Source of the DNA: Alloascoidea hylecoeti
Lineage: Eukaryota
NCBI GenBank assembly: GCA_001600815.1
Contig: BCKZ01000008.1
Span: 744,433 to 808,000 of the forward strand
DNA length: 63,568 nt
Reading direction: 5' to 3'
In this document: positions 1 to 63,568 of the stretch, piece by piece
Layout of the letters: each line of letters begins with the position of its first letter
Numbering within the stretch: the stretch's first letter is position 1
The notes under the pieces: generated by a model
Told to the model about the DNA's origin: nothing
The model's database searches: none
The model's input: the letters and a program-made list of their open reading frames with translations, nothing else
Program-made: the position numbers and the translations under genes

Positions 1-72
1 GATGATAATGGAGATGATAATGGAGATGACAACGGTGGTGACAACGGTGGTGATAATGGAAATAATGAATAA
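1..72 (+). CDS. 3' end of an upstream gene, ending in DDNG/GDNG repeats
   Basis: Frame 1 reads DDNGDDNGDDNGGDNGGDNGNNE* with TAA at 70-72; 12-bp repeat unit. Confidence 0.55.
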   Translation, partial: DDNGDDNGDDNGGDNGGDNGNNE

Positions 73-1002
73 GTGTTATATGATGTTAAAGATTGCTAAT
101 TTTCCTTGCCATAAATATATGCCCATCTTTGTTTATCTATAAGTATATGCAGCTAATTGAAAAGTTTATGTTTTGTTTAAATGCTTCAGATACTTCGTTG
201 CAATATTTTTACAGCTAGCCATTGTGTATTATTTATTAATATATAGCCAACGTTCAAGTCCAATATTTTGAGATATCAATGAACAGATTAGAATCCCATT
301 TTCTCCAAGCGAGTTGATACCGTGAACTTATGTCGACCACCTTTTGAATGTATGCATATGCGCTGTATTACGCAGGCATCTAAAGTCCTGCATACCTATA
401 AAAATTCTATATTAAGCTTTCCCATAAAAAAGAGCCGTTCCTCCCTCTCTTTCCCCATTTAGAATTTCAAATCTAAAGTGTCTACCGAACTCGATGATGA
501 TTTGGGTAATTGCATTCGGTGGCTGTCATGTTAAACATTGTGATTACAACAACAGTTTCTGGTTTAACCACCTCTGATCAATTTCACGGATTCAGCAGTG
601 AAAGGCACTGTAAGCCCTTTAAAAATCTGACTACCTGATGAATACTGATCCACCATCCCTTTTATTTTAATTACTCGTTTTATACCACATAGTAATATTA
701 TATCTGTATACAACTGAAGCATATGTTGTAAAAATGTTTAGTGAAGAAGGTGGGGGATAATATTAATTAGTCTGAATGTTTACTTCAAAAAGTGACCGAG
801 TATCGTAGGTTATTACGAAATAGAAAGATAAATTAAGATATAACTAATAATGTATACCATTAACAATGAAATTAAGTAGTGTGTGAAAATAGATTATTAA
901 ATCATGAACCGAAACATAGGATAACATATTAATCAATGCTCTGATTATAATATAACTTATGTGATTTGTAGCATAATTAATTATGAGTTATGTAAATAAA
1001 GT

Positions 1003-2309
1003 CGGGGAAAACTAGCTGCCCATTTTTTTAACATCCCTCCAAAAATTATCTTTAGATATACATAGAATGATTTCTAGAACTCCGTTAAGCGATATTTCAG
1101 ATTAATTATAGTTCTAGAACGAGGTCGCAACCAGCTGAGAGAATTAAAAATAGCATATGAGAAAAATGGCTGAAATAAGTGGAAGGCTTAACATTGCACC
1201 TACAACTGTGCTGTTCAATGTAAATAAACCAACGTTAACAACGCTTCTGATATAACCTCCTCTAATTAAGAAGCATACAAAACCTACTGATATGGCAAGA
1301 AATCAAATTTTAAAGGTTGTAAAAGCTTCTCCCTCTAATACACTTGAGGAACAAGCTTTAAAGTTCAACATTGGAATATCAAAGACTACTAAGATCCTTT
1401 TTGTAAAAACATGACTATGGAGTAGTTTAGGCATGTAAATGATCGCATCTGAATGAGAAGAACCAAATGAATAGAATAATATTGTCTGAATAATTGGGGT
1501 GCATGTGGTCTCATGACACTTGGGATGGTGTTGTATTTAATGAATAATGTTCACTCTTTACAGGATCTGGATCTGAAAGTATACTCCACAACAGTCACAC
1601 CAGACCTTTGAATCAAAAATTATTTATAGTATAGGGAAGTTTGAGTCTGTGGGTCTTATGGTATGGGGAGGAATTTGGAAGGGAGCCCATGCTTCACTCT
1701 ATAGAGTGATTGGGGATCCTAATAGCAAAAAAAAGGGAGCAATCACACGTTCCTACATAGAACTTTTATAGGAGGCCTTTGATGATATTTATGAGTGTGT
1801 CATACTTAAGTAGGATCAGACGTATCTGTAAATCTAGAATCACGATGAATTGGGTTCCTGAAGAGGAGATAGAAGTGTTTGAGTGGCCTTATTTTTACCC
1901 TATTTGACACATGTAGAATCTCCTCAAAAAAAGTCATCACCAGGCTGGAATTAAGATTATGAGTCTTCCACAATGGTGTAGAAATGAAGAAATACATAGT
2001 GTTTATATCTCTTTCAAAATATTAGGACTCATCAGGATATCATTGATCATCTTAGTGACTTTATGCCTCGAAGAGTGGCAGCCGTTTATATAAGGGGATC
2101 ATCACTAAATACTAGGATTAAAATTTGATTTTATGTACAGGTACACTAATATAATATCTGATATCGACAGAATATTATGAGCTGCTTTAAGTACAGTTTA
2201 AAGCATTGTAAAGTATTAGTAGCTAGTCATAATATTTCTATTTGTTTTTGGAGGTGTCGGAAAAAGATGCGTAAATCGTGGTTATCCAAAATGCTAGTTT
2301 TTCCAGATC
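1003..2309 (+). mobile_element. Degenerate Tc1/mariner (IS630-Tc1) DNA transposon relic
   Basis: Broken frames give HTH-like AEISGRLNIAPTTV (~1170), WDGVVF(N)E (~1522), LMVWGGI (~1655) and VFEWP (~1875). Degenerate inverted ends: GGAAAACTAGC..CCTCCAAAAA (~1006-1045) versus TTTTTGGAGG..GCTAGTTTTTCC (~2245-2304). Confidence 0.7.
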
Positions 2310-2976
2310 TAAGTTAGATGATTAAGTTATAGTTATAAGCACAAATAATAATCCATAGAACTTATATCTACCCTTGTACTCTCATCTCTTTAAATCCATT
2401 AAAATTGTAGCTGTTCATTTATTAAATAAATGCTAGAATTGCTTTTTGATAACTTGATATAATCTTGTATATGCCTATACACTTTCAGCTTGTGACAGAT
2501 AAGTATACATGTATAGTGTAGTTCAGGTTAAAATATAAAGATATGATTACAATTGTTATGACCATTAATGCTGTGCTTTATAAAAATCTGAAAAGTTCAA
2601 AAACTACACATCATTACATCGAGATGCTTTCAGTATCTGATAATCGTGTTTCGAAACCTACTCCCTTTTATAATTTTGTGATATTATAGAAGTATACTGG
2701 TAGAGTATATATTCTCGCTGAGAATAAAAAGCTTTTATGTAGAGTTAAGCCCCAACTACAAGTTATAGTTTGCAATTAATATTAAAAAAGAACCAACATT
2801 ATCACGTTTGTTGCTTAATTATTGAGTACTGAAATGTTCAAAATATAAGAAAAACAACCGCAAAAACGTTGAAAGAATAAATATAAATAAACAATTGATC
2901 CATATATTTTTCCGTTAATTTACTCAAAACAGTCAATTGCAATAGGTTTATAACTAATTAATGTTTGAGGTTAGGA

Positions 2977-4078
2977 ATGAAAATAGATATTTTAGTAGCA
3001 ACTGCTCTCAGTTCAGTTGTAAGTGTTTTGGGTTAACTTTTTGAATAATTATAGTAAATTTGCTACATAAAAATTCAGGTCTCCAGAGGACTATGATGAA
3101 GATTATGAACTATTGGATTCTATTAATAGCTTGACAGATGAAAAATTGTATGTAGCTGTAGATGCCTACAATTCCGATACAACGGAAAGTTTATCGACTC
3201 TTCTATATGACTTTTTCAACGCCTACTACTTTGGTACTATTACTATTGGTACTTCTCCACAACCTTTCAAAGTGTTATTGGATATGGGACCAGCAGATTT
3301 GTGGGTCCCAGGAAAAAAATGTAAATAAACGACCTGTATTTGCTGAATCTGTCGAGGAACCTGATATTAATTTTGTTGTAACATTGTTCGATGGCATTTT
3401 TGACCTTGGTTTTGATGGTGGCACAGTAAATGGTATTGTTCCTCCAATTAATAATGCCTTTAATCAAGGGTTAATAACTGAAAAGAAATTTGCGTTCGCT
3501 CTTGGTGATGTTAATACACAAGGATTTCGTTCTACTGGTAGTTTCACATTTGGGGGTTATGATGCAACTAAGTTTACGGGAGATCTAATAGAAATTCCAA
3601 TTGATAAACTTTCGGGTCCTCACTATGGTGCTAATGATATATATATTATTTTTGACAAATCGGGCTTGAAGGTCTTAGCGTCCTCGAAAATGTTTCCGAT
3701 TTCTCTGCTAAACCATTAACCGTTACTGTTGATACTGGGACTAGAGCATTAATTCTTCCAACTGATATAGTCGTTCCTCTTCTAGAAGGCCTTGGTTTCG
3801 TACTTTTCAATGTGTCTAGACCTGTTTATGTTATCAGTTGTCTAAGTGTTCCATTTTTGCCTGATATCACTCTTAAATTGGGGGGCAAGTTATTCACTAT
3901 ACCACCAGATACCTACATCGTTAGTCTAGATCCTATATGTGTTTCTATGATCATGAGTGCGCCATCTAAAATTGACTTTGTTATTCTTGGTGATGTTTTT
4001 CTCCGTCATTATTATTCAATTTATGATTTGGAAAAGAATACTAGTTTTGGAAAAGAGAGTTCGAAAAGTAAGAGGTAG
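2977..4078 (+). pseudogene. Pepsin-family (Pep4/cathepsin-like) aspartic protease pseudogene
   Basis: Signal-peptide-like MKIDILVATALSS then a stop. Fragments YFGTITIGTSPQPFKVLLDMG (first DTG mutated), FDGIFDLGF, TVDTGT (3731) and ILGDVFLRHYYSIYDL are spread over several frames, with an apparent internal deletion. Confidence 0.85.
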
Positions 4079-4589
4079 TCCCTTAAGTTATACATTTACA
4101 TATCATAAGGAATATTGGTGTATAATTCATTTATATTCAATTACTAATATTTTCTTGCGTTCATATATAAGTTTTATATTTGATTTTCATGTAATTTTCG
4201 TTCGTTAAATTTTCTTTTGCAATACTAGGAATTGATTAAAGATTTTATTCAGAACATTTTGAAGCGTTATTTTAATGTGAATTCTTTTTCACATCTTGCT
4301 TTTTATCATAAACTAGAACTCCTTTTTATTGACGGTGCCAGAAAAATTGCTCTAGCCCATTCCTGCTGCCATGGAGGATTTATCAGTAAGGCTGAATAAT
4401 GGTTGAATAATTAATTCTAATGGTAAGCGAACATTTATCCCACTATGTGGCCTAAATTAAGTGCGCCAAACTAAAATGTTTGGATGTTTTAAAAAATCCC
4501 AGCTTCAAAAATTCTGCTTTTGTATTTCACATTAATTATTTCAGAAAAACAAAGATCTTACATTTTCTCATCATCTTTTCTATCATAAA

Positions 4590-5040
4590 ATGTTATACGA
4601 ATTGGTTGGAATTTGTCGTGTGCCTTATTTGAACCCTACACAAGATGTTAAATCGTTAGTATTACAGTATTAAACCGAGATATGAAAACAAGTTAAATTA
4701 TAAACTAACCGTATCTATATTTATTTGCTAAAGTGTTGTAAAAGTTATTGGACGACTAATTATTAATAACAGAGGTGTAGTAAGAGGAATTTATTCGCTG
4801 AATAGAGAATATCTCCCAAAAATCATGGTTAAGCATCAACAATCACATTTTGAAGGTTATCATTTTTTAATCCAATTTGATTCCAGCCCGAAAGTCCAAA
4901 ATGAGATTTTAAGAACCATACAAAATGATCCTCGAATTATCAGAGCTGGAATATTTAATTTAGCCAAGAAAGATTTCCTTTCCCTTTCATCAGTCGAGAA
5001 AAATAGATTACCATCATTGGAAGGAGCACGGGCTAAATAA
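4590..5040 (+). CDS. MRP17: Mitochondrial ribosomal protein bS6m; exons 4590-4654 and 4734-5040
   Basis: Spliced product [11 protein letters not shown]...[15 protein letters not shown]...[26 protein letters not shown]. Intron GTTAGT..ACTAAC..AAG restores the frame. Confidence 0.92.
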
Positions 5041-5444
5041 ACTCAACGACTCTAATGAACTGCAACGTAGTCTCTAAATGTATATATTAATGAGACTAAT
5101 GAATAAAGAATTATATATTTTCGTTTTCACCAAAGTATTTAGTATTAATGGTATAATTATGAACTTTTGTGAAGTCTGTTAGTTGCTCAAAGTTAATCGG
5201 CATAAAATTTATCCAACTAATATTTGAACTAAGATAAATCTTCCATATTGTATAATATCTTATAATTTTTCATCTGTAATTGAGTAAATACTATTAATAT
5301 ATGAAGTTCTGCCCAAAAATATCACTTTACTCTTTAAGAAGATATTCTGATATATACTGACTACTGCGTATATTCCATACTTGTGTACCAACAATTTGAT
5401 TAAAATCTCATTAATTGACGTTGAAGCATCCAAATCGTCTTAAA

Positions 5445-6788
5445 ATGAGTCTTTCACAGCACTCCTCAGGTATGTTCTAACAAAGTTATTCATTTACCAT
5501 TTTGAAAGAATTTAAACATAAATATTTTGTTGTTTTCCTTTTTTTTAGAGGTTGTTTGTCTTCCAATCGTTCGAAATCTTCATTGAAAAATCTGATATTA
5601 ATTATATTTATAGTACTTTTTAAAGGACTGCCTATTCAACGGTTAAATTTTTTACGTAGTTTCAGCTCATCTTCCATAATTAGAAGCAATACTAAGAATA
5701 CTGTGTCTGGTAGACCAAACAATCATCGAAAATCTGGATCCAAATCATCTACCAAAACCGAACCAAAACTTTTAGTTGATGCACAATCAGGAAAGTTTTC
5801 CTTAATAGGAGAAGACAGTCCATTTAATCAATCTAAAGAATTACGAGAAGAATTTCTTTCATTTGTTCAAGAATTTGGTTTTAACTATAGAACACCGAAA
5901 AATGCCTCAAAATTCTCATCAGATTCAAATATACTCAAATACTTGAATCAAACAGCTGAAGATGAGGCATATTCTGATGCCGAATTACACGTTAGGCAAA
6001 AACATCATGCTGATACTATGGGACAATTAGGTTCTTATATCACTGATGTTTATGAACCATATAAAAGTCTCAATCACCCCGTTGATCCTACTGAGTTGAC
6101 AATTTCACACCTTTTAGCATCTGGAGCACATCTAGGGCATCACAAGACCCAATGGAGACCTTCAACACAGACATATATCTATGGTGTTCATAATGGTATT
6201 CATATCATTGATTTAGAGAAAACAACAACATACTTGAGACGCGCAGCAAAAGTCATTGAGGGAGTTTCAGAAAAGGGAGGACTTATTTTGTTTTTAGGTA
6301 CTAGAGAAGGTCAAGCACGTATTGTTCAAACTGCTGCTGAACGTTGTGGTGGGTATTATGTTTCATCTAAGTGGGTTCCAGGGACTCTTACGAACAATTT
6401 CAATATTAGTGGTCATTGGGAAAGAAAAACAGTTAATATGAAAGATGAAACAGTAAATGAAGAAATAGATGAAATTGGTCGAGAGAGTGTGATTAAGCCT
6501 GATTTACTTGTAGTATTAAATCCAAAAGAGAATGATAATGCACTTCGGGAAGCTATGGCTACAGGTATTCCAACAATTGGTATTATTGATACGGATTCAG
6601 AGCCATCTCTGGTAACGTATCAGATTCCAGCAAATGATGACTCGCTACGAACTGTTACTTTAATTGCAGGTGTTCTTTCAAAAGCAGCACAAAAGGGCAG
6701 AGATACACGATATGAAATGTATAATAAACATACTAAGAAACCAGAAGATATACTTGAAGATTCAACATTCCAAGCACTAAAAGCCTGA
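5445..6788 (+). CDS. MRP4: Mitochondrial ribosomal protein uS2m; probable intron 5470-5613
   Basis: S2 motifs GAHLGH, YIYG..GIHIIDL, WVPGTLTN, GIIDTD, IPANDDS. GTATGT...TAG intron joins MSLSQHSS to an Arg/Ser-rich presequence. Confidence 0.93.
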
Positions 6789-7651
6789 ATGTCATAGTTA
6801 TTTGTTGCTGTAAATAGTTCTCAACTCAATAAACAATCTATACACAAATAAATGTAACGAAAAGTAGACCAGGAAGTTTCCACAAAATTTCCAGAATTAT
6901 TAATTCATAGTTCATAGAAATTAATTTGATCAATGATGAATTATAACTTATACACGGTATTATATAAATATTTCTCGTTTAAGTTCCCATTAATAACTCT
7001 TGTATGACACTTAATTTCAGCCATTATGACTACTAAAGATCGGCCATTACCATAACTAATTTTTGGCTGCATTATTACCGGTAAGGCCTATTATTATGCA
7101 GGCATTGCAGGGATTATTGATATGAAACAACTTCGGGTGATAATAAAATGATAATAAGGGACGAAATTAAGTGGAACGACTGTAGCTCCGACTCCGAGTC
7201 GCAGAACGATCAAACCTAAAACATTTTTTGAAAATACCGATTTTATTTTTACAGCTTAATAATGCGTTTACTTGAAAACTTCAATATAATGTATACTAGA
7301 TTAGGTATTTATTTATTTATCTTCAAAGATGAAAATAAAACTCACGACAAGGGTAAATATTAATGATCAACAACAAAATCTGTACAATAAAAAAGTTTAG
7401 AGATATCATATTCAATAAATCAAATTAGGATTAAGTATACGTAACTCCCAGGCTATTTAAACGAAAGACGTAATAGTGGTGGTTATAGGTATAGACAATA
7501 TCTTTAAAAAGATATAAGTAAATATTTGAATAACATAGTGCCAATCATGCTATTTGACATTTTAACAGATATTCAAATATCAGTGTATATTCATTAAAAC
7601 GATCATCAGTATGATCGGCATTTGTTTTCAGATGAGGATTAACAAATATTC

Positions 7652-8809
7652 CTACTTCGTTTTCTTTGTATCTTCAGTTGTAATATCAACAGCAGTTGTT
7701 CCGCTACTATCACTTGAAATACGTTCATCATCACTTTCATCATCACTTCTATCATCTTTCTGTTCACCAGTGGCCACTAATCTATAAGCGATTCTTAGAA
7801 TCAAGAACAACCAATAGGCATTAACCAACTGTAAACCGGAAATCAAAGTGAAAGAAATTACTTGAGAAATCCAGCATTTATATTGTTGAGTTTCCCAGTT
7901 TAAAGTGTAGTCTCCAACAGTTCTAAATTCAGTTAAAATAGACCACAAAATCTTCAGGTTTAAATAATGTCTAGTATATACCCAAACAAAGATAAAGACG
8001 GTGAAGAAGGGAGGAACGAATACGCTTTCAAGATAGTTAAGAGTTTTAGAGGCAGCTAAGAAGAAGTCTGATACATCCATCGTTATATAAACTTCTAGAC
8101 CAACCCAAGTGAAATGGAAACGATATGATAAGAAAATCAAAGACATTGTAATAATATGATGAAATACTAATTCTTTGAAATCCTTTCTTGGCTTTTCAAG
8201 TTGAAGCATGAGAACAACCGATTGCTGTGCCCAGAAAGCTGCCTGTAACAAGTAGTAAACTTTAAAGTGGAATTGGTGTTCTTTATGAGGATAATCAACA
8301 TAAAAAGGAGTTGTTTTAAAAAACCAGAGATCAGAATAGTACATGATATAGATACCATAAGGTGAAGATAATCCATAGTAGCACATGGAGTAAGCTTGCT
8401 CCATAAATCTTTTCATTTTCCCATACGATCTAAGCCCACAGAAAACGGCTAAGGGTTGCAAAACGACCTGCATTAGGAATTCTCGGTAAAAGGTGAAAAA
8501 TATCATATAAAAGAAGACAAAACAAAAATCTTTCTTCCCTTTACCATAATATGGAGGATTTGTACCGGGGATTTCATAAGAGGGGCAGATGAATTTGTGT
8601 AACGGGTTTGTTGCGGTATGATTACCGGAGAAATAATAAGACCCTGAAGTAGTTAAAAGGATAACAAGAGGAATAAACCAGGTCTGACGATAGGCCAAGT
8701 TTGTGAAAAGGTGTTTGATCTTGAGTTGCTTGAGGGTATGCATAGTTGACAGGGAGGGCCCTGTATTATCACCCAAATCAAGTTTTCCAACCGAAGACCG
8801 TCTGCGCAT
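7652..8809 (-). CDS. LAG1: Ceramide synthase (Lag1/Lac1 family, TLC domain)
   Basis: RRRSSVGKLDLGD N-terminus; Lag1 motif RFMEQAY..EKPRKDFKELVFHH..MDVSDFFLA; acidic tail DDRSDDESD. Confidence 0.93.
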   Translation of the reverse strand: MRRRSSVGKLDLGDNTGPSLSTMHTLKQLKIKHLFTNLAYRQTWFIPLVILLTTSGSYYFSGNHTATNPLHKFICPSYEIPGTNPPYYGKGKKDFCFVFFYMIFFTFYREFLMQVVLQPLAVFCGLRSYGKMKRFMEQAYSMCYYGLSSPYGIYIMYYSDLWFFKTTPFYVDYPHKEHQFHFKVYYLLQAAFWAQQSVVLMLQLEKPRKDFKELVFHHIITMSLIFLSYRFHFTWVGLEVYITMDVSDFFLAASKTLNYLESVFVPPFFTVFIFVWVYTRHYLNLKILWSILTEFRTVGDYTLNWETQQYKCWISQVISFTLISGLQLVNAYWLFLILRIAYRLVATGEQKDDRSDDESDDERISSDSSGTTAVDITTEDTKKTK

Positions 8810-8971
8810 TTTGAAAAATTGGAGTGGTTAGATGGAAAAGAGGAAGGTTCGGAAAAGTCAGTTCCTGTGATCATGATCTGCACGTGATGACACAGTTGCT
8901 AGATCGCCTTATTAATACATAATTAACAGTACCTGTATTAATTATAACACTCCGTGCCCACCAACCCTATC

Positions 8972-10614
8972 ATGTCCACAGAAACCATATTCAGTATGTC
9001 CTCTCTTGTTCGTTTTCTCGATTTTTCAGCAATCACCACTAACCCAACCAGTCAAGGCCACAGACGAGTCTCTGGACTCCGACAACTGGGAGTACATTCT
9101 GGATGCCTGCGACCATGTCTCCTCAGATCAAGAGTATGCCTCCTTTTCCATCTTTAGCTGTGAATCCTGTTAATTAATACATTCCTGACAGTGTCAATGA
9201 AGCCATGGACATCCTCCAACAGCGATTGGAGTCGAAGGACGAGAACGTTCTCCAGAGGACTCTTTCGGTATGCCTCCCATTTCTTCACCTCTAAATATGA
9301 CCACCATTCCACTAACCTTCAAATGGTGCTGACCTTAGCTGCTCACCTCTTTGGCCGAGAACTGCGGCCCTTACATGCGCACCCAAATAGCCACTTCCCA
9401 TTTCACCTCAATACTCCTGGACTTAACCTCTGATAAAGCCGTCCCTCAATCTGTCAAGTTTCGAGTTTGTGAGGTAATTGCCCAGCTGCGTGACTCCTTT
9501 GGCGACGATCCTTCTTTGGCTGCAATGGACCACGCATACAAAAAATTGCAGCGAAAAAGACCTTCATTACTCGTTCCCGAAAAACCACAGAAACATGAAT
9601 TGACTGATACTGATAGACTGAAAGAGGAAGAAGAATTGAATGCAGTTTTGAAGTTGTCTCTAGATGAATATGAAAGATACCATCCAACTAAGCAACAATC
9701 ACATTCATATGAACAGGAGGAACCTGAACAATCTCATTATCAGGAAGAACTCTTTGAATCATCTCCTTCTCCTCCTCCGACCCAGCCACAACTACAACAG
9801 ACCCAATCACCTTCTTCCCCTCATACACAACAACCTCAATCATATCCCCCTTCTCAAGCCCATCGTCAAACCGAGAAACAGCAACAGTCACCAACGCCAA
9901 TATATCAAGAACAACATTCATCTCCAAAGCTCCAACAACCCCAACCCCATCCACAACAACAGCCAAAAAAAGATGTCCCCATTTCAGAAACAAAAGATAA
10001 AGGTACAAATGTTGCCACTGTTAGTCGAGTCAGAGCTCTTTATGATCTTGTTTCATATGAACCCGAGGAACTATCTTTCCAAAAAGGTGACATAATTACT
10101 GTCCTCGAAAGTGTTTACCGTGACTGGTGGAGAGGTTCTTTACGTGGGCAAATTGGAATTTTCCCCTTGAATTACGTTACTCCAATAAAAGATGCAACAC
10201 CGGAGGAAATTGAAGCTGAAGCAAGAGAAGAAGTTGCAATTACTAGAGAATCTAGAAATGTTGAAAAATTATTGGCTTTATTAAGTAGTATGAATTCAAG
10301 AGGTGGTGCTGATATTTTAAATCTAACTGAAAATCAACAAATTCAAGAATTATATAATTCAATTACACCATTGCGTCCAAAACTTGGAACTTTAATTGAA
10401 TCATATGCTCAAAAAAAGGAAGATTTAATCCTTTTAAATGATAAACTTGCCGAGTCAGAAAGGTTATACAATGATTTAATGGATGCTTCAATTAAACCAT
10501 ATAAATCCCCACAGCAACAAGAGAAACCATCATTAATACCTATTCCTTCTGGCCAAGGGCCCTCCACAAAATACTATAATCGTGTTCCTTCAAATTCTTT
10601 AGGAGGACAAATGA

Positions 10615-10656
<42 letters not shown>

Positions 10657-10904
10657 CTCATCATCAAGCACCGTATCCAAATGATACATTGCCACCCTGT
10701 GATCATGATATGTTATCACAATCTTCCGTTTCTCCATATCCTACGAATAATTTGCCATTGCCTAACCCTTATCCTTATCAAGAAGGGTCCAATGCCCACT
10801 CCCAACCACATTTGTCTCATTCACAAAACCAAATGGCACAAAGTCAACAATCTCAACTACAGACTCCTTATCCAAATTATCCTTCATTTGCAAGATCTCA
10901 ATAA
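8972..10904 (+). CDS. HSE1: ESCRT-0 subunit (VHS-UIM-SH3-GAT, Q/P-rich tail); exons 8972-8993, 9052-9133, 9192-9267, 9339-10904
   Basis: Three introns (GTATGT, GTATGC, GTATGC donors) give VHS KATDESLDSDNWEYILDACD..LAENCG. UIM EEEELNAVLKLSL; SH3 VRALYDL..DWWRG..GIFPLNYV. Confidence 0.95.
10618..10656 (+). repeat. (CAA)n microsatellite, polyQ in HSE1
   Basis: Tandem CAA run, visible directly. Confidence 0.9.
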
Positions 10905-11244
10905 CTATGATAAATTTAGGCACATTTGTCTTCGCATTTTTTTACATTTATAACATTTATAGTAAACTTATATACCTTCCTCTTTGTATTCATTTAATAC
11001 TTTGAATTTATGTTCGTGTAACTGAAAAAATCTTAATTAAACCTGTTTTTCGACTGCGAAGTTTCCCCTATAAGCCTTAGATACAATCGAAGCTATACTT
11101 AAATTACTATATTAAATTTAAGGTCTATAGTTAGATTTGTTAACAGTTTAAAGCTTCAAATTTGTTGTGCTTTGGTAATGTGCGGCTGAACTACAGTGCG
11201 TCGTAATACGTATTACTGCGTACGTACCTTACTTACAAGCAGTC

Positions 11245-12493
11245 GTGAAGATTTGTCATCTCATAAACGATTTAATCTTCAAACAATTATCACACAAAAC
11301 TTTACTCAATTGTAGAGATGTATCTAAATCATGGAAACAAGCAGCTGAATATGATGGTATATGGAAATCAAAGTTCAAAGATCAAAAATATTGGAAATAC
11401 TATAATGATGATTTGGAGACTGATTCATGGTATGAATATAAAGTGCGTTATCTTTTAGAATCAAATTGATAAATTTACAAAACATAAATGGTCATTCTAG
11501 CCAAACAGAGTGTGTTAAATTTTATAAAAACTGGATTTTAACTGGTTCAGTAGATTGTACAATTAGAATTTGGGATAGTGAAACTTTTCAATGTTTAATT
11601 ATAGGCAAACCAGATCCTAAGATTTTAAAACAATTAGCTGCACCAACTCTTGATTTTTTAAGAGATAATCTATCAGAAATCCAAATATTGGAATTAACAA
11701 AAAATTTTGATATCAAATTTCATTTGGGCAGTGTTATTTGTGTGGATATTAATGATATATATTTAATTTCTGGCTCATGGGATAGGTCATGTATAATTTG
11801 GAAATTACCTAATTTCAAACCAATAAATCATCTATATATGCCACTAAATGGTATTTTTTCAAGTCATTTTATACAACAATTATATTCTATGCTATAATTC
11901 TTATCATATAAGGATCTGAAAATCAAGTATCGATGATTTAGAAAAGCATCTACAGTACAATTTACGGTACAGTTTAGAAGGACAATATTGGAGTCATATT
12001 TGGATTAATAATGGTATAATATATAGTAAAGACGGGACATATTTAATAAGGTCTTGGAAAGTTGAAACTGGTCAAATGGTCAAAGAATTTCAATATTACC
12101 ATTTAGGGGCCATGAAAGTAAAAGATCAGTACTTATTTGCTACTCCTAACTACCAACAAATAACAGTTCGGGGTTTACAATCAAATGAAGTAATAAATGT
12201 TAGTAGATCAGGAAGGATTTGGGAAAGCAATTGCAATATTTATAGTTGATAATAAAATCATTTGTCTTGATTGTTATTGTACTATTACAATTTGGAATTT
12301 AAATGATCTAAAATTATTTAAAAAATTTAAAAAATCAAATTATCGAATCACCATTTTAAATACTTCCTGCTCAATTGATGCTGAGTCTAAAAAGATGGCT
12401 GCTTTTACTTTGGATGGTGATCTTGTTGTTTATGATTATACTAAACATTTAAGAAAAAAATACATTTATAATTTATTGAATATTGAAAATTGA
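11245..12493 (+). pseudogene. F-box/WD40 protein pseudogene, copy 1
   Basis: F-box (LIFKQLSHKTLLNCRDVSKSW) and WD repeats (GHSSQTECVKF..TGSVDCTIRIWD; ISGSWDRSCIIWK) split by frameshifts and stops. Confidence 0.85.
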
Positions 12494-13275
12494 AAGTAAA
12501 CATCGTTACGTTAATTATAAATTTCAATAGAAACTAATTATAATATCACCATTTAATTTATACGCACGGAATTAAACCTGAGGCACCACGTGAACTTGTA
12601 GGTAACTTAGTCTGATGTTTACACAGCTCAGCGCATATATTAGAATGACAAAAATGATCGTAGAATTTCTGTGAAAACATAAGATTTCTCCGTAAATTTC
12701 TACAAAAAGTTCGATTTTCCGTAAGAATTTCCGTCATTCGTATTGTGTATATATGTATTATGCATAACCAAAATGTTATAATATTAATATGATTAAATAA
12801 GAACTATAATACTCAGTAAATAGTGAATAGATGAATTTAATTTATAAGCGCCAAATGAACTAATGTTCTGAATCGCTTTCCTTTTATAGCTATTATAATT
12901 AACTACTAGTAGCTATTAGCTAACGATGTTTTCTTTAAATAGGTGTCTATTGATATTTAACTTTTGCTAGACTTTCTAAGTTTTCATTCCGTTATAATCG
13001 GAGTAATACTATATATGAATTTTTATTATTCCTAGTATGTAAAGGCCTTATATAGAATATATAGCATTGGCCTATAGCTGACTTTCGTCATAGCACAATA
13101 GTTATTATAACTTATATACATGTGAAGTTCTTTAATGTTCTTATGAACCTTTTTATACCCTTAGAAAAGACAAAATTACCGTATGGTATATAAGTTAATA
13201 TAACCAAACTGATATATCATTTCTATTCATAAATTAATGGAATGGTATTGGGCAACTGTCTAATAGTAATAGGAA

Positions 13276-13740
13276 ATGTCACCTAACAAGCAAATGTTAA
13301 ATTTTTAGAACCCCAAGATTGGTAAAACAGGAAATGACTGCTATACAAAAGAATTTAAAAAAGAGATTATTGTATATCGAGATTAACCACAATGGAATTT
13401 TTTATCAAGAAAATACTAAATCCCACTATATTTGGTTAGATTTATCAGGATTATCAGGTAAAATTTCAAATGGTGATCCAAAAAATATGGATCGAACTAT
13501 ACATTGTAGTTAGAAGTAGAGGTCAGCCAAGACAAGTAATAAATGAAATGCGTAGATCAATCTGATCAACTATATACTCACAATCATTGTTAATAGTCTT
13601 AAGGAATCTATCACCAAGTGGTTCTAAATTGCTTATAAGATCTTTTGTTAGAGTTACACGCTACGACGAACTGATGTCAATTAATTTCTAATAAGACTTA
13701 AAAACTTTTATTTCGAATATAAATACTTTTATTTAACGTT
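13276..13740 (+). mobile_element. Possible pogo/CENP-B-like transposase relic
   Basis: A stop-riddled frame reads YTKEFKKEII..LSRKY*IP..LEVEV, and later ITKWF..YTLRRT, loosely like the pogo tandem HTH. Weak. Confidence 0.3.
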
Positions 13741-15960
13741 GACTAAATTTCGGCCAATAATAATTCTAAATTCGTGGTTGTGCTGAGAATCTACTTTTCT
13801 GATTTACTTCTCATAACTCTTGGTTAGCCTCTACTGTACTAAGTTCCGTCGCGTTTACTTCGAAGTTTACTCTACTTAAGGCATCTGCTGCTGAGTTGGT
13901 TTTACCAGGTATATACTTAATGGTAAAATTAAATTCCGCCAGGAAGTCTATCCACCTAGCAATTCTGCTTTTATTCAGTTGCTTTTGTTGGTGAATATAT
14001 TGTAATGAATTATGGTCTGTCTGTAACACAAAGTGGTTGTCCTTTAAGTAATATTCCCACTCCTTCAGTGCAAACACTACTGCCATAAATTCTTTCTCCC
14101 TTGTTGGATAATTCAGTTCTGCTTTCTGTAGTTTCTTTGACGCGTAGCCCACTACTCCTATCAGTTTACCATCTATTGTCTTTTCCTCTAGTGTAGCCCC
14201 TAATGATATATCGCAAGCGTCTGTAGTCACTATAAATACTCTATCACCTTGTTGTGGTATTTGTGGTACTACTAAAATTGGTTCAGACGACAATTTCTGC
14301 TTTAGTTCTTCAAAAGCTATGTCGCATTCTCCGTCCCACTCTCTGGCTTTGTTCGCGAATTCTATCATTGGTTTTGCTATCTTCGAGTACTGTGCGATAA
14401 ATCTTCTGTAGTAGTTTGCTAGTCCTAGAAATGATTGTGCCTCTTTATCGCTTTTGGGTACCGGCCATTCCCTAATGGTGGCTACTTTCTTGTTATCCGG
14501 CATGATCCCGTTGCTTGTGATTTTATGTCCTAAAAAGTCTAATTCCTTCAACATAAATGCACATTTCTTCTTCTTCGCTCGTAACTTGTTGGCTCTAAGT
14601 TTCTCCAATACCAGTTTTACATGTTCTTCGTGCTCTTTCTCGTTCCTTGAGTATATCAAGATGTCATCTAAATACACTATCACAAATTTGCCTTTAAACT
14701 CTGCTAACACATCATTCATAACGTACTGAAAGGTGGCCGGGGCATTGGTTAACCCAAATGGCATTACATTCCATTCAAAATGTCCCTCTTTCGTTGTGAA
14801 GCCTGTTTTTGCTCTATCTGATTCATTTATAACAATTTGGTGATAGCCCGACATCAAATCTAACTTCGAGAATACTTTCGCACCATGTAATTGATCTAAC
14901 AGGTCATTAATTACTGGTAAAGGGTACCTATTCTTAATCGTTTGGTTGTTAAGAAGTCTATAATCAACACATAACCTCATGCTACCATCTTTTTTCTTCA
15001 CAAACAATACCGGTGCCGAATATGGGGACTGTGACCTGGATATTGACCCATTCTCCAACAGCTCTCTTAGCTGTCGTTGTAATTCTTCATTATCCTTATA
15101 TGACATTCTATAAGGAGCCCTAGCCGGTGGTTTAGACCCTTCCATTATCTCTATGTTATGATAAAACTGGTGCTGTCTTTCCGGTACTCCTTTTGGTTGT
15201 ATATTTGTCACAACGTCTTCATATCCGCTCAGGAATTTAGGTAGCTCTGGTTCTGGTTTGGTTGATTCTATTACTTCGTTCACTTCCAACGGTTCTTCGC
15301 CTATGTCTTCAACTTTTAGTTGTACTCGTCCCCAGCTATTGTGTCTAATTTCTTTCAAAAATTCTTTTACACCAAGGGTTTGGCACTTAACTGACTCAGG
15401 TTCATTACTCCTGAGGTTGGGCTCACAGGTTCTACGATTAGTGAATAGTCTGCTTATATCTTTCAAAACTTCAAATACTTTATTATTATTTTTCTTTACT
15501 TCTTTATTTAAATTTTTAACTTCTTTACTTAAAATTTTAACTTCTTTAGTCTCTTCTTTCTTTTCTATATCTTTAACTATTTCTTTTGATGTGACAAGGC
15601 TTGGTTTTCTATTTTTCATGCTACTAAAATCGCATACATTATTTTTACATATAATTTTACTTGCCATATTTTCCTTTATAATCAGGCCCTTAACTCTGGG
15701 TTCTGATTCTTCTTTTCCTTTGGCATCTTGTTTCTTTTCTAAATCAATATTTTTTCTTCCACTCGCCATTGTGGGTCTTTTTTGGTTTTTATAATTTTTT
15801 TTGGTTTTTATATTTTTAACATTTTTTTCTATTTTTTCTGCCTTGTCTTTTGCATCATTCTTTTCTCTTGTATAACTCTCTATTTTATTTAGGTCTATTC
15901 CTTTGATCTCTGGCTGTTCCATGCTTAAAATCTTCTTTGGGTCTTCATCTTTCTGTTCTT
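13596..15960 (-). repeat. Left arm of 2365-bp inverted repeat
   Basis: Reverse complement of 16928-19292; paired positions sum to 32888. Breakpoints read directly, and all paired ORF translations are identical. Confidence 0.97.
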
Positions 15961-16458
15961 TATAAATGAATGGTCTTCCTAAATATACTTGGTGGCTGAG
16001 TCCTTCTGTGACCCAGAAATCCATCTTCCAGTACCTGTTTTCATATTTTAATTCTAACTTGACCACTCCTGTTACCAGCATCTCGTTACTAGCTTGTGCT
16101 GTGTTTAGGACCCTTGGAACCGCCAACTGCCGGACTGTATTTGAGGCACCCACCAATTCTACAGCGCGAGTATCTATTAACATTGAGGAACAACCAGAAT
16201 CTATAAGGCATGGCACTATTTTACCATTAATTTGGAAGGGAATTTCCTTTAACATCATGTTCAGGGGTACTTCTTCTTCAAAATCTTGACCTAATTCTGG
16301 GGTTCCCTTTGTACTACGCACTGTGGTACTAGCTGTTGTCACTATTACATCCCTTGGTCCCAACTTCGGTATCACCCTTGGCTGGGTCGGGTTGTCTTTC
16401 GTTAACAACTGGGGGCCTTTTATACCAATATTACCGGTCCTTCTTAATATTGGTTTCC
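13811..16458 (-). CDS. Ty3/gypsy Pol: protease, RT, RNase H; stops before integrase
   Basis: PR LIDSG..LGRPF; RT RLCVDYR..LN, SKLDLMSGYHQI, MPFGLTNAPATFQ, YLDD; RH TDAC..E..L..TDH..N..ADALSR. The frame is open upstream of 16408 and overlaps the gag end in -1. Confidence 0.95.
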
Positions 16459-16465
16459 TTTTGGG
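16425..16465 (-). promoter_or_regulatory. Putative -1 ribosomal frameshift signal (gag-pol)
   Basis: In-frame slippery heptamer C CCA AAA (16465-16459), 5-nt spacer, then 9-bp stem CCAATATTA/TAATATTGG. Confidence 0.7.
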
Positions 16466-16927
16466 CAGTTTTGCTTGCTGTGCCCTTTCTCATGGCAGTG
16501 GAAACATCTGCCTTCTCTCTTTAAAAGATTGAGTTCTTTCCAATTCAATCTTTTCCCGGGGGTCAGTGCTGCTACTGACATTTCCGTATCCCCGTCTGCA
16601 TCTATCCGTCTATCGCCATAGTTGTTATATCTATGTTGGGTCCCCCGTCGTCCTTCATTTCTGTAATCTGGTCTTCTGGGATTTCTATCCTGTCTCCAGG
16701 TATTTTCTCGGTAGACACGTTCTTGTCTATCGGTCAAGTGTCGTATTTCCTCCAGGCGGACCGCTTTTGTCATACAGTCTTCTAGTGAATCCGGACGGTC
16801 CTCATATAATTTGATTCTTGTGTAAGGCTTTAACCCATCTATGAACTGTTGTATTTTAATCGATTCTTCGATGGGAGGGACTAATCGTGAGAGTCGCGCG
16901 AATTCTGCTGCGTATTCACTGGCCGTG
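16444..16927 (-). CDS. 5'-truncated Ty3/gypsy Gag (capsid C-terminus and CCHC nucleocapsid)
   Basis: Open from 16926: TASEYAAEFARL..QFIDGLKP..LEDCMTKAVRLE, then CFHCHEKGHSKQNC (CX2CX4HX4C). Cut at the right-arm junction. Confidence 0.92.
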
Positions 16928-19292
16928 AAGAACAGAAAGATGAAGACCCAAAGAAGATTTTAAGCATGGAACAGCCAGAGATCAAAGGAATAGACCTAAA
17001 TAAAATAGAGAGTTATACAAGAGAAAAGAATGATGCAAAAGACAAGGCAGAAAAAATAGAAAAAAATGTTAAAAATATAAAAACCAAAAAAAATTATAAA
17101 AACCAAAAAAGACCCACAATGGCGAGTGGAAGAAAAAATATTGATTTAGAAAAGAAACAAGATGCCAAAGGAAAAGAAGAATCAGAACCCAGAGTTAAGG
17201 GCCTGATTATAAAGGAAAATATGGCAAGTAAAATTATATGTAAAAATAATGTATGCGATTTTAGTAGCATGAAAAATAGAAAACCAAGCCTTGTCACATC
17301 AAAAGAAATAGTTAAAGATATAGAAAAGAAAGAAGAGACTAAAGAAGTTAAAATTTTAAGTAAAGAAGTTAAAAATTTAAATAAAGAAGTAAAGAAAAAT
17401 AATAATAAAGTATTTGAAGTTTTGAAAGATATAAGCAGACTATTCACTAATCGTAGAACCTGTGAGCCCAACCTCAGGAGTAATGAACCTGAGTCAGTTA
17501 AGTGCCAAACCCTTGGTGTAAAAGAATTTTTGAAAGAAATTAGACACAATAGCTGGGGACGAGTACAACTAAAAGTTGAAGACATAGGCGAAGAACCGTT
17601 GGAAGTGAACGAAGTAATAGAATCAACCAAACCAGAACCAGAGCTACCTAAATTCCTGAGCGGATATGAAGACGTTGTGACAAATATACAACCAAAAGGA
17701 GTACCGGAAAGACAGCACCAGTTTTATCATAACATAGAGATAATGGAAGGGTCTAAACCACCGGCTAGGGCTCCTTATAGAATGTCATATAAGGATAATG
17801 AAGAATTACAACGACAGCTAAGAGAGCTGTTGGAGAATGGGTCAATATCCAGGTCACAGTCCCCATATTCGGCACCGGTATTGTTTGTGAAGAAAAAAGA
17901 TGGTAGCATGAGGTTATGTGTTGATTATAGACTTCTTAACAACCAAACGATTAAGAATAGGTACCCTTTACCAGTAATTAATGACCTGTTAGATCAATTA
18001 CATGGTGCGAAAGTATTCTCGAAGTTAGATTTGATGTCGGGCTATCACCAAATTGTTATAAATGAATCAGATAGAGCAAAAACAGGCTTCACAACGAAAG
18101 AGGGACATTTTGAATGGAATGTAATGCCATTTGGGTTAACCAATGCCCCGGCCACCTTTCAGTACGTTATGAATGATGTGTTAGCAGAGTTTAAAGGCAA
18201 ATTTGTGATAGTGTATTTAGATGACATCTTGATATACTCAAGGAACGAGAAAGAGCACGAAGAACATGTAAAACTGGTATTGGAGAAACTTAGAGCCAAC
18301 AAGTTACGAGCGAAGAAGAAGAAATGTGCATTTATGTTGAAGGAATTAGACTTTTTAGGACATAAAATCACAAGCAACGGGATCATGCCGGATAACAAGA
18401 AAGTAGCCACCATTAGGGAATGGCCGGTACCCAAAAGCGATAAAGAGGCACAATCATTTCTAGGACTAGCAAACTACTACAGAAGATTTATCGCACAGTA
18501 CTCGAAGATAGCAAAACCAATGATAGAATTCGCGAACAAAGCCAGAGAGTGGGACGGAGAATGCGACATAGCTTTTGAAGAACTAAAGCAGAAATTGTCG
18601 TCTGAACCAATTTTAGTAGTACCACAAATACCACAACAAGGTGATAGAGTATTTATAGTGACTACAGACGCTTGCGATATATCATTAGGGGCTACACTAG
18701 AGGAAAAGACAATAGATGGTAAACTGATAGGAGTAGTGGGCTACGCGTCAAAGAAACTACAGAAAGCAGAACTGAATTATCCAACAAGGGAGAAAGAATT
18801 TATGGCAGTAGTGTTTGCACTGAAGGAGTGGGAATATTACTTAAAGGACAACCACTTTGTGTTACAGACAGACCATAATTCATTACAATATATTCACCAA
18901 CAAAAGCAACTGAATAAAAGCAGAATTGCTAGGTGGATAGACTTCCTGGCGGAATTTAATTTTACCATTAAGTATATACCTGGTAAAACCAACTCAGCAG
19001 CAGATGCCTTAAGTAGAGTAAACTTCGAAGTAAACGCGACGGAACTTAGTACAGTAGAGGCTAACCAAGAGTTATGAGAAGTAAATCAGAAAAGTAGATT
19101 CTCAGCACAACCACGAATTTAGAATTATTATTGGCCGAAATTTAGTCAACGTTAAATAAAAGTATTTATATTCGAAATAAAAGTTTTTAAGTCTTATTAG
19201 AAATTAATTGACATCAGTTCGTCGTAGCGTGTAACTCTAACAAAAGATCTTATAAGCAATTTAGAACCACTTGGTGATAGATTCCTTAAGAC
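16928..19292 (+). repeat. Right arm of 2365-bp inverted repeat
   Basis: Mirror copy of 13596-15960. Confidence 0.97.
16966..19077 (+). CDS. 703-aa ORF: K/E-rich linker plus Ty3/gypsy RT-RNase H (no Gag, PR or IN)
   Basis: ATG-initiated and identical to the last 703 aa of the minus-strand Pol. Expression unknown. Confidence 0.7.
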   Translation: MEQPEIKGIDLNKIESYTREKNDAKDKAEKIEKNVKNIKTKKNYKNQKRPTMASGRKNIDLEKKQDAKGKEESEPRVKGLIIKENMASKIICKNNVCDFSSMKNRKPSLVTSKEIVKDIEKKEETKEVKILSKEVKNLNKEVKKNNNKVFEVLKDISRLFTNRRTCEPNLRSNEPESVKCQTLGVKEFLKEIRHNSWGRVQLKVEDIGEEPLEVNEVIESTKPEPELPKFLSGYEDVVTNIQPKGVPERQHQFYHNIEIMEGSKPPARAPYRMSYKDNEELQRQLRELLENGSISRSQSPYSAPVLFVKKKDGSMRLCVDYRLLNNQTIKNRYPLPVINDLLDQLHGAKVFSKLDLMSGYHQIVINESDRAKTGFTTKEGHFEWNVMPFGLTNAPATFQYVMNDVLAEFKGKFVIVYLDDILIYSRNEKEHEEHVKLVLEKLRANKLRAKKKKCAFMLKELDFLGHKITSNGIMPDNKKVATIREWPVPKSDKEAQSFLGLANYYRRFIAQYSKIAKPMIEFANKAREWDGECDIAFEELKQKLSSEPILVVPQIPQQGDRVFIVTTDACDISLGATLEEKTIDGKLIGVVGYASKKLQKAELNYPTREKEFMAVVFALKEWEYYLKDNHFVLQTDHNSLQYIHQQKQLNKSRIARWIDFLAEFNFTIKYIPGKTNSAADALSRVNFEVNATELSTVEANQEL

Positions 19293-19342
19293 CGGGTAAT
19301 ATAATATGAACAAACGATGTCACGTGTGTATATGGAGATATC

Positions 19343-19401
19343 TAGCTCGGACTCGGACTCGGGAGTACCCCGAAAATTCCCGAGTTTTTGCCCGAACGCT
19401 A
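19343..19401 (-). mobile_element. Probable hAT-type transposon terminus
   Basis: Minus strand begins TAGCGTTCGGGC, followed by clustered CCGAG/CTCGG subterminal repeats in an otherwise AT-rich context. Confidence 0.5.
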
Positions 19402-19403
19402 CT

Positions 19404-19802
19404 CTAGTCTCTACACTGTTTTACAGTTTGTTTCGCGATACTTGCTGGTGTTGAATCACGACTACTAATCGTCATGCGTGCTAAATGCCTTATAGATAGA
19501 GGTGTGGTGATTGGCTTTCTTCTACGGGTTTTAATCTTCTGAATAGCCTGGTGTTGACTGTTCAATCTTTTAAAGAACAACGTTGTTTTTTTAGAAATCT
19601 CAAGAATAGAAACACCAGAACCATTTCTTATGCTGTGCATTCTGATTTTTTCTTCTTCAGTGGAGCGTCTTTGGGTATGTTTGACCATTAGAAATATATC
19701 TATAGTTTTTTGTTATAAAAAGGAAAAAATTTATTTATAAAAAATAGGTGTTTCAGATCTACAACTTTTTTGGAGTTGGGGTCAAAAAAGTGTCCGAATG
19801 TG
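19404..19802 (-). mobile_element. 5' fragment of a Tc1/mariner element (end plus DNA-binding N-terminus)
   Basis: ORF GVSILEISKK..RRKPITTPLSIRHLARM..SSRDSTPASIA resembles the Tc1 paired domain. End CACATTCGGACACTTTTTTGACCCCAACTCCAAAAA resembles the end of the 1003-2309 relic. Confidence 0.65.
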
Positions 19803-19880
19803 AAAAAGAACAATTTTTACTACACATTTGGAAACATTTTCAACATCAATTCATTAAATATATAACAACATCACAAATGA

Positions 19881-21012
19881 CTACAAGGGTGAATTTTTGA
19901 GTAAATAAGACACACTTTCTCCATTATGTAATCTCCTAATACTTTCAGCAACAAAATTACTGATATCGATCATATCCAATTTGTGGCATAACTTAATCTT
20001 ATCATCAAATGGAACGGTATTTGTGCAAACAACTCTTTCAAGTTGTGATTTGTTTATAATTTCTATAGCCTTACCACTCAGAACACCATGTGTAACAATA
20101 GCAATCACAGATTTGGCTCCCTGGTTCATTAAAACATCAGCAGCTTTAGTCAATGTACCACAAGTATCAGCCATATCATCAACAATTATACATATATACC
20201 CTCTTACATCACCAACTAATATCATTCGAGAAATTTGATTATCAACTATTCTTTCCTTGTGAATCAGAGCAAAGCCTACCCCCAAACGATTCGCTATACT
20301 TGCAGCTCTTTTTGCACCACCAGCATCAGGTGAGATAATTTTTGCCCCCTTCCCTGCTTTGTATGGAATGTTTTCTTTTATATATTGGATGACGCTTGGT
20401 TCAGCATAAAGATTATCAACAGCTATATCAAAAAAACCTTGTATCTGGCTCGTATGTAAATCCATTGTAACAATATGATCACAACCAGCCGTTTGTAACA
20501 TTTCGGCGACAAGTCTTGCCGTTATAGTCACTCTCGATCTGTCTCTGCAATCTTGTCTAGCATAAGGGAAATTTGGTAAAACAGCAGTAATTCTTCTTGC
20601 TGAGGCTAATTTACAAGCATTAATCATTATCAACACTTCAAAAAGCTTGTCATTTACCTCACCAGACCCAATTTGTTGAAGAATATATACTAAGAAAAAA
20701 AAAATATTTAAATTAGAAGACGAAAGAATCAAAAAATCTAGAGAAGAACCTACCATCTTCATCTCTAACCGATTCGCCAACAGCAATAGAAATTTCATGA
20801 TTTGGATCATGCGTAACATCTACCTTTATAGGATTTATACCAAGTCTTATCAATGTTATTAGTTTTACTACTCTCTGTTGGTTTTGATTTTTTGGAGTAT
20901 GATGAGATGCAAATTTGTTTCATAATCAGAAATATACTAACCTTCTACCAACAAGTTTACCAAGCCTTCCATACTTATCATCAGCAAGCAATTTTATAGA
21001 GTTTGTAGACAT
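19881..21012 (-). CDS. PRS3: Ribose-phosphate pyrophosphokinase, Prs3-type; two introns (about 20941-20846 and 20753-20690)
   Basis: Spliced [71 protein letters not shown]. Confidence 0.9.
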
Positions 21013-21144
21013 TTATTAAATATTAAGAAAAAGAATTGTTTTTTTTTTAAAGAAAAAGTAAAGGAATAAATAGTTCTAGAAATAGCCACAGCCAATCACA
21101 CATTTAATTAATAATTATAAGCGACCATAGTTAGTTATCATGAT

Positions 21145-23364
21145 CTAGCGTCTGGCCTGCTGCTTCCGACGAATTGCTCCTTTTTTCTTCCCCTTTCCAT
21201 TCGTAGAAGATTCTGGTAATTGCCCAACCGTAAGAGATCCTTCAACCACTTCCTCCCCAGCATTAGCTAGCTTTTCTTGAGCTTCAAAATGAAACATGAG
21301 ATCTCGAATTTCCTCCTCAAGACATCCAATTTTTTCATCCTTGTTTTTGCTTTCTTCTGTAACAAACTGCAATTTTTCCATAAGTTGAGTACTAATTAAT
21401 TTCTCTTCCTTGTATTGCTTTTGTAACACATTACATAGTTCACGTAGTTTTGTGATTCGGACATTACTCTTATCTAATTCATGCATATATTTTGGAAGTT
21501 GACTAAGTTTCTCTTCAATTTCATCTCTCTGGTGGATGCTCTTATCAAGTTTTTCCTCAAATTCATCCAATGTTTTGGTCATCTTTTCGCTAAATGCGAT
21601 AGCTTCCGACGCCTTATCAACGGCCATAGAAAGCTTATCTTCATAATATTCTCTTTGTGATTCTAACTGAGACGTTAATAGATAAGTATATTCTAGACTT
21701 ATACCCTCAATTTTCTTAGATGTAGCATTTCCATCTTCATCACCATTATTATTACCGTTTGAATTAGATCCAGATGGGGATGGAAATTCTACCAATTTAC
21801 CATCGGCTTGATTTTGTAATAGTCTATGAACATAGTTATCGCCAACATAATCCCAAACTCTTTGCGAATCAATATCCATAGAGTAACAATGACCTGTTTC
21901 TGTGTAATGATTTATGGCATGTTTTTCATCATATCTACCACAACCGACATTACCACAAATTAAACATATCCATAAATTTTGAGTCTTTCCACAAGCACTA
22001 CAGGCTAGCCCTTCATCAGTTCTTTCGGTCTTATCCAGTAATTTATTTAATTTAGACTTAGAGGTGGAATATCGACAAACAGGGCAACTATCATCTGTCC
22101 ATTTACTTAAACAATGACAATGAAAAGTGTGTTGACAAGCAATAGTTATTAAGCCTGTAATATTTGAATCCATTCTTTCAAGGCATACAGGACATGTTGG
22201 AAGTTCTTTTAGAGCTTTACTTCTTGGTGGGGGAGGTCGTGTATCATCAATAAGTTTATCTGAGTTCGTTATCTCCTTGCGTTCATCTGTAATAAAAGGG
22301 TCTTCAAGTAGGTAAGGAAAATCAGAGCTATGATTAACCTGAGATCGAAACAAGATAGAATGAACATAAATAACATGACAGGTTTCGGGTTCCATTGAAT
22401 TAAATGTTTTCCCATTATATTGTTGATAAAATCTTTCCGCACTTTCATGTTCATTAAACTTCATCAACACCATATATCGATTCGGGGTAATAGAGCGAAT
22501 TAGTCTAACATGAGTAATATTATCTCTTGTATTTTGTCCAATAAAGCCTAATAAGTCAATTGCTGTAAAGTATCCAGGCACAGCAACGATAGCTACAATT
22601 GTTCCTGTTTCGTCTGTTGAATCTTTTTCATCATGTTTAAGATCACCATCTACTTCTTTTTCGTCTTCCTCAAATGATCTAAACAATCTTACCACCCCGT
22701 ATCCTAAAAGCCTTGCTTTCAGAGGTTCACTTGATAATGACACACTTGGTGTCTTTTTCTTAGTATCTATGGCTGACGCTTCCATTTTGCTTTGTTTTGA
22801 ATTTTCCAAGAAATCAATGGTTATAATTTCGACAGCACTGAATCTCCAATCAACAGATCCACCTTTTAGATATGATGACTTATCAGATAATTTATTATAG
22901 TTAGCAGTATAAGATTGCGAAACTTTAGCAGAAAGGGTTTCGATTTCTCTCTTTGTTCTTTGTTTGGGATTTTTGCTATCCGATGGGTTAAGCTCAAGGG
23001 AGTGGAAAAGATTTCTTGAATTATATACCTCTTGACACCAAGGGTCTACTTCTCTCTCGCAAATATGCCGTATAACTTGTAATCTAGGTGCTGATTCTGT
23101 TAAAGGCTTGTTGGAAGATGTTGTCTTGTGGTTGTGGTCGTGGTCGTTGCCGCTGGATTTTGTTATGATTAGATGATTCAAATAGGCCTGTGAAATGGGA
23201 TTACAGCTGATTAGGTCAGAAGGATTTAGAATATCAAAAATGACTGCGAATTTTGCCTTCTCTTTATCCATCGGAGATGTATGGCAAGAGAAATAAACAG
23301 TACTGGTAGTAGAAGAGAGAAGGTGGTGGTGGTGGTGTACTGTTACAACACTATAAAATTTCAT
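21145..23364 (-). CDS. ETP1: BRAP2/IMP-like RING plus UBP zinc finger protein
   Basis: BRAP2 domain NRYMVLMKF..FNSMEPETCH; RING CPVCLERMD..CQHTFHCHCL..CPVCR; zf-UBP WICLICGNVGCGRY; coiled-coil tail. Confidence 0.92.
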   Translation of the reverse strand: MKFYSVVTVHHHHHLLSSTTSTVYFSCHTSPMDKEKAKFAVIFDILNPSDLISCNPISQAYLNHLIITKSSGNDHDHNHKTTSSNKPLTESAPRLQVIRHICEREVDPWCQEVYNSRNLFHSLELNPSDSKNPKQRTKREIETLSAKVSQSYTANYNKLSDKSSYLKGGSVDWRFSAVEIITIDFLENSKQSKMEASAIDTKKKTPSVSLSSEPLKARLLGYGVVRLFRSFEEDEKEVDGDLKHDEKDSTDETGTIVAIVAVPGYFTAIDLLGFIGQNTRDNITHVRLIRSITPNRYMVLMKFNEHESAERFYQQYNGKTFNSMEPETCHVIYVHSILFRSQVNHSSDFPYLLEDPFITDERKEITNSDKLIDDTRPPPPRSKALKELPTCPVCLERMDSNITGLITIACQHTFHCHCLSKWTDDSCPVCRYSTSKSKLNKLLDKTERTDEGLACSACGKTQNLWICLICGNVGCGRYDEKHAINHYTETGHCYSMDIDSQRVWDYVGDNYVHRLLQNQADGKLVEFPSPSGSNSNGNNNGDEDGNATSKKIEGISLEYTYLLTSQLESQREYYEDKLSMAVDKASEAIAFSEKMTKTLDEFEEKLDKSIHQRDEIEEKLSQLPKYMHELDKSNVRITKLRELCNVLQKQYKEEKLISTQLMEKLQFVTEESKNKDEKIGCLEEEIRDLMFHFEAQEKLANAGEEVVEGSLTVGQLPESSTNGKGKKKGAIRRKQQARR

Positions 23365-23407
23365 CCATTACAATATATAGTTAGATATTTATTATTAATT
23401 TGCCCTC

Positions 23408-24986
23408 CTAGATACGAATTCCTCTCTGAAAAACAGGCTTATCACTATTTACCAATCTTTTTGCTGATGTCCAACCTTGTCCGGGAACAAAAATTCTTTT
23501 ATAAGGTCTCCCGTTTTTGTCAACCTTCCTCAAAAGAGTTGTTACCGTTTCCATCTGTTGTTGATCCGTCAAAGGCAAAAACGCGTTTTTTCCGACTTCT
23601 TTAGCACTATAGGTCTTTAAACTGGTAGAGTTTGGATTAATGTAAGATAAACTACGGGATGGACTTGACTTCTTGCTTGTAGGTGAGAAAGACACCTTTT
23701 TGTTCTCACTAATATTTTGCAGATTTTCAGACCCATCAAATCCAAATTTAACCGAAGGTTTATGATTCCCCTTTAATATGGTAGAAGGGGTGGTAACTTT
23801 GATATCACCAAACTTGACAATAGGTTCTTCTAAGACTTGCGATTGACTGGTATTACTCTTAACATATTCTTTGAATTTAGTTCTGCCAATTGGATCTGTG
23901 ATATCAAACATCTTGTCCCTTCTAGTCATTGGTGGATCAGCAGAAACGGGTCCATTGACTTTCATTATTGGTCTTTCAATCAAAGGTTGAGCAGCTATAA
24001 ATAAAAAATGTTAGGATGGTATCGAATTAGATATTATGCAAACAAACGTTCACCTACAATGAAATTCGGGGTATTTAAAATGGGGACGCACAAACCCATT
24101 TCGGTTGTCAATAATAGGACCCATAGAAGAATGCAATGATAGTTCAGGGTATTTAGTATATGGATGAGACGTAAAAGGTGGATTGATATTGTTCATTCCT
24201 CGAATTCCATGCGTGGTATGTAAGTCAAATAACTTTCTATGAATCTTCTCAAATTCTCTTCTAACGTCACCCCCTCTGTTCAGCCTTCCCTGTATGTTTT
24301 TAATTTCAGACCTTAAAGAAATAGAGATTTCAGAGACCTCAGCTCGCAACTTTTGCTCGGCCATCTTAATATCAAATATCTGAGTTTCACTTCGAGAGGC
24401 AATACTATTTTCTTTTTTGGGTAAAATACTGGTAACAAATCTCAAAACAACCGTAGCCTGCACAAGAAGACTTAAATATATGGCGATCGTAGTACCAAAA
24501 GTTTTAAACAACGAGTATTGAGACCCATTACGCATGGCATTTGAACCGGCCTCCTGGATACAGTGTAAAACATTAAAAGCCATTGCACCTTCTGAGTTTC
24601 CTTCTCTGCTTTCAATGCAACTAGATAAATATTGTTAGAACATGAAAATGTAGACTATGGAAGCTAAGCGCCATCAAGACATACCTCTTATAATGATTGT
24701 ATATAATTTCTGGGTATTCTTCCAAAGAAAGCTCCTCTTTGTACAGTCTCGCGAAGGTTAATAAACATTGAGCCCCATCAATCCTAGAGTCTCCAAAACA
24801 AGACACAAGATGGTTATAAGAAGCATGCTGATTCCATGAGATGGGTGTGGGATATGCGACCGAATGCTGGTATGAGGAAGCCAACAGGTAAAAAACAGAA
24901 GAGCTAAAAAGACTTAGGAGAAGCCAGAAAACATCACTATGAGGGATCTTGTTCTTGAAAACAAAAAATGATTTCCTTTGAAACAT
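23408..24986 (-). CDS. Three-exon hypothetical membrane protein (introns 24684-24621 and 24057-23995)
   Basis: GTATGT..CTAAC..TAG and GTAGGT..CTAAC..TAG introns join ORFs 24621-24992, 24050-24583 and 23408-23983 in frame. Two hydrophobic segments. Confidence 0.7.
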
Positions 24987-25262
24987 TTGCAAATTTAACT
25001 GGGGGAATAAATAAATTGTGGGTGGCGGAAAAGAAAGAATTTAGTGTTGCAAATCTTTGTGTTTTATACTCAAATGGGCCTACATATAAAATATTACACT
25101 ACTAATATTAATGTTTAGTTAAGTAGTAACAGTTTCATTGAGATTATAACTAAAAATTTAACATATAGGATATAAATAAGCTGTCGTTTATATTGATTCA
25201 AATATATTTTATTAATATTCATCTTCTCTGGTTGGTATCTAAACTTGATTTCAGATACACTT

Positions 25263-26216
25263 TTAATTGGCCTTCTTGGCTTTTCTAGCTAGAGCTCTTT
25301 CTGTAGCTCTTCTTTTGCGCTGTTCTCTGTCTTTTTTGGCAATTGGGCCTGACTCCGTATCTAAAATATAATCCCAAAATCGGAAAGAGGATGCATAATT
25401 TCCAATAAAGTATTTGTGGTGTAAGTCATGATGCTGAGCCCCAGCCCAGAATGGAAGGAAGTGATGTAACGAGATTGGGAAGTCATAACCGGAATGTGAA
25501 TCAACAGCTTGAAATAATCTCAATGCAACCCAAGTGCAAACTGTTATCAAATGGAGGTTTCCGATAGTAGCTGCATAAATGATTGGGAAGCCAACAGTAC
25601 CAAATCCTAAAGACATAACCTCAATAGGATGAGCATATTCAGCTGTGAATCCAAATGGAGCGGCATATCTATGATGAACCTTATGAATATATTTATAGAA
25701 AAACCCATAATGAAAAAGACGATGGAAAGTATAATGCCAAAAATCTTCAAGTACGAAAAACAAAGCGATTTGTTTAAGCATCACCATCAGAGGAGGGAAA
25801 GGCACACCAACTTCAATACCCAAATTTTGACATATTGGATGAAACCCCCAAATTGGCACCGCTTCAAGAAAGAAGTGCGATTTTAAAACATTTTTAAAGC
25901 ACTCCCATTGCTCCTTATCTGAGGGTATTTTATCAGGTTGTAATTTCCACTTTCTGAAATAAGGAATGCGATCAATGATATACCAAGGTAGACATCTACC
26001 GAAATATAAGCCTTCATGAACACAGAAGAATAGGAGTCCAGTAGCAAATAAATCATTACCAATAAACATATAATATGAAGCCCATAATCTTTCTAGTATA
26101 TTCAATTGAGCATTTTGTGAAATGAAATCAAAAGTTTGCATAATAGACATTGGTGTATAATCTGTTATATTCATGGCGTTAGTGTTACTAGTAACACCAT
26201 TAAGAACAGCAGACAT
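25263..26216 (-). CDS. ERG25: C-4 methylsterol oxidase
   Basis: His boxes [34 protein letters not shown]-type ER-retrieval tail. Confidence 0.96.
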
Positions 26217-26598
26217 GGTGAATCTAATCACTATTTGATGGAGAATTGTTAAACTTAAGGGACTTACTCCATATATATATACTAAAGATACAAAGACTAA
26301 TGTGACTAATTAATATTAATATTCCCACTGGAAATAAACAAATAGAATCGCTCAAACCAGGTGGTGTGCTTTTCTTTTTTGGTTGTTGCGTCGGTCCAGA
26401 TATAAATATCCGACACCGAGAGACGAGACTCGTACCTTATAACTAAGCAAAGTAAATGTAACTTGAGTAATCAATTACCCGATATTTCATCTGCACTAAA
26501 ATTACCCCGATTACCAATATGTGCGATGGGATCGGATCAAACATATGATTTCGGTGGTGGTCAAAAAATACTATGGTTTCATATAGCCCTCAGCGAGA

Positions 26599-26605
26599 TA
26601 AACGA
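26599..26605 (-). promoter_or_regulatory. Putative sterol regulatory element (Upc2-type TCGTTTA) upstream of ERG25
   Basis: TAAACGA on + strand, ~380 bp upstream of the ATG; TATA-like run at 26272-26280. Confidence 0.45.
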
Positions 26606-27149
26606 CTCAAACGAGTAAAAATAAATAAAACGTCTCACTAAAATATAAACTTTTCGCTTTACTGTAAAAACACTATATCCGAGCGTCATTGCAGTTTCTG
26701 TGATCCAATTGATTTCTACGTATTACAATTATAAATTATAGAAACTCTAAAATATAGTTTACAAGCCAAACAGCTCATCACAAGCTGAAGAATTTTGTTA
26801 AAGCTTAAGTATAAATGTTTATAAGTTATATCGTTATTTCAAATTTACCGTACTATATCCGTTATACTGTTGGGAGCTATACAATAGATGCTTGACTAAG
26901 TTTTATCTGGGGAAATAAAACCACGCATTATTTAGATATAGACTGCTCGCGATCGAGTTCAATAGTTTTAATATGTGTCGGCGCTGTCGTGTATTGGAAA
27001 AGAGGAGATAATTTTGAAAACTAAGAAAAAATAAAAACTGTTCAGAATCTAATTATGTATGGTTCCACTGCTTCATCTCTAAATTGGGGAGCAACTTGCA
27101 TGTATTTTCTTATCGGACATGAATGAAGAAAAATAACGGATTTGAATGT

Positions 27150-28200
27150 AACATAACACCACATTATTAATTTCATTTTAATGATGAATAAAGCTTATAA
27201 TAATTTTTGAGACAGGAAAGTAACAGCTTTTATTTTTTTCAAAACTTACACCAGCCTATATATATTGTAAGGTCATAAATTTTGTTGGAAGTTCAAACTT
27301 AAAATCTTATTATGATCCATTAATGTGATGTTTGAATTTAAATTCCCAATGATGAGAATAATTTCGTATGTTTAGCCGATGTATAAAAGATCCAGGATTT
27401 TCTTTGTTTATCTTTGCTAACAATTCCCACCATGTTTTCCAATTTTTTGGATCTTTATATTGAATCCGATGTTCCCAATTTGGTGTAAAAGGGACCAATG
27501 TGCTACTATAACGAGCGGCTTCCTGTCTAAATATCGTCATTTGTAAGTCCTGATCATCTTTGGTCTGTACATTTTGTATAACTAGGGGAACTCTTTCGGA
27601 ACATATTTTGTATGGTGTATTTACATCTAGGAGGGGTATCAATGTATTTGCTGACTTTGATTGTTTAAAATTTATGGAATCAATGTAACATTTTAGATAT
27701 TGTTCCTATCTATTATTTTCATTGAGTGTTCCTTTTTCCTTGAACGTATTTCTTTTACCGCCTTTTGTCTGTTATTTCCTTCAATAGCATAACCGCTTAA
27801 AAAGTGATACCAATTGTAATCAAAATTATGATTTTTTAAAAGTGTGAATACTTTTCCATTTCTATTTGACATTGAACTTTTCACATCTAGCTTATGGCCT
27901 CGCTCGCCTATAAATTACAAATCTAGACTCCGACACAAAAAGTAGGTCCAGTACCCATGACGCATGGATCTCTTGGTAATGTGCTTCAAGATTTAACAAA
28001 CCAAAACTAACCTCCTTTTTCAAGGAGCAATTGCAATATCGCTGGTGATATAAATAATTTTGGATTAGCAATTTAGTAACTAATCTCAATATTTGATCTA
28101 TTTGAGTTTTTGCAAGTGGCCAAAACTCGACCAAATAATTGAGTTTGGTGAATATAAAGGTATTGATTGCTTTTCTCAAACCATGGAACAAAAATTGAAA
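27150..28200 (-). mobile_element. 5'-truncated, degenerate L1-like LINE ORF2 (post-RT region)
   Basis: FHGLRKAINTFIFTKLNY..P..K..FGLLNL..HASWV matches the Gr..insl..skl.Y...pK..GGlGl....W block after non-LTR RT. Later W..W..L and WCKF (zinc-knuckle remnant); several stops and frameshifts. Confidence 0.7.
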
Positions 28201-28501
28201 TTAGGACCGAGGAGGATAACAAATAAATAAGAGCTTACACATTGTATTTTTTAAAATCCGTTAGAGATGAATGTGCATTTCCACATAAAACAACCACATT
28301 TCATCGTGAATCAGCTTTCCATAACCAACCTCATTATCGCGCACATTTTTTCCAGTGGCCATTAAGGCTCTATCTTAAACTTCTATATCTATAAATACTA
28401 TATTTATAACAACCAAAAAATAGCGAAAATAACAAAAAAACCTGTTGCACAAGCAGCACCTGCTCGATAAAATCAGGATAGAAGTAAACAAAAATGTTGG
28501 A

Positions 28502-28573
28502 GGGCCGAGCTGGGAATTGAACCCAGGGCCACTCGCACCCAAAGCGAGTATCATACCACTAGACCACACGGCC
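28502..28573 (-). tRNA. tRNA-Pro(UGG), intronless
   Basis: GGCCGTGTGGTCTAGTGGTATGATACTCGCTTTGGGTGCGAGTGGCCCTGGGTTCAATTCCCAGCTCGGCCC folds as a cloverleaf with A and B boxes. Confidence 0.97.
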
Positions 28574-28620
28574 AACTTCTCTGTTCTGTGAGTCCATTCT
28601 ACTACTACCTATGAGCTATT

Positions 28621-28757
28621 ATATATAGTAATCTACATAGCTTCTATATGAAAAGTTAAAAAAAAAAAAAAAAAGATTTCCTCAATTTAATAATTTTTAG
28701 CTAGAATAATTCAATTATTTTAATCAGAAATTATATGTAAAGTTAAAAAAAAAAAAA
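28621..28757 (+). repeat. Two tandem poly(A)-tailed repeat units upstream of tRNA-Pro
   Basis: Both end in TATATG(A/T)AAAGTT followed by A17 and A13; related to 29379-29458 and 58081-58167. Confidence 0.75.
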
Positions 28758-29198
28758 CTTTATGGGCTATTTAAAGTAACGTATACTTAATAGCATTTTG
28801 CAAATTGATAAATACAAGTGATTTGGTATATTTTAGCACAAATTTTTAAAAAAAGACATGTGTGATTAATATAAAGAATGCATTAAATATTTGAAGTAAT
28901 ATAGCGCTCCGACGAGTTAGCAACTCAGCACACTCGATACCTAGCTAGCGCTATACCACAACATTGCAATTGCAATTGCTCTAGATCTGTTTCATTAATT
29001 ATAATTATGTATAATATTCACAAATTATAAAACCAGCATCAAGGATAAACTATTATAAATACTATTATTAAAATATTCTTAATTTCATTATATTTTGATA
29101 ATATTTATTTTATATTTTCTCTGTAGATTGTTCTGTAGTGTGAATTTTCTTAAATATTTTTTCTGGATTTTCAACTGGAATATGGTCTTTCGATATTC

Positions 29199-29458
29199 AT
29201 AGTAATCTACATAAGTCTGAAAAAGTTTGGGTGGGTCAAAATGAGGAAGAGATGACCAAAAAAATCTAGGAAAACTTCATTTAATAATGAAAATTTTGCA
29301 GAAGAATTGAAATTCCCAGAGTTTTTAAAAGAAAAGTTCGAAATGTGGTTGGAGAAGCTAAAAACAGATAGTATGGGTGATTTCCGCAATTAAATAGTTT
29401 CTACAAGTAGCTAGAAATTTTAATTGGAACTTATATGTAAAGTTAAAAATAAAAAAAA
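29199..29458 (+). repeat. Longer copy of the same poly(A)-tailed repeat, with an ORF remnant
   Basis: ..EELKFPEFLKEKFEMWLEKLKTDSMGDFRN* then ATAGTTTCTA..TTTAATTGGAA..TATATGTAAAGTT and an A-rich tail. Confidence 0.6.
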
Positions 29459-29978
29459 CATGGCATATGAATTATACGTTTGGACAAATCACATCAAAGG
29501 ATACAAAGGAAGATTTTTTCATATTTCCACCACAGTCCCCAAAAATCCTTTGAAAACTATTGGAAGATGAATTCGTACATCTAGAGAGAAAGCCCTGATT
29601 AGAGATACCCTCTGGAGGTAACAAATAAAATCATCTATCGGCAGCTTGGAGCCAGTGAGCCCAATCCTGCAGATCGCAGAAAAACACTCAGACCACAAGG
29701 TTTACAAAAAGAAAATATTAAACAAATATTATCAGAATTATGAGATTAAGTATATTCAATGATTTATACATATTTGTTGTTGGTTTGTAATTGTGGTTGC
29801 AACAGAAGAATGATATGGTCTTAGTATGACGTTTACAGTATAAGTACAGACAATTGTAAATTTGTTTGTGGTGATTGTCAAGGTTCCAAGTATTTTGAGG
29901 GCCCTTCTTAATTTCACGTTTTTCACAGCTATAGTTTTATAGTTAAGTGACATTCATTTTGAAATTAGGTAAATGGAA

Positions 29979-32619
29979 TCATATTATCGGGTCTAGTTCA
30001 TTTTGTTGATCTTGTTGCATTTTTCTTTGGGCAAATGAAGTTCCTGTTTGAACCAAATCCATATCTATACGACCAGTAATAGGATCTGTTGCATAATCCT
30101 TAATAGCAGACCTTATCAATCTAACTGCCTCCTTGACATCATCAATCGTGACAGTATCAGACAGTCTCATTTTTGCATGTGCTTCCGATAAACGAATCAT
30201 GCTTTCTAATTGGCGTGTTGTAGCAGTAATACGGCGTTCTGAAGCACGGACATCTTCTCCCATCTTTCTCATCTCAACATAAGCCTTTACTAGTTCGTCC
30301 TTAGCGGACTGTGAAATGACAGGCTGACATTTCTGTTTAGCATATGAAATATACATTGTAAGGAATTCCACAGGAAGGATTTCATTTGTAGAACCATTCT
30401 CTTGGTAATCTTGAATATATAAACCGGTAATGTGACGGGCAAGAGCGCGATCTGTAGTCTCGTCAATTTTATCCAAAACTAAATACACTAAGTCAAAACG
30501 AGATAGTAACGTTGGAGGAAGATCGATGTTTTGAGTGACTGGCAAATCTGGATTGTATTTAGAGCCAATTGGATTCGCAGAAGCTAAAATGGAAGTTCTA
30601 GCATTCAGAGTCGTGATAATACCTGCTTTTGCAATTGAAACCGTTTGTTGTTCCATTACTTCGTGTAGAACAGAACGCGTGGCCTCCGACATTTTATCAA
30701 ACTCATCAATACAACAGATACCCCCATCTGATAAAACTAGTGCACCACTTTCTAATACTAGCTGTCTTGTATCCGGATCCCTCGAAACATAAGCGGTTAA
30801 ACCAACAGCCGAAGAACCTTTACCAGAGGTGTAAATACCACGAGGAGCAATTTTATGGACGTATTGTAAAATTTGAGATTTTGAAGTAGATGGATCACCA
30901 CATAAAAGAATATTGATATCACCTCTGTATCTTGGAGCCCCTCCTTTTTGAAATACTTTATTAGTGCCTCCAAACAGTTGAAGTAGAATTCCTTTCTTGA
31001 CATCATCCATTTCATAAACACTTGGTGCTAAGGATCTTGCAAGAACTTCATAAAGATCTTGTCGCTCTGAAGTTGCTTTGATTTCGACAATATCTTCTTC
31101 CGTAACCCTTCTTACTTCTTCAACATCGGTCTGTTGTTGTTGGGCAATTTCATCATCCAAATCAACAGTCGATATATCGATTCCCATACGTTTATTATCA
31201 ATTTTTCCAATGTAAAGCACATCCGCATAGGTTTTAAATAAATTTCTGACTGCTCTTTGTGTTCTATTTATTCTGACAGGAACAGATCTAAAAATACCAG
31301 TCACTTCAATTCGATCACCAGCTCTACATGTATCTACCAGTTCATCATACACACAGAGGGAAACAGAGTGGGGGGTTTGGCCATCAGGAACCAAATCAGG
31401 TGTTTCTTGTAGTTTGATTACTTGCTTATCAGCAAAACTGCAGCGGTTATAGATCATTTGCATAGTATTGTATTGACCACAGGCAGGTCTTGGACATCGA
31501 GTGGGTTCTGCTATAACACCTCTATCAACCTCAACATGAATAGTATGATTGCATATTCCACATTTAAAAAACCCAACTTTGAGATCAGGGATAATAGGGG
31601 TTGATCTCAAAACTAAACCTTTAACTGAAACTAATTTATCGATATCGTTGGGGTTAAGCTCTCTCATACCACGATGTGAATCAACATTGAAAGGTCGAAC
31701 TTTGTAAATATTTGTTTCGATTTGATCTAATTCCTCCTCTAGGTTGTTATCCACAACTAAAGACACCATACAATTTTTTACAGATTGATCCATGATGGGA
31801 ATAACTTCTTGTGGATAGTTTTGTAATTGATAGTATAGCTTCTTTGTAGAAGGATATGCTAATAGATTTTGGGCATCGATATTGAGGTTTGTAGTTCCAA
31901 GTTCTCTCATTTGATTCAGCATTTCAACATAAACCAGATTTTCACCATAACCAGCTAAAACCATTTGTTTATCAAATTTCATTCTATATTTCTCTTTGAA
32001 ATTTAACAGAAATTCTCGAAATTGATTAGAACATTCCTGAATACTGACATTGGTTCCCCAAATAACACGAACTGGCTCGTTTGCATTAGCTTCTGATGAT
32101 GGCTCTCCAACAGTTAAAGAAGCCGTTACTGGCTCACTCGATGGTATGCCAGAGTGAGCTTCTTCAAATAACCGATGTCTTCCTGGAGTAGATGATTGAT
32201 CTGCCGAGTTGATATCCCCGCGTTGAAATCTGTGCCGCGCTAAATCTCTGTCAGTATTCCCTCGTTCGGAAGATAGCGTGGATCTCATCTGACTAGCAGT
32301 TGATCTCAAACGATCGGAAGATGGGACAAATGGTACTGGTGATGATGAATATACCAATGGGGAAGACATATCTAAAGTGGTGTTAGTCTATGACAACACG
32401 ACAAGTTCGCATTATCTAATACTTACCAGCTAAACGAGATAGTCCAGAGGGTCTAGGGGTTGCGCCTTCAGATGGAGGAATTGGTGCTGGAGATGAAGAC
32501 GGAGGAAAGAACAATGGCGATGAAGCCATTGGAGATCTATGTTGCGTTGACGTTTGAAGAGAGTCATTCTCAGTATTGTGGGATTCAGACCCTTGAGTAT
32601 TCCTCGATGGTGATGACAT
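29979..32619 (-). CDS. MCM4: MCM helicase subunit 4; intron 32426-32372
   Basis: S/P-rich N-tail; IWGTNVS; Zn finger CGIC..C..C; Walker A GDPSTSKSQ; IDEFDKM; SRFDL arginine finger. Confidence 0.97.
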
Positions 32620-32657
32620 TATAAATTGCCACTGTAAGTGTTAAGTTATGATATGAA

Positions 32658-32743
32658 ACGCGTAAAGAAAATAAAACAGGAAGAAAGATAATGAATGAAA
32701 AAAACGCGAAAGCTGGGTGTACCAATTTTTAATATTGACGCGT
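32658..32743. promoter_or_regulatory. MCB cell-cycle elements in the MCM4 promoter
   Basis: ACGCGT at 32658 and 32738, ACGCGA at 32704. Confidence 0.7.
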
Positions 32744-32889
32744 CGCATACTAGCAAAAGCACTTACTCTGAAAAAACGCCCAATGAAAATATGCAAAACT
32801 TCGTACTATCACCAATATGTAGATAATTTTTGTTACTTTGTATATAATAATATATGATATAGAAAATAAAACATGAATGAAAACCGTCA

Positions 32890-34828
32890 TCATTTTTCCT
32901 TAGAGTTTACAGAGGAATGCAATTTTTTCAAGATATCGGGTTTTATGACCCATTTCTTTTCTGATTCCTTGGAACCTACCCTTAAACCAATTTCTTTTAA
33001 TGTATTTCGGATGGTTTCCTTAGAATATGTAGTGAATTCACGCTTTAGGATTTCAACAAGGACAATTTGATTAAAGTCACTACCTTCGACGCTTTTAGCA
33101 AATGCCAACAGATGTCCGGGATCAGTTATAAGCGATTTTGGTTTCTTTCGGGGCTGAAGGGTATTAACTACCTCCGATTTAGTTGTTTGACTGGCGACAC
33201 TGAGATCAGCTATAGGTGACATGTTTACCGTTACTTTTGGAATTGAGGGAAGCTCTGAATCCTTGGTGACATTGCTCCAATAATCTTTAAAGGGATCAAT
33301 GGAACCCTCGACGTTTTCTATTATTTTTTGTTAGTTCCATACCCAACCTCTTCTGATTATAAATATATAACTTACCACATAAAGACTCAATCTCCATAGG
33401 TTCATAAAATGAAGAATCCGACCCATCATTCCATTTCACTATTGGGACAAGTGGACCTATTATTCTTCGTTTTGCAGTAGAAATATCATCATAAGCCACA
33501 AACTCATCCATTTCTTCTATTTCATTTAGTTCATCATCACTTTCTTTGTCTTCGTTATCAAGATCTTCACCTTCACCCTCGCCTTCATCCTCATCACCCC
33601 ATTCTAAATCACTATCGTATTCATAGTTTAGTCCTGTTCCTTCTGTGAAATAGGGGTTATTACGTGGAATCCCTCCTTTAGGAACGTTGGAGAATGTAGA
33701 AATTACAGACGGTCGGATATTATCCCAGAAGTAAATATAATGTTGTGGAATTGACTTTATCATATTCCGAATACTATGTTCATCAACATCTCCAGAATTC
33801 ATGGCTTGCACGACATCAGCAGTGGTATATTTAGGTATAGTCCCTCGCGTTCTTCTCGTTCCTTTTATCCATTCTATCAGATCGGGACCTTCACCCGCGT
33901 CAATCCTTTTCACTGATTCTTTTAGAGAGTTCGGTGAGAGTGCTCCGATGTCAGCGAGACTTGTGCCTTCTTTTAGATAAAAATCCAGAAAGTGTTTATC
34001 ATAAGCAAGAGCAGTATTAACGTTTTCAGAAGACTGTGATTCCTGTGGCTTTATCTTCTTAACGGTAAAGAAATTTCCTAGTTTTAGTTGAGACTAAAAA
34101 TATTAATGTTAGTGATTGGAGAAGCAGTGACTTTCGATATCGATACATACATTTTCTTTTTTACGCTTCTCTTCTTCTTTCTTTAACTTTTCAGCCTCGA
34201 TAGATTTCTTTTTCTCCTCGCGCTCCTTTTCTTGAGCCTTCCTCTTTTCTTCTCTTTCCATTTCGAGTATTCGTTTCTTTTCCTCCCGTTCCCGTTCCTT
34301 AGCCTCCTTTTCAGCTTTTCTTTTCAGTATCTCCTGTTCCCGTTTTTCTTCTCGTAATCGTTTTTCTTCCTCTAAAACTTTCTTTTTAAGCTCCCTTTCT
34401 TGTAATCGTTGGTTTTTTTCCAGTTCTCTTTGAAGTTTCCGTTCTTCCTTCTCCTTTTCTTTTTGTTGCTTTGTCTCTTCACGTCGATGTTTCTCAACAA
34501 TCAATCTCGTTGAAGATCTCAGTCTCTTCTTAGGAGTATCGTTATTATCTAATAGACAAAGATCTGTATTATCTTTAGCTTGTTCCTGAAGTGGTCTCTT
34601 TGTTTTTGCCGCCAAAGAGCTTGGGGTAAAAATCTCTTCATTTAGAGGAATTTGAGTTGCAATATTATGATCTGAAGTTAAATTTTTTGAACCATCTTCT
34701 GCAATATCTTCACTACCATAGTACTGTGAGGTTTGTGAGGTCTGTAGTTGTCTATTACCGTCGACGGAGCTAAATGAAGACGAACACGACATTTCTAAAC
34801 TAACACTGGCATCTCCTGACATAGTCAT
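32890..34828 (-). CDS. RLF2: CAF-1 large subunit (Cac1); introns 34150-34094 and 33375-33318; start uncertain
   Basis: KER helix; PIP box QLKLGNFF created by splicing; YEYDSDLEW acidic CAF1A motif; IDPFKDYW; C-terminal WHD ending KKWVI. Confidence 0.9.
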
Positions 34829-35123
34829 TAAATGTATTAGCCAACTATTGTGTAATGAATAAGGCAAGCGACTCCAAAGTGATTTCTGTTTTTCTTTGGT
34901 TAAATAAAAAGAGCTAACGGCTATGCTTTTAAGACTTATAGGATATTGATACAAAAGTATATCTGTGAAACGCGAAAAAGGAGAATTGAGGAAACAAACC
35001 GAAGTGTCCAGCACGTGATGTTTCGAAGGTTTGTAACGTAAATCCATCAAAAATCAGTCTTGATAGCATGTTAGCTAACATCACATTTCAAAGAGAGCAC
35101 TCAAAATACGGCCAGTGAAGAGT

Positions 35124-37958
35124 ATGTCTGTATATATTCGGTCTTCTCAAGAGGAAGCTACAGAAGAGCTGGATTTTGAGCGAGAGTTAGATGGGCTTAG
35201 TACTCAAGTTGCTTCACGAATAGCGGACGCTAACATCGCTGAAGCCAGAGAAAGTAAAAGAGCAAATTCAGCAAAGGCATTTAGATTGGGGTTTTCATGT
35301 ACTTCCAGCTTCACTAAGCCTTCAACTTCAACTTCAACTGGCTCGCGAATTACAGAGGGTGGTGCGAATCTAACACAAAAGGAAAATAGCGACTATTCGG
35401 AAAGTTCCCCTACTGATATTACCCCAAATAACGCGACTATCAAACCATCAAGTGAATGGGTCGCAACAGATCCAAGCGAGTCAAATATAAAACCCCCAAG
35501 AAAGCGAAGGAAACAAACAGCTAAGAAGTCTGCTGCTATAAGTATCACAAAATTAATGGCAGCAAAATATAAAAATGAAGTAACCGAATTCAAATACAAT
35601 GAGGATTCAGTAGAAGCGGAAAATATGAAATACCAGACAACGATAGCACTGGTTAAAAGTCTCTCTGGTAAAAAATCCAAAGTTTATAAGACAATAAAAC
35701 CACAGCTTAAAAGACAAAAAGAACGGAACAAACAATTATTATTGAAGAAAAAGCAACAACAATCAACGTCAAAATGTTTATACACATTAAAAGAATGGGG
35801 AACTCTTGTGAAAAATATTCAGCTTTACTATCCAAATAGTTCTTCCAAAGAATACAGTCAATCAAAAAAGTACGCAAGTATTCGAAAGTTGAATGAACAT
35901 TGGGAGATAATTTCTTCTGAGAAGAATGAAATGCTAAGCAATGAATGTTACCATTGGTTTGATGCTCAATCCTCCCCGGAACTAGAAGAGAAGGACTTAA
36001 GAACGTTATATGAGATTGATAACTCAAAGCTATGTGATGGTGATAAAATCGAGGAAATATCTTCAAAATTTGATGTACTTAACTATACAAACTCACACTG
36101 GGATAATGAAACTGAAAACGGTTCCAAGAAATTAATGATACCAGCATCTTACTGCCAACTCAATGCAACTGGAATAAGTACAGATCTATTAGGTCAGCAT
36201 TTCGATACTGATGTTGAAGAAATCCCTTCTTCATCGCCGGAACCTTCCCCTTTAACAATTTCAGATGATGGAAGTAGGCTGGATGTACCTGAAAGTGTTC
36301 CTAATAGTGTAAATGGTACACCTATGTTTAACTTTGATGAACCAAATACAATATTAAATACCTACCCTTCTGAATCTATGAGCTTATGGGTAGGAGATGC
36401 GCCAGATTCACCAGTCTTGTCCTCCTCCAGCAAGTCAGAATCTAGAAAACGATTAGAAAATACTAATTTCAAGAATATATCAATCTACAGTATTGAATCC
36501 TCGGTACTTCCTTCTCCACTCCCGTATTTTGAAGACAGTGAAAATGACCAAGAGAAAAAGGTTGCGCTAAATAATAATGAATGTTTCATAAAATCAAGAG
36601 TTTCAACACCAGATTTACTGTTACCGGTTGGAGACCGAATACCAATTGAATCTTCAGTAAACTCCCCAATATTAGGTTCTTCGCCTGTTGATCTGTCTGT
36701 AGAAATTCAAGAAGTCAATGTTACATATCATGATATTGAATCAGGTGGAATTCCTTCATCATCGCCTCTCAGCTCTGGGACTTTGTCCACTCAATTTGGT
36801 AACCCTTCACATGAACCCCAAGATCAATCAAATCATCCCAAGTCTCCGCCGATATCACCGGTAAAATCAAATAAATTAATGGTGACACCAGTCAAAATTG
36901 GAAAATGGGTAAATTGTTCTGAAGGGTTTAAAACCCCTACTAAATCGGTTGAAGCTTTATCACCATTAAATGGTAAAACTCTTAGTGTACTAAAATCATC
37001 AAAAATGCCACTGCCACATCTTCACCTAAATGCCAAATACCGAGATAAAATAATCACGACCATTTCAAGTGATACAGAGGCCACATTCTTAGAATCTGAA
37101 TCCATTCAAAATCCCGGAGAAGACATGACAAGTAAAGAGGTTGGCTCTCCGTTCTTTTTCTTAAAAAATTCGAAATTATTAAACCAACAACCATCTGAAG
37201 TGAGTAACGGTTTTCCCACGTTAGATTTCACCCAGATGTCCAGCAATCCAAGTTCGCCTTCTTTTCTTCAAGAGAAGCCAGGAACTGAGATATTGCCCAA
37301 TCATAAGTCTTCGGCACCAATTTCGACCAAGTTTGAAGTAATTCCAGGTTCCTCTGACGAGGAGGAAGATCTTCTCGGCGAATTAGAAGGCTTTGAAGGT
37401 CTATCTAGAAGTAATGACATTAATAATACCGAAGTTGATCAAGTTCTTCAAAATGCCGACACAACTAATTTCCGCATGCCAGATTTTAGTTCATTCACTA
37501 CACAACATTTACAAAGAAAAATAAGTGAGTTTGGTTTCAAGCCAATTCACGACCGTGATATGATGATAGAATTGTTAAAGCGGTGTCATTCTTCAATTAA
37601 CAATAGCCAAAAGCTAGTAGCACTAAAAAGTCAATCACAAAATTTAGCAGAAAATACTAAACAAAATGGTATAATAGTGCCGGAGCATAATAATTTGGTT
37701 GATATCGATCCTAAAGTGGTCCCTAATTATAATATTGTGGATGCACAATCTGTCAGACATAAACTATTGGAACGAATAACAGAATCTGTACAACAATCAA
37801 ATATTCTTATGAATCAAATACTGTGCTATTGCCCATTATTCATTGAGGATCTGATCTCATACTTAGTAAGTAAATCTATTAATGTGGAATATGAAGTTGT
37901 AAAGGACTGGTGTGATCAAAATAGCGTTTGCTTCATAACTAGATCTGAGGGTTCTTAA
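35124..37958 (+). CDS. SLX4: Structure-specific endonuclease scaffold
   Basis: Ser-rich disordered body; SAP-like PDFSSFTTQHLQRKISEFGFKP; C-terminal CCD ILCYCPL..VKDWCDQNSVCF. ACGCGAAA at 34970 in the promoter shared with RLF2. Confidence 0.85.
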   Translation: MSVYIRSSQEEATEELDFERELDGLSTQVASRIADANIAEARESKRANSAKAFRLGFSCTSSFTKPSTSTSTGSRITEGGANLTQKENSDYSESSPTDITPNNATIKPSSEWVATDPSESNIKPPRKRRKQTAKKSAAISITKLMAAKYKNEVTEFKYNEDSVEAENMKYQTTIALVKSLSGKKSKVYKTIKPQLKRQKERNKQLLLKKKQQQSTSKCLYTLKEWGTLVKNIQLYYPNSSSKEYSQSKKYASIRKLNEHWEIISSEKNEMLSNECYHWFDAQSSPELEEKDLRTLYEIDNSKLCDGDKIEEISSKFDVLNYTNSHWDNETENGSKKLMIPASYCQLNATGISTDLLGQHFDTDVEEIPSSSPEPSPLTISDDGSRLDVPESVPNSVNGTPMFNFDEPNTILNTYPSESMSLWVGDAPDSPVLSSSSKSESRKRLENTNFKNISIYSIESSVLPSPLPYFEDSENDQEKKVALNNNECFIKSRVSTPDLLLPVGDRIPIESSVNSPILGSSPVDLSVEIQEVNVTYHDIESGGIPSSSPLSSGTLSTQFGNPSHEPQDQSNHPKSPPISPVKSNKLMVTPVKIGKWVNCSEGFKTPTKSVEALSPLNGKTLSVLKSSKMPLPHLHLNAKYRDKIITTISSDTEATFLESESIQNPGEDMTSKEVGSPFFFLKNSKLLNQQPSEVSNGFPTLDFTQMSSNPSSPSFLQEKPGTEILPNHKSSAPISTKFEVIPGSSDEEEDLLGELEGFEGLSRSNDINNTEVDQVLQNADTTNFRMPDFSSFTTQHLQRKISEFGFKPIHDRDMMIELLKRCHSSINNSQKLVALKSQSQNLAENTKQNGIIVPEHNNLVDIDPKVVPNYNIVDAQSVRHKLLERITESVQQSNILMNQILCYCPLFIEDLISYLVSKSINVEYEVVKDWCDQNSVCFITRSEGS

Positions 37959-38473
37959 TCTCATTGTCACATCCATATGAGCTCGAGCTCGAGGTTTGTG
38001 TATTATTGTATTTACGGGTAAATAAATTTGTATTTTCAGAAACTATATCCTGTTGTATCTAAATATTAACTGTTACAGTATTTTTATATCATTTTGAAAT
38101 TGAAAGACTAATTATGTTCTATAATATTATTTAATACTGGGTGAATGTGAAAGAGTCGAAGATCTATCTTTCAAGCAGTTTAACCAAACGTTAACGTTAT
38201 ACAATTGCAAAAATATATAAAAAGGTGTAGTATGTACATGTATATATATATGTATGACTGAGATGGTCAGTTAACAGATATAGAATAAACAAAATACACA
38301 ATTGTTTAAAATCGAAAATCCAGCATAAAGATATGATTTATCTCTGAACATGAGTGATATTTATAAATTTATACACCATTAGAAATGTTCCTATAGTTAA
38401 CGCCAACAAGTTATTGCTAGTATATTGGCATATCTTTTATCGATATATCTAAGGCTTATAAGGTGACAGGTAA

Positions 38474-39519
38474 ATGAGCAATTTCCGGGAACCAAGTGCC
38501 GAAAAGACATCAATATTTCTTTCTCAAATTTTACAATCACAATTAAAAAAACAATTTGTAATGAGTGATATAGATCAAAATTATCCAAAGAAACTCAAAG
38601 TTCAATCAACCACATTTCCTGCTCCAATTTCTTCTCATGCCCATATTATATTAATAATTTTGGTATTTATTGCTGGTATTCTCAATTGTATGAGTCTTAC
38701 GGTCATAACTGTCCCTTTCAATTACAATTGGGAGAATAGAGAGTTAACAGATCCCAATTACTGTAATCTCTCTGGTCTCAGTAAATTCTCAGAGTATTAC
38801 ATGACAACGCAACTTATGACAATAGTAATGATGTGTTCAAAGGCGATAAATCTGATATTAAGACCTCATGAAAAACTTGCAGCTAGATTTACACTATCGT
38901 TATTCATTCTAAATGCTGCCTTGATGGTAATATATTCATTCTGGCTTACGGAAGCCCCAACAGAACTTTTTGTGGACGTACCTAGAAATATTAATGATAT
39001 TAATGATACCTGTGGATTCAAATCTACTACTAGTAGTTGGTTTGAACGAATTAGAGTGTTATCAGTATTATTCATTTTTGGAAATAATGCCATGCTTACC
39101 CATATAGCAGATCGTCTCATGAATGTATTCGGGTCAATAATTCATATGGGAATCTGTCTACTTGGAGTCCTTGCCGGTGCACTAATCAGCCCATGGTTGG
39201 CCTCTTTCTATGGTGTTTTTGGTTTATTGTATTTTCTAGGTAACTATAAAAATTTGAATAAAATCATCTAATTATACACAAACTAACATTTCTTTCTGTC
39301 ATTCTTCCATTACTTATTGCTATATGTTTCAATCATGTGCCACTTGAAATCTGGAACCGTAAGAATGGAAATAAATCTACAAATGAAGGTTCAGACTTGA
39401 ATAGCAATTGCAACTTTTCATCACACGATTCCTGCATGGATAATGAAAAGAAAATTGTAGTAAGTGATATTGAAAGCCAATTACAAAGCCTGGAACCCGT
39501 AATAAACCAGATCAAATAA
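38474..39519 (+). CDS. Hypothetical multi-pass membrane protein with a probable frameshift near 39250
   Basis: About five hydrophobic segments in 38474-39271. Another frame continues NHLIIHKLTFLSVILPLLIAICFNHVPLEIW into ORF 39337-39519. Confidence 0.5.
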
Positions 39520-40199
39520 AAGGTTATTAGAACTATGCTAAAATAAACGTTTATAATTAACTTGAAAATTAGAAAATATTTTATTTACGGAAAACATACT
39601 AAAAGAAATATTGATTAATATTCCCCAAAATATATTTTCAGAATTGTAGTTATTGATATCGTTAGTTTCATTAGTATCAAAATAATCACTTCAATAACTA
39701 TCAAATTCGTAATCTAGTTTGAATTTATGACTTCTTTCTCGGAAGCAAAAAAGTAATAAAATCATGCAAAGATCATAACTAAATTGTCTTGGGTACATCT
39801 GGGCACCTCGCATTCGTCTCGATGCATGACATATCTGAAATCAAATGTGCTCGTATCGAATTGCGCCAAAAGGTTTGCTCGGGCTCGCGAGTGCTACTAG
39901 ATAGCAGATTTATATGACACATTAGATTTAAAATTTTTAATCTTAAGCTTATTTTTCACTATACCTAATTGAAATTTAAGGTTCTCATAATTACTTAATT
40001 GGAGAAATCAATTTTCTGCTTCAACAAATTATGAATTAATTATCCCATTGGGGTAGTTCTTTTATAGCTGATTCCCTTCAATTTTGATTCACTAAAGTAA
40101 AAACTATTTACTATAAAAATTACTTCAATATTCATCAGAACAGAAAATATAAGAGCAAGATAACTTCTACTGTGAATTATAGGCTTCAACCCCATTTTA

Positions 40200-41950
40200 A
40201 AAACAAAATGCAACACTAGCTTTGTAGTTGAATCTATTATAGTTTCGTAATATAACTTTTGATTTATACTGCTTAATTGGGCAGTTTGTTCGTTTAGATT
40301 GATGTACTTCGGATTGATAAACGCGTAATTGCGCTAAAACTCTTGGAAAACATATCTTATAAGTATATTATATCTTTATAGTACTTCTATAAAATGTGGG
40401 AATTCCTCAATATAAACCAGAGAATCCACAAAAACAACTAAACTATAAAAACACGATATCATACACGATATCTCCAACACTCCTTCCAATTGTTAACTTC
40501 AATATAATTAGATTGATAACAGTTTATCCTTCAACAATAAGAATTCACCTTTAGGAATAGGTTTAGTAAAATAATCACTTAAGTTAATTCTCCCATCAAT
40601 TTTAAGTAGATTTTCTTTCCATGATTCTAACTCTTCTTTGGATTTTGATTCCATATTGAATCTCCTTCTTAAAACCTTTACTTTGTTATCTAACATCTTT
40701 GTCCTCATTTTGTAATTCTTTATTCCAGTGATCCGGTGAATTACTGGCATATTATTATCCTCGAGAATGTTTATCTCAACTTTTTTAAATAATCCCATGA
40801 TATTTGTCTTTAACTTGTCTAGTTTATCCATTGATAAATCTAATGAGCAAAGTTCAGTTTCTGAACTACTTTTAACGTCAATGTGCTATATGATAATAGA
40901 TAATATTGTTCAATAACAATAATGCTCCTAATGTGCTGTATCTGTCATCTCTATCATTTGCATGGTATGTATCAATATAAAAATCGAATTTTGCAATACC
41001 AGCAATGAAGTTAAGAGATTTTGTGATTTTCAAGTCATTTTGTATTGAAGCTGCTGTAGTAGATTTAATAAAGTGTTTGAGTTTTCACTCAACGACATAT
41101 TAGATTATATTTTCCTCTTCTTTTCTACTTAGGAAATCTGTATCATATATATAACTATGTAAATCAATGGTGTGATCAAAGAATGGCCTTCACCATATAT
41201 AACTAAACAATTAAAACTCATATAATAACAAAAATATAACTTATTTAATAAACTAATCACTCCACTAACTAACAACCCAATATTTTGTTTTGTATTAAGT
41301 AGAAATCTTCCTTTATGTATTAACATCTCTGATGTTTCCTTTGTTGCATAATCAGTATATCTACTGATATAATTGCAAATATATACTATATCATATCTGT
41401 AAGCATTTGATATATATATATTATCATCCCTAAAATCCTTCTATAATCAAAATTGATCTTTGTTGTCAATATCTCCTTTTTTAAGAAATTATTTGGCTGA
41501 CTTGGTATTATTGTATTAATCACCTTCTTATCATCTACCATTATGTTCAATTCCAACGCGAGTTCATCTATTGCATTCTCTTTTCATCTCCAATCTAATT
41601 TCCATTTTAATTCAAATTGTAACAACTCTTGAAATTCCATCAAGTCAATTTTTGATTTAGCAATATCGTCAACATAAAGTCCTATAGCAAGATAATTATA
41701 TAGATGGAGATATTATTCCAAACCATTTGTGCACTTGCTTACATAAGCCACCTTCCAATAACTATATATAATTGGTCTAACGATATCAATTCAATATAAA
41801 ATCACATATGCATGCAACATTTAAATAATGCCAATTTTAAATTCTACTTTTCTAAAAATGTTGGAGCTTAGGAGTTTCAATATATAAAATTATGATATTG
41901 ATCTTCCAATTTTCCTTATTTTTGTAAATTAATGTTGACTTATGATTGTA
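40200..41950 (-). mobile_element. Degenerate Ty1/copia retrotransposon 3' part (RT-RNase H, PPT, LTR start)
   Basis: AIGLYVDDI (~41660-41690); RNase H DFYIDTYHAND..YST, EDN and NLSDYFTKP; PPT GGAAGGAG then TGTTGG LTR start at 40479. Distal LTR end not identifiable. Confidence 0.85.
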
Positions 41951-42399
41951 ATAAATTACATCCACGTTCTATATTCATTTTTTGGTGTTTAAAGTATTTA
42001 ACACATTTTCATACATGCTATATCTATTCAAAAACTCTCACTCATAAGTAATATATTCCGTAAAATATTCGAAGAATGCGAATACCATATCAAAATAGTG
42101 TAAACTAGCTTCCTCATGGTGGTAGGTGGTTAAATAAGCTGCCGAATCCGGAAATAACATCATCCATGCAGCTAACTCGTATCTTTTACGCTTTGTTTTG
42201 TTTTCAAGCCAAACACCTCAAAAAAAAAAAAAAAAGGCAATATTATAACCAGCTACTTCACAAGGCTTTAAACTGTTTTTAAATTAATGTTCCGTAGATA
42301 CTGAATACTATATTAGTATAGGTATAATTATAAAATGACATTTTAAATTTAGTTACTGTTAGCGCCGTTAAAGGTAGTGCTATAAACGGCAATCTACGA

Positions 42400-43330
42400 G
42401 ACTTTAAGTTAATCCGCTTATCAATGAATATTTTGAAAGAGACTTTTAAGAATAAAACATTTTTACATTATGTGGAAGGCTCATAATCGTAATTTTGGCC
42501 ATGTGGTATACTTTTTAAATTTTTGAGGAGAGAGATTATCAATTGAATTGAAGTTCGGCGAGAAAAGCTGCAAGCACGAAGCCTCTATCTTCTCACAAAA
42601 CCAATTCATCCTGGCTCCAGATTTATGGATATATCTGTTATTTTGAATGAATATGAGACACTCGGGAGGTTCATTAAAAGGCTCCTCTAGAAGTTTCATG
42701 TAGGAACGTACGGTGGCTCCTTTTCTTCCGATCCACTGGATACAGTGAAGCACGACCTCCTTTCCTAATGTCATCCCATACCTTAAGACTTACAAATCCA
42801 CACTTCCTTATATTATATATACATATATATAATTTTAACGTTCAAAGGCCTTTTGTGATTGTTGTGGGACATATACTTTCCCTGAACCGGTATAATTAAT
42901 TTACTACCGAACATGCAACATCGTCCCAAACTTCCTAAGGCCACTCAGATCTATCTTTAGATCATATTTTTCCGTTTCGTTGACCTTCTAGATCTCATTT
43001 GGATAAGACCTTTCACGTGTTGAAATTGTTCTATATCCACGTAGGTTTTTAGGGTGGTCTTTGAACTTTGAAGCCTTTCAAACGCATTCAAGGATAAAGC
43101 TTTTAAGATCCTCGGAATTTAATTTATTTCCCTTTCAACAGGGTTTTTGGGGGTTTCTAATTCGAGTAGTTGGCTTAAAAGAAGAGTTTGTTGGCATCTT
43201 CATGGTGGACCGCACAATGTTGAACCTTCTACCTATTTCGGAAATTGAAACACCATGCATATGGTTCACTCAGAGTGCAGATTTCAATTGCAACCGATTA
43301 GTTTTGGTGGCAATTTCTTAAACCATGGAA
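42400..43330 (-). mobile_element. Degenerate Tc1/mariner transposase relic
   Basis: HGVSISEIGRRFNIVRST (HTH); WDDVACS; FIQNNRYIH..WF..FSPNFNSIDNL (degenerate QDNA..H / SPDLNPIEN). Confidence 0.75.
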
Positions 43331-44962
43331 ATTCACAAAAGTAGGTAAAGGGGCAATCAATATAGTATTTATAGAATTCCTTTTCAGAAAGGCAGGTTTA
43401 ATGATATTCGATGGTCAGGCATTAAAATTTTAAAAATAGGTGATGGACTTCAAGTTTTCAAATGAGAATTGTTTTGTTTTCTTTGTTACGTCGAAATCAG
43501 TAGTTCCTTTTCCGGAATATAAGATATGATATTATATAATTAGATCAAATTACATATTCAACTGGAATTTAAATTTCAAAGCCATTGTTTAAAAAGTTGA
43601 AATTAGTAATAGAAGGATTACAATTAATTGTTATAGCCGGAATCTATAGTTTCCAATTGCCAATTTAAATTAAACAATTAAACAATAAATATTTATAAAT
43701 AGCTATTATTCAGCTCAATAGAAATTATAATTAATTTGAGGTAGTCATCTGATTACCTATTTCAGGTATGCTATGACTTTATTTCAATATAAAGTTTATC
43801 CGGCATAACGATTTTCGAAACCTTCTTTTCAATTTATAATTAAATATAAACGTTAAAAACGTATGATCTACCAAACTAAATTAAATCTACCTTAAATCTT
43901 TAACCTTAAACCTTAACTATAATTTTTGACACATTTGATAAAATAACAGAAAACAAATTTAAATGTTTGTTTGAAATGATAATTTTTCTATGAATGAAAC
44001 GGATCCATTTCAATATTATGATTAGTAATTACAAAACTAAAGATCTCAATCTTCCATCTTTATAAAAATTTTAAGAATGAATCATGGAAAATTCCATAAT
44101 CTATAATTTATACTAAATTGGAGAATAATTGGGAAATTAGTATACATGAAAAATGAACTAAAACTATATCGGTATACTTAAATTTGTTAGTTTTGAAGTA
44201 CTTCAATTAATTAAATATAGAACCTACCTAATTTAGATTTAAAAAAAAAAAGACAAATAAAAAATTTTAAATAAAAAAAAAAAGAGTTTTAAGTCATCAT
44301 TTGATCATAACAAAAAACAGAAAAAGTAATATGTTATAATATTCTATATCGAATCCTAGAATTAATTAATAAGAAATTAATGTATTAATTATGATATATA
44401 TAAACCATGCTTGAAAATGTCACAGAAAAATTCAAATTCAAAATCAAGTTCAAAAAAAAAAAAAAAAAAAAGACAAAATCTTAATTGAAAGAATGTAACA
44501 AAAAAGTAAAAAAAAAAAAAAAAAAAAAATTATAGAACAAAAATTAAACCAATATAAATTATATATTTTTCATGTATGTGTATGTTATTGTATATAAATG
44601 TGTATGATTAATTGATAAATTATGATAAATGTGAAAGATATTTAGAAAAAGAATTATATATATTAATGTTTAAATAAATAAATAAGAAAAGAAAAAATTC
44701 TATTCATAATTTCATAATCATATTAAATCACATTTTTTAATAATTATCATCTTTTTAAATATAATCAATCAAAGTAGAGAAAGTATAAAAGAAAAAAGAA
44801 ATGGACATGGAGATAGAGACAGAGACAGAGACGGCGATGGCGATGAAGAAAAGGTGAGGGCAGAGATAAATTTTGATACATTCTTATTTTTATTTCAATT
44901 CAATTAAATTCATTTTATTTTAAATTAATTTATAAGTATTTTTATAATAATGATAAATGAAA

Positions 44963-45020
44963 TTAAGCAGCCCCAACACCAGATGCAGAAACTAAAACAG
45001 CTTGATTCATACCTATTTGC

Positions 45021-45063
<43 letters not shown>

Positions 45064-46330
45064 GATTATTTTGACCATGCATATAATTATTCCCATGCTG
45101 TTGTTGTTGATTACCATGCTGTTGTTGATGATGATGTTGTTGTTGTTGTTGATAATGATAATTTTTATTATTTTGAAATGATGATGGAGTATACCTTTTT
45201 TTAGGAGCAAATTCCATTGGATTCATCATAACAATCTCATCTCTAACTGAACCATTACGACTATTACGACGTGTTCGTGTAGCAGAATTTTGTTGTTGTG
45301 TAACACTTAAATTTAAACCAAGACCTTGAGAATCATTATAATTATTATTTAGCTTTGGAATTGAAGGATATGAAGACATTGTAGTTGTACGCCTTTGTTG
45401 TATACTTGTATTAGAAGATGGAGGTATGAAAGAATTTGGAATATGAGTTTTTCTTTTATTTTTAATACTAGTTCTTGGTTCAAATTCTAAAAATGAATCA
45501 TCGGTAATATTTGAAGCATTTGGGATTTTTTTTAATTTTTTAGATAAAAATTGTTGAGATATATGATTATTGTTATTATTATTATTATTATAATGATTAG
45601 CCATATTTGGATTTAGATTTAGATTTGGATTTGGACTGGTTGAAGGTTTCCATGGTTGAGATTCAAACATATCTTGTGGCAATGGAGAAGTCATTGCAGA
45701 AGAATAAGGACCTTCTAATTTTGTCAAGTCTTGTTCAGGTAAGATTACAGGATGTAACGAAGCTCTTGAGGGTTTTGAATTTAACATTCTTGGTGGAGGG
45801 GGTTGTTGTGAATAATACTGTTGTTTTTTCACAGGAGGATTACCTGAATTTGGATTTGAAAGTAAAACTGGAGGCTTATCTTCATTTGTATTTGTATTTG
45901 TATCACAGTTAATCCTGTTAGAACCATGTGAACGAAGCTGGTCATAGGCGAGTTGTGTCTCATTTAGATAAGGGATAGCTGCGGAAACGCCGGAAGAGTC
46001 GGGATTGGCCGTAGAAATGGCCGTGGCAGGAGTTTCTGGAGAAACGATGATGTGAACCTTTTCGTTTATCTCAGTGATGTTATCGTCGTCATAATGCGAA
46101 GACAGAGAAGTTGACGGAGACGGGGCAGAAGAAATGGTGGAGGTGCTTGTGACCGGTGTCTTCGTGGAGGTGTACGAGAAACCAACGAGCTGTGGAGTTG
46201 GAGAGCCGTCCGAAGCCACCTGGGTCTGGGTCTGGGTCTGGGTCTGGGTCTGGGTCTGGGTCTGTCCGAGGGCTGAGGCCAGGTTGGGTAACTGGGACTT
46301 ACGCTTGAAGAAGTTTGGCTTGAAGATCAT
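44963..46330 (-). CDS. Low-complexity S/T/P- and Q/N-rich hypothetical protein (455 aa)
   Basis: Long ATG ORF with (QT)n, polyN and polyQ; no recognisable domain. Confidence 0.65.
46220..46264 (+). repeat. (CTGGGT)7 hexamer tandem repeat
   Basis: Visible directly; encodes QTQTQT on the minus strand. Confidence 0.9.
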
Positions 46331-46485
46331 AACGAGGCTTTACTTTCAGAGGACTAGAGATTACAAGTAGTTTGAGATAAAACAACGAAGAGGAAGAAAA
46401 GAAATCTGATATGATTATTAAATTTATGAAGACACTCAATTCGAAGCTGAAATTTTCTTGTTTTTCCATCTTAATTTTCTTTTTT

Positions 46486-47223
46486 TCACTTTAGTTGCGG
46501 ATTCGGCCCCGTTTGGGTCCCGGACGCTGCGGACTCACGCGCCTTCCCGCCTGTTTCATCTATGCCGGCTCCGTATGTGTTCGGCTTCTCGTCGATTTGG
46601 TACATGTACATCGAGCTTTCCCGGAAATCCCGCTCCTGCTGCCTCTGCTGTTTCTGGATTCCCGTTGCAGGTTCGGAGTCCTCGGCAACCAGCAGTGGCA
46701 ACGACCGCGCACTCAGCCGGTTCGGATACCGGACGGACGGCTCACGTGCCAGGCTCTGGGCGAACGACGCCAGCGATTCCTGTTCGGTGACACCTTTGAA
46801 GCAGTTGGCTGCCGACGAATGAGAGTTGTTGTCGCTTTCTGAGTTGGAATTGGAGTTTTCACTGGCACTGCCTCTGGTGCTATTGATGTGCGCATGTCTG
46901 GGAGGATGCTCGATTTCTGTGCTTGATCCCGACGCCGTATTCACATGTTCTTCCAGTTTGTCTTCTTTTATCATGTTCCCACTAGTGCAGTATGGGCTGC
47001 TTAAATCAACATCTTCGTTGTTATAATTCGTATTCTCAACATCATATTCTGCTTCTTCTTTGAACCGCCTTTTGCTACGGTATAAAAGATATAAAAGCCC
47101 AATGATTGCTACCGCGGCTGGTAAGCCAACTGATAATCCAACCGCTAATCCTGTCGAATCTCTTTTGGCAAGTTTTATTGTGTCATGGATATTAATATTA
47201 ACCCCTTTATGTGTTCGTGACAT
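46486..47223 (-). CDS. Single-pass membrane protein, Skg1/Aim20/Skg6-like
   Basis: KR..STGLAVGLSVGLPAAVAIIGLLYLLY then RSKRRFKEE and an acidic juxtamembrane segment. Confidence 0.65.
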   Translation of the reverse strand: MSRTHKGVNINIHDTIKLAKRDSTGLAVGLSVGLPAAVAIIGLLYLLYRSKRRFKEEAEYDVENTNYNNEDVDLSSPYCTSGNMIKEDKLEEHVNTASGSSTEIEHPPRHAHINSTRGSASENSNSNSESDNNSHSSAANCFKGVTEQESLASFAQSLAREPSVRYPNRLSARSLPLLVAEDSEPATGIQKQQRQQERDFRESSMYMYQIDEKPNTYGAGIDETGGKARESAASGTQTGPNPQLK

Positions 47224-48231
47224 GATTTTTGGTGTGTTGTGTTGTGTTGATGTTGGAATGTTTGTTGTAATCTCTAGCTTGTTGTCTCACCTTATCCGAA
47301 AATAGATCTTAACAAAGCCAAATATACCAAACTAAACGATTGTGATTGGAATATTAATAGGAATTAATTGACTTAAAAATCAAAGCGTTGAAAGAGGGAG
47401 AAAAGAGAGAAAACGAAGGATTGTCGATTTTTTCAATATTTTTGTGAAAATTCCTTTTGATGTTGGTCGGTTTAAATTAAAGAAAAGAATTTAAATACCT
47501 TTGAAATTCAAAGAAGAAGTGTTTAATCGTTTCCTATATATCCGATCAATACGATACCGTATAAATTTAAATATGATTTCCTGGTAGCTAATTAATAATT
47601 AATTAATAATAATCTATGATGTTGTTTGTAATAAGTTGTGAAGAAAAAAACAATGAGATTATTTCTTTTTGTTTATCAATACTAAAGAGTTGCTTTTTAC
47701 TTTCGAGAGTGCTCTTTTGTTTTTAACCTTTTGCTTTTATTTTAGTGTTGCTTTAAAGTTAGTTAATATATTGCTTTAATGCTATATTTGTATTTTTATG
47801 TCAAACGTAAAAATGTTAAAATGTAAAATAAAATTCATGATCAAACTATAGATTCAAATTATAGACAAAAATTCAAACAGAATTCAATTTGCAATGATAT
47901 CAGGGGGTTAAAAATAGTAAAATTACAAGGATTCAGAATGTCAATAATCATCCATCTTATGTAAAAATAAGCTTATATTTAAACTACTCCAATGAGGTTA
48001 TCGATATCTTCCTTTCTTTTCTCATCCAATCATTTTTTATATACGTCATCCCAAACGCCAAGTTTAAACTGTAACTTTCTTAAACTGACGTTGAGATGGG
48101 ATGGACGCGTAATTTTCATACCTATACCGCGTATATGTAGTCACAGCTACACTGTCATGTGATGTGAATAAATTAATTTACTGATAAACTTCCATCATCA
48201 TCATCATCATCAATATTCATAATTTATCAAA

Positions 48232-49233
48232 ATGGGGCGAGCAGAAGTAGGAACACCAAAATATATTGCAAATAAAATGAAATCAAAAGGTCTTCAAAGA
48301 CTTCGATGGTATTGTCAAGTTTGTTCAAAACAATGTCGAGATGAAAATGGTTTTAAATGTCATACACAATCACCATCTCATATTAATAATATAACATCAT
48401 TATCAATATCAGGTTCAAATAAAAATAATGAAATTATTGAATCATATTCTTCAAATTTTTTAAAAGATTTTATATATTTATTACGTACACGGCATGGAGA
48501 AAAAAAAATTAATGTTAATAGATTTTATCAAGAATTTATATCAGATAAAGATCATATTCATATGAATTCAACAAAATGGACAAGTTTAACAGTTTTTACA
48601 AAATATTTACAAAATGAAAATATTTGTAATGTTATTGAAAATGAAAATGAAGGTTTATGTATATCATGGATTGATAATAGTCCTGAATCAATTGAAAAAA
48701 AATTATATTTAAAAAGACAAGAAAAAAATAAAATCAATAAAGTTAAACAACAAGAAAAAATTTTAAATGAAGATATTAAGAGATTTAAAAAAAATATTGG
48801 TGATGATACAACAATAATAATACCTGACAAAGAAAGAATATTAAAAAGAGATGGAAATGAAGTTATTAAGTTATCACTTTCATTTGGGAATAATAATACA
48901 AATTCAGATTCGAAAAAGATCACAAAAACCCCACAAAATGGGCAAAAGGGAGTTGAACTTGAAACTGCAAGTGAAACAGCCACCATTCCACAATCAACAT
49001 CTCTACCATCGTCATCAACATCATCTTCTTCTACAACAGAAACGAAAAAAATATCATTTGGATTTAATAAAGATAAATCTACAACAAAACCAAAAAATAT
49101 TTTTAAAACAGCATTAAACAATAATACTAAGAAAAATAATAATAACAGTAAAAATTCAAGTAATAGCGGGAAAAGATCAGTAATTTCTCAACTAATGGAA
49201 AAACAAAGGAGTACTAAAAAACAACGTGTTTGA
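48232..49233 (+). CDS. RTS2: KIN17 homologue (zinc finger plus winged helix)
   Basis: GTPKYIANKMKSKGLQRLRWYCQVCSKQCRDENGFKCH..H; HIHMNSTKWTSLT. Confidence 0.93.
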   Translation: MGRAEVGTPKYIANKMKSKGLQRLRWYCQVCSKQCRDENGFKCHTQSPSHINNITSLSISGSNKNNEIIESYSSNFLKDFIYLLRTRHGEKKINVNRFYQEFISDKDHIHMNSTKWTSLTVFTKYLQNENICNVIENENEGLCISWIDNSPESIEKKLYLKRQEKNKINKVKQQEKILNEDIKRFKKNIGDDTTIIIPDKERILKRDGNEVIKLSLSFGNNNTNSDSKKITKTPQNGQKGVELETASETATIPQSTSLPSSSTSSSSTTETKKISFGFNKDKSTTKPKNIFKTALNNNTKKNNNNSKNSSNSGKRSVISQLMEKQRSTKKQRV

Positions 49234-49842
49234 ATTTTGATATTTTCAAGCTCAACCCTCAAGCTCAATATGGAATGACATTTATTATTAATGTTATAAC
49301 ACCTTATAAGCTTATAATAATCCTAATCAGTAAGATTAAATACGGCACCACAGATCTAGACATAATAAAATATTGTCGCACATGTAAAATAACGTTATAA
49401 TTATGAACTCTAGGCAGACCTTTTGGAATGATATGACGTGTAAAAGGCATACGGTTTAACGTATTATTTTATATATTCCCCCTCAAAAATATTTATAAGA
49501 TCTTATATAAATAAAGACGAAACCTTATGATTCTCTTTTTTTTTTTAATTTATTTCTATTGCTATATTTTAAATTTTTGATTTTTGATTTTTGATTTTTG
49601 ATTTTTCCCTTATCACCTTCACCTTTCCATCACATGACTAGATCCCATTTAGGGTTATTATACTTTGTGCGTCACTCAAGTTAAATTTTAAAAACGTAAA
49701 AAGTTCGCAAAAAAGAGAAAGCGTGATCTGTTACGAAGAGATACGGTCATTTACGTTTTACTTTATTTTATTTTTGTTGTTTCATTCAAGTTTGGTTGCT
49801 TTTAAATTAATTTATTACTTCAATAAAAAAAACAATAACAAA

Positions 49843-52800
49843 ATGATGTTAAAAGTTGAACAAAATGAAAAAGATAATAATTATAATAAATCAATTTTAA
49901 ATTTAATGATATCAAATGTTTATTTTAATAATTTAAAAGATAAAACAATAATGTTAATACCTGATTTTGTTTTATCGAAAGCAAAGAATTCATATCTAAT
50001 TAAATTAGCAGCAATTCCGTTATCTTATATAATACCGTTAAATGATGATAACATTTCCTACAAGAATGAGAGTGAAAATAAAAATGGTGATGGGAATAAT
50101 AATGACGACGAAAAAAATATTAATCATAATGATTTGATTTTGAAACAATCTCAAGCAACTTCATATTCAGAATGGTTAACAATAACATCAAAACTTGAAG
50201 AAGAAAAATACATTACAGTAACTTCAAATTCAAAATCAACTTCAAAAATAAATTTTAGAGAATGGTCCCAAAAATCAGAAACAAATCTATATGATTATAA
50301 ATTATTACAAGATCGTTTAAATAATTTAAAAGATTCAATTAAAGAAAAAGATTTAAAAAAATTAGTTTTTTTAATAAGAAGTAGTTGGATGAGAAATTTA
50401 GGTGATATGGGTAATATTGATTTATATAAACATTCCGTTTTAGGTACAAAATTAATTATTGAAGATTATATATTAGAATGTGAAGGAGTTTTACAAACTT
50501 TATTAAATTCAACAACTTCTTCAAAATTAAAAAATTCAAATAATGATGGTAATAAAATTGATGATGAATTTTTATTATCAATGTTAATTCAAACTAGAAA
50601 ATCTTTTGGTAGAACTGCTTTAGTTCTTTCTGGTGGTGGTTGTTTTGGTTTAATTCATATTGGTGTATTAAAAACATTATTAGAAACAAATTTATTACCA
50701 AGAATTATATCTGGTTCATCTGCTGGTTCAATTATTGCAAGTATTGTATGTGTTCATACAAATGATGAAATTATACCATTATTACATAGTATTATTGATA
50801 CAAAATTTGATGTTTTTACAGATTCAAATGATGAAAGAGGTTTTTTATATAATTTATCACATTTTTTAAAATATGGTACATGGTTTGATATAATTGGTTT
50901 AACAAAAACAATGAAACATTTTCTTGGTGATTTAACTTTTAAATCTGCATATTATAGAACAGGTAAAATATTAAATATAACTGTATCACCAACAAGTATT
51001 TATGAACAAACAAGATTATTAAATTATTTAACATCTCCAGATGTTTTAATTTGGTCTGCCGTTTGTGCTTCATGTTCATTACCTGGTATATTTCCATCAT
51101 CTTCAATTTATGAAAGAAATCCTCAAACTGGTGAAATTAAAAAATGGAATCATGAATCTGTTAAATTTATGGATGGATCAGTTGATGGTGATTTGCCAAT
51201 AACAAGACTTTCTGAAATTTTAAATGTTAATCATATAATTGCTTGTCAAGTAAATCCACATGTTGCTCCATTATTACATTTATCTGTTCAAAATTCAAAT
51301 CGTTCAATAATAACTGATAATATTAATATTGAAGATGTTTCAATAAAATTAAAAAATTTAATGGACAATACATATGATTTAATATCATCAGAAATTATTC
51401 ATTATTTAGATATGGTGAATGAAATCGGTATCTTTTCAAATTTATCAACAAAATTAAAATCAATTTTAATTCAAAAATATAGTGGTGATATAACAATTTT
51501 GCCAAATATAAAATTAACTGAATGGGATAAAATTTTATCAAATCCAACTCCTGAATTTTTAAAAGATGCTGCTTTAAGAGGTGCTCAGGCAACTTGGCCA
51601 AAAATTGGTTTAATTAGAAATCATTGTGCTATTGAATTAGCATTGGATAGTGCAATAATGACTTTAAGATCAAAAATTATTTCAAATAATGATAAAACAA
51701 CAGGAACAACAGAAAATATAAATAATACAAATACAATATATCGTACTTATAATCGTCATAATAATAATCAATTTCCAACAAGTCATAGTATGGCTTCACT
51801 AAATTCATTATATTTAAAAACTCCAAAATTAAAAGTTACACAAAGATCATCAGTTAATGATTTTAGAACAAGATCTGGTTCAACTGTAAAAGATTCAATT
51901 TTCGGTGTTAATTCATTTTCACCAGTTAAAAATCCTTCATTTTCATCATCATTAACTTCTTTTGATAAAATTTCAAGTAATAATGGTACTTTTCATAATA
52001 CCAATAATAACTATAACCGTAATGATAATAAACAACGAAGTAAGAGTGTATCTCTTAACTTGGCATATAATAATGACTTTTATAACGATAATAATATTGA
52101 TAATGAAAATATTAATTCTAATACTAATATTGCTGGTGGTTCAAATAATAGATTAAAAATATCAAAAGCAAATTTTACTTTACAACATTCAAGATTTAAT
52201 ACTCCTCAAGTATCACCATCACATACAAGAGCACCAAGTTTAGTGAATTTCAAAAATGTAAATTTAAATGATTCACCTACACCTACGGCTAATAATATTA
52301 AACTAATATCATATCCAAATTCAAATTCAAAACCACAAGTAGTAATTGGGAACTTTGATGATTATGATTTTGATAATTATGATAATTATGAATATGAAGT
52401 GTATAGTGTTGATAGAGAATCAAGAAAATCATCATTATCTTTACCTCTCAGTGTTAATATCAATAATAATACACTAGAAAATACAAAGTCAACTTCTTCA
52501 TTAATTAGCCCTGGTTCAAATGTAGGGTCAAAAGAAAGGGTTAATGAAGCTTTAAAAATAAAACCATTTATAAACAACGATGATAATAATACATCCACAA
52601 ATAAAACAAAGAAAGATCATCATCATCATAAACGTCCAAAATTCATTAAGAATAAAATCAAAGGTTTCAAACAACACTTTAATAATAATATTACTAAAAA
52701 AAGGTCAAATTCAAATACTCTCTATGATCATGATAATGAAAATGTTGGTGGTGATGATACTAATCGAGATTTCACAACAACAGAGTTACATCGATCAAAT

Positions 52801-52854
52801 TCAAGATCGAGTTCTATTCATGCTGAGAAGGTATCTGATGAATTAGACACTTAA
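49843..52854 (+). CDS. TGL4: Patatin-domain triacylglycerol lipase (Tgl4/Tgl5), Asn-rich tail
   Basis: GRTALVLSGGG; ISGSSAGS (GxSxG); SAVCASCSLP; MDGS; QVNPHV. Confidence 0.88.
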   Translation: MMLKVEQNEKDNNYNKSILNLMISNVYFNNLKDKTIMLIPDFVLSKAKNSYLIKLAAIPLSYIIPLNDDNISYKNESENKNGDGNNNDDEKNINHNDLILKQSQATSYSEWLTITSKLEEEKYITVTSNSKSTSKINFREWSQKSETNLYDYKLLQDRLNNLKDSIKEKDLKKLVFLIRSSWMRNLGDMGNIDLYKHSVLGTKLIIEDYILECEGVLQTLLNSTTSSKLKNSNNDGNKIDDEFLLSMLIQTRKSFGRTALVLSGGGCFGLIHIGVLKTLLETNLLPRIISGSSAGSIIASIVCVHTNDEIIPLLHSIIDTKFDVFTDSNDERGFLYNLSHFLKYGTWFDIIGLTKTMKHFLGDLTFKSAYYRTGKILNITVSPTSIYEQTRLLNYLTSPDVLIWSAVCASCSLPGIFPSSSIYERNPQTGEIKKWNHESVKFMDGSVDGDLPITRLSEILNVNHIIACQVNPHVAPLLHLSVQNSNRSIITDNINIEDVSIKLKNLMDNTYDLISSEIIHYLDMVNEIGIFSNLSTKLKSILIQKYSGDITILPNIKLTEWDKILSNPTPEFLKDAALRGAQATWPKIGLIRNHCAIELALDSAIMTLRSKIISNNDKTTGTTENINNTNTIYRTYNRHNNNQFPTSHSMASLNSLYLKTPKLKVTQRSSVNDFRTRSGSTVKDSIFGVNSFSPVKNPSFSSSLTSFDKISSNNGTFHNTNNNYNRNDNKQRSKSVSLNLAYNNDFYNDNNIDNENINSNTNIAGGSNNRLKISKANFTLQHSRFNTPQVSPSHTRAPSLVNFKNVNLNDSPTPTANNIKLISYPNSNSKPQVVIGNFDDYDFDNYDNYEYEVYSVDRESRKSSLSLPLSVNINNNTLENTKSTSSLISPGSNVGSKERVNEALKIKPFINNDDNNTSTNKTKKDHHHHKRPKFIKNKIKGFKQHFNNNITKKRSNSNTLYDHDNENVGGDDTNRDFTTTELHRSNSRSSSIHAEKVSDELDT

Positions 52855-53544
52855 TTATACATTTAGATATAAATATAGATTTATAAATGCTTGATATAGA
52901 ATTTATATGCATATGCATGCAACCAGTAGCTTCAAATAAGCTCATAACACATGTAAGAACTTGGCATCGATATCCATTTTTTAGTTGATAGAAAGGAAGA
53001 ACACAAAAAGATGAAGCATTATTAAAAAAATAACTTTAATACATATAATTGTCATTATCTCATTTAAGCTTCACTAACTCCAAGACTAGACTCATCTTAA
53101 CCTCAACTCACAGTAGTTTATTATAATTTTTTTTGAATATATTTATTCTCATATCTGACTTCTCCATTTTCCCAAATCCCCATGAAAATCATTGATTTAT
53201 TTCTGTAATTAATATCCTAAACTGTTTTTTAATGAAGCAATCTGAATAATTTGTTTTTCAAAGATAAAAGCACATTATCTGTACACGCTCTGGCATATTT
53301 TCTTATCAACTGTCGACAGATTGTCGGTCTTCATTGATCAGAATGACCCATTGGAAAGGAAGAAAGATTTGAAAGGTTACCTATAACCACTGGCGGTGCC
53401 ATTGGGACTGATCTAACCGGAACAAGATCTGCTTTAGTGATAGCTGGTCCTAGTTCTATTTATGGCTAATTCAGCTGTGTGGTTTATCTGGTATTTTGCG
53501 GAAGTATTTACAACTCCAAGAAGGGTTCCCTGGTTATGCCACCC

Positions 53545-54790
53545 GTTTCAAAGTATAAACAACAGCCATTTTTTCCGAGCCAGCGATCAATTGAATATTT
53601 ACAAGATTCAATAAAAGTCATCATTGGAAAATCTGGATTTTTAAACTTGTTAAATAATTTAAGGTCATTTAAATTCCAAATTCTGATAGCAACACCAACA
53701 CAAATGATTTTATTATCAACTATAATTAATGCAAGTACCTCTTCAAATCCTTTATTGTCTGGTATAATATTTATTAATTTATTTGATTATAAGTCCCAAA
53801 TTGTTATTTGGTTGTCGTAAATAGTAGCAAATAAGTTTTGATCCCTTGTTGCCATGATCCCTAGTTGATTTTCTTGATTTTCTTGGATCATTTGACCAGT
53901 TCCAATATTCCAGGATTTTATTACATGTATTTCATCAAATTGATGACTATATATAATATCATTATTAATGGAAATATCATACCAATGTTCTCCTTTTAAA
54001 CTGTACTGTAAATGGAACAGTAGTTGATTTTCTAAATTATCGAGACTTGATTTCCAAACTCCTATATATTCACCACTAAAACATACAATATAATCGTTGT
54101 ATAAAGCGACACCCATTATAATTGAATAAATAACACCTAGTAACATTTTCAAACGCTTTATTGGTTTAAAATTTGGTAATTTCCAAATTATATAAAACTC
54201 ATCTAATGAACCAGAAACCAAACATTTATCATTAATATCAATACATCTAACATCATCCAAAAAAATGTGATATCAAATCTTTTTGTTAATTCCAATAATT
54301 GTTGTTGTGATCGATTATCTCTTAAAGCATCAAGAATTTGTACCCCTAATTGTCTTAAAATCTCAGGATCTGGTTCACCTATAACTCTTAAACACTGAAA
54401 TCTTTTGGTGCTATCTAAAATTCTAATTGTACAATCTACTGAACCAGTTAATACCCAGTTCTTATAAAATTTAACACAATCTGTTTTGTCAGAATGACCA
54501 CTTAATATGTGTTCTGTGAATTTATCATCTCTCTAAAAAATAACGCTTTTTTTATAACTTATACCATGAATCAGTTTCTGCATCATCATTATAGTATTTC
54601 CAATCTTTTTGATCTTTAAATTTTGATTTCCATACATCATCATCATCAGCTACTTGTTTCCATGTTTTAAATACTTCTCTACAATTAAGTAAAGTTTTTG
54701 ATGATAATTGTTTGAAGATTAAATCATTTATTTCATCAGGGAAATAATCAACAAAATCGATTCTAGTCTCAAGACACACTGTTGCTTACG
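53545..54790 (-). pseudogene. F-box/WD40 protein pseudogene, copy 2 (paralogue of 11245-12493)
   Basis: DFVDYFPDEINDLIFKQLSSKTLLNCREVFKTW..WKYYNDD..DSWY; GHSDKTDCVKFYKNW; VSGSLD..IIWKLPNFKPI; multiple frameshifts. Confidence 0.87.
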
Positions 54791-55373
54791 TAGTGTCTTT
54801 GATATGTGTATCAAGATTGATAAAAGTATGCCGTTTCAAATATATGATGAATAGTTAGTTAATATTTTTACTTGTAGAAGTTAGGTGAAGTGGGAATACT
54901 TTACTTGATATATTCTCAACATTGACTTCAAAATAGCTTCGAAACCATAACCTTAAATACTTGAATACGTTTGACTTAATTCCCTAGTGTTGGTCTCGCT
55001 ATATAAAATACTTAATCGGCTGATTCTGATAATGTCCTTTATATTTATTATAAATTATATTTGTTGTTGGTTTTGCGTGTTTGAAAAAAAGCACTCTAAG
55101 ACTGCCGAATTCTGTATACCGACGGTTGTTTACTATACAAACAAAAATAAACCGTACGCATTAAATGTTATGCATGTAATAATAACAGTTAATCGCAATT
55201 CTTTTTAACGTAACCACTGGTACCACTGTACATCAGCAAAGAGAGAGTACAATTTTTTGTCTTATAATTTTATTGTGATTATCTAAAATTTTCACTGGAC
55301 AGGTGATAAAATTTACAGCTGAAACTAGAATCCTAGTAATTATAATTTCACTTGCAAGTTTTGGATAAAATAA

Positions 55374-56558
55374 TCAAGCACTGCAGACAGTAGCACCAGG
55401 AATGGAGTTTGGTGTTGCTGGAATGACTTGAATATTGTTTGATCCACTCGCATTCAAACTTGCTTGGGCGATAGAAGCTTGTTGATTATCTAAATCAAAA
55501 ACAATATAAGCACTTCTTAAAAATGAATCTCCAAGAATATTATGACGACCGCTAGGTTTTAATCTTAATAAACAATTTCCATCTTGACTACTCAAAGCTG
55601 TTTGAAAATTTGAAATAGGAACACTAACAGTAGCACATCCAAAAGTAAAGTCTAAAGTCTTTGAACTTGAATCACACGGGCCGATATAGGTAGTTTTACC
55701 ATTGTCATCTTCAGACCCAGTTGCTCCAACTGATTGTGCAATGCTGGCAATGAGATCGACTGGTAAATATGTTAAAGTGGTTCCAGTATCCAAAAGAACA
55801 TCAATACTCTCGGATGTAAAAGATCCATCTGAGAGTTTAAGATTGTTCAGTGTGACAATAGTTCTTGTTGAACTTGTTAATGGAACTGTACCTAAAGTAC
55901 CTGTATATTTAGATTGATCAACACCACCAAACAAAACGACACCAGAATCAGCATCTATGGAATTCAAATAGATAGAATAAGTTTGGGAATTGATAACTCC
56001 GGCTTTAACCAAAGCTGTTGGATAATTAATATAATCACCTGAATCCAATCCTCTTCCACCTAAAGAAGCATATCCAATACCAAAAATACCTCTTCCTGTG
56101 CTTGAATCTGTAGCCACCGCAAAAGTTAAGGGTACATCAACATCACCAGCTTCAATCTTATCGTTAACCCAGTTTCCAGTAGCACCAGTATTATCTCCAT
56201 AATGGATACTGAATCCTGTGTTAATTAAAGAATAACTGCTTGACGAAGAAGAATCAAATGTTCCTAAAGAGTGACAAGAGTCATCACAACCCGAGTTGTC
56301 AGCAGCATTTACAAACAAGTCAGAAGAACCAGTGTCGATATCAACACTAATTGTTTGAGCTGGTGTACCAATTTGAATGTCAATTGAATAATAGTACCGA
56401 AGATTTTCCAAAATACCTTCAAATGGCTTAACGTCATCTACGCCACTTGTGTATCTTGAGGGAGTAGATTTGAGGGCTCGTGTAAAGTTCAATTGAAAAA
56501 CACCAGCAGCTAATGTTGTTGAAGCAAGAGAAGCAAATAAAGAAGTTTCAATTTTCAT
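55374..56558 (-). CDS. Secreted aspartic protease (Sap/yapsin/Bar1-like), no GPI tail
   Basis: Signal peptide; DTGSSDL and DTGTTL dyad; Y-G-D flap; ILGDSFLRSAYIVFDL. Confidence 0.92.
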   Translation of the reverse strand: MKIETSLFASLASTTLAAGVFQLNFTRALKSTPSRYTSGVDDVKPFEGILENLRYYYSIDIQIGTPAQTISVDIDTGSSDLFVNAADNSGCDDSCHSLGTFDSSSSSSYSLINTGFSIHYGDNTGATGNWVNDKIEAGDVDVPLTFAVATDSSTGRGIFGIGYASLGGRGLDSGDYINYPTALVKAGVINSQTYSIYLNSIDADSGVVLFGGVDQSKYTGTLGTVPLTSSTRTIVTLNNLKLSDGSFTSESIDVLLDTGTTLTYLPVDLIASIAQSVGATGSEDDNGKTTYIGPCDSSSKTLDFTFGCATVSVPISNFQTALSSQDGNCLLRLKPSGRHNILGDSFLRSAYIVFDLDNQQASIAQASLNASGSNNIQVIPATPNSIPGATVCSA

Positions 56559-57839
56559 TTTGAATAATTTCAACTATTGTTACAATTGGAATTTGGATAA
56601 TATATTTCAATATCTGATGAAACAAGTTAAAGGTAGATGTTTAATTTGAATTGAAGAGGGAAAATGTCAGCAATTTATAAGGATATACTTGCAATTGGAG
56701 CTATAGTTGATCTTTACTTATAGTTCGTACAAATTATCATTGTCAATGCTTATATTGATCATTCATGGATGCCATATAATTGCAACATTTCAGATTGTAA
56801 ATTTGTAATTAAGCTTATATTTTTGTGCCTAGCCTATGCGGCTGTAATTATAAAAAAAGTTAAAATGACATATTAATACTTTTTTAACGTACAATTATTA
56901 TATAAGCAAGCTCTCTATTTATTTTGAATCCCAATTATATATGTATTTTATGACTGATAATTATTTGTAAATAGATAATTGGCTTTAGGAAATTTAATTG
57001 TGAGTCGAGATCATATATGAATAAACAACAATTTTATCAGAACGAACACTACTCTCGAATATGGGGAGAAACCTTAATTGTACTAAGCCAGCATAAAATT
57101 AAACTTTAAATTAAATGATTCGTATTTATCTTGCATACTCATACCATCTTATATATGTATCCACACTGATTCCACAGTCCAGAGACCCCACACAGTTGCG
57201 ATCGGGATTTGTGTATGTAAAGTAAGCGTTAATTAGAAAAAATATACATCTGTGTCTATGGATAATCCAATAGCAGTATGGTAACTAAGTATACTTTTTT
57301 CCGACTCAAATAATAGGGTTTATGAGAATTAAATAACAATGTGGCTGGGCATGTTCAACAATATGTACGAGTCCTAATTTAGTTGGTTTGAATAATTGAA
57401 TATGCATATACATATAATTCATGTTGTATTTGATTCAGTTTAGATTCATTTATAAGTAAGCCGCTACAGGAAGAGAGAGATTACTGACTTTATATACATA
57501 ATACTAAACCACAATGAGTCATAACATAAATCAAGTCATGCTAGCAGTTGTTGATATTGCAATTGGTAAGACATATTAATATGCATATGCATATTCCTAA
57601 TGTAACGGCCGCTTTAGTAAATGCATTATGCACAACATAATACATCAATTTTCCGAAAACAGACCTTACACGAATACAACTCTTATATTGTTTTAAACGA
57701 TTTTAGTGAATTTGAATAAAATCAGATACTATATACTTACCTAAAAATTGCTTAAAGCATAAGACAGCACATAATACCATGAATTGGCCAAACGTAATAA
57801 TTTTTTTTTTAAAAAAAGCCTAAAAAACAAAAAATTAAT

Positions 57840-57933
57840 CGACAGACGCAGGATTCGAACCTACGCGGGCAAAGCCCAATTGATAACACATAAGTATTCA
57901 AGTCAATCTCCTTAACCGCTCGGACAGCCTGTC
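57840..57933 (-). tRNA. tRNA-Ser(UGA) with 12-nt intron (57896-57885)
   Basis: GACAGGCTGTCCGAGCGGTTAAGGAGATTGACTTGAA[TACTTATGTGTT]ATCAATTGGGCTTTGCCCGCGTAGGTTCGAATCCTGCGTCTGTCG; long variable arm, G73, T-run terminator. Confidence 0.95.
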
Positions 57934-58080
57934 TAACATGCCGAATATAGAGTAAGCTACTAACTACTTAATAACTTACAATAGATGCAACTGGCGGTGA
58001 ATCAGATAAGAAGGGAAGAAAGAAGAGTGTCAAGAATACACAAAAATAAGAAGAATAGAAAGAGAGGTTTTTATTTCACT

Positions 58081-58167
58081 ATATATAGTAGAGATTTCCT
58101 CAGAATTTACATAGTTTCTAGTTATATAATTTAATTGGAAAATATATGAAAAGTTAAAAAAAAAAAA
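58081..58167 (+). repeat. Poly(A)-tailed repeat upstream of tRNA-Ser
   Basis: ATATATAGTA GAGATTTCCTCA..TACATAGTTTCTA..TTTAATTGGAA..TATATGAAAAGTT followed by A12. Confidence 0.75.
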
Positions 58168-58688
58168 GATACAGACGATCAAGATCTAAACAGGAAAATG
58201 TATTCAAGCTAATCCCCCTCCCTATTTAAAAGTGGGATTTATCTTATGTTTATATAGATAAATCCAAAAGCTATTAATAGAAAAGTCTTAGAAGTAATAA
58301 AGAGATACAATGTATCCCAGCAATGAGGTAATGAGCTCAAGAACTGTGGCATGTGTTTCCGAACCAATATAAAATGCATCCAAGAAATGTTAAATGTACT
58401 CGCGAAATGATAACCAGAGGAACAACCAAAATAATGACGATGTCATGATTATTCCTTTACACCGAAACTCAACTAATTGGCTATGATGTAGACGTATTAT
58501 AAATAAGCATCTTCCCAAATCAACTCATTGAATTTATATTGATTTAACTGTAAGACCCTTATAAGTACAATGTTTTTTGTCTATAACAATTGTTTTCAAA
58601 GTCGAACAAACGGAGACAAGAAACATCAACGATTGTTACTGGGTAAAAAGAAACAGAAATATCAGTAAAGAAATCGGAAAGTTCGAAT

Positions 58689-59437
58689 ATGTCCGATATT
58701 GAAACACTTGAAAAGAAGACCGCTGGGTCAAGTTTACGGGATTCAAGTACTACTACCAGCCCTGCAAAAGTTGCTACTATTGAGACAGCCGACAAGAAAG
58801 AAGCTGTTACTAAATCAGAAAAGACCGAATGAAGATAAATCAACTGCACCATTCACATCAAAAAGGCCTTCTGAGCCAGAAGAAAAACCCATATTGACTC
58901 AAAAGAGGAGTTCACAGTTAAACGTCCTCTTAATACAAAATGGACCCTATGGCATAAAAAACCAAAGTCGGAAAAGTCGGAAAAGTCGGAATCCTGGAAC
59001 GACTTGTTAAAACCGTTGAAGAATTTAGGGCAGTTTACAACAATATTTCCAGGGTTAACGATTTACCATTTAAAGCAGATTATCATCTATTTAGGAAAGA
59101 TGTTAGACACGAATGGGTAGATTAAGTTAATGCCCTGGGCAAATGGGCCTTCCAGTTCAAAGATAAGAGAAGGATTAATATTGATGATATTTGGCTCCGG
59201 GCCATGTTAGGTGCTATTGGTGAAAACATTGAGAAAAACGCAAAATAAATCACAAATGTTGTAATAAACGTTCGTCAAAACCATTTCAGAGTTAGTTTAT
59301 GGAGGGAATGGTTAGCTCCTATTGGAAAGATGTTTAAGAAGAAGGTATTAAGTTTATCTGATAATGAAAATTTAGATTTTTTCAGTTACACCGAGTCGGA
59401 AAAAAACCCCAGAGCCGGGGCTTCTTTCTTCGTTTAA
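58689..59437 (+). pseudogene. eIF4E (CDC33-like) pseudogene, no introns seen
   Basis: PLNTKWTLW..SWNDLL; ADYHLFRKDVRHEWVD*; GKWAFQF; IDDIWLRAMLGAIGE; VVINVR..RVSLW, with stops, frameshifts and deletions. Confidence 0.88.
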
Positions 59438-59637
59438 GAAAATTAAAATCAGTTTTAGTTTTGATATAATCTTTTAATCTATTAATTAAACGCTATAATT
59501 GAGATAGACCAAGAAGATGATTCTCATTCCTCTAGCAAATACATGTGATCACATGACTAACATAGAAATGTAATGTTGTAAAAAAAATTTAGATATTTGA
59601 TATTTGGGATATATTTATATTAATATTTGGAATTATT

Positions 59638-61992
59638 ATGAGTTTAAATCTATTACTTAAATCAAAGTCAATATTTAGGGATAATATTAAGTATCAATCA
59701 TTTTCAAAATTGACATCTATACGACAGTATGCATTATTAAGAGAGTCCATTACAAGAACGAAAAAAAGCTGGAAATCTAATGATGAGTATGAAAGAAGAC
59801 CTGGTAATATTATTGATCTTAAAAAAAATCCATCAAAATTGATTAATGAAAAGGGTAATAATCATAATAATAATAACTATAAAAAAACCTCAGCCTCAAA
59901 GGGGAGATTACCTTTTGCTGAAAGAAGAAAAGGGTTTGTTTATGGCACATTGGTTACAGATTCAGATAAATTAACTAAAACTGGGAAACAAATTGATGTG
60001 ATTTTATCAGAAGATTTGAAACAAAAAGGTTTTAGATCCAAACTTTATGGCCGTCTTGATGAAAATGACATTGAAAATGAAAATGATCATGAATATGAAT
60101 TTGAAGAAGGAGATCGTTTATCATCAAGAGAACGAAGAGTACATCCTGATACACTATATGGTCGAGGCTTAAGAGGCACAGTAACTGTTCCGGAAGAAAT
60201 ATCTAAACATATTGGTGATGTTTTATTAAGAGATACCATTCCTGGTGATCTACGTTTAGCCGCTTCAAGGGTTTATGTTTCTTTACATTCTGAATCCCAA
60301 AAGGCCTCTACCACTGAAATTGAAGCAAAAGCCCAAATTGCTGGTTTATTTATTCAGGATTATGCTATGATATATAGGGTATTAAGTGATTTAAAAAAGC
60401 TTCAAGGTAGAGACTGGCTTCCGAACAAAGTTTTAGATGTTGGGTTTGGTCCATCAACAGGTTTAGCAGCATTTAATGAACTTTTCAAGGATGAAATAGT
60501 AAAAACAAACAAATCTATTCAAAAGGAATCTCTTATCTTCGGTGTTAAGAAAATGCAAAGTTATGCAAAAGATATTTTAAATACTCAAAAAGAAGCCGAA
60601 GAAAAATTTCCATCATCATTTTTAGATCATTTTCCAAAACAAATTGCTAGAAAAAGTTATAATTTAATTATTGCTTCACATCAACTTTTAAGTGATGAAA
60701 ATAAATTCCCTTATGGAGTTGATGATTTAACAGAAATTTTATTAAAATATTTAGAACCAAATGGTATAATAATATTTGCTGAAAGAGGAACACCTGAAGG
60801 TTTTGAATGCATATCGAGAGCAAGGCAATTTATGATTAGGCCCGAAAATCATGATCAAGAGATGGGTAAGATTCCACGACCATATCTTCGAGGAGAGAGG
60901 CGAAACAATCTACAATCCACCATAGATGATATTGAGCCAGAAGCTGTGAATATAGAACAAGTGGCACCAGAACAAACAGCTACTGAAAATGACCCCAAAA
61001 CAACTGAAAAAATAGAAGAAACTGAAATAGAAGCAGTTGAAACTGAGGAAACAACCGAAGCAGCTGAAGAAACTGTCAAAGGTGTTGGCAACTTTAATTT
61101 ACGAGTTCTGGCGCCATCAGTTCATCACCACGTTGAGACTTCACAATTAAGCGATTTAGAAGTTTACAAGGCGCCAGGAGCAAATAAACTAAAATGGGTT
61201 AAATTCACCCAAGCTGTTAATAGACCAAAATTTACTCTTGAATTGAAAAAGGGCGCTCAACTAGCAACAGAATGGGAAACCCCAGACAGTGGTTATGGAA
61301 AAAAAGGATTAGCAAGTGGTGGATCAGGTCGTCCTGGGGGGCTTGATTATGAAGTTGCTTCATTCAGTTATTTAGTTGTTGAAAGAATGTCAAATGAAAT
61401 AGAAGTTAAAAAAGAAATCAAGAGGTTAAGAGAAGATAAAACTGGTGAACTATATAAAACTTCATTTTTGACTCCACGTTATTTCCATTGGCCACGAATC
61501 ATTGATCAACCTAACAAACGGGGTAAACATGTTAATTTAGTAGTTTCAACTATAGAAGGAACCACTGAAAGGTGGACTATTCCTAAATCATTTGGCAACC
61601 AACAATATCATGATGCAAGGAAGGCATGTTCAGGAGATTTATGGCCCCTTGGAGCGAAAACAAAAGTCCTTTGCGGAGCTCAAAATGCACAAATAAAGAT
61701 AAAAATTGAAAAACGTGAAGCAGAAAAAGCCAAAAGGCAACAACTTAGAAAAGAAAGAGAAGAAAGGGAAGGTAAAATTAATAATCTTGCATCTAAGGGA
61801 ATTAAAATATCCGATGAAGTGCTAAGAGAACTAGAACTTATTCAGGACCCCCGTGATTTAAGTTTGATTGATCTGAAACTGGGAAAGAGTGTAAAAGACC
61901 GTCTCGGTGAATCCGATGATGAATTTTCGAAAGAGTTAAGAAGAGTTCAAAAAAATATGTTGAAATATAAAAAGGATGATAAAAGTGATTAA
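59638..61992 (+). CDS. RSM22: Mitoribosome SSU assembly methyltransferase-like protein (Rsm22/METTL17)
   Basis: VLDVGFGPSTG; ERGTPEGFECISRAR..IRPEN; GKIPRP; SFSYL; WPRII; WTIPKSFG.Q.YHDARKA..GDLW. Confidence 0.92.
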   Translation: MSLNLLLKSKSIFRDNIKYQSFSKLTSIRQYALLRESITRTKKSWKSNDEYERRPGNIIDLKKNPSKLINEKGNNHNNNNYKKTSASKGRLPFAERRKGFVYGTLVTDSDKLTKTGKQIDVILSEDLKQKGFRSKLYGRLDENDIENENDHEYEFEEGDRLSSRERRVHPDTLYGRGLRGTVTVPEEISKHIGDVLLRDTIPGDLRLAASRVYVSLHSESQKASTTEIEAKAQIAGLFIQDYAMIYRVLSDLKKLQGRDWLPNKVLDVGFGPSTGLAAFNELFKDEIVKTNKSIQKESLIFGVKKMQSYAKDILNTQKEAEEKFPSSFLDHFPKQIARKSYNLIIASHQLLSDENKFPYGVDDLTEILLKYLEPNGIIIFAERGTPEGFECISRARQFMIRPENHDQEMGKIPRPYLRGERRNNLQSTIDDIEPEAVNIEQVAPEQTATENDPKTTEKIEETEIEAVETEETTEAAEETVKGVGNFNLRVLAPSVHHHVETSQLSDLEVYKAPGANKLKWVKFTQAVNRPKFTLELKKGAQLATEWETPDSGYGKKGLASGGSGRPGGLDYEVASFSYLVVERMSNEIEVKKEIKRLREDKTGELYKTSFLTPRYFHWPRIIDQPNKRGKHVNLVVSTIEGTTERWTIPKSFGNQQYHDARKACSGDLWPLGAKTKVLCGAQNAQIKIKIEKREAEKAKRQQLRKEREEREGKINNLASKGIKISDEVLRELELIQDPRDLSLIDLKLGKSVKDRLGESDDEFSKELRRVQKNMLKYKKDDKSD

Positions 61993-63568
61993 GATGATAA
62001 GAATGACTTCTTCTAAAATGTCTAGATTTTCTACCATAACTATTAATAATGTACATATGTTATAGGAGAATAAAATGTAGATAGGCATACCGGTAAGTAG
62101 GTTATAATATAAATAATAACCAAGTCATAATCATTAATATCTAAAGTAATATTTATAGTTGCGTACATACACAAATATTTGCAATTGGTTCAATATTTAA
62201 TGTTTCTTTAGCTGAATATAAGTTGAGACCTGATGACAAGTGTAGTAATATAATGACAAAGAACCCACTTACATATTTCGTATGTATTTATATGGTTTCG
62301 TAGAGTTAATAGCAATGATATAATGATGCATATATGAATATTTTCATATATTATATATATTTCAATATCTCATATTCATCTTCACCATTAAAAGGTTGTC
62401 ATACTCATTGATATTTTGATTTTATTTTGAACTTAAGCGTCATAACTACTATTTTAATTCGCAATCGATATCAATTACTTATAACCAGGTCTTCATTCAT
62501 CTCGATTGATATACAACAGAATGGAAGGTAATATTTTGGCCACTTCTTATCAATTTGTCCCATTTACCCAGATCAATAAACTTCGAATGGATGGTTCGAA
62601 CTCTTTGCAATTCGAAGGTAAAAAGTCCTGCCCCAAATATATGCCCTTTGGTATAATCAATAACCATAGTCTAGATATCGGTAATCAGCAGGAGAGGCTT
62701 AAAAATGGCATGCATATTTCAATTGATCATGAACCAGACCAAGGTACACATTTGAATAAGAAGATAGACTGCAAGTTTGGTCATGATTCCCATCAGAATT
62801 CGAAGGGAAATGAATCACCTGAATATACATATTATTAAGTTTTAAATATATATTGTATTAAAGTTCAAAAAGCCTGTGCACCAAAAATCCAATCGACTCT
62901 TTCTAAGAGTGTAATATATAGAATATCCAACATATTGATATATTAATATGCATATATACATTTTTTGCATGCTCTTGAATTATAGGATAGGTTACTATTT
63001 TACCTTGAAAATTTGAACCCTTCTCAATTTAAAATAAAAATATATCTGCAGCAATCATCTTCTAGTTCATGAATCATACCTAAAACTGGGAGATTGCGTT
63101 TTCATTAAATCCTTAAGACTTTCAGTACCAATTTTAGCAATATAAAATATAAGCCTATAGTATAGGTTTACCTGACTGGAATCGTGCATCTGCTATCGAG
63201 TGCCTACAATCGATAATCATTCTTTCGCAATTGATAGGCTTATATACATTAAAACACAATAACATAGAAATAGATAGATATCGCTAGTTTTTAATTTTAC
63301 ACAGTTTGAATAGATACAGAAAACTTATTCGTAGTTTCATAAAATATAGATCATATTAATCAAGTATTCAACCAATCATAATATTTAATCGAATTTTCCC
63401 AAAAATATTTTCCTTTCAGCTATTAGTAGTCTCATTACAGCTTGAAAATTTGCAATACGTATAGACTTCTCGATAGTTAAGTTATGTGCATTATTTTCTT
63501 TTAGATAATTATTACAATATAACTGTCCTTGTGAAATAGCTTGACTTTGAAGGTCTGAGGAGAAAACT

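Follow-up and report, generated by a model that had tools for sequence, protein, structure and literature searches.

A perfect inverted repeat of 5697 bp in all, made from a dead piece of a Ty3/gypsy retrotransposon, lies within the 63,568 nucleotides of Alloascoidea hylecoeti DNA that we analysed (the window). An earlier note on this DNA had read it as an anti-transposon RNA-silencing locus; in our opinion its size, its setting and the genes around it are more in keeping with a yeast centromere. The most likely reading, which we put forward tentatively, is that the palindrome may be the small regional inverted-repeat centromere of this chromosome, or a part of one.

Judging from the published text available to us, the structure of budding-yeast centromeres changes fast while their position is conserved; the route by which one structure gives way to another is still debated as a question, and for most yeast orders there are no studies. 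If the palindrome is centromeric, an inverted repeat of zero divergence, derived from an identifiable and datable retrotransposon, would sit at a centromere-syntenic site and offer a concrete route of replacement, namely transposon capture followed by fold-back duplication. The locus would then show directly how centromere structure is replaced in situ, in a little-studied lineage of budding yeasts. Should it be merely a hairpin source or debris, it would be an ordinary case of types known from Naumovozyma castellii and maize.

Structure and origin of the palindrome

The earlier note described a perfect inverted repeat of about 2.4 kb with a 967-bp spacer, and this stands. By a repeat search and by a separate reverse-complement test, the arms are exact reverse complements (100% complementary) over 2365 nt with 0 mismatches, and a chance origin of such a match is excluded. 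Beyond the arms, identity falls to random at all four ends (28 matches in the first 100 positions on the outer side, 19 on the inner side). The parts are as follows.

13596..15960, (-): left arm; RT-RNase H part of a Ty3/gypsy pol, with RVT_1 and RT_RNaseH matches, plus a non-element tail of about 215 bp
15961..16927, (-): middle or spacer, 967 nt; C-terminal half of gag, CCHC knuckle, gag/pol overlap and protease
16928..19292, (+): right arm; repeats the left arm in inverted orientation
13596..13810, mirror copy 19078-19292: non-element AT-rich DNA inside the repeat, with stops in all frames
13811..16489, (-): pol frame, open, 892 codons; protease, K/E-rich linker of about 320 aa, RT and RNase H, ending at the RNase H/integrase linker
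16444..16926, (-): gag fragment; about 152 N-terminal residues missing, cut at the inner junction 16927|16928

By its predicted domains, the palindrome DNA is one Ty3/gypsy fragment without LTRs or integrase, holding the C-terminal half of gag, protease, RT and RNase H in the order expected of such an element. Pfam places Asp_protease_2 at pol residues 83-174 (window 15968-16243), RVT_1 at 497-657 and RT_RNaseH at 750-853. On gag there is a Ty3_capsid match with an E value of 1.7e-5, which is weaker than Pfam's cut-off; the best gag relative, a protein of 301 aa and 56% identity, aligns through its residues 153-301 with query residues 11-171. The earlier note was thus right to call the spacer the gag/protease part of the element. 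Homology to full-length pols extends right up to the stop codon at 13811-13813, that is, to the RNase H/integrase linker, and a tblastn search with seven full-length pols found no integrase-like sequence in the window (no match past about residue 817 of 1357). There are no direct repeats of at least 40 nt between 11 and 22 kb and, apart from one microsatellite, none of at least 60 nt window-wide; LTRs are therefore absent, again as the note had said.

The note had further called for intact, LTR-bearing relatives to be looked for. Our search covered the window and protein collections: no further copy of the element was found in either, no pol relative above 56% identity occurs among proteins of 490-1561 aa in a collection of 15 billion, and no gag relative above 56% among cluster representatives. 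With pols of yeast Metaviridae, such as those of Candida boidinii and Metschnikowia pulcherrima, the fragment shares the gag-protease-RT-RNase H order, the CCHC knuckle and a -1 frame gag/pol overlap, and its RT-RNase H is 51-56% identical to theirs. Unlike those elements it has no integrase and no LTRs and has lost half of gag, and its K/E-rich linker from protease to RT, at about 320 aa, is unusually long.

The outer, non-element tail of each arm has a GC content of 29.3%, close to that of the left flank (28.0%) and unlike that of the element (36-44%). The earlier note had also seen foreign flank inside the arm, but estimated it at about 145 bp, whereas it spans about 215 bp. Because the inverted copy includes both the truncation point and this non-element DNA, and there are no LTRs, a fold-back duplication after truncation, rather than two insertions, is the simplest origin and a fair inference, in agreement with the note. 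The duplication would have been made at the DNA level: plausibly, a break in gag left a 3' end that looped back to prime synthesis about 1 kb further in, and a second switch then led into the right flank. The open frames limit neutral decay to about 0.4-1.6% at most, and together with the identity of the arms they indicate a young structure. That identity may be due to recent making or to recombination between the arms that keeps them alike.

The palindrome in the assembly

Perfect identity of the arms is also what an assembly artefact would give. The true sequence could hold a single copy, or two inverted copies joined otherwise, and chimeric long reads or wrong resolution of a repeat could have produced the present form. 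Several observations may be read this way. A search of metagenome contigs did not recover the inner junction 16927|16928. Of the six ATG-initiated ORFs inside the palindrome none has an entry in the 15-billion protein collection, while 16 of the 21 outside it do, nor does that collection contain a closer pol relative than those given above. Moreover, the middles of centromeres have been wrongly oriented in published Komagataella phaffii assemblies, as the consulted part of that report states (PMC5010909). The lack of ORF matches is nevertheless expected, since ORFs inside a repeat would be cut at the repeat edges in short-read contigs and so be missed by exact look-up.

Fold-back chimeras typically lie at the end of a contig and have no spacer, and the palindrome is unlike them: it lies inside the window of more than 63 kb, a spacer of 967 nt separates its arms, and different gene-bearing DNA borders it on each side. 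The same arm terminus joins different flanks at the two outer ends, which requires two copies of that terminus. A second, fragmented assembly comes from a near-identical strain (738 of 739 residues of BRAP2 and 943 of 944 of Slx4 are the same as in the window). The left end of its 20186-bp contig is bracketed to window 19083-19407, and the right repeat edge is at 19292/19293; this independent assembly thus halts within about 200 bp of the edge rather than crossing from flank to flank. Finally, four sequencing runs from three studies contain a fraction of 0.78-0.81 of the words sampled from 12000-21000, a span of which the arms make up 52%; the runs do contain arm sequence. We consider it probable that the palindrome is real, and unlikely that it is an artefact.

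Comparison with yeast centromeres

The palindrome lies in a long gap between genes that have recognizable counterparts in Saccharomyces cerevisiae.

5481..6788, (+): MRP4 orthologue (mitochondrial uS2); Ribosomal_S2, best PDB chain 37S ribosomal protein MRP4 (E 6.9e-88); MRP4 is YHL004W
7652..8827, (-): LAG1/LAC1 orthologue (ceramide synthase); TLC domain, LAC1/LAG1 with E about 3e-132; LAG1 is YHL003C
9339..10904, (+): HSE1 orthologue (VHS-SH3-GAT); residues 305-384 match a PDB chain named YHL002W (E 4.8e-10); YHL002W is hse1
10905..19880: gene-free gap, 8976 bp; the palindrome and an F-box/WD40 pseudogene (11179-12493)
19881..20819, (-): 3' exon of a PRPP synthetase gene, with 588 bp between its stop and the right arm; YHL011C is one of the PRS genes
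21145..23367, (-): ETP1/BRAP2 orthologue, relatives named Etp1p/ETP1; ETP1 is YHL010C

In S. cerevisiae the ORF numbers count outward from the centromere. On the left of the gap are the counterparts of YHL004W, YHL003C and YHL002W, in an order and on strands that we take to be those found beside CEN8; on the right are the counterparts of YHL011C and YHL010C. However, the innermost CEN8 genes are matched by the left flank only; we saw no RPL14 gene, and the right side has been rearranged. We found no literature text that names these flanking genes beside the mapped centromere of another yeast.

The closest likeness in structure is to K. phaffii. In the accessible part of their paper, Coughlan et al. 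(2016, PMC5010909) give for CEN1-4 inverted repeats of 2012-2699 bp whose two copies show 0-1 differences, around middles of 883-1330 bp and with overall lengths of 5354-6655 bp, within non-transcribed regions of 6-9 kb; identical repeats longer than 1 kb number just seven in that genome. Here each arm has 2365 bp, with 0 differences between the two, around a middle of 967 bp; the whole measures 5697 bp and the gap 8976 bp. Each of these four dimensions lies within the range spanned by those four centromeres. Near-identical arms of about 2-3 kb around a core of about 1 kb, the K. phaffii type of arrangement, are thus present, and the gap, which besides the palindrome holds only a pseudogene, is gene-free by sequence, transcription aside. 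If the likeness extends to function, CenH3/Cse4 nucleosomes would occupy the middle and the arms. Cse4 binding has been shown in K. phaffii.

Hession et al. (2025, PMC12711049), in the portion of the article available to us, describe centromeric inverted repeats of 2.4-4.3 kb and 99-100% identity in Barnettozyma californica, report that the sole centromeric inverted repeats in Cyberlindnera are built from retrotransposon parts, and find that inverted repeats can arise or vanish in situ where the centromere location is conserved. Such conservation of location, with changing structures, spans three yeast orders. The present locus is like Barnettozyma in having a high-identity pair in a long intergenic region, and like Cyberlindnera sargentensis in that its inverted repeat derives from retrotransposon parts.

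The likeness has its limits. Arms and middle are here one contiguous, young Ty3/gypsy fragment with open frames, whereas the K. phaffii arms and middles are described as unique sequences, for which the consulted text reports no transposon origin, and the repeats of both K. phaffii and Barnettozyma are described as unique and unrelated to Ty elements. The centromere-associated yeast elements reported in these sources are Ty5-like, not Ty3/gypsy; in Cyberlindnera they form clusters of Ty5-like pseudogenes with LTRs, while here there is a single fragment without LTRs. Conservation of position is documented for three orders only, and even within them one of the eight ancestral centromeres is not conserved, according to the same partly available literature; our host has no close named relative. 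The window also has a second gene-poor, AT-rich stretch at about 39.5-44.9 kb (GC 26-30%), and the second assembly breaks there too.

A narrower version of the centromere reading is that a centromeric inverted repeat has been caught at birth, in that the fold-back of a freshly truncated Ty3/gypsy fragment made a K. phaffii-type repeat at an anciently conserved position. We regard this as possible but doubtful.

Debris and hairpin siRNAs as alternatives

The palindrome could instead be neutral debris, a very recent fold-back duplication in a gene-poor, pseudogene-bearing region, with no evolved function and bound to decay or recombine away. Its youth, and the want of LTRs, integrase and a promoter of its own, agree with this. 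The decayed F-box/WD40 pseudogene in the same gap makes selection there look relaxed, and large palindromes unrelated to centromeres are known in other yeast genomes, to go by the accessible accounts. However, debris leaves unexplained why every dimension falls within the ranges of K. phaffii centromeres and why MRP4-LAG1-HSE1 should be the block next to the repeat, and long identical repeats are rare in compact yeast genomes, as the low count in K. phaffii illustrates. In our judgement neutral debris is rather improbable, though it deserves to be taken seriously. More doubtful still is the proposal of the earlier note, in which a read-through transcript would form a 2.4-kb dsRNA hairpin, Dicer would cut it into siRNAs, and Argonaute would silence intact Ty3/gypsy members in trans. 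This proposal is attractive in several respects, for the locus is a long inverted repeat of transposon sequence, and any transcript crossing it would have to fold into a perfect duplex of 2365 bp. It lies downstream of two converging units, the F-box pseudogene (+) and the PRS gene (-), and its open frames imply that the family to be silenced was active not long ago. The precedent named in the note is real, since palindromic loci are reported to yield 74.1% of the 22-23-nt siRNA reads of N. castellii (the system of Drinnenberg et al. 2009), and budding-yeast siRNAs are said to map mostly to transposons and Y' elements. Maize Mu killer, in the consulted text of PMC3440606, is a naturally arisen inverted duplication of part of a transposon; it has no promoter of its own and is proposed to be read through from a flanking gene into a hairpin of about 4 kb.

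The present locus resembles the N. castellii palindromes as a long inverted repeat whose transcript would form a hairpin aimed at transposon sequence, and Mu killer as a partial inverted duplication. It differs from both: small RNAs, Dcr1 and Ago1 were demonstrated in N. castellii, and heritable silencing was proven genetically for Mu killer, which is a plant DNA transposon, whereas the present fragment comes from a retrotransposon. RNAi is, by the accounts available, patchy and absent from most Saccharomycotina, and a Pfam search of 35 ORFs found neither Argonaute nor Dicer genes within the 63-kb window. The locus has no promoter of its own, the family has no second copy in the window, and its closest relatives, at 56% for pol and for gag in the sets searched, are distant. 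The zero substitutions give no sign of selection maintaining the locus. We therefore judge the silencing role decidedly unlikely. The siRNA and centromere readings are nonetheless compatible: if the host keeps RNAi, a centromeric repeat could also be a source of hairpin siRNAs, as the pericentromeric repeats of fission yeast are.

Structure of the inverted repeat and its retrotransposon fragment

The earlier note described a perfect inverted repeat of Ty3/gypsy reverse transcriptase (RT) sequence, and both a repeat search of the whole window and a separate reverse-complement test confirm it: positions 13596-15960 and 16928-19292, 2365 nt each, are 100% complementary, with 967 nt between them. 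Past the arm ends the match becomes random at once at all four ends, with 28 matches in the 100 positions next to the arms on the outer side and 19 on the inner side, and the arm-end comparison finds no decayed halo of older homology around the arms. There are no direct repeats of at least 40 nt in 11-22 kb, and those of at least 60 nt across the window are microsatellite only; therefore LTRs are absent, as had been claimed. An Rfam search of 10.5-21 kb gave zero matches.

The palindrome is built from one contiguous Ty3/gypsy fragment on the minus strand:

16926 down to 16444, minus strand: gag piece with a CCHC knuckle and a weak Ty3_capsid match (E 1.7e-5, below Pfam's cut-off)
16489 to 13811, minus strand: pol open frame of 892 codons, overlapping gag in the -1 frame
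Within pol, minus strand: protease, aa 83-174; RT, aa 497-657; RNase H, aa 750-853

Frames and domain matches agree with the claim that the middle consists of gag and protease sequence. Among 1.84 billion representatives the best relative of gag has 301 aa, and its residues 153-301 align with the fragment from the inner junction exactly, so about 152 N-terminal gag residues are missing. Alignments with full-length pols continue right up to the stop codon, ending at the RNase H/integrase linker, and no part of the window resembles an integrase in tblastn with 7 full-length pols. From the open frames, neutral decay since inactivation is bounded at roughly 0.4-1.6% (a 95% bound from the share of substitutions that create stops in these frames, with indel shares of 0-20% assumed).

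In both arms the terminal 215 bp (13596-13810 and its mirror) contain stops in every frame and have a GC content of 29%, close to the 28% of the left flank and different from the 36-44% of the element. The flank carried inside the duplicated arm had been put at about 145 bp; we measure about 215 bp. Given the anatomy of the fragment and this AT-rich tail, it is reasonable to propose, as the note did, a fold-back duplication that postdates the truncation and would have copied some non-element DNA. Thus the observation is confirmed and the structural inference is supported, including its rejection of two independent insertions: LTRs are absent, both outer ends are the same and take in non-element DNA, and the inner junction runs from mid-gag to mid-pol. 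Alternatively, the terminal 215 bp may have come from the 3' end of the element itself, no full-length copy of which was found for comparison. Nor does a DIRS-like element with terminal inverted repeats fit, since the fragment encodes a protease, its arms are coding sequence for RT-RNase H and a tyrosine recombinase is lacking; a mating-type flip-flop cassette was rejected as the middle holds only gag and protease.

Two further features of the fragment may be mentioned. The gag/pol overlap spans 46 nt and contains the heptamer CCCAAAA (16459-16465, minus strand), which the gag frame reads as X XXY YYZ; the heptamer is a plausible site of -1 ribosomal frameshifting, pol being in the -1 frame. 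For a Ty3/gypsy pol, the linker between protease and RT is unusually long at about 320 residues; it is rich in lysine and glutamate (window 15000-15960, mirror 16928-17890), with 21-nt tandem repeats at 15498-15548.

Real palindrome or assembly artefact

In our opinion the palindrome is probably real, although the evidence is indirect, and we consider an assembly artefact improbable. The repeat is interior, it has a 967-nt spacer, and the same arm terminus is joined to two different gene-bearing flanks. Of the words sampled from 12000-21000, a share of 0.78-0.81 occurs in each of four sequencing runs, which come from three studies and include an environmental metagenome; since 52% of that stretch is arm, the arm sequence is present in these runs.

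Exact look-ups of window ORFs led to a second, fragmented assembly of a near-identical strain, in which BRAP2 (738/739) and Slx4 (943/944) differ by one residue each. Eight window ORFs, from 19407 to 39268, lie there on a 20186-bp contig whose left end, assuming a single contig and collinear assemblies, falls at 19083-19407 and thus brackets the right repeat edge (19292/19293). Three ORFs, from 3162 to 12490, lie on a separate 14404-bp contig. The flanks are therefore not joined in the second assembly, whereas an empty site would join them.

On the other side, none of the six ATG-ORFs inside the palindrome occurs in the protein collection, whereas 16 of the 21 outside it do; the pol has no relative above 56% identity among proteins of 490-1561 aa; and a 36-nt pattern for the inner junction has 0 matches in metagenome contigs. 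Short-read contigs that break at repeat edges would account for the missing palindrome ORFs and the missing close pol, yet both absences fit an artefact too. Nor does gag provide an independent view of the junction: a representative search with gag including the junction gave no near-identical relative, the best being 56% identical. Metagenome contigs yielded 31 gag loci, none of them a close relative; 29 match merely 14-23 residues around the CCHC knuckle, and the other two cover residues 108-149 at 43-44%.

Possible function: centromere or siRNA source

The palindrome lies within an 8976-bp gap without intact genes, from the HSE1-like stop (10904) to the PRPP synthetase stop (19881). The sole other content of the gap is one copy of an inverted pair of F-box/WD40 paralogues, 41-43 kb apart and 75-89% identical in blocks:

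11179-12493: F-box/WD40 copy beside the palindrome
53614-54731: F-box/WD40 paralogue, inverted

The copies differ by indels of 2, 5 and 11 nt, and because these are not multiples of three, at least the palindrome-side copy appears to be a pseudogene; frameshifts from sequencing error were rejected on the same ground.

We tentatively favour the possibility that the palindrome is an inverted-repeat centromere, or part of one, while regarding it as somewhat short of an even chance. According to Coughlan et al. (2016, PMC5010909), the inverted repeats of the four Komagataella phaffii centromeres measure 2012-2699 bp and show 0-1 differences; the middles span 883-1330 bp and the totals 5354-6655 bp, and these centromeres sit in non-transcribed regions of 6-9 kb; that whole genome has only seven identical repeats longer than 1 kb. 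The present values (2365 bp, 0 differences, middle 967 bp, total 5697 bp, gap 8976 bp) are all within the ranges given there. Hession et al. (2025, PMC12711049) describe inverted repeats of 2.4-4.3 kb and 99-100% identity at Barnettozyma californica centromeres, and retrotransposon parts that make up the centromeric repeats of Cyberlindnera. The same authors report that across three orders centromeres keep their locations although their structures change, with inverted repeats made or destroyed in situ and, in one case, an extra gene as part of the repeat.

The neighbouring genes, assigned from Pfam and the best-matching solved chains, are:

Left of the gap, plus strand: MRP4 (best chain E 6.9e-88)
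Left of the gap, minus strand: LAG1/LAC1 (best chain E about 3e-132)
Left of the gap, plus strand: HSE1 (GAT part matches the chain named YHL002W)
Right of the gap: a PRS gene and ETP1 (S. cerevisiae equivalents YHL011C and YHL010C)

In S. cerevisiae, MRP4, LAG1 and HSE1 are YHL004W, YHL003C and YHL002W, which from the ORF naming convention we take to be the ORFs four, three and two places to the left of CEN8. In that genome YHL003C lies tail to tail with MRP4, and the arrangement is the same here. LAC1, the duplicate of LAG1, is YKL008C, and CEN8 and CEN11 are a duplicated pair. These neighbours would also point to a centromere.

Several points count against a centromere. The repeat is a young transposon fragment and not unique non-coding sequence. 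Centromere-associated elements in the literature examined are Ty5-like. The innermost CEN8 genes are matched by one flank only. Positional conservation is documented for three orders and undocumented for the host lineage, and even in the studied orders one of eight ancestral centromeres is reported not to be conserved. Our literature search, which covered text, found no report placing HSE1, LAG1 or MRP4 beside a mapped centromere in another yeast, and the text supplements of PMC12711049 do not name these genes. Moreover, a second gene-poor stretch at about 39500-44900 offers another candidate site for a centromere or some other hard-to-assemble feature. Its GC content is 26-30%, it has no Pfam-matching ORF, and the second assembly breaks there too (right end of the 20186-bp contig at 39268-39592, left end of a 13468-bp contig at 43091-46489).

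The earlier note read the palindrome as a hairpin source of siRNAs against the retrotransposon. The precedent it cited is genuine: in Naumovozyma castellii, inverted repeats reportedly include many of the most productive siRNA loci and give 74.1% of 22-23-nt reads. Budding yeast siRNAs are reported to map chiefly to transposons and Y' elements, and maize Mu killer (PMC3440606) is described as a naturally occurring inverted duplication, partial in extent, that an adjoining gene reads into; the anatomy here would permit read-through from either side. However, RNAi is reported to be patchy and missing in most Saccharomycotina, and no target copy of the Ty3/gypsy family was seen by tblastn in the window, among proteins of 490-1561 aa or among gag cluster representatives. 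An siRNA function is possible but unsupported. It is compatible with the centromere reading, which is the better supported of the two. We rank a centromere highest, neutral fold-back debris next and rather unlikely, an assembly artefact below that, and a hairpin siRNA source last, as quite improbable.

Gene surroundings and host

The window is typical budding-yeast nuclear DNA, densely packed with genes that include MCM4, a CAF-1 subunit, Slx4, KIN17, a patatin lipase, Rsm22 and one tRNA-Pro. The closest other proteins in the collection are at most 74% (MCM4) and 51% (BRAP2/Etp1) identical, and named best matches are scattered across many Saccharomycotina orders; thus the species has no close named relative. 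Both the PRS ORF (19881-20819; Pribosyltran_N begins at profile position 50) and the HSE1-like ORF (9339-10904; VHS begins at profile position 66) lack the N-terminal part of their first domain, which suggests 5' introns in these genes. The ORF at 44963-46339 encodes a Gln/Asn-rich protein without a Pfam domain, with CAA/CAG-type triplet repeats at 45000-45190.

Follow-up and report, generated by a model that had tools for sequence, protein, structure and literature searches.

Non-LTR retrotransposons that insert beside genes transcribed by RNA polymerase (Pol) III are listed, in the available sections of a 2018 review, for Dictyostelium and Polysphondylium only, and the same sections place insertion downstream of tRNA genes in dictyostelid genomes only, not in S. 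cerevisiae (PMC5911963). The TRE5 elements of Dictyostelium discoideum (TRE5-A/DRE, -B and -C) and NLTR-B of Polysphondylium pallidum are A-tailed L1-type elements situated upstream of tRNA genes with their 5' end towards the tRNA 5' end, and they make use of 5S genes, are 5' truncated and are associated with target-site deletions (PMC5911963, PMC3159450, PMC5006619), all features that recur in the element described here as family A. The TRE5-A ORF1 protein contacts TBP, Brf1 and Bdp1, and targeting requires the B box (PMC5911963). Distances given in the accessible text of these sources are 40-54 bp for TRE5 and 39-64 bp for NLTR-B, as against mostly 50-79 bp for family A. Family A further differs from TRE5 in its yeast-like fungal host, in its use of RNase P and SRP RNA genes, in that no intact copy was seen and in a reverse transcriptase (RT) that groups with budding-yeast L1 proteins, and it is not classed here as a TRE. 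The TRE3 elements of D. discoideum (TRE3-A to -D) lie downstream of tRNA genes and share their orientation, at 40-150 bp (PMC5911963, sections available), an arrangement shared by two further families described below, B and C, which are however closer to the gene (mostly ~20-75 bp) and represent two distinct lineages.

Among yeast elements, Zorro1-3 of Candida albicans and Ylli of Yarrowia lipolytica resemble family A in being L1-clade elements with A tails and many 5'-truncated copies; both have an APE-RT ORF2, and target-site duplications were not identified for Ylli in the portion of the source available (PMC5014426). Unlike family A, Zorro3 has poly(A) as its target and Zorro1/2 occupy subtelomeric positions (PMC7175516, available portion), whilst the available portion of PMC5014426 reports no tRNA association for Ylli. 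Targeting of Pol III genes in yeasts is familiar from Ty3 and Ty1 of Saccharomyces cerevisiae, Tyl3/Tyl6, Tca8 and Tj1, but these are elements with LTRs and an integrase. Solo-LTR-like repeats present in the genome analyzed here are located 11-15 bp upstream of tRNA genes, similar to the Ty3-type distance of 15-17 bp (PMC5014426, available portion), such that family A in front of the gene, families B and C behind it and LTR-like repeats at the start site mirror the layout of TRE5, TRE3 and DGLT-A. No fungal LINE with a tRNA-flank habit was found in the literature searched, subscription papers and Repbase reports being mostly beyond the scope of that search.

The window, meaning the whole stretch of DNA analyzed, comprises 63,568 nt of Alloascoidea hylecoeti (contig BCKZ01000008.1, 744,433 to 808,000; genome 24.8 Mb in 136 contigs), and its relevant features are collected in Table 1. 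The host resembles a budding yeast: MCM4 encoded in the window scored 1140 bits against a 933-aa MCM4 chain (S. cerevisiae) and 677 against 863-aa chains (human), and the SRP RNA of the genome is of fungal type. Five sequencing runs contain all or part of the stretch, with no RNA run listed among them. An earlier note on this DNA had described four related units with a common TATATG(A/T)AAAGTT end and an A tail, each upstream of a tRNA gene and absent from the rest of the window. Searching the window located this end at 28645, 28732, 29432 and 58143, all on the + strand, with no further copy at up to one mismatch; the A tails of units 1 to 4 measured 17, 13, 5+T+8 and 12 nt. Since both tRNA genes are on the - strand, every unit is upstream and head-to-head with its gene, as had been claimed. 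Shuffled windows contained a mean of 1.1 end-motif matches and reached four in 5 of 100 shuffles, so that the window count taken alone is weak evidence.

Table 1. Coordinates of the tRNA genes and repeat elements in the window
Feature	Position	Strand	Evidence
tRNA-Pro(TGG), target gene	28502-28573	-	ARAGORN; Rfam RF00005, 59 bits
Ser(TGA) tRNA with intron, target gene	57840-57933	-	Rfam RF00005, 41 bits; ARAGORN intron mode
Unit 1, 3' terminus of a family-A LINE, very short, A17 tail	28621-28674	+	End motif, tail
Unit 2, diverged family-A 3' end, TATATGTAAAGTT type, A13 tail	28675-28757	+	Reference alignment
Unit 3, diverged family-A 3' end, A tail interrupted	29379-29458	+	Reference alignment
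Unit 4, young family-A LINE 3' end, A12 tail	58009-58167	+	Match to 1.1-kb copy L041
Solo-LTR-like repeat, left part	57946-58008		Begins 12 bp upstream of Ser(TGA) tRNA
Solo-LTR-like repeat, right part, cut off by unit 4	58168-58461		Alignment to other copies
Family-B LINE 3' end behind tRNA-Pro, co-oriented	28346-28448	-	84-93% to other B copies
Broken ORF2 piece of a family-C LINE, co-oriented with tRNA-Pro and behind it	~27313-28200	-	ORF2 profile

The four units differ in how much of family A they retain, and several of their boundaries required revision. Only 28645-28665 of unit 1 (21 nt, 100%) aligns to the family-A reference copy; its 5' boundary is uncertain between 28621 and 28645, and the gap of ~47 bp to tRNA-Pro reported previously holds with one boundary (47-50 bp) and becomes 71 bp with the other. 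Unit 2 is stacked immediately behind unit 1 and matches the reference at 74% over 82 nt (E 1e-8), and unit 3, ~800 bp from tRNA-Pro, matches it at 74% over 77 nt. The piece at 29199 that had been counted as part of unit 3 is a 14-nt word common to unit 1 and does not align to unit 3. Unit 4 matches the 1.1-kb copy L041 at 98.7% over 158 nt and by this alignment is longer than the 58081-58167 first assigned to it. Its 5' end lies 72-75 bp from the Ser(TGA) tRNA gene, where it splits a solo-LTR-like repeat, and comparison with an uninterrupted LTR copy identifies the AGATA on either side (58004-58008 and 58167-58171) as a target-site duplication. Of the sequence blocks said to be common to the units, GATTTCC is present in units 2-4, at the start of units 2 and 3 and internally in unit 4, whilst ATAGTTTCTA and TTTAATTGGAA are confined to units 3 and 4. 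The first inventory of the window also missed families B and C on the 3' side of tRNA-Pro: the family-B end, recovered by a family-B pattern search (C8:772786), starts 54 bp behind the gene, and the family-C fragment covers ORF2 profile positions 777-1039 (E 2e-12) and is 88-96% identical to other C copies.

A 17-nt family-A end occurred 84 times in the genome, against none for the reversed control, and all 84 ends carry 4-18 uninterrupted A residues at the common 3' end and lack LTRs. The extent of 5' truncation varies, with 58 copies aligning over 19-987 nt to one 1.1-kb reference and nested truncations ranging from 19 to over 1,900 nt, and a more diverged TATATGTAAAGTT type is included in the family. 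The 1.1-kb reference contains a 262-residue open frame ending C-x2-C-x8-H-x4-C, to which 139 genomic matches were found; matches to Pfam zf-RVT were weak (E 0.0016 and 0.022) and a Pfam search with the 262-residue frame itself gave none. Longer copies are colinear into ORF2 and the furthest reach the RT (profile position 525), for which human LINE-1 ORF2p ranked first among solved structures (E 2e-5). These data identify the window units as 5'-truncated 3' ends of an L1-clade LINE. The earlier reading of a LINE or SINE is thus upheld for the LINE and rejected for the SINE, the longer copies entering ORF2 rather than a common RNA-derived head; an origin-of-replication or centromere motif was also considered, and was dropped after the link to ORF2 was found. 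Extension of the longest copies, which had been expected to lead to an APE-RT ORF2, arrived at the RT, and in genome profile searches no family-A copy reached the endonuclease or ORF1; two APE fragments lie in family-A orientation but could not be joined to the family. Nor was a family-A 5' end recovered to set beside the modular A/B/C untranslated regions of TRE5. The LINE APE pieces were located with the ORF2 of a relative and a local profile, and none of the 12 genomic matches to Pfam APE PF03372 falls at their sites. All copies of families A, B and C that were seen are broken, with no intact ORF2 in any of them.

The placement of family A was assessed first from the element and then from the gene. 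A divergent tRNA gene was found on the element's 5' side within 2 kb for 72 of the 84 ends and within 1 kb for 65, whereas a same-strand tRNA gene upstream was seen for none within 1 kb and two within 2 kb, figures to be read with sequence coverage of only about 1.5 kb on the 5' side of ~21 ends. Chance would account for 1.0-2.6 of the 72 given an assumed range of 300-780 tRNA genes, and random placement, an outcome that the earlier note had set against its own interpretation, is not what the genome contains. Two of the remaining 12 ends face the RNase P RNA gene (gap 96 bp) and the SRP RNA gene (47 bp), the latter of fungal type; a further two lie on the upstream side of a tRNA gene in flipped orientation, one is on the downstream side of such a gene, and one is opposite a decayed tRNA-like stretch that includes a B box. 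At the other six no Pol III gene was found with Rfam, a weak C/D snoRNA-like match beside one of them not being counted. The gene-first sample consisted of 61 tRNA genes chosen blind to the element (Rfam scored 63 of 1,957 rough candidates, two of which were excluded as they were on tiny, presumed mitochondrial contigs). Within 1 kb of these genes family A was upstream and opposite at 39, upstream in the same orientation at none, downstream and opposite at none and downstream in the same orientation at two. Fourteen arbitrary 10-kb control stretches (140 kb) held no tRNA gene, one weak family-C match and one family-A match, and the latter was upstream of a decayed 5S gene.

Other Pol III genes gave a similar picture in part. 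Among five 5S matches, an intact gene has a divergent family-A copy 87 bp upstream, a second is directly joined at its 5' end by a family-A copy of like orientation, a third lies between an unassigned RT fragment on its upstream side and family C on its downstream side, and two have no element beside them; none of three U6 matches has a family-A copy of its own upstream. Intact and decayed 5S rRNA genes are scattered across several contigs, and two of the three U6 copies are diverged (5S and U6 loci at L181-L185, L170, L129 and L330). Because RNase P RNA, SRP RNA and 5S genes carry copies too, the term Pol III-targeted fits better than tRNA-targeted. Upstream-opposite family A was present at 110 of 147 Pol III genes, a set biased towards element loci, the distance to the nearest copy being 50-79 bp for 63 genes and 200-499 bp for 22, with a mode at ~59-62 bp. 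Genome-wide distance and orientation thus bear out the arrangement first noticed in the window, family A lying mostly 50-79 bp upstream of Pol III genes and opposite to them, as judged from existing copies, which have passed selection. Targeted insertion of a LINE is very probably the correct description of this pattern.

Families B and C occupy the other flank. The exact 3' motif of family B occurs 36 times in the genome against none for the control, with A tails present, and 35 of the 36 ends follow a tRNA gene of the same strand at up to 5.5 kb, 29 of them at up to 1 kb. In the 61-gene sample B or C was downstream in the same orientation at 26 genes, downstream and opposite at four and upstream at two; the proximal ends cluster ~20-75 bp behind the gene (48 of 67 between 19 and 73). 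Both A and B/C were found at 18 of the 61 genes. Two family-B copies start right behind tRNA genes and retain ORF1-like, APE, RT and CCHC parts, all broken; a family-B APE with an upstream ORF1-like region is present at L091, L121 and L199, and L122 has an ORF1 with a zinc knuckle together with an APE and is likely family C. LINE-1 ORF2p was the top match to the family-B RT among solved structures (E 1e-10). Word-based protein searches with a 449-aa family-B piece returned no match, whereas a full HMMER search succeeded. B and C are separate L1 lineages that lie on the 3' side of the genes and are co-oriented with them.

The insertion sites of family A can be read most directly where it interrupts another repeat. 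A solo-LTR-like repeat, ~390 bp when uninterrupted and assigned to LTRs from its TG start and position, begins 11-15 bp upstream of many tRNA genes. At least three such families with a TG start, seen in both orientations, begin 11-15 bp upstream of tRNA genes; one of them flanks a long Ty3-like frame beside tRNA-Ile (L058), and they constitute a third tRNA-targeting system within the same genome. Five family-A insertions interrupt the LTR-like repeat, each at a different base but all ~52-76 bp from the tRNA; set against an uninterrupted copy, the junctions comprise the AGATA duplication of unit 4, a GGCG duplication, one flush junction, one loss of 2 bp and a fifth, degraded junction. Over all junctions, target-site duplications of at least 5 nt were found in 17 of 58 pairs compared to 8.2 expected (permutation p 0.026), and none was 8 nt or longer. 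When the 35 spacers between tRNA gene and element were compared, the four top-scoring pairs were spacers containing the LTR-like repeat and all others scored 15 or less, so the copies do not derive from duplicated tRNA flanks, a possibility raised in the earlier note. The insertion site of family A is set by position and not by target sequence. In L041 the sequence at ~1010-1050 (-), past the youngest-looking family-A tail, resembles the 5' part of a tRNA-Ser gene.

Yeast tRNA, 5S, RNase P and SRP RNA genes have TFIIIC, TFIIIB and Pol III in common, and the TFIIIB footprint extends ~40 bp before the start site. The best explanation for the head-to-head arrangement, and a probable one, is that family A reaches Pol III genes through a tether to the Pol III machinery, either TFIIIB or Pol III. 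In such a scheme the family-A RNA-protein complex would be held by TFIIIB or by Pol III itself, the APE-RT ORF2 protein would nick DNA just outside the TFIIIB footprint, and reverse transcription would be primed from the poly(A) tail and mostly end early, giving short tails. Insertion would leave 0-7 bp duplications or small deletions, and each new copy would arrive at the same distance, shifting older copies outward. B and C would be guided from the 3' side, probably by TFIIIC or the terminating polymerase. That a protein tether is the cause of the targeting is suggested by analogy with TRE5-A and Ty3, and on balance seems the likelier case. Without a tether, a LINE could simply enter the open, nucleosome-free DNA beside TFIIIB and TFIIIC, with selection clearing insertions elsewhere. 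Such an account would suit the lack of a common sequence among family-A targets, an insertion window ~30 bp wide rather than a single base, the occupation of the same flanks by several unrelated element families and the fact that the tether contact is itself an analogy. Open chromatin, however, poorly explains the strict orientation (39 versus 0), the presence of A on the 5' side and B/C on the 3' side of the same genes, or the finding that 140 kb of control DNA holds a sole family-A match and that this lies beside a 5S remnant, and we consider the tetherless account unlikely.

Where at least two family-A pieces are stacked in front of a gene, the proximal piece was nearer to the young reference in 34 of 39 stacks (Wilcoxon p 2e-6), with mean identities of 89% for proximal and 77% for distal pieces, identity to a single reference serving as a proxy for age only. 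This order is consistent with repeated insertion at a fixed distance and not with growth at old A tails. It thereby bears on another alternative, namely that family A behaves like Zorro3 and inserts into poly(A) tracts or old tails, the stacks growing from chance seeds near tRNA genes. Family A does group with budding-yeast L1 proteins, poly(A) is the Zorro3 target (PMC7175516, available portion), stacks are common and some copies, unit 2 among them, directly follow an A tail. The Zorro3-type hallmark is a poly(A) tract on both sides, whereas most tRNA-proximal 5' junctions of family A abut mixed sequence; younger pieces lie nearer the tRNA, the reverse of tail growth, and seeds would be required at 39 of 61 tRNA genes. 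A pile-up of this kind is already largely refuted and we regard it as highly improbable. Least credible of all, and hardly worth retaining, is the proposal that the units are LTR segments, a SINE, tRNA-flank duplicates or a cis-acting motif (an origin or a tract that excludes nucleosomes), which draws on window units that are short, AT-rich and non-coding with a count marginal against shuffles, yet is contradicted by A tails, by 5' ends that differ between copies, by longer copies colinear into an ORF2 with a CCHC finger and RT, by interruption of the LTR-like repeat and by spacers that are unrelated save in the LTR-like repeat cases. Tethered insertion of a LINE at Pol III genes accordingly remains the preferred reading of family A.

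The nearest proteins to these elements are APE-RT-zf ORF2s of ~1,170-1,200 aa at 28-34% identity, the named ones including Microbotryum, and identity between A, B and C over the RT region is 21-34%. In trees all three families are placed with APE-RT ORF2 proteins and separated from another RT of the genome. A and C group with ORF2s of Candida pseudojiufengensis, Candidozyma haemuli, [Candida] subhashii and Wickerhamomyces pijperi (FastTree 0.976; SH-aLRT 91 and 98, quick trees), and family B is outside the budding-yeast group holding A and C; these placements are provisional owing to long branches and the broken state of the sequences themselves. Constraining families to one clade gave AU p values of 0.205 for A+B+C, 0.38 for B+C and 0.50 for A+C (quick tree, LG+G4), values that neither reject a common origin of the three families nor establish it. 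Since family A groups with budding-yeast L1 proteins, in trees made up without any TRE, Zorro or Ylli sequence, its resemblance to TRE5 is likely to be convergence. No tRNA gene was found in 493 kb of metagenome sequence covering 80 generic L1-like loci (22-32% identity), a weak control as many of these contigs break off near the element. RT fragments from another non-LTR lineage, grouping away from A-C, were seen at L053:5142-5612 and L208, with no tRNA gene in the stretches fetched around them.

Three deeply diverged L1 lineages together with Ty3-like LTRs could amount to a full independent replay of the TRE5, TRE3 and DGLT-A arrangement, and Pol III targeting may perhaps be old in the wider fungal L1 clade; we put this forward tentatively, as a somewhat doubtful extension. 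An old and overlooked fungal L1 habit is conceivable because ORF2 proteins of Microbotryum are among the closest named relatives. A fungal case with both flanks in use indicates that LINEs, whose insertion proceeds by target-primed reverse transcription and requires no integrase, have repeatedly come upon Pol III genes as safe sites, and it makes the steering of an L1-type machine to a position and an orientation by a host transcription complex testable. Zorro3 is functional in S. cerevisiae (PMC7175516, available portion), and as yeast L1 elements work in that host an intact relative of these families could be tackled by yeast genetics. Such a relative might also be of use as a site-directed insertion tool, although the copies found here are all broken.

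Several other repeats were observed in the genome. Window positions 13596-15960 and 16928-19292 form a perfect 2,365-bp inverted repeat consisting of two facing Ty3/gypsy pol pieces (RT-RNase H) with ORFs at 13811-16258 (-) and 16966-19077 (+), which may be genuine or a product of the assembly; a facing Ty3/gypsy-like pair is also present at C10:473171/474050. A 1.2-kb inverted repeat pair with 76% identity is located at 11263-12412 and 53549-54731 of the window, with related pieces at other loci. Small contigs (C53, C63-C67, C72, C76, C80, C125 and C133) carry RT matches with in-frame TGA in unusual number, and these are likely mitochondrial group II intron RTs.

What the first reader, a model, noticed from the sequence alone, without database searches (positions are those of the whole stretch)
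61105..61575. Rsm22/METTL17 has lost all four [4Fe-4S] cysteine ligands
Known: METTL17/Rsm22 binds a 4Fe-4S cluster through APCPH..CP, a C-x-F, and a later Cys after the H-V motif, proposed as an Fe-S checkpoint for mitoribosome assembly. Seen: these positions read APSVHHHVET, KWVKF and HVNLVVST, while neighbouring motifs (FSYL, WPRII, YHDARK, GDLW) are conserved. Inference: a naturally cluster-free or His/metal-swapped Rsm22.
Basis: partly seen in the sequence, partly recalled or inferred. Interest (0 to 1): 0.7.

Follow-up and report, generated by a model that had tools for sequence, protein, structure and literature searches.

The report
Yeast Rsm22 without iron-sulfur ligands
A budding yeast's only copy of the mitochondrial ribosome-assembly factor Rsm22/METTL17 is intact but has lost all four cysteines that hold its supposedly indispensable iron-sulfur cluster, and other yeast lineages have lost them independently, which offers natural variants for testing whether the cluster is a checkpoint or just a structural rivet.

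Summary
Confirmed. Window 59638-61992 encodes an intact 784-aa Rsm22. The four [4Fe-4S] ligands (S. cerevisiae C373/C379/C400/C513) read Ser494/Glu500/Val521/Ser637, while 71 of 76 other strongly conserved positions are kept. It is the only RSM22 found in the genome. A contig set from a separate study has the same bases, and codon checks argue against a genetic-code artefact. The 'His swap' is weak: the histidines sit where the family already has them. New here: the loss is recurrent. Of 280 scoreable family sequences 265 have CCCC. Ascoidea/Saccharomycopsis (Y-C-L-L/I/M), a Nakaseomyces protein (Y-D-I-M), Henningerozyma blattae (C-S-I-C) and another Saccharomycetaceae protein (C-D-I-C) also lost 2-4 ligands, needing at least five changes on the tree. 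A 2025 paper states all family members have the four Cys. Best reading: a working, cluster-free assembly factor whose pocket is held by ordinary side chains (0.65); a single-metal site is the main rival (0.2). Function and metal content are untested. This scan had not noted it elsewhere.

The parts
59638..61992 (+). RSM22/METTL17 orthologue, 784 aa, single uninterrupted ORF (P0001)
   Evidence: Pfam PF09243 E 4e-23; 8d8j_0 E 3.3e-83; model matches 8d8l_0 at Z 49.2, rmsd 1.9 over 424 residues
59638..59772 (+). Basic N-terminus (10 R/K, 2 D/E in 45 aa), probable mitochondrial presequence (inferred)
   Evidence: composition only; no targeting predictor run
60430..60462 (+). SAM-binding-like motif VLDVGFGPSTG, same degenerate form as yeast ILDVGYGPATG
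60808..60825 (+). Cys391 (aligns to variable I319 column) to Arg396 (= S. cerevisiae Arg324, cluster-adjacent, invariant); Ala321 equivalent is Ser393
   Evidence: Arg324 role from PMC11046306 section 13
60931..61077 (+). Acidic low-confidence insert (about residues 432-480) before the ligand loop
   Evidence: pLDDT < 50; similar acidic inserts in other yeasts
61117..61119 (+). Ser494 in place of ligand Cys373; preceding Pro493 (cis-Pro372 equivalent) kept
61123..61131 (+). His496-His497-His498; first two are family consensus, not replacements of Cys
61135..61137 (+). Glu500 in place of ligand Cys379 (following Pro-Leu also changed to Thr-Ser)
61198..61200 (+). Val521 in place of ligand Cys400
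61489..61503 (+). WPRII, start of the OB-fold domain, conserved
61546..61548 (+). Ser637 in place of ligand Cys513 (the inter-domain ligand)
61606..61644 (+). YHDARK ('LYR'-equivalent segment) and GDLW, conserved

Best explanation
This is the organism's working Rsm22: it is imported into mitochondria and binds the head of the assembling small ribosomal subunit as in S. cerevisiae, but without a [4Fe-4S] cluster. In the canonical protein the cluster staples the ligand loop of the methyltransferase-like domain to the OB-fold domain. Here that job is most likely done by ordinary side chains: Val521 packs where Cys400 was, Glu500 supplies a negative charge for the retained Arg396 and His496, and Ser494/Ser637/Ser393 hydrogen-bond. 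Its maturation would then not depend on the late ISC pathway, so it cannot act as an Fe-S checkpoint. SHOWN: orthology, loss of the four Cys, single copy found, conservation of the rest, recurrence in other yeasts. INFERRED: import, function, absence of any metal, and the roles of the replacing residues.
For: Ligand columns S/E/V/S. 71 of 76 non-ligand positions conserved in >=90% of 149 canonical sequences are kept; three of the five misses (A321, P380, L381 equivalents) are next to ligand or cluster-contact residues (canonical median 75, but that set defined the positions). One locus only in four genome searches. The assembly holds cox1 fragments with in-frame TGA on small contigs and the window encodes a ribosomal S2-family protein, so mitochondrial translation is presumably needed; RSM22 loss gives respiratory deficiency in S. 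cerevisiae (PMC12375894). Convergence: in all 10 other sequences that lost two or more ligands plus this one, Cys400 became L/I/V (11 of 11); Cys379 became D/E in three separate lineages; Cys373 became Tyr in both Ascoideales and Nakaseomyces; Cys513 became L/I/M in those. Bulky hydrophobic replacements fit cavity filling, not metal binding. Model confidence over the site 90-96 and match to solved Rsm22 at rmsd 1.9. Two Isa-family genes are present, so this is not a loss of the delivery pathway. Precedent: clusterless MutY arose several times and keeps function through H-bond networks (PMC12631127).
Against: No expression, localisation, metal or complementation data. Human METTL17 with all four Cys changed to Ser is less abundant and fails to rescue (PMC11046306 section 11), so compensation elsewhere is required and is not identified. 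Unlike the Ascoideales and Nakaseomyces proteins, this one has small polar residues (S, E, S) at three of four sites, which fill a cubane-sized cavity poorly and leave His496/Glu500 free for a metal. The AlphaFold model was built from an alignment dominated by cluster-bearing homologues, so it says nothing about stability without the cluster, and atom distances could not be read. The protein's end branch is long (1.36-1.68 against medians of 0.42-0.73), which could be faster evolution or only lack of sampled relatives. No close relative was found for dN/dS.
Confidence: 0.65

Rival explanations
1. The cluster was swapped for a single metal ion (Zn or Fe) bound by His496, Glu500 and His497 or His498, possibly with water; the C-D-I-C and C-S-I-C proteins would be Cys/His/Asp zinc-site intermediates on the same path.
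For: His375 lies within cluster distance in the yeast structure and is kept; Cys379 became an acid in three lineages; a third His is present here (5 of 149 canonical sequences have it); the trypanosome site was first modelled as Zn with Cys/His ligands (PMC8171064).
Against: No Cys column became His; HH is ancestral (130 of 149); His375 is Asn in 2 of the 6 Ascoideales-type proteins; Val521 and Ser637 remove the ligands that bridge the two domains; the trypanosome Zn was re-assigned as Fe4S4 (PMC11785013).
Confidence: 0.2
2. The gene is decaying or has been relieved of its assembly role, and the Cys loss is relaxed selection.
For: Long end branch; Cys-to-Ser METTL17 is non-functional in human cells; no RNA evidence obtained.
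Against: Intact 784-codon frame; 71 of 76 conserved positions kept with losses concentrated at the cluster site; only copy found; a neighbouring true pseudogene (eIF4E) shows stops, this gene does not.
Confidence: 0.06
3. An Fe-S cluster is still bound, through relocated Cys (391, 664, 679) or non-Cys ligands.
For: Cys391 is on the helix that carries Arg396; Ser, Glu and His can each ligate single irons in known clusters (recalled).
Against: Cys391 aligns to a variable column (T16, S15, R9, I7 of 55), five residues before Arg396 and so probably on another helix face (inferred); Cys664 and Cys679 are in variable C-terminal columns; Val521 cannot ligate; a cluster with no thiolate at the canonical site has no precedent that I recall.
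Confidence: 0.04
4. Artefact: assembly error, a non-standard codon read as Cys, or a canonical paralogue missing from the assembly.
Against: Identical bases in X4 from another study; TCA also encodes Ser651 (Ser in 49 of 55 homologues) and TGT/TGC are used at 13.7 per 1000 codons in ten window ORFs; the other two sites are GAG and GTT; Pro-Leu after Cys379 changed as well; the one hit of a PCxHxxxCP DNA pattern is a 44-aa chance frame (control also 1).
Confidence: 0.04

Closest known systems
S. cerevisiae Rsm22 (PDB 8D8J/8D8K/8D8L, 8OM2) and human METTL17 (8CSP-8CSU)
   Same: Same domain order and fold (Z 49.2, rmsd 1.9, 424 residues, 39% identity to 8d8l_0), same degenerate SAM motif, cis-Pro, His375, Arg324, WP, YHDARK and GDLW equivalents.
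   Different: None of the four cluster ligands (S/E/V/S); CPL is ETS; longer N-terminus and a 50-residue acidic insert.
Rsm22 of Ascoidea rubescens (XP_020049464.1), Saccharomycopsis crataegensis (XP_064852275.1), a Nakaseomyces species (XP_070908221.1), Henningerozyma blattae (XP_004179640.1), CAL9734563.1 and Naumovozyma dairenensis (XP_003669291.1)
   Same: Public annotated proteins that also lack ligands: Y-C-L-L, Y-C-L-I, Y-D-I-M, C-S-I-C, C-D-I-C, S-C-C-C. None found discussed as such in the searches run.
   Different: Different replacement residues and separate branches; a window+Ascoideales clade is rejected (p-AU 0.008). The Nakaseomyces and Ascoidea proteins have a new Cys at the S452 column, which the window protein lacks.
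Clusterless MutY / MutYX (PMC12631127)
   Same: A structural [4Fe-4S] cluster thought indispensable was lost several times and function kept by side-chain networks (abstract and passages).
   Different: Unrelated family; there function and structure are shown, and the cluster motif is remodelled; here the loop length is unchanged and function is untested.

Membership tests
Rsm22/METTL17 family (PF09243) | Sequence match above the curated cut-off | tested here: met
   82.7 bits against cut-off 23
Rsm22/METTL17 family (PF09243) | Methyltransferase-like domain followed by OB-fold domain, as in solved Rsm22 | tested here: met
   Foldseek top 4 hits are yeast Rsm22; Z 48-49
Rsm22/METTL17 family (PF09243) | Nested among fungal Rsm22 orthologues, single copy | tested here: met
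   trees; genome searches
Rsm22/METTL17 family (PF09243) | Mitochondrial location and binding to small-subunit precursors | not testable with these tools
   only a basic N-terminus
Rsm22/METTL17 family (PF09243) | Needed for mitochondrial translation | not testable with these tools
   no genetics; indirect: cox1 fragments in the assembly
[4Fe-4S]-binding Rsm22/METTL17 (Fe-S checkpoint) | Four Cys ligands at 373/379/400/513 | tested here: not met
   S/E/V/S
[4Fe-4S]-binding Rsm22/METTL17 (Fe-S checkpoint) | Second-shell Pro372, His375, Arg324 | tested here: met
   P493, H496, R396
[4Fe-4S]-binding Rsm22/METTL17 (Fe-S checkpoint) | About 4 Fe per protein, 400-420 nm band, late-ISC dependence | not testable with these tools
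   needs biochemistry
His-ligated mononuclear metal site | Three or four N/O/S ligands converging in space | tested here: inconclusive
   candidates H496, H497, H498, E500 exist in sequence; His are ancestral; model distances not available
Ascoideales (CUG-Ser2) host clade | CUG read as Ser; gene groups with Ascoidea/Saccharomycopsis | tested here: not met
   CTG at L491 sits in an L/I/V column in 55 of 55; clade rejected, p-AU 0.008; definition from PMC11182611

The most novel reading that the evidence does not exclude
Budding yeasts have discarded the Rsm22 Fe-S cluster at least five times and build mitochondrial ribosomes independently of late Fe-S delivery; a natural cluster-free orthologue placed in S. 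cerevisiae would uncouple mitochondrial translation and cytochrome oxidase from Isa1/Isa2/Iba57 or frataxin depletion, showing that the 'checkpoint' is a removable property of one structural site and giving a residue map for an Fe-S-independent METTL17.
Probability: 0.35. Interest if true: 0.8.

Novelty: new variant of a known kind. Interest (0 to 1): 0.63.

Why it matters
[quoted passage not shown] Natural ligand-free orthologues are counter-examples to the universality claim and supply the missing control: a version that should work without a cluster lets one ask directly whether Rsm22 maturation is the sole link between Fe-S supply and mitochondrial translation. The Nakaseomyces protein is 53% identical to S. 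cerevisiae Rsm22, close enough for a swap.

Tried and rejected
Genetic-code artefact (TCA as Cys; CUG as Ser): rejected by codon-to-column comparison (the MCM4 motif identities used as a second check are recalled). Cys-bearing paralogue: none with PF09243, two canonical orthologues as queries, or a motif pattern. Shared origin with Ascoideales: rejected. Shared origin with Nakaseomyces: NOT rejected by the AU test (p 0.098, log-likelihood 50.65 lower, quick LG+G4 tree), although starred branches separate them; the third AU test (Nakaseomyces+Henningerozyma+P0031) did not finish. The careful tree did not finish; all trees are quick trees with the ligand columns left in. Sulfur-sparing through loss of sulfate assimilation: ATP sulfurylase and PAPS reductase are present, so not supported for this organism. 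Loss of late ISC delivery: two Isa-family genes present; a Caf17/Iba57 C-terminal match is just under the cut-off (24 against 25.7 bits), a hint only. Close relatives in JGI metagenomes: 592 pattern matches, none confirmed. Expression: no RNA holder listed; RNA run X7 did not cover the gene. ESM Atlas gave only Rsm22 clusters below 0.9. Full-length L-INS-i alignment timed out. Literature: five searches listed no paper describing Cys-less Rsm22; subscription papers are not covered.

Full report
Observation. The flagged stretch lies in one uninterrupted ORF, 59638-61992 (+), 784 aa. It matches Pfam Rsm22 at 82.7 bits (cut-off 23) and the solved yeast Rsm22 8d8j_0 at E 3.3e-83. PMC11046306 (section 13 read) names the yeast cluster ligands as Cys373, Cys379, Cys400, Cys513, with cis-Pro372, His375 and Arg324 nearby. 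Pairwise and profile alignments map the ligands without gaps to Ser494, Glu500, Val521 and Ser637 (codons TCA, GAG, GTT, TCA). Pro493, His496 and Arg396 are kept. The three Cys in the protein (391, 664, 679) fall in other columns.

Is the sequence real? Contigs of four runs were laid on 59400-62200. X1 spans it in one piece and X3 nearly so, both with no differing letter, but both are flagged as possible sources. X4, from another study and not flagged, covers 59400-61425 and 61505-62200 with no difference, which includes all four codons. The RNA run X7 did not cover the gene. So Cys, Ser and Leu appear to be read in the standard way.

Is there another copy? The own genome (24.8 Mb, 136 contigs) gave this locus alone with PF09243, with a Kuraishia orthologue and with S. 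cerevisiae Rsm22 at E up to 10. A degenerate pattern for PCxHxxxCP gave one hit, equal to its control, in a 44-aa frame. These searches score best candidates only and the assembly may be incomplete. The genome has two Isa-family genes, ATP sulfurylase and PAPS reductase, cox1 fragments with in-frame TGA on small contigs, and the window encodes a ribosomal S2-family protein. So late Fe-S delivery, sulfate assimilation and mitochondrial translation all seem to be in place.

How unusual is it? I scored the four columns in all 287 distinct family sequences held: the query, the hits, the best 150 of 526, the best 120 of 201, and cluster members (some near-duplicates). Seven lacked one or more columns (fragments or gene-model gaps: P0058, P0085, P0095, P0119, P0151, P0175, P0177) and were dropped. 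Of 280, 265 read CCCC. The other 15 are: the window protein (SEVS); six Ascoideales-type proteins (YCLL x3, YCLM x2, YCLI), two of them named Saccharomycopsis crataegensis and Ascoidea rubescens; a Nakaseomyces protein (YDIM; genus); Henningerozyma blattae (CSIC); two near-identical Saccharomycetaceae-clade proteins (CDIC); Naumovozyma dairenensis (SCCC); two unnamed Serinales-clade proteins (CCCS); and P0140 (CCCY), a 337-aa fragment that I take for a gene-model error (inferred). Among the 101 more distant hits, 95 are CCCC, 5 unscoreable and 1 is P0140, so in this sample clean losses are confined to budding yeasts. The last search was seeded with Cys-poor sequences, so the proportions are not an unbiased rate. 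Paralogues were not checked in those other species.

How many times? In three quick trees the window protein branches alone, between the Dipodascales-like group (with Nadsonia) and the remaining yeasts, separated from the latter by a 99 branch. That position, and CUG=Leu, fit a deep lineage such as Alloascoideales or Sporopachydermiales (orders from PMC11182611, passages); this is a lead, not an identification. Holding it with the Ascoideales proteins is rejected (p-AU 0.008). On a 64-row tree loss of two or more ligands needs 6 changes, at least 5 forced by starred branches, and any loss needs 8. Ascoidea joins Saccharomycopsis but not 58, hence 5 or 6. Against this: holding the window protein with Nakaseomyces was not rejected (p 0.098), a further test did not finish, the careful tree did not finish, and the window branch is long. 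Since distant homologues are CCCC, the changes are best read as losses.

Is the rest under selection? Of 76 non-ligand positions conserved in at least 90% of 149 canonical sequences, the window protein keeps 71 (canonical median 75, lowest 50). Three of the five misses are the A321, P380 and L381 equivalents, beside the cluster site. The damage is local, as expected if the cluster went and the job stayed. An AlphaFold2 model from an 82-sequence alignment has mean pLDDT 76.4, with 90-96 across residues 491-530 and 96 at 631-640; it matches yeast Rsm22 at Z 49.2, rmsd 1.9 over 424 residues (Foldseek). The Nakaseomyces model gives pLDDT 84.5 and Z 53.1, rmsd 1.4. Both models lean on cluster-bearing homologues and do not show stability without the cluster.

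What replaces the cluster? The replacements converge: Cys400 is L/I/V in all 11 sequences that lost two or more ligands; Cys379 is D/E in three lineages; Cys373 is Tyr in two; Cys513 is L/I/M in two; second-shell A321 or S452 change in 13 of the 14 loss sequences tabulated (each at least 90% conserved in canonical ones). I infer hydrophobic filling plus an acid that partners the invariant Arg324, which would otherwise face an anionic cluster. A single metal held by His496, Glu500 and a neighbouring His is still possible, the more so as this protein has small polar residues at three sites. Cys391 is on the Arg396 helix but in a variable column.

Comparison with print. PMC12375894 (passages, Discussion, and part 1 of 2 of the supplement) says all family members contain the four Cys, and its fungal alignment of ten species holds no exception. 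PMC11046306 (passages, sections 11 and 13) finds the four-Ser mutant unable to rescue. PMC8171064 (passages) calls the OB-fold Cys fully conserved. PMC11785013 (passages, section 5, supplement search) says the Cys are conserved in 'most' of 126 homologues without naming exceptions, so some may have been seen. PMC9892005 (passages) calls the cluster an architectural cofactor. PMC12191369 (passages) reports that Rsm22 overexpression offsets Yfh1 depletion. Five searches listed no description of a Cys-less Rsm22; subscription journals are not covered. The nearest precedent in kind is clusterless MutY (PMC12631127, passages).

Verdict. A true Rsm22 orthologue that fails the defining test of the Fe-S-binding form. 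Most likely a functional, cluster-free assembly factor (0.65); single-metal site 0.2; decay 0.06; relocated or non-Cys cluster 0.04; artefact 0.04. New variant of a known kind. Interest 0.63: it contradicts a stated universality and gives a direct test of the checkpoint model, but nothing functional is shown and repeated cofactor loss has precedent in other families.

Noticed in passing
window 59006-59374 (+), frames broken from about 58575: Broken eIF4E gene directly upstream of RSM22: PF01652 match E 7.7e-24 with 2 internal TAA and frame shifts; two stop-free full-length copies and one divergent open frame lie on other contigs.
   Followed up: partly
window 13596-15960 and 16928-19292: Two 2365-bp arms, 100% identical, in inverted orientation, carrying retrotransposon protease/RT/RNase H coding sequence; a very recent inverted duplication or an assembly artefact.
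   Followed up: partly
P0258 residue 457; P0024 residue 587: The Nakaseomyces and Ascoidea proteins each gained a Cys at the conserved S452 column, and S452 is changed in 10 of 14 ligand-loss sequences: possible second-shell covariation or an alternative ligand.
   Followed up: no
P0024 (Ascoidea rubescens Rsm22), SAM motif: SAM-like motif is further eroded (ILVTEQGPATG), and P0031/P0180 read VLEVSHGPGTG.
   Followed up: no
P0031/P0180 (CAL9734563.1), P0229: C-H-D-C and C-H-S-C residue sets look like possible single-zinc intermediates between the cluster and the metal-free state.
   Followed up: no
window 6018-6788 (+): Ribosomal S2-family gene, probably mitochondrial uS2m/MRP4 (recalled).
   Followed up: no
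G000 contigs C53, C65, C78, C80, C84: cox1 lies in at least seven pieces on small contigs, suggesting an intron-rich, fragmented mitochondrial assembly.
   Followed up: no
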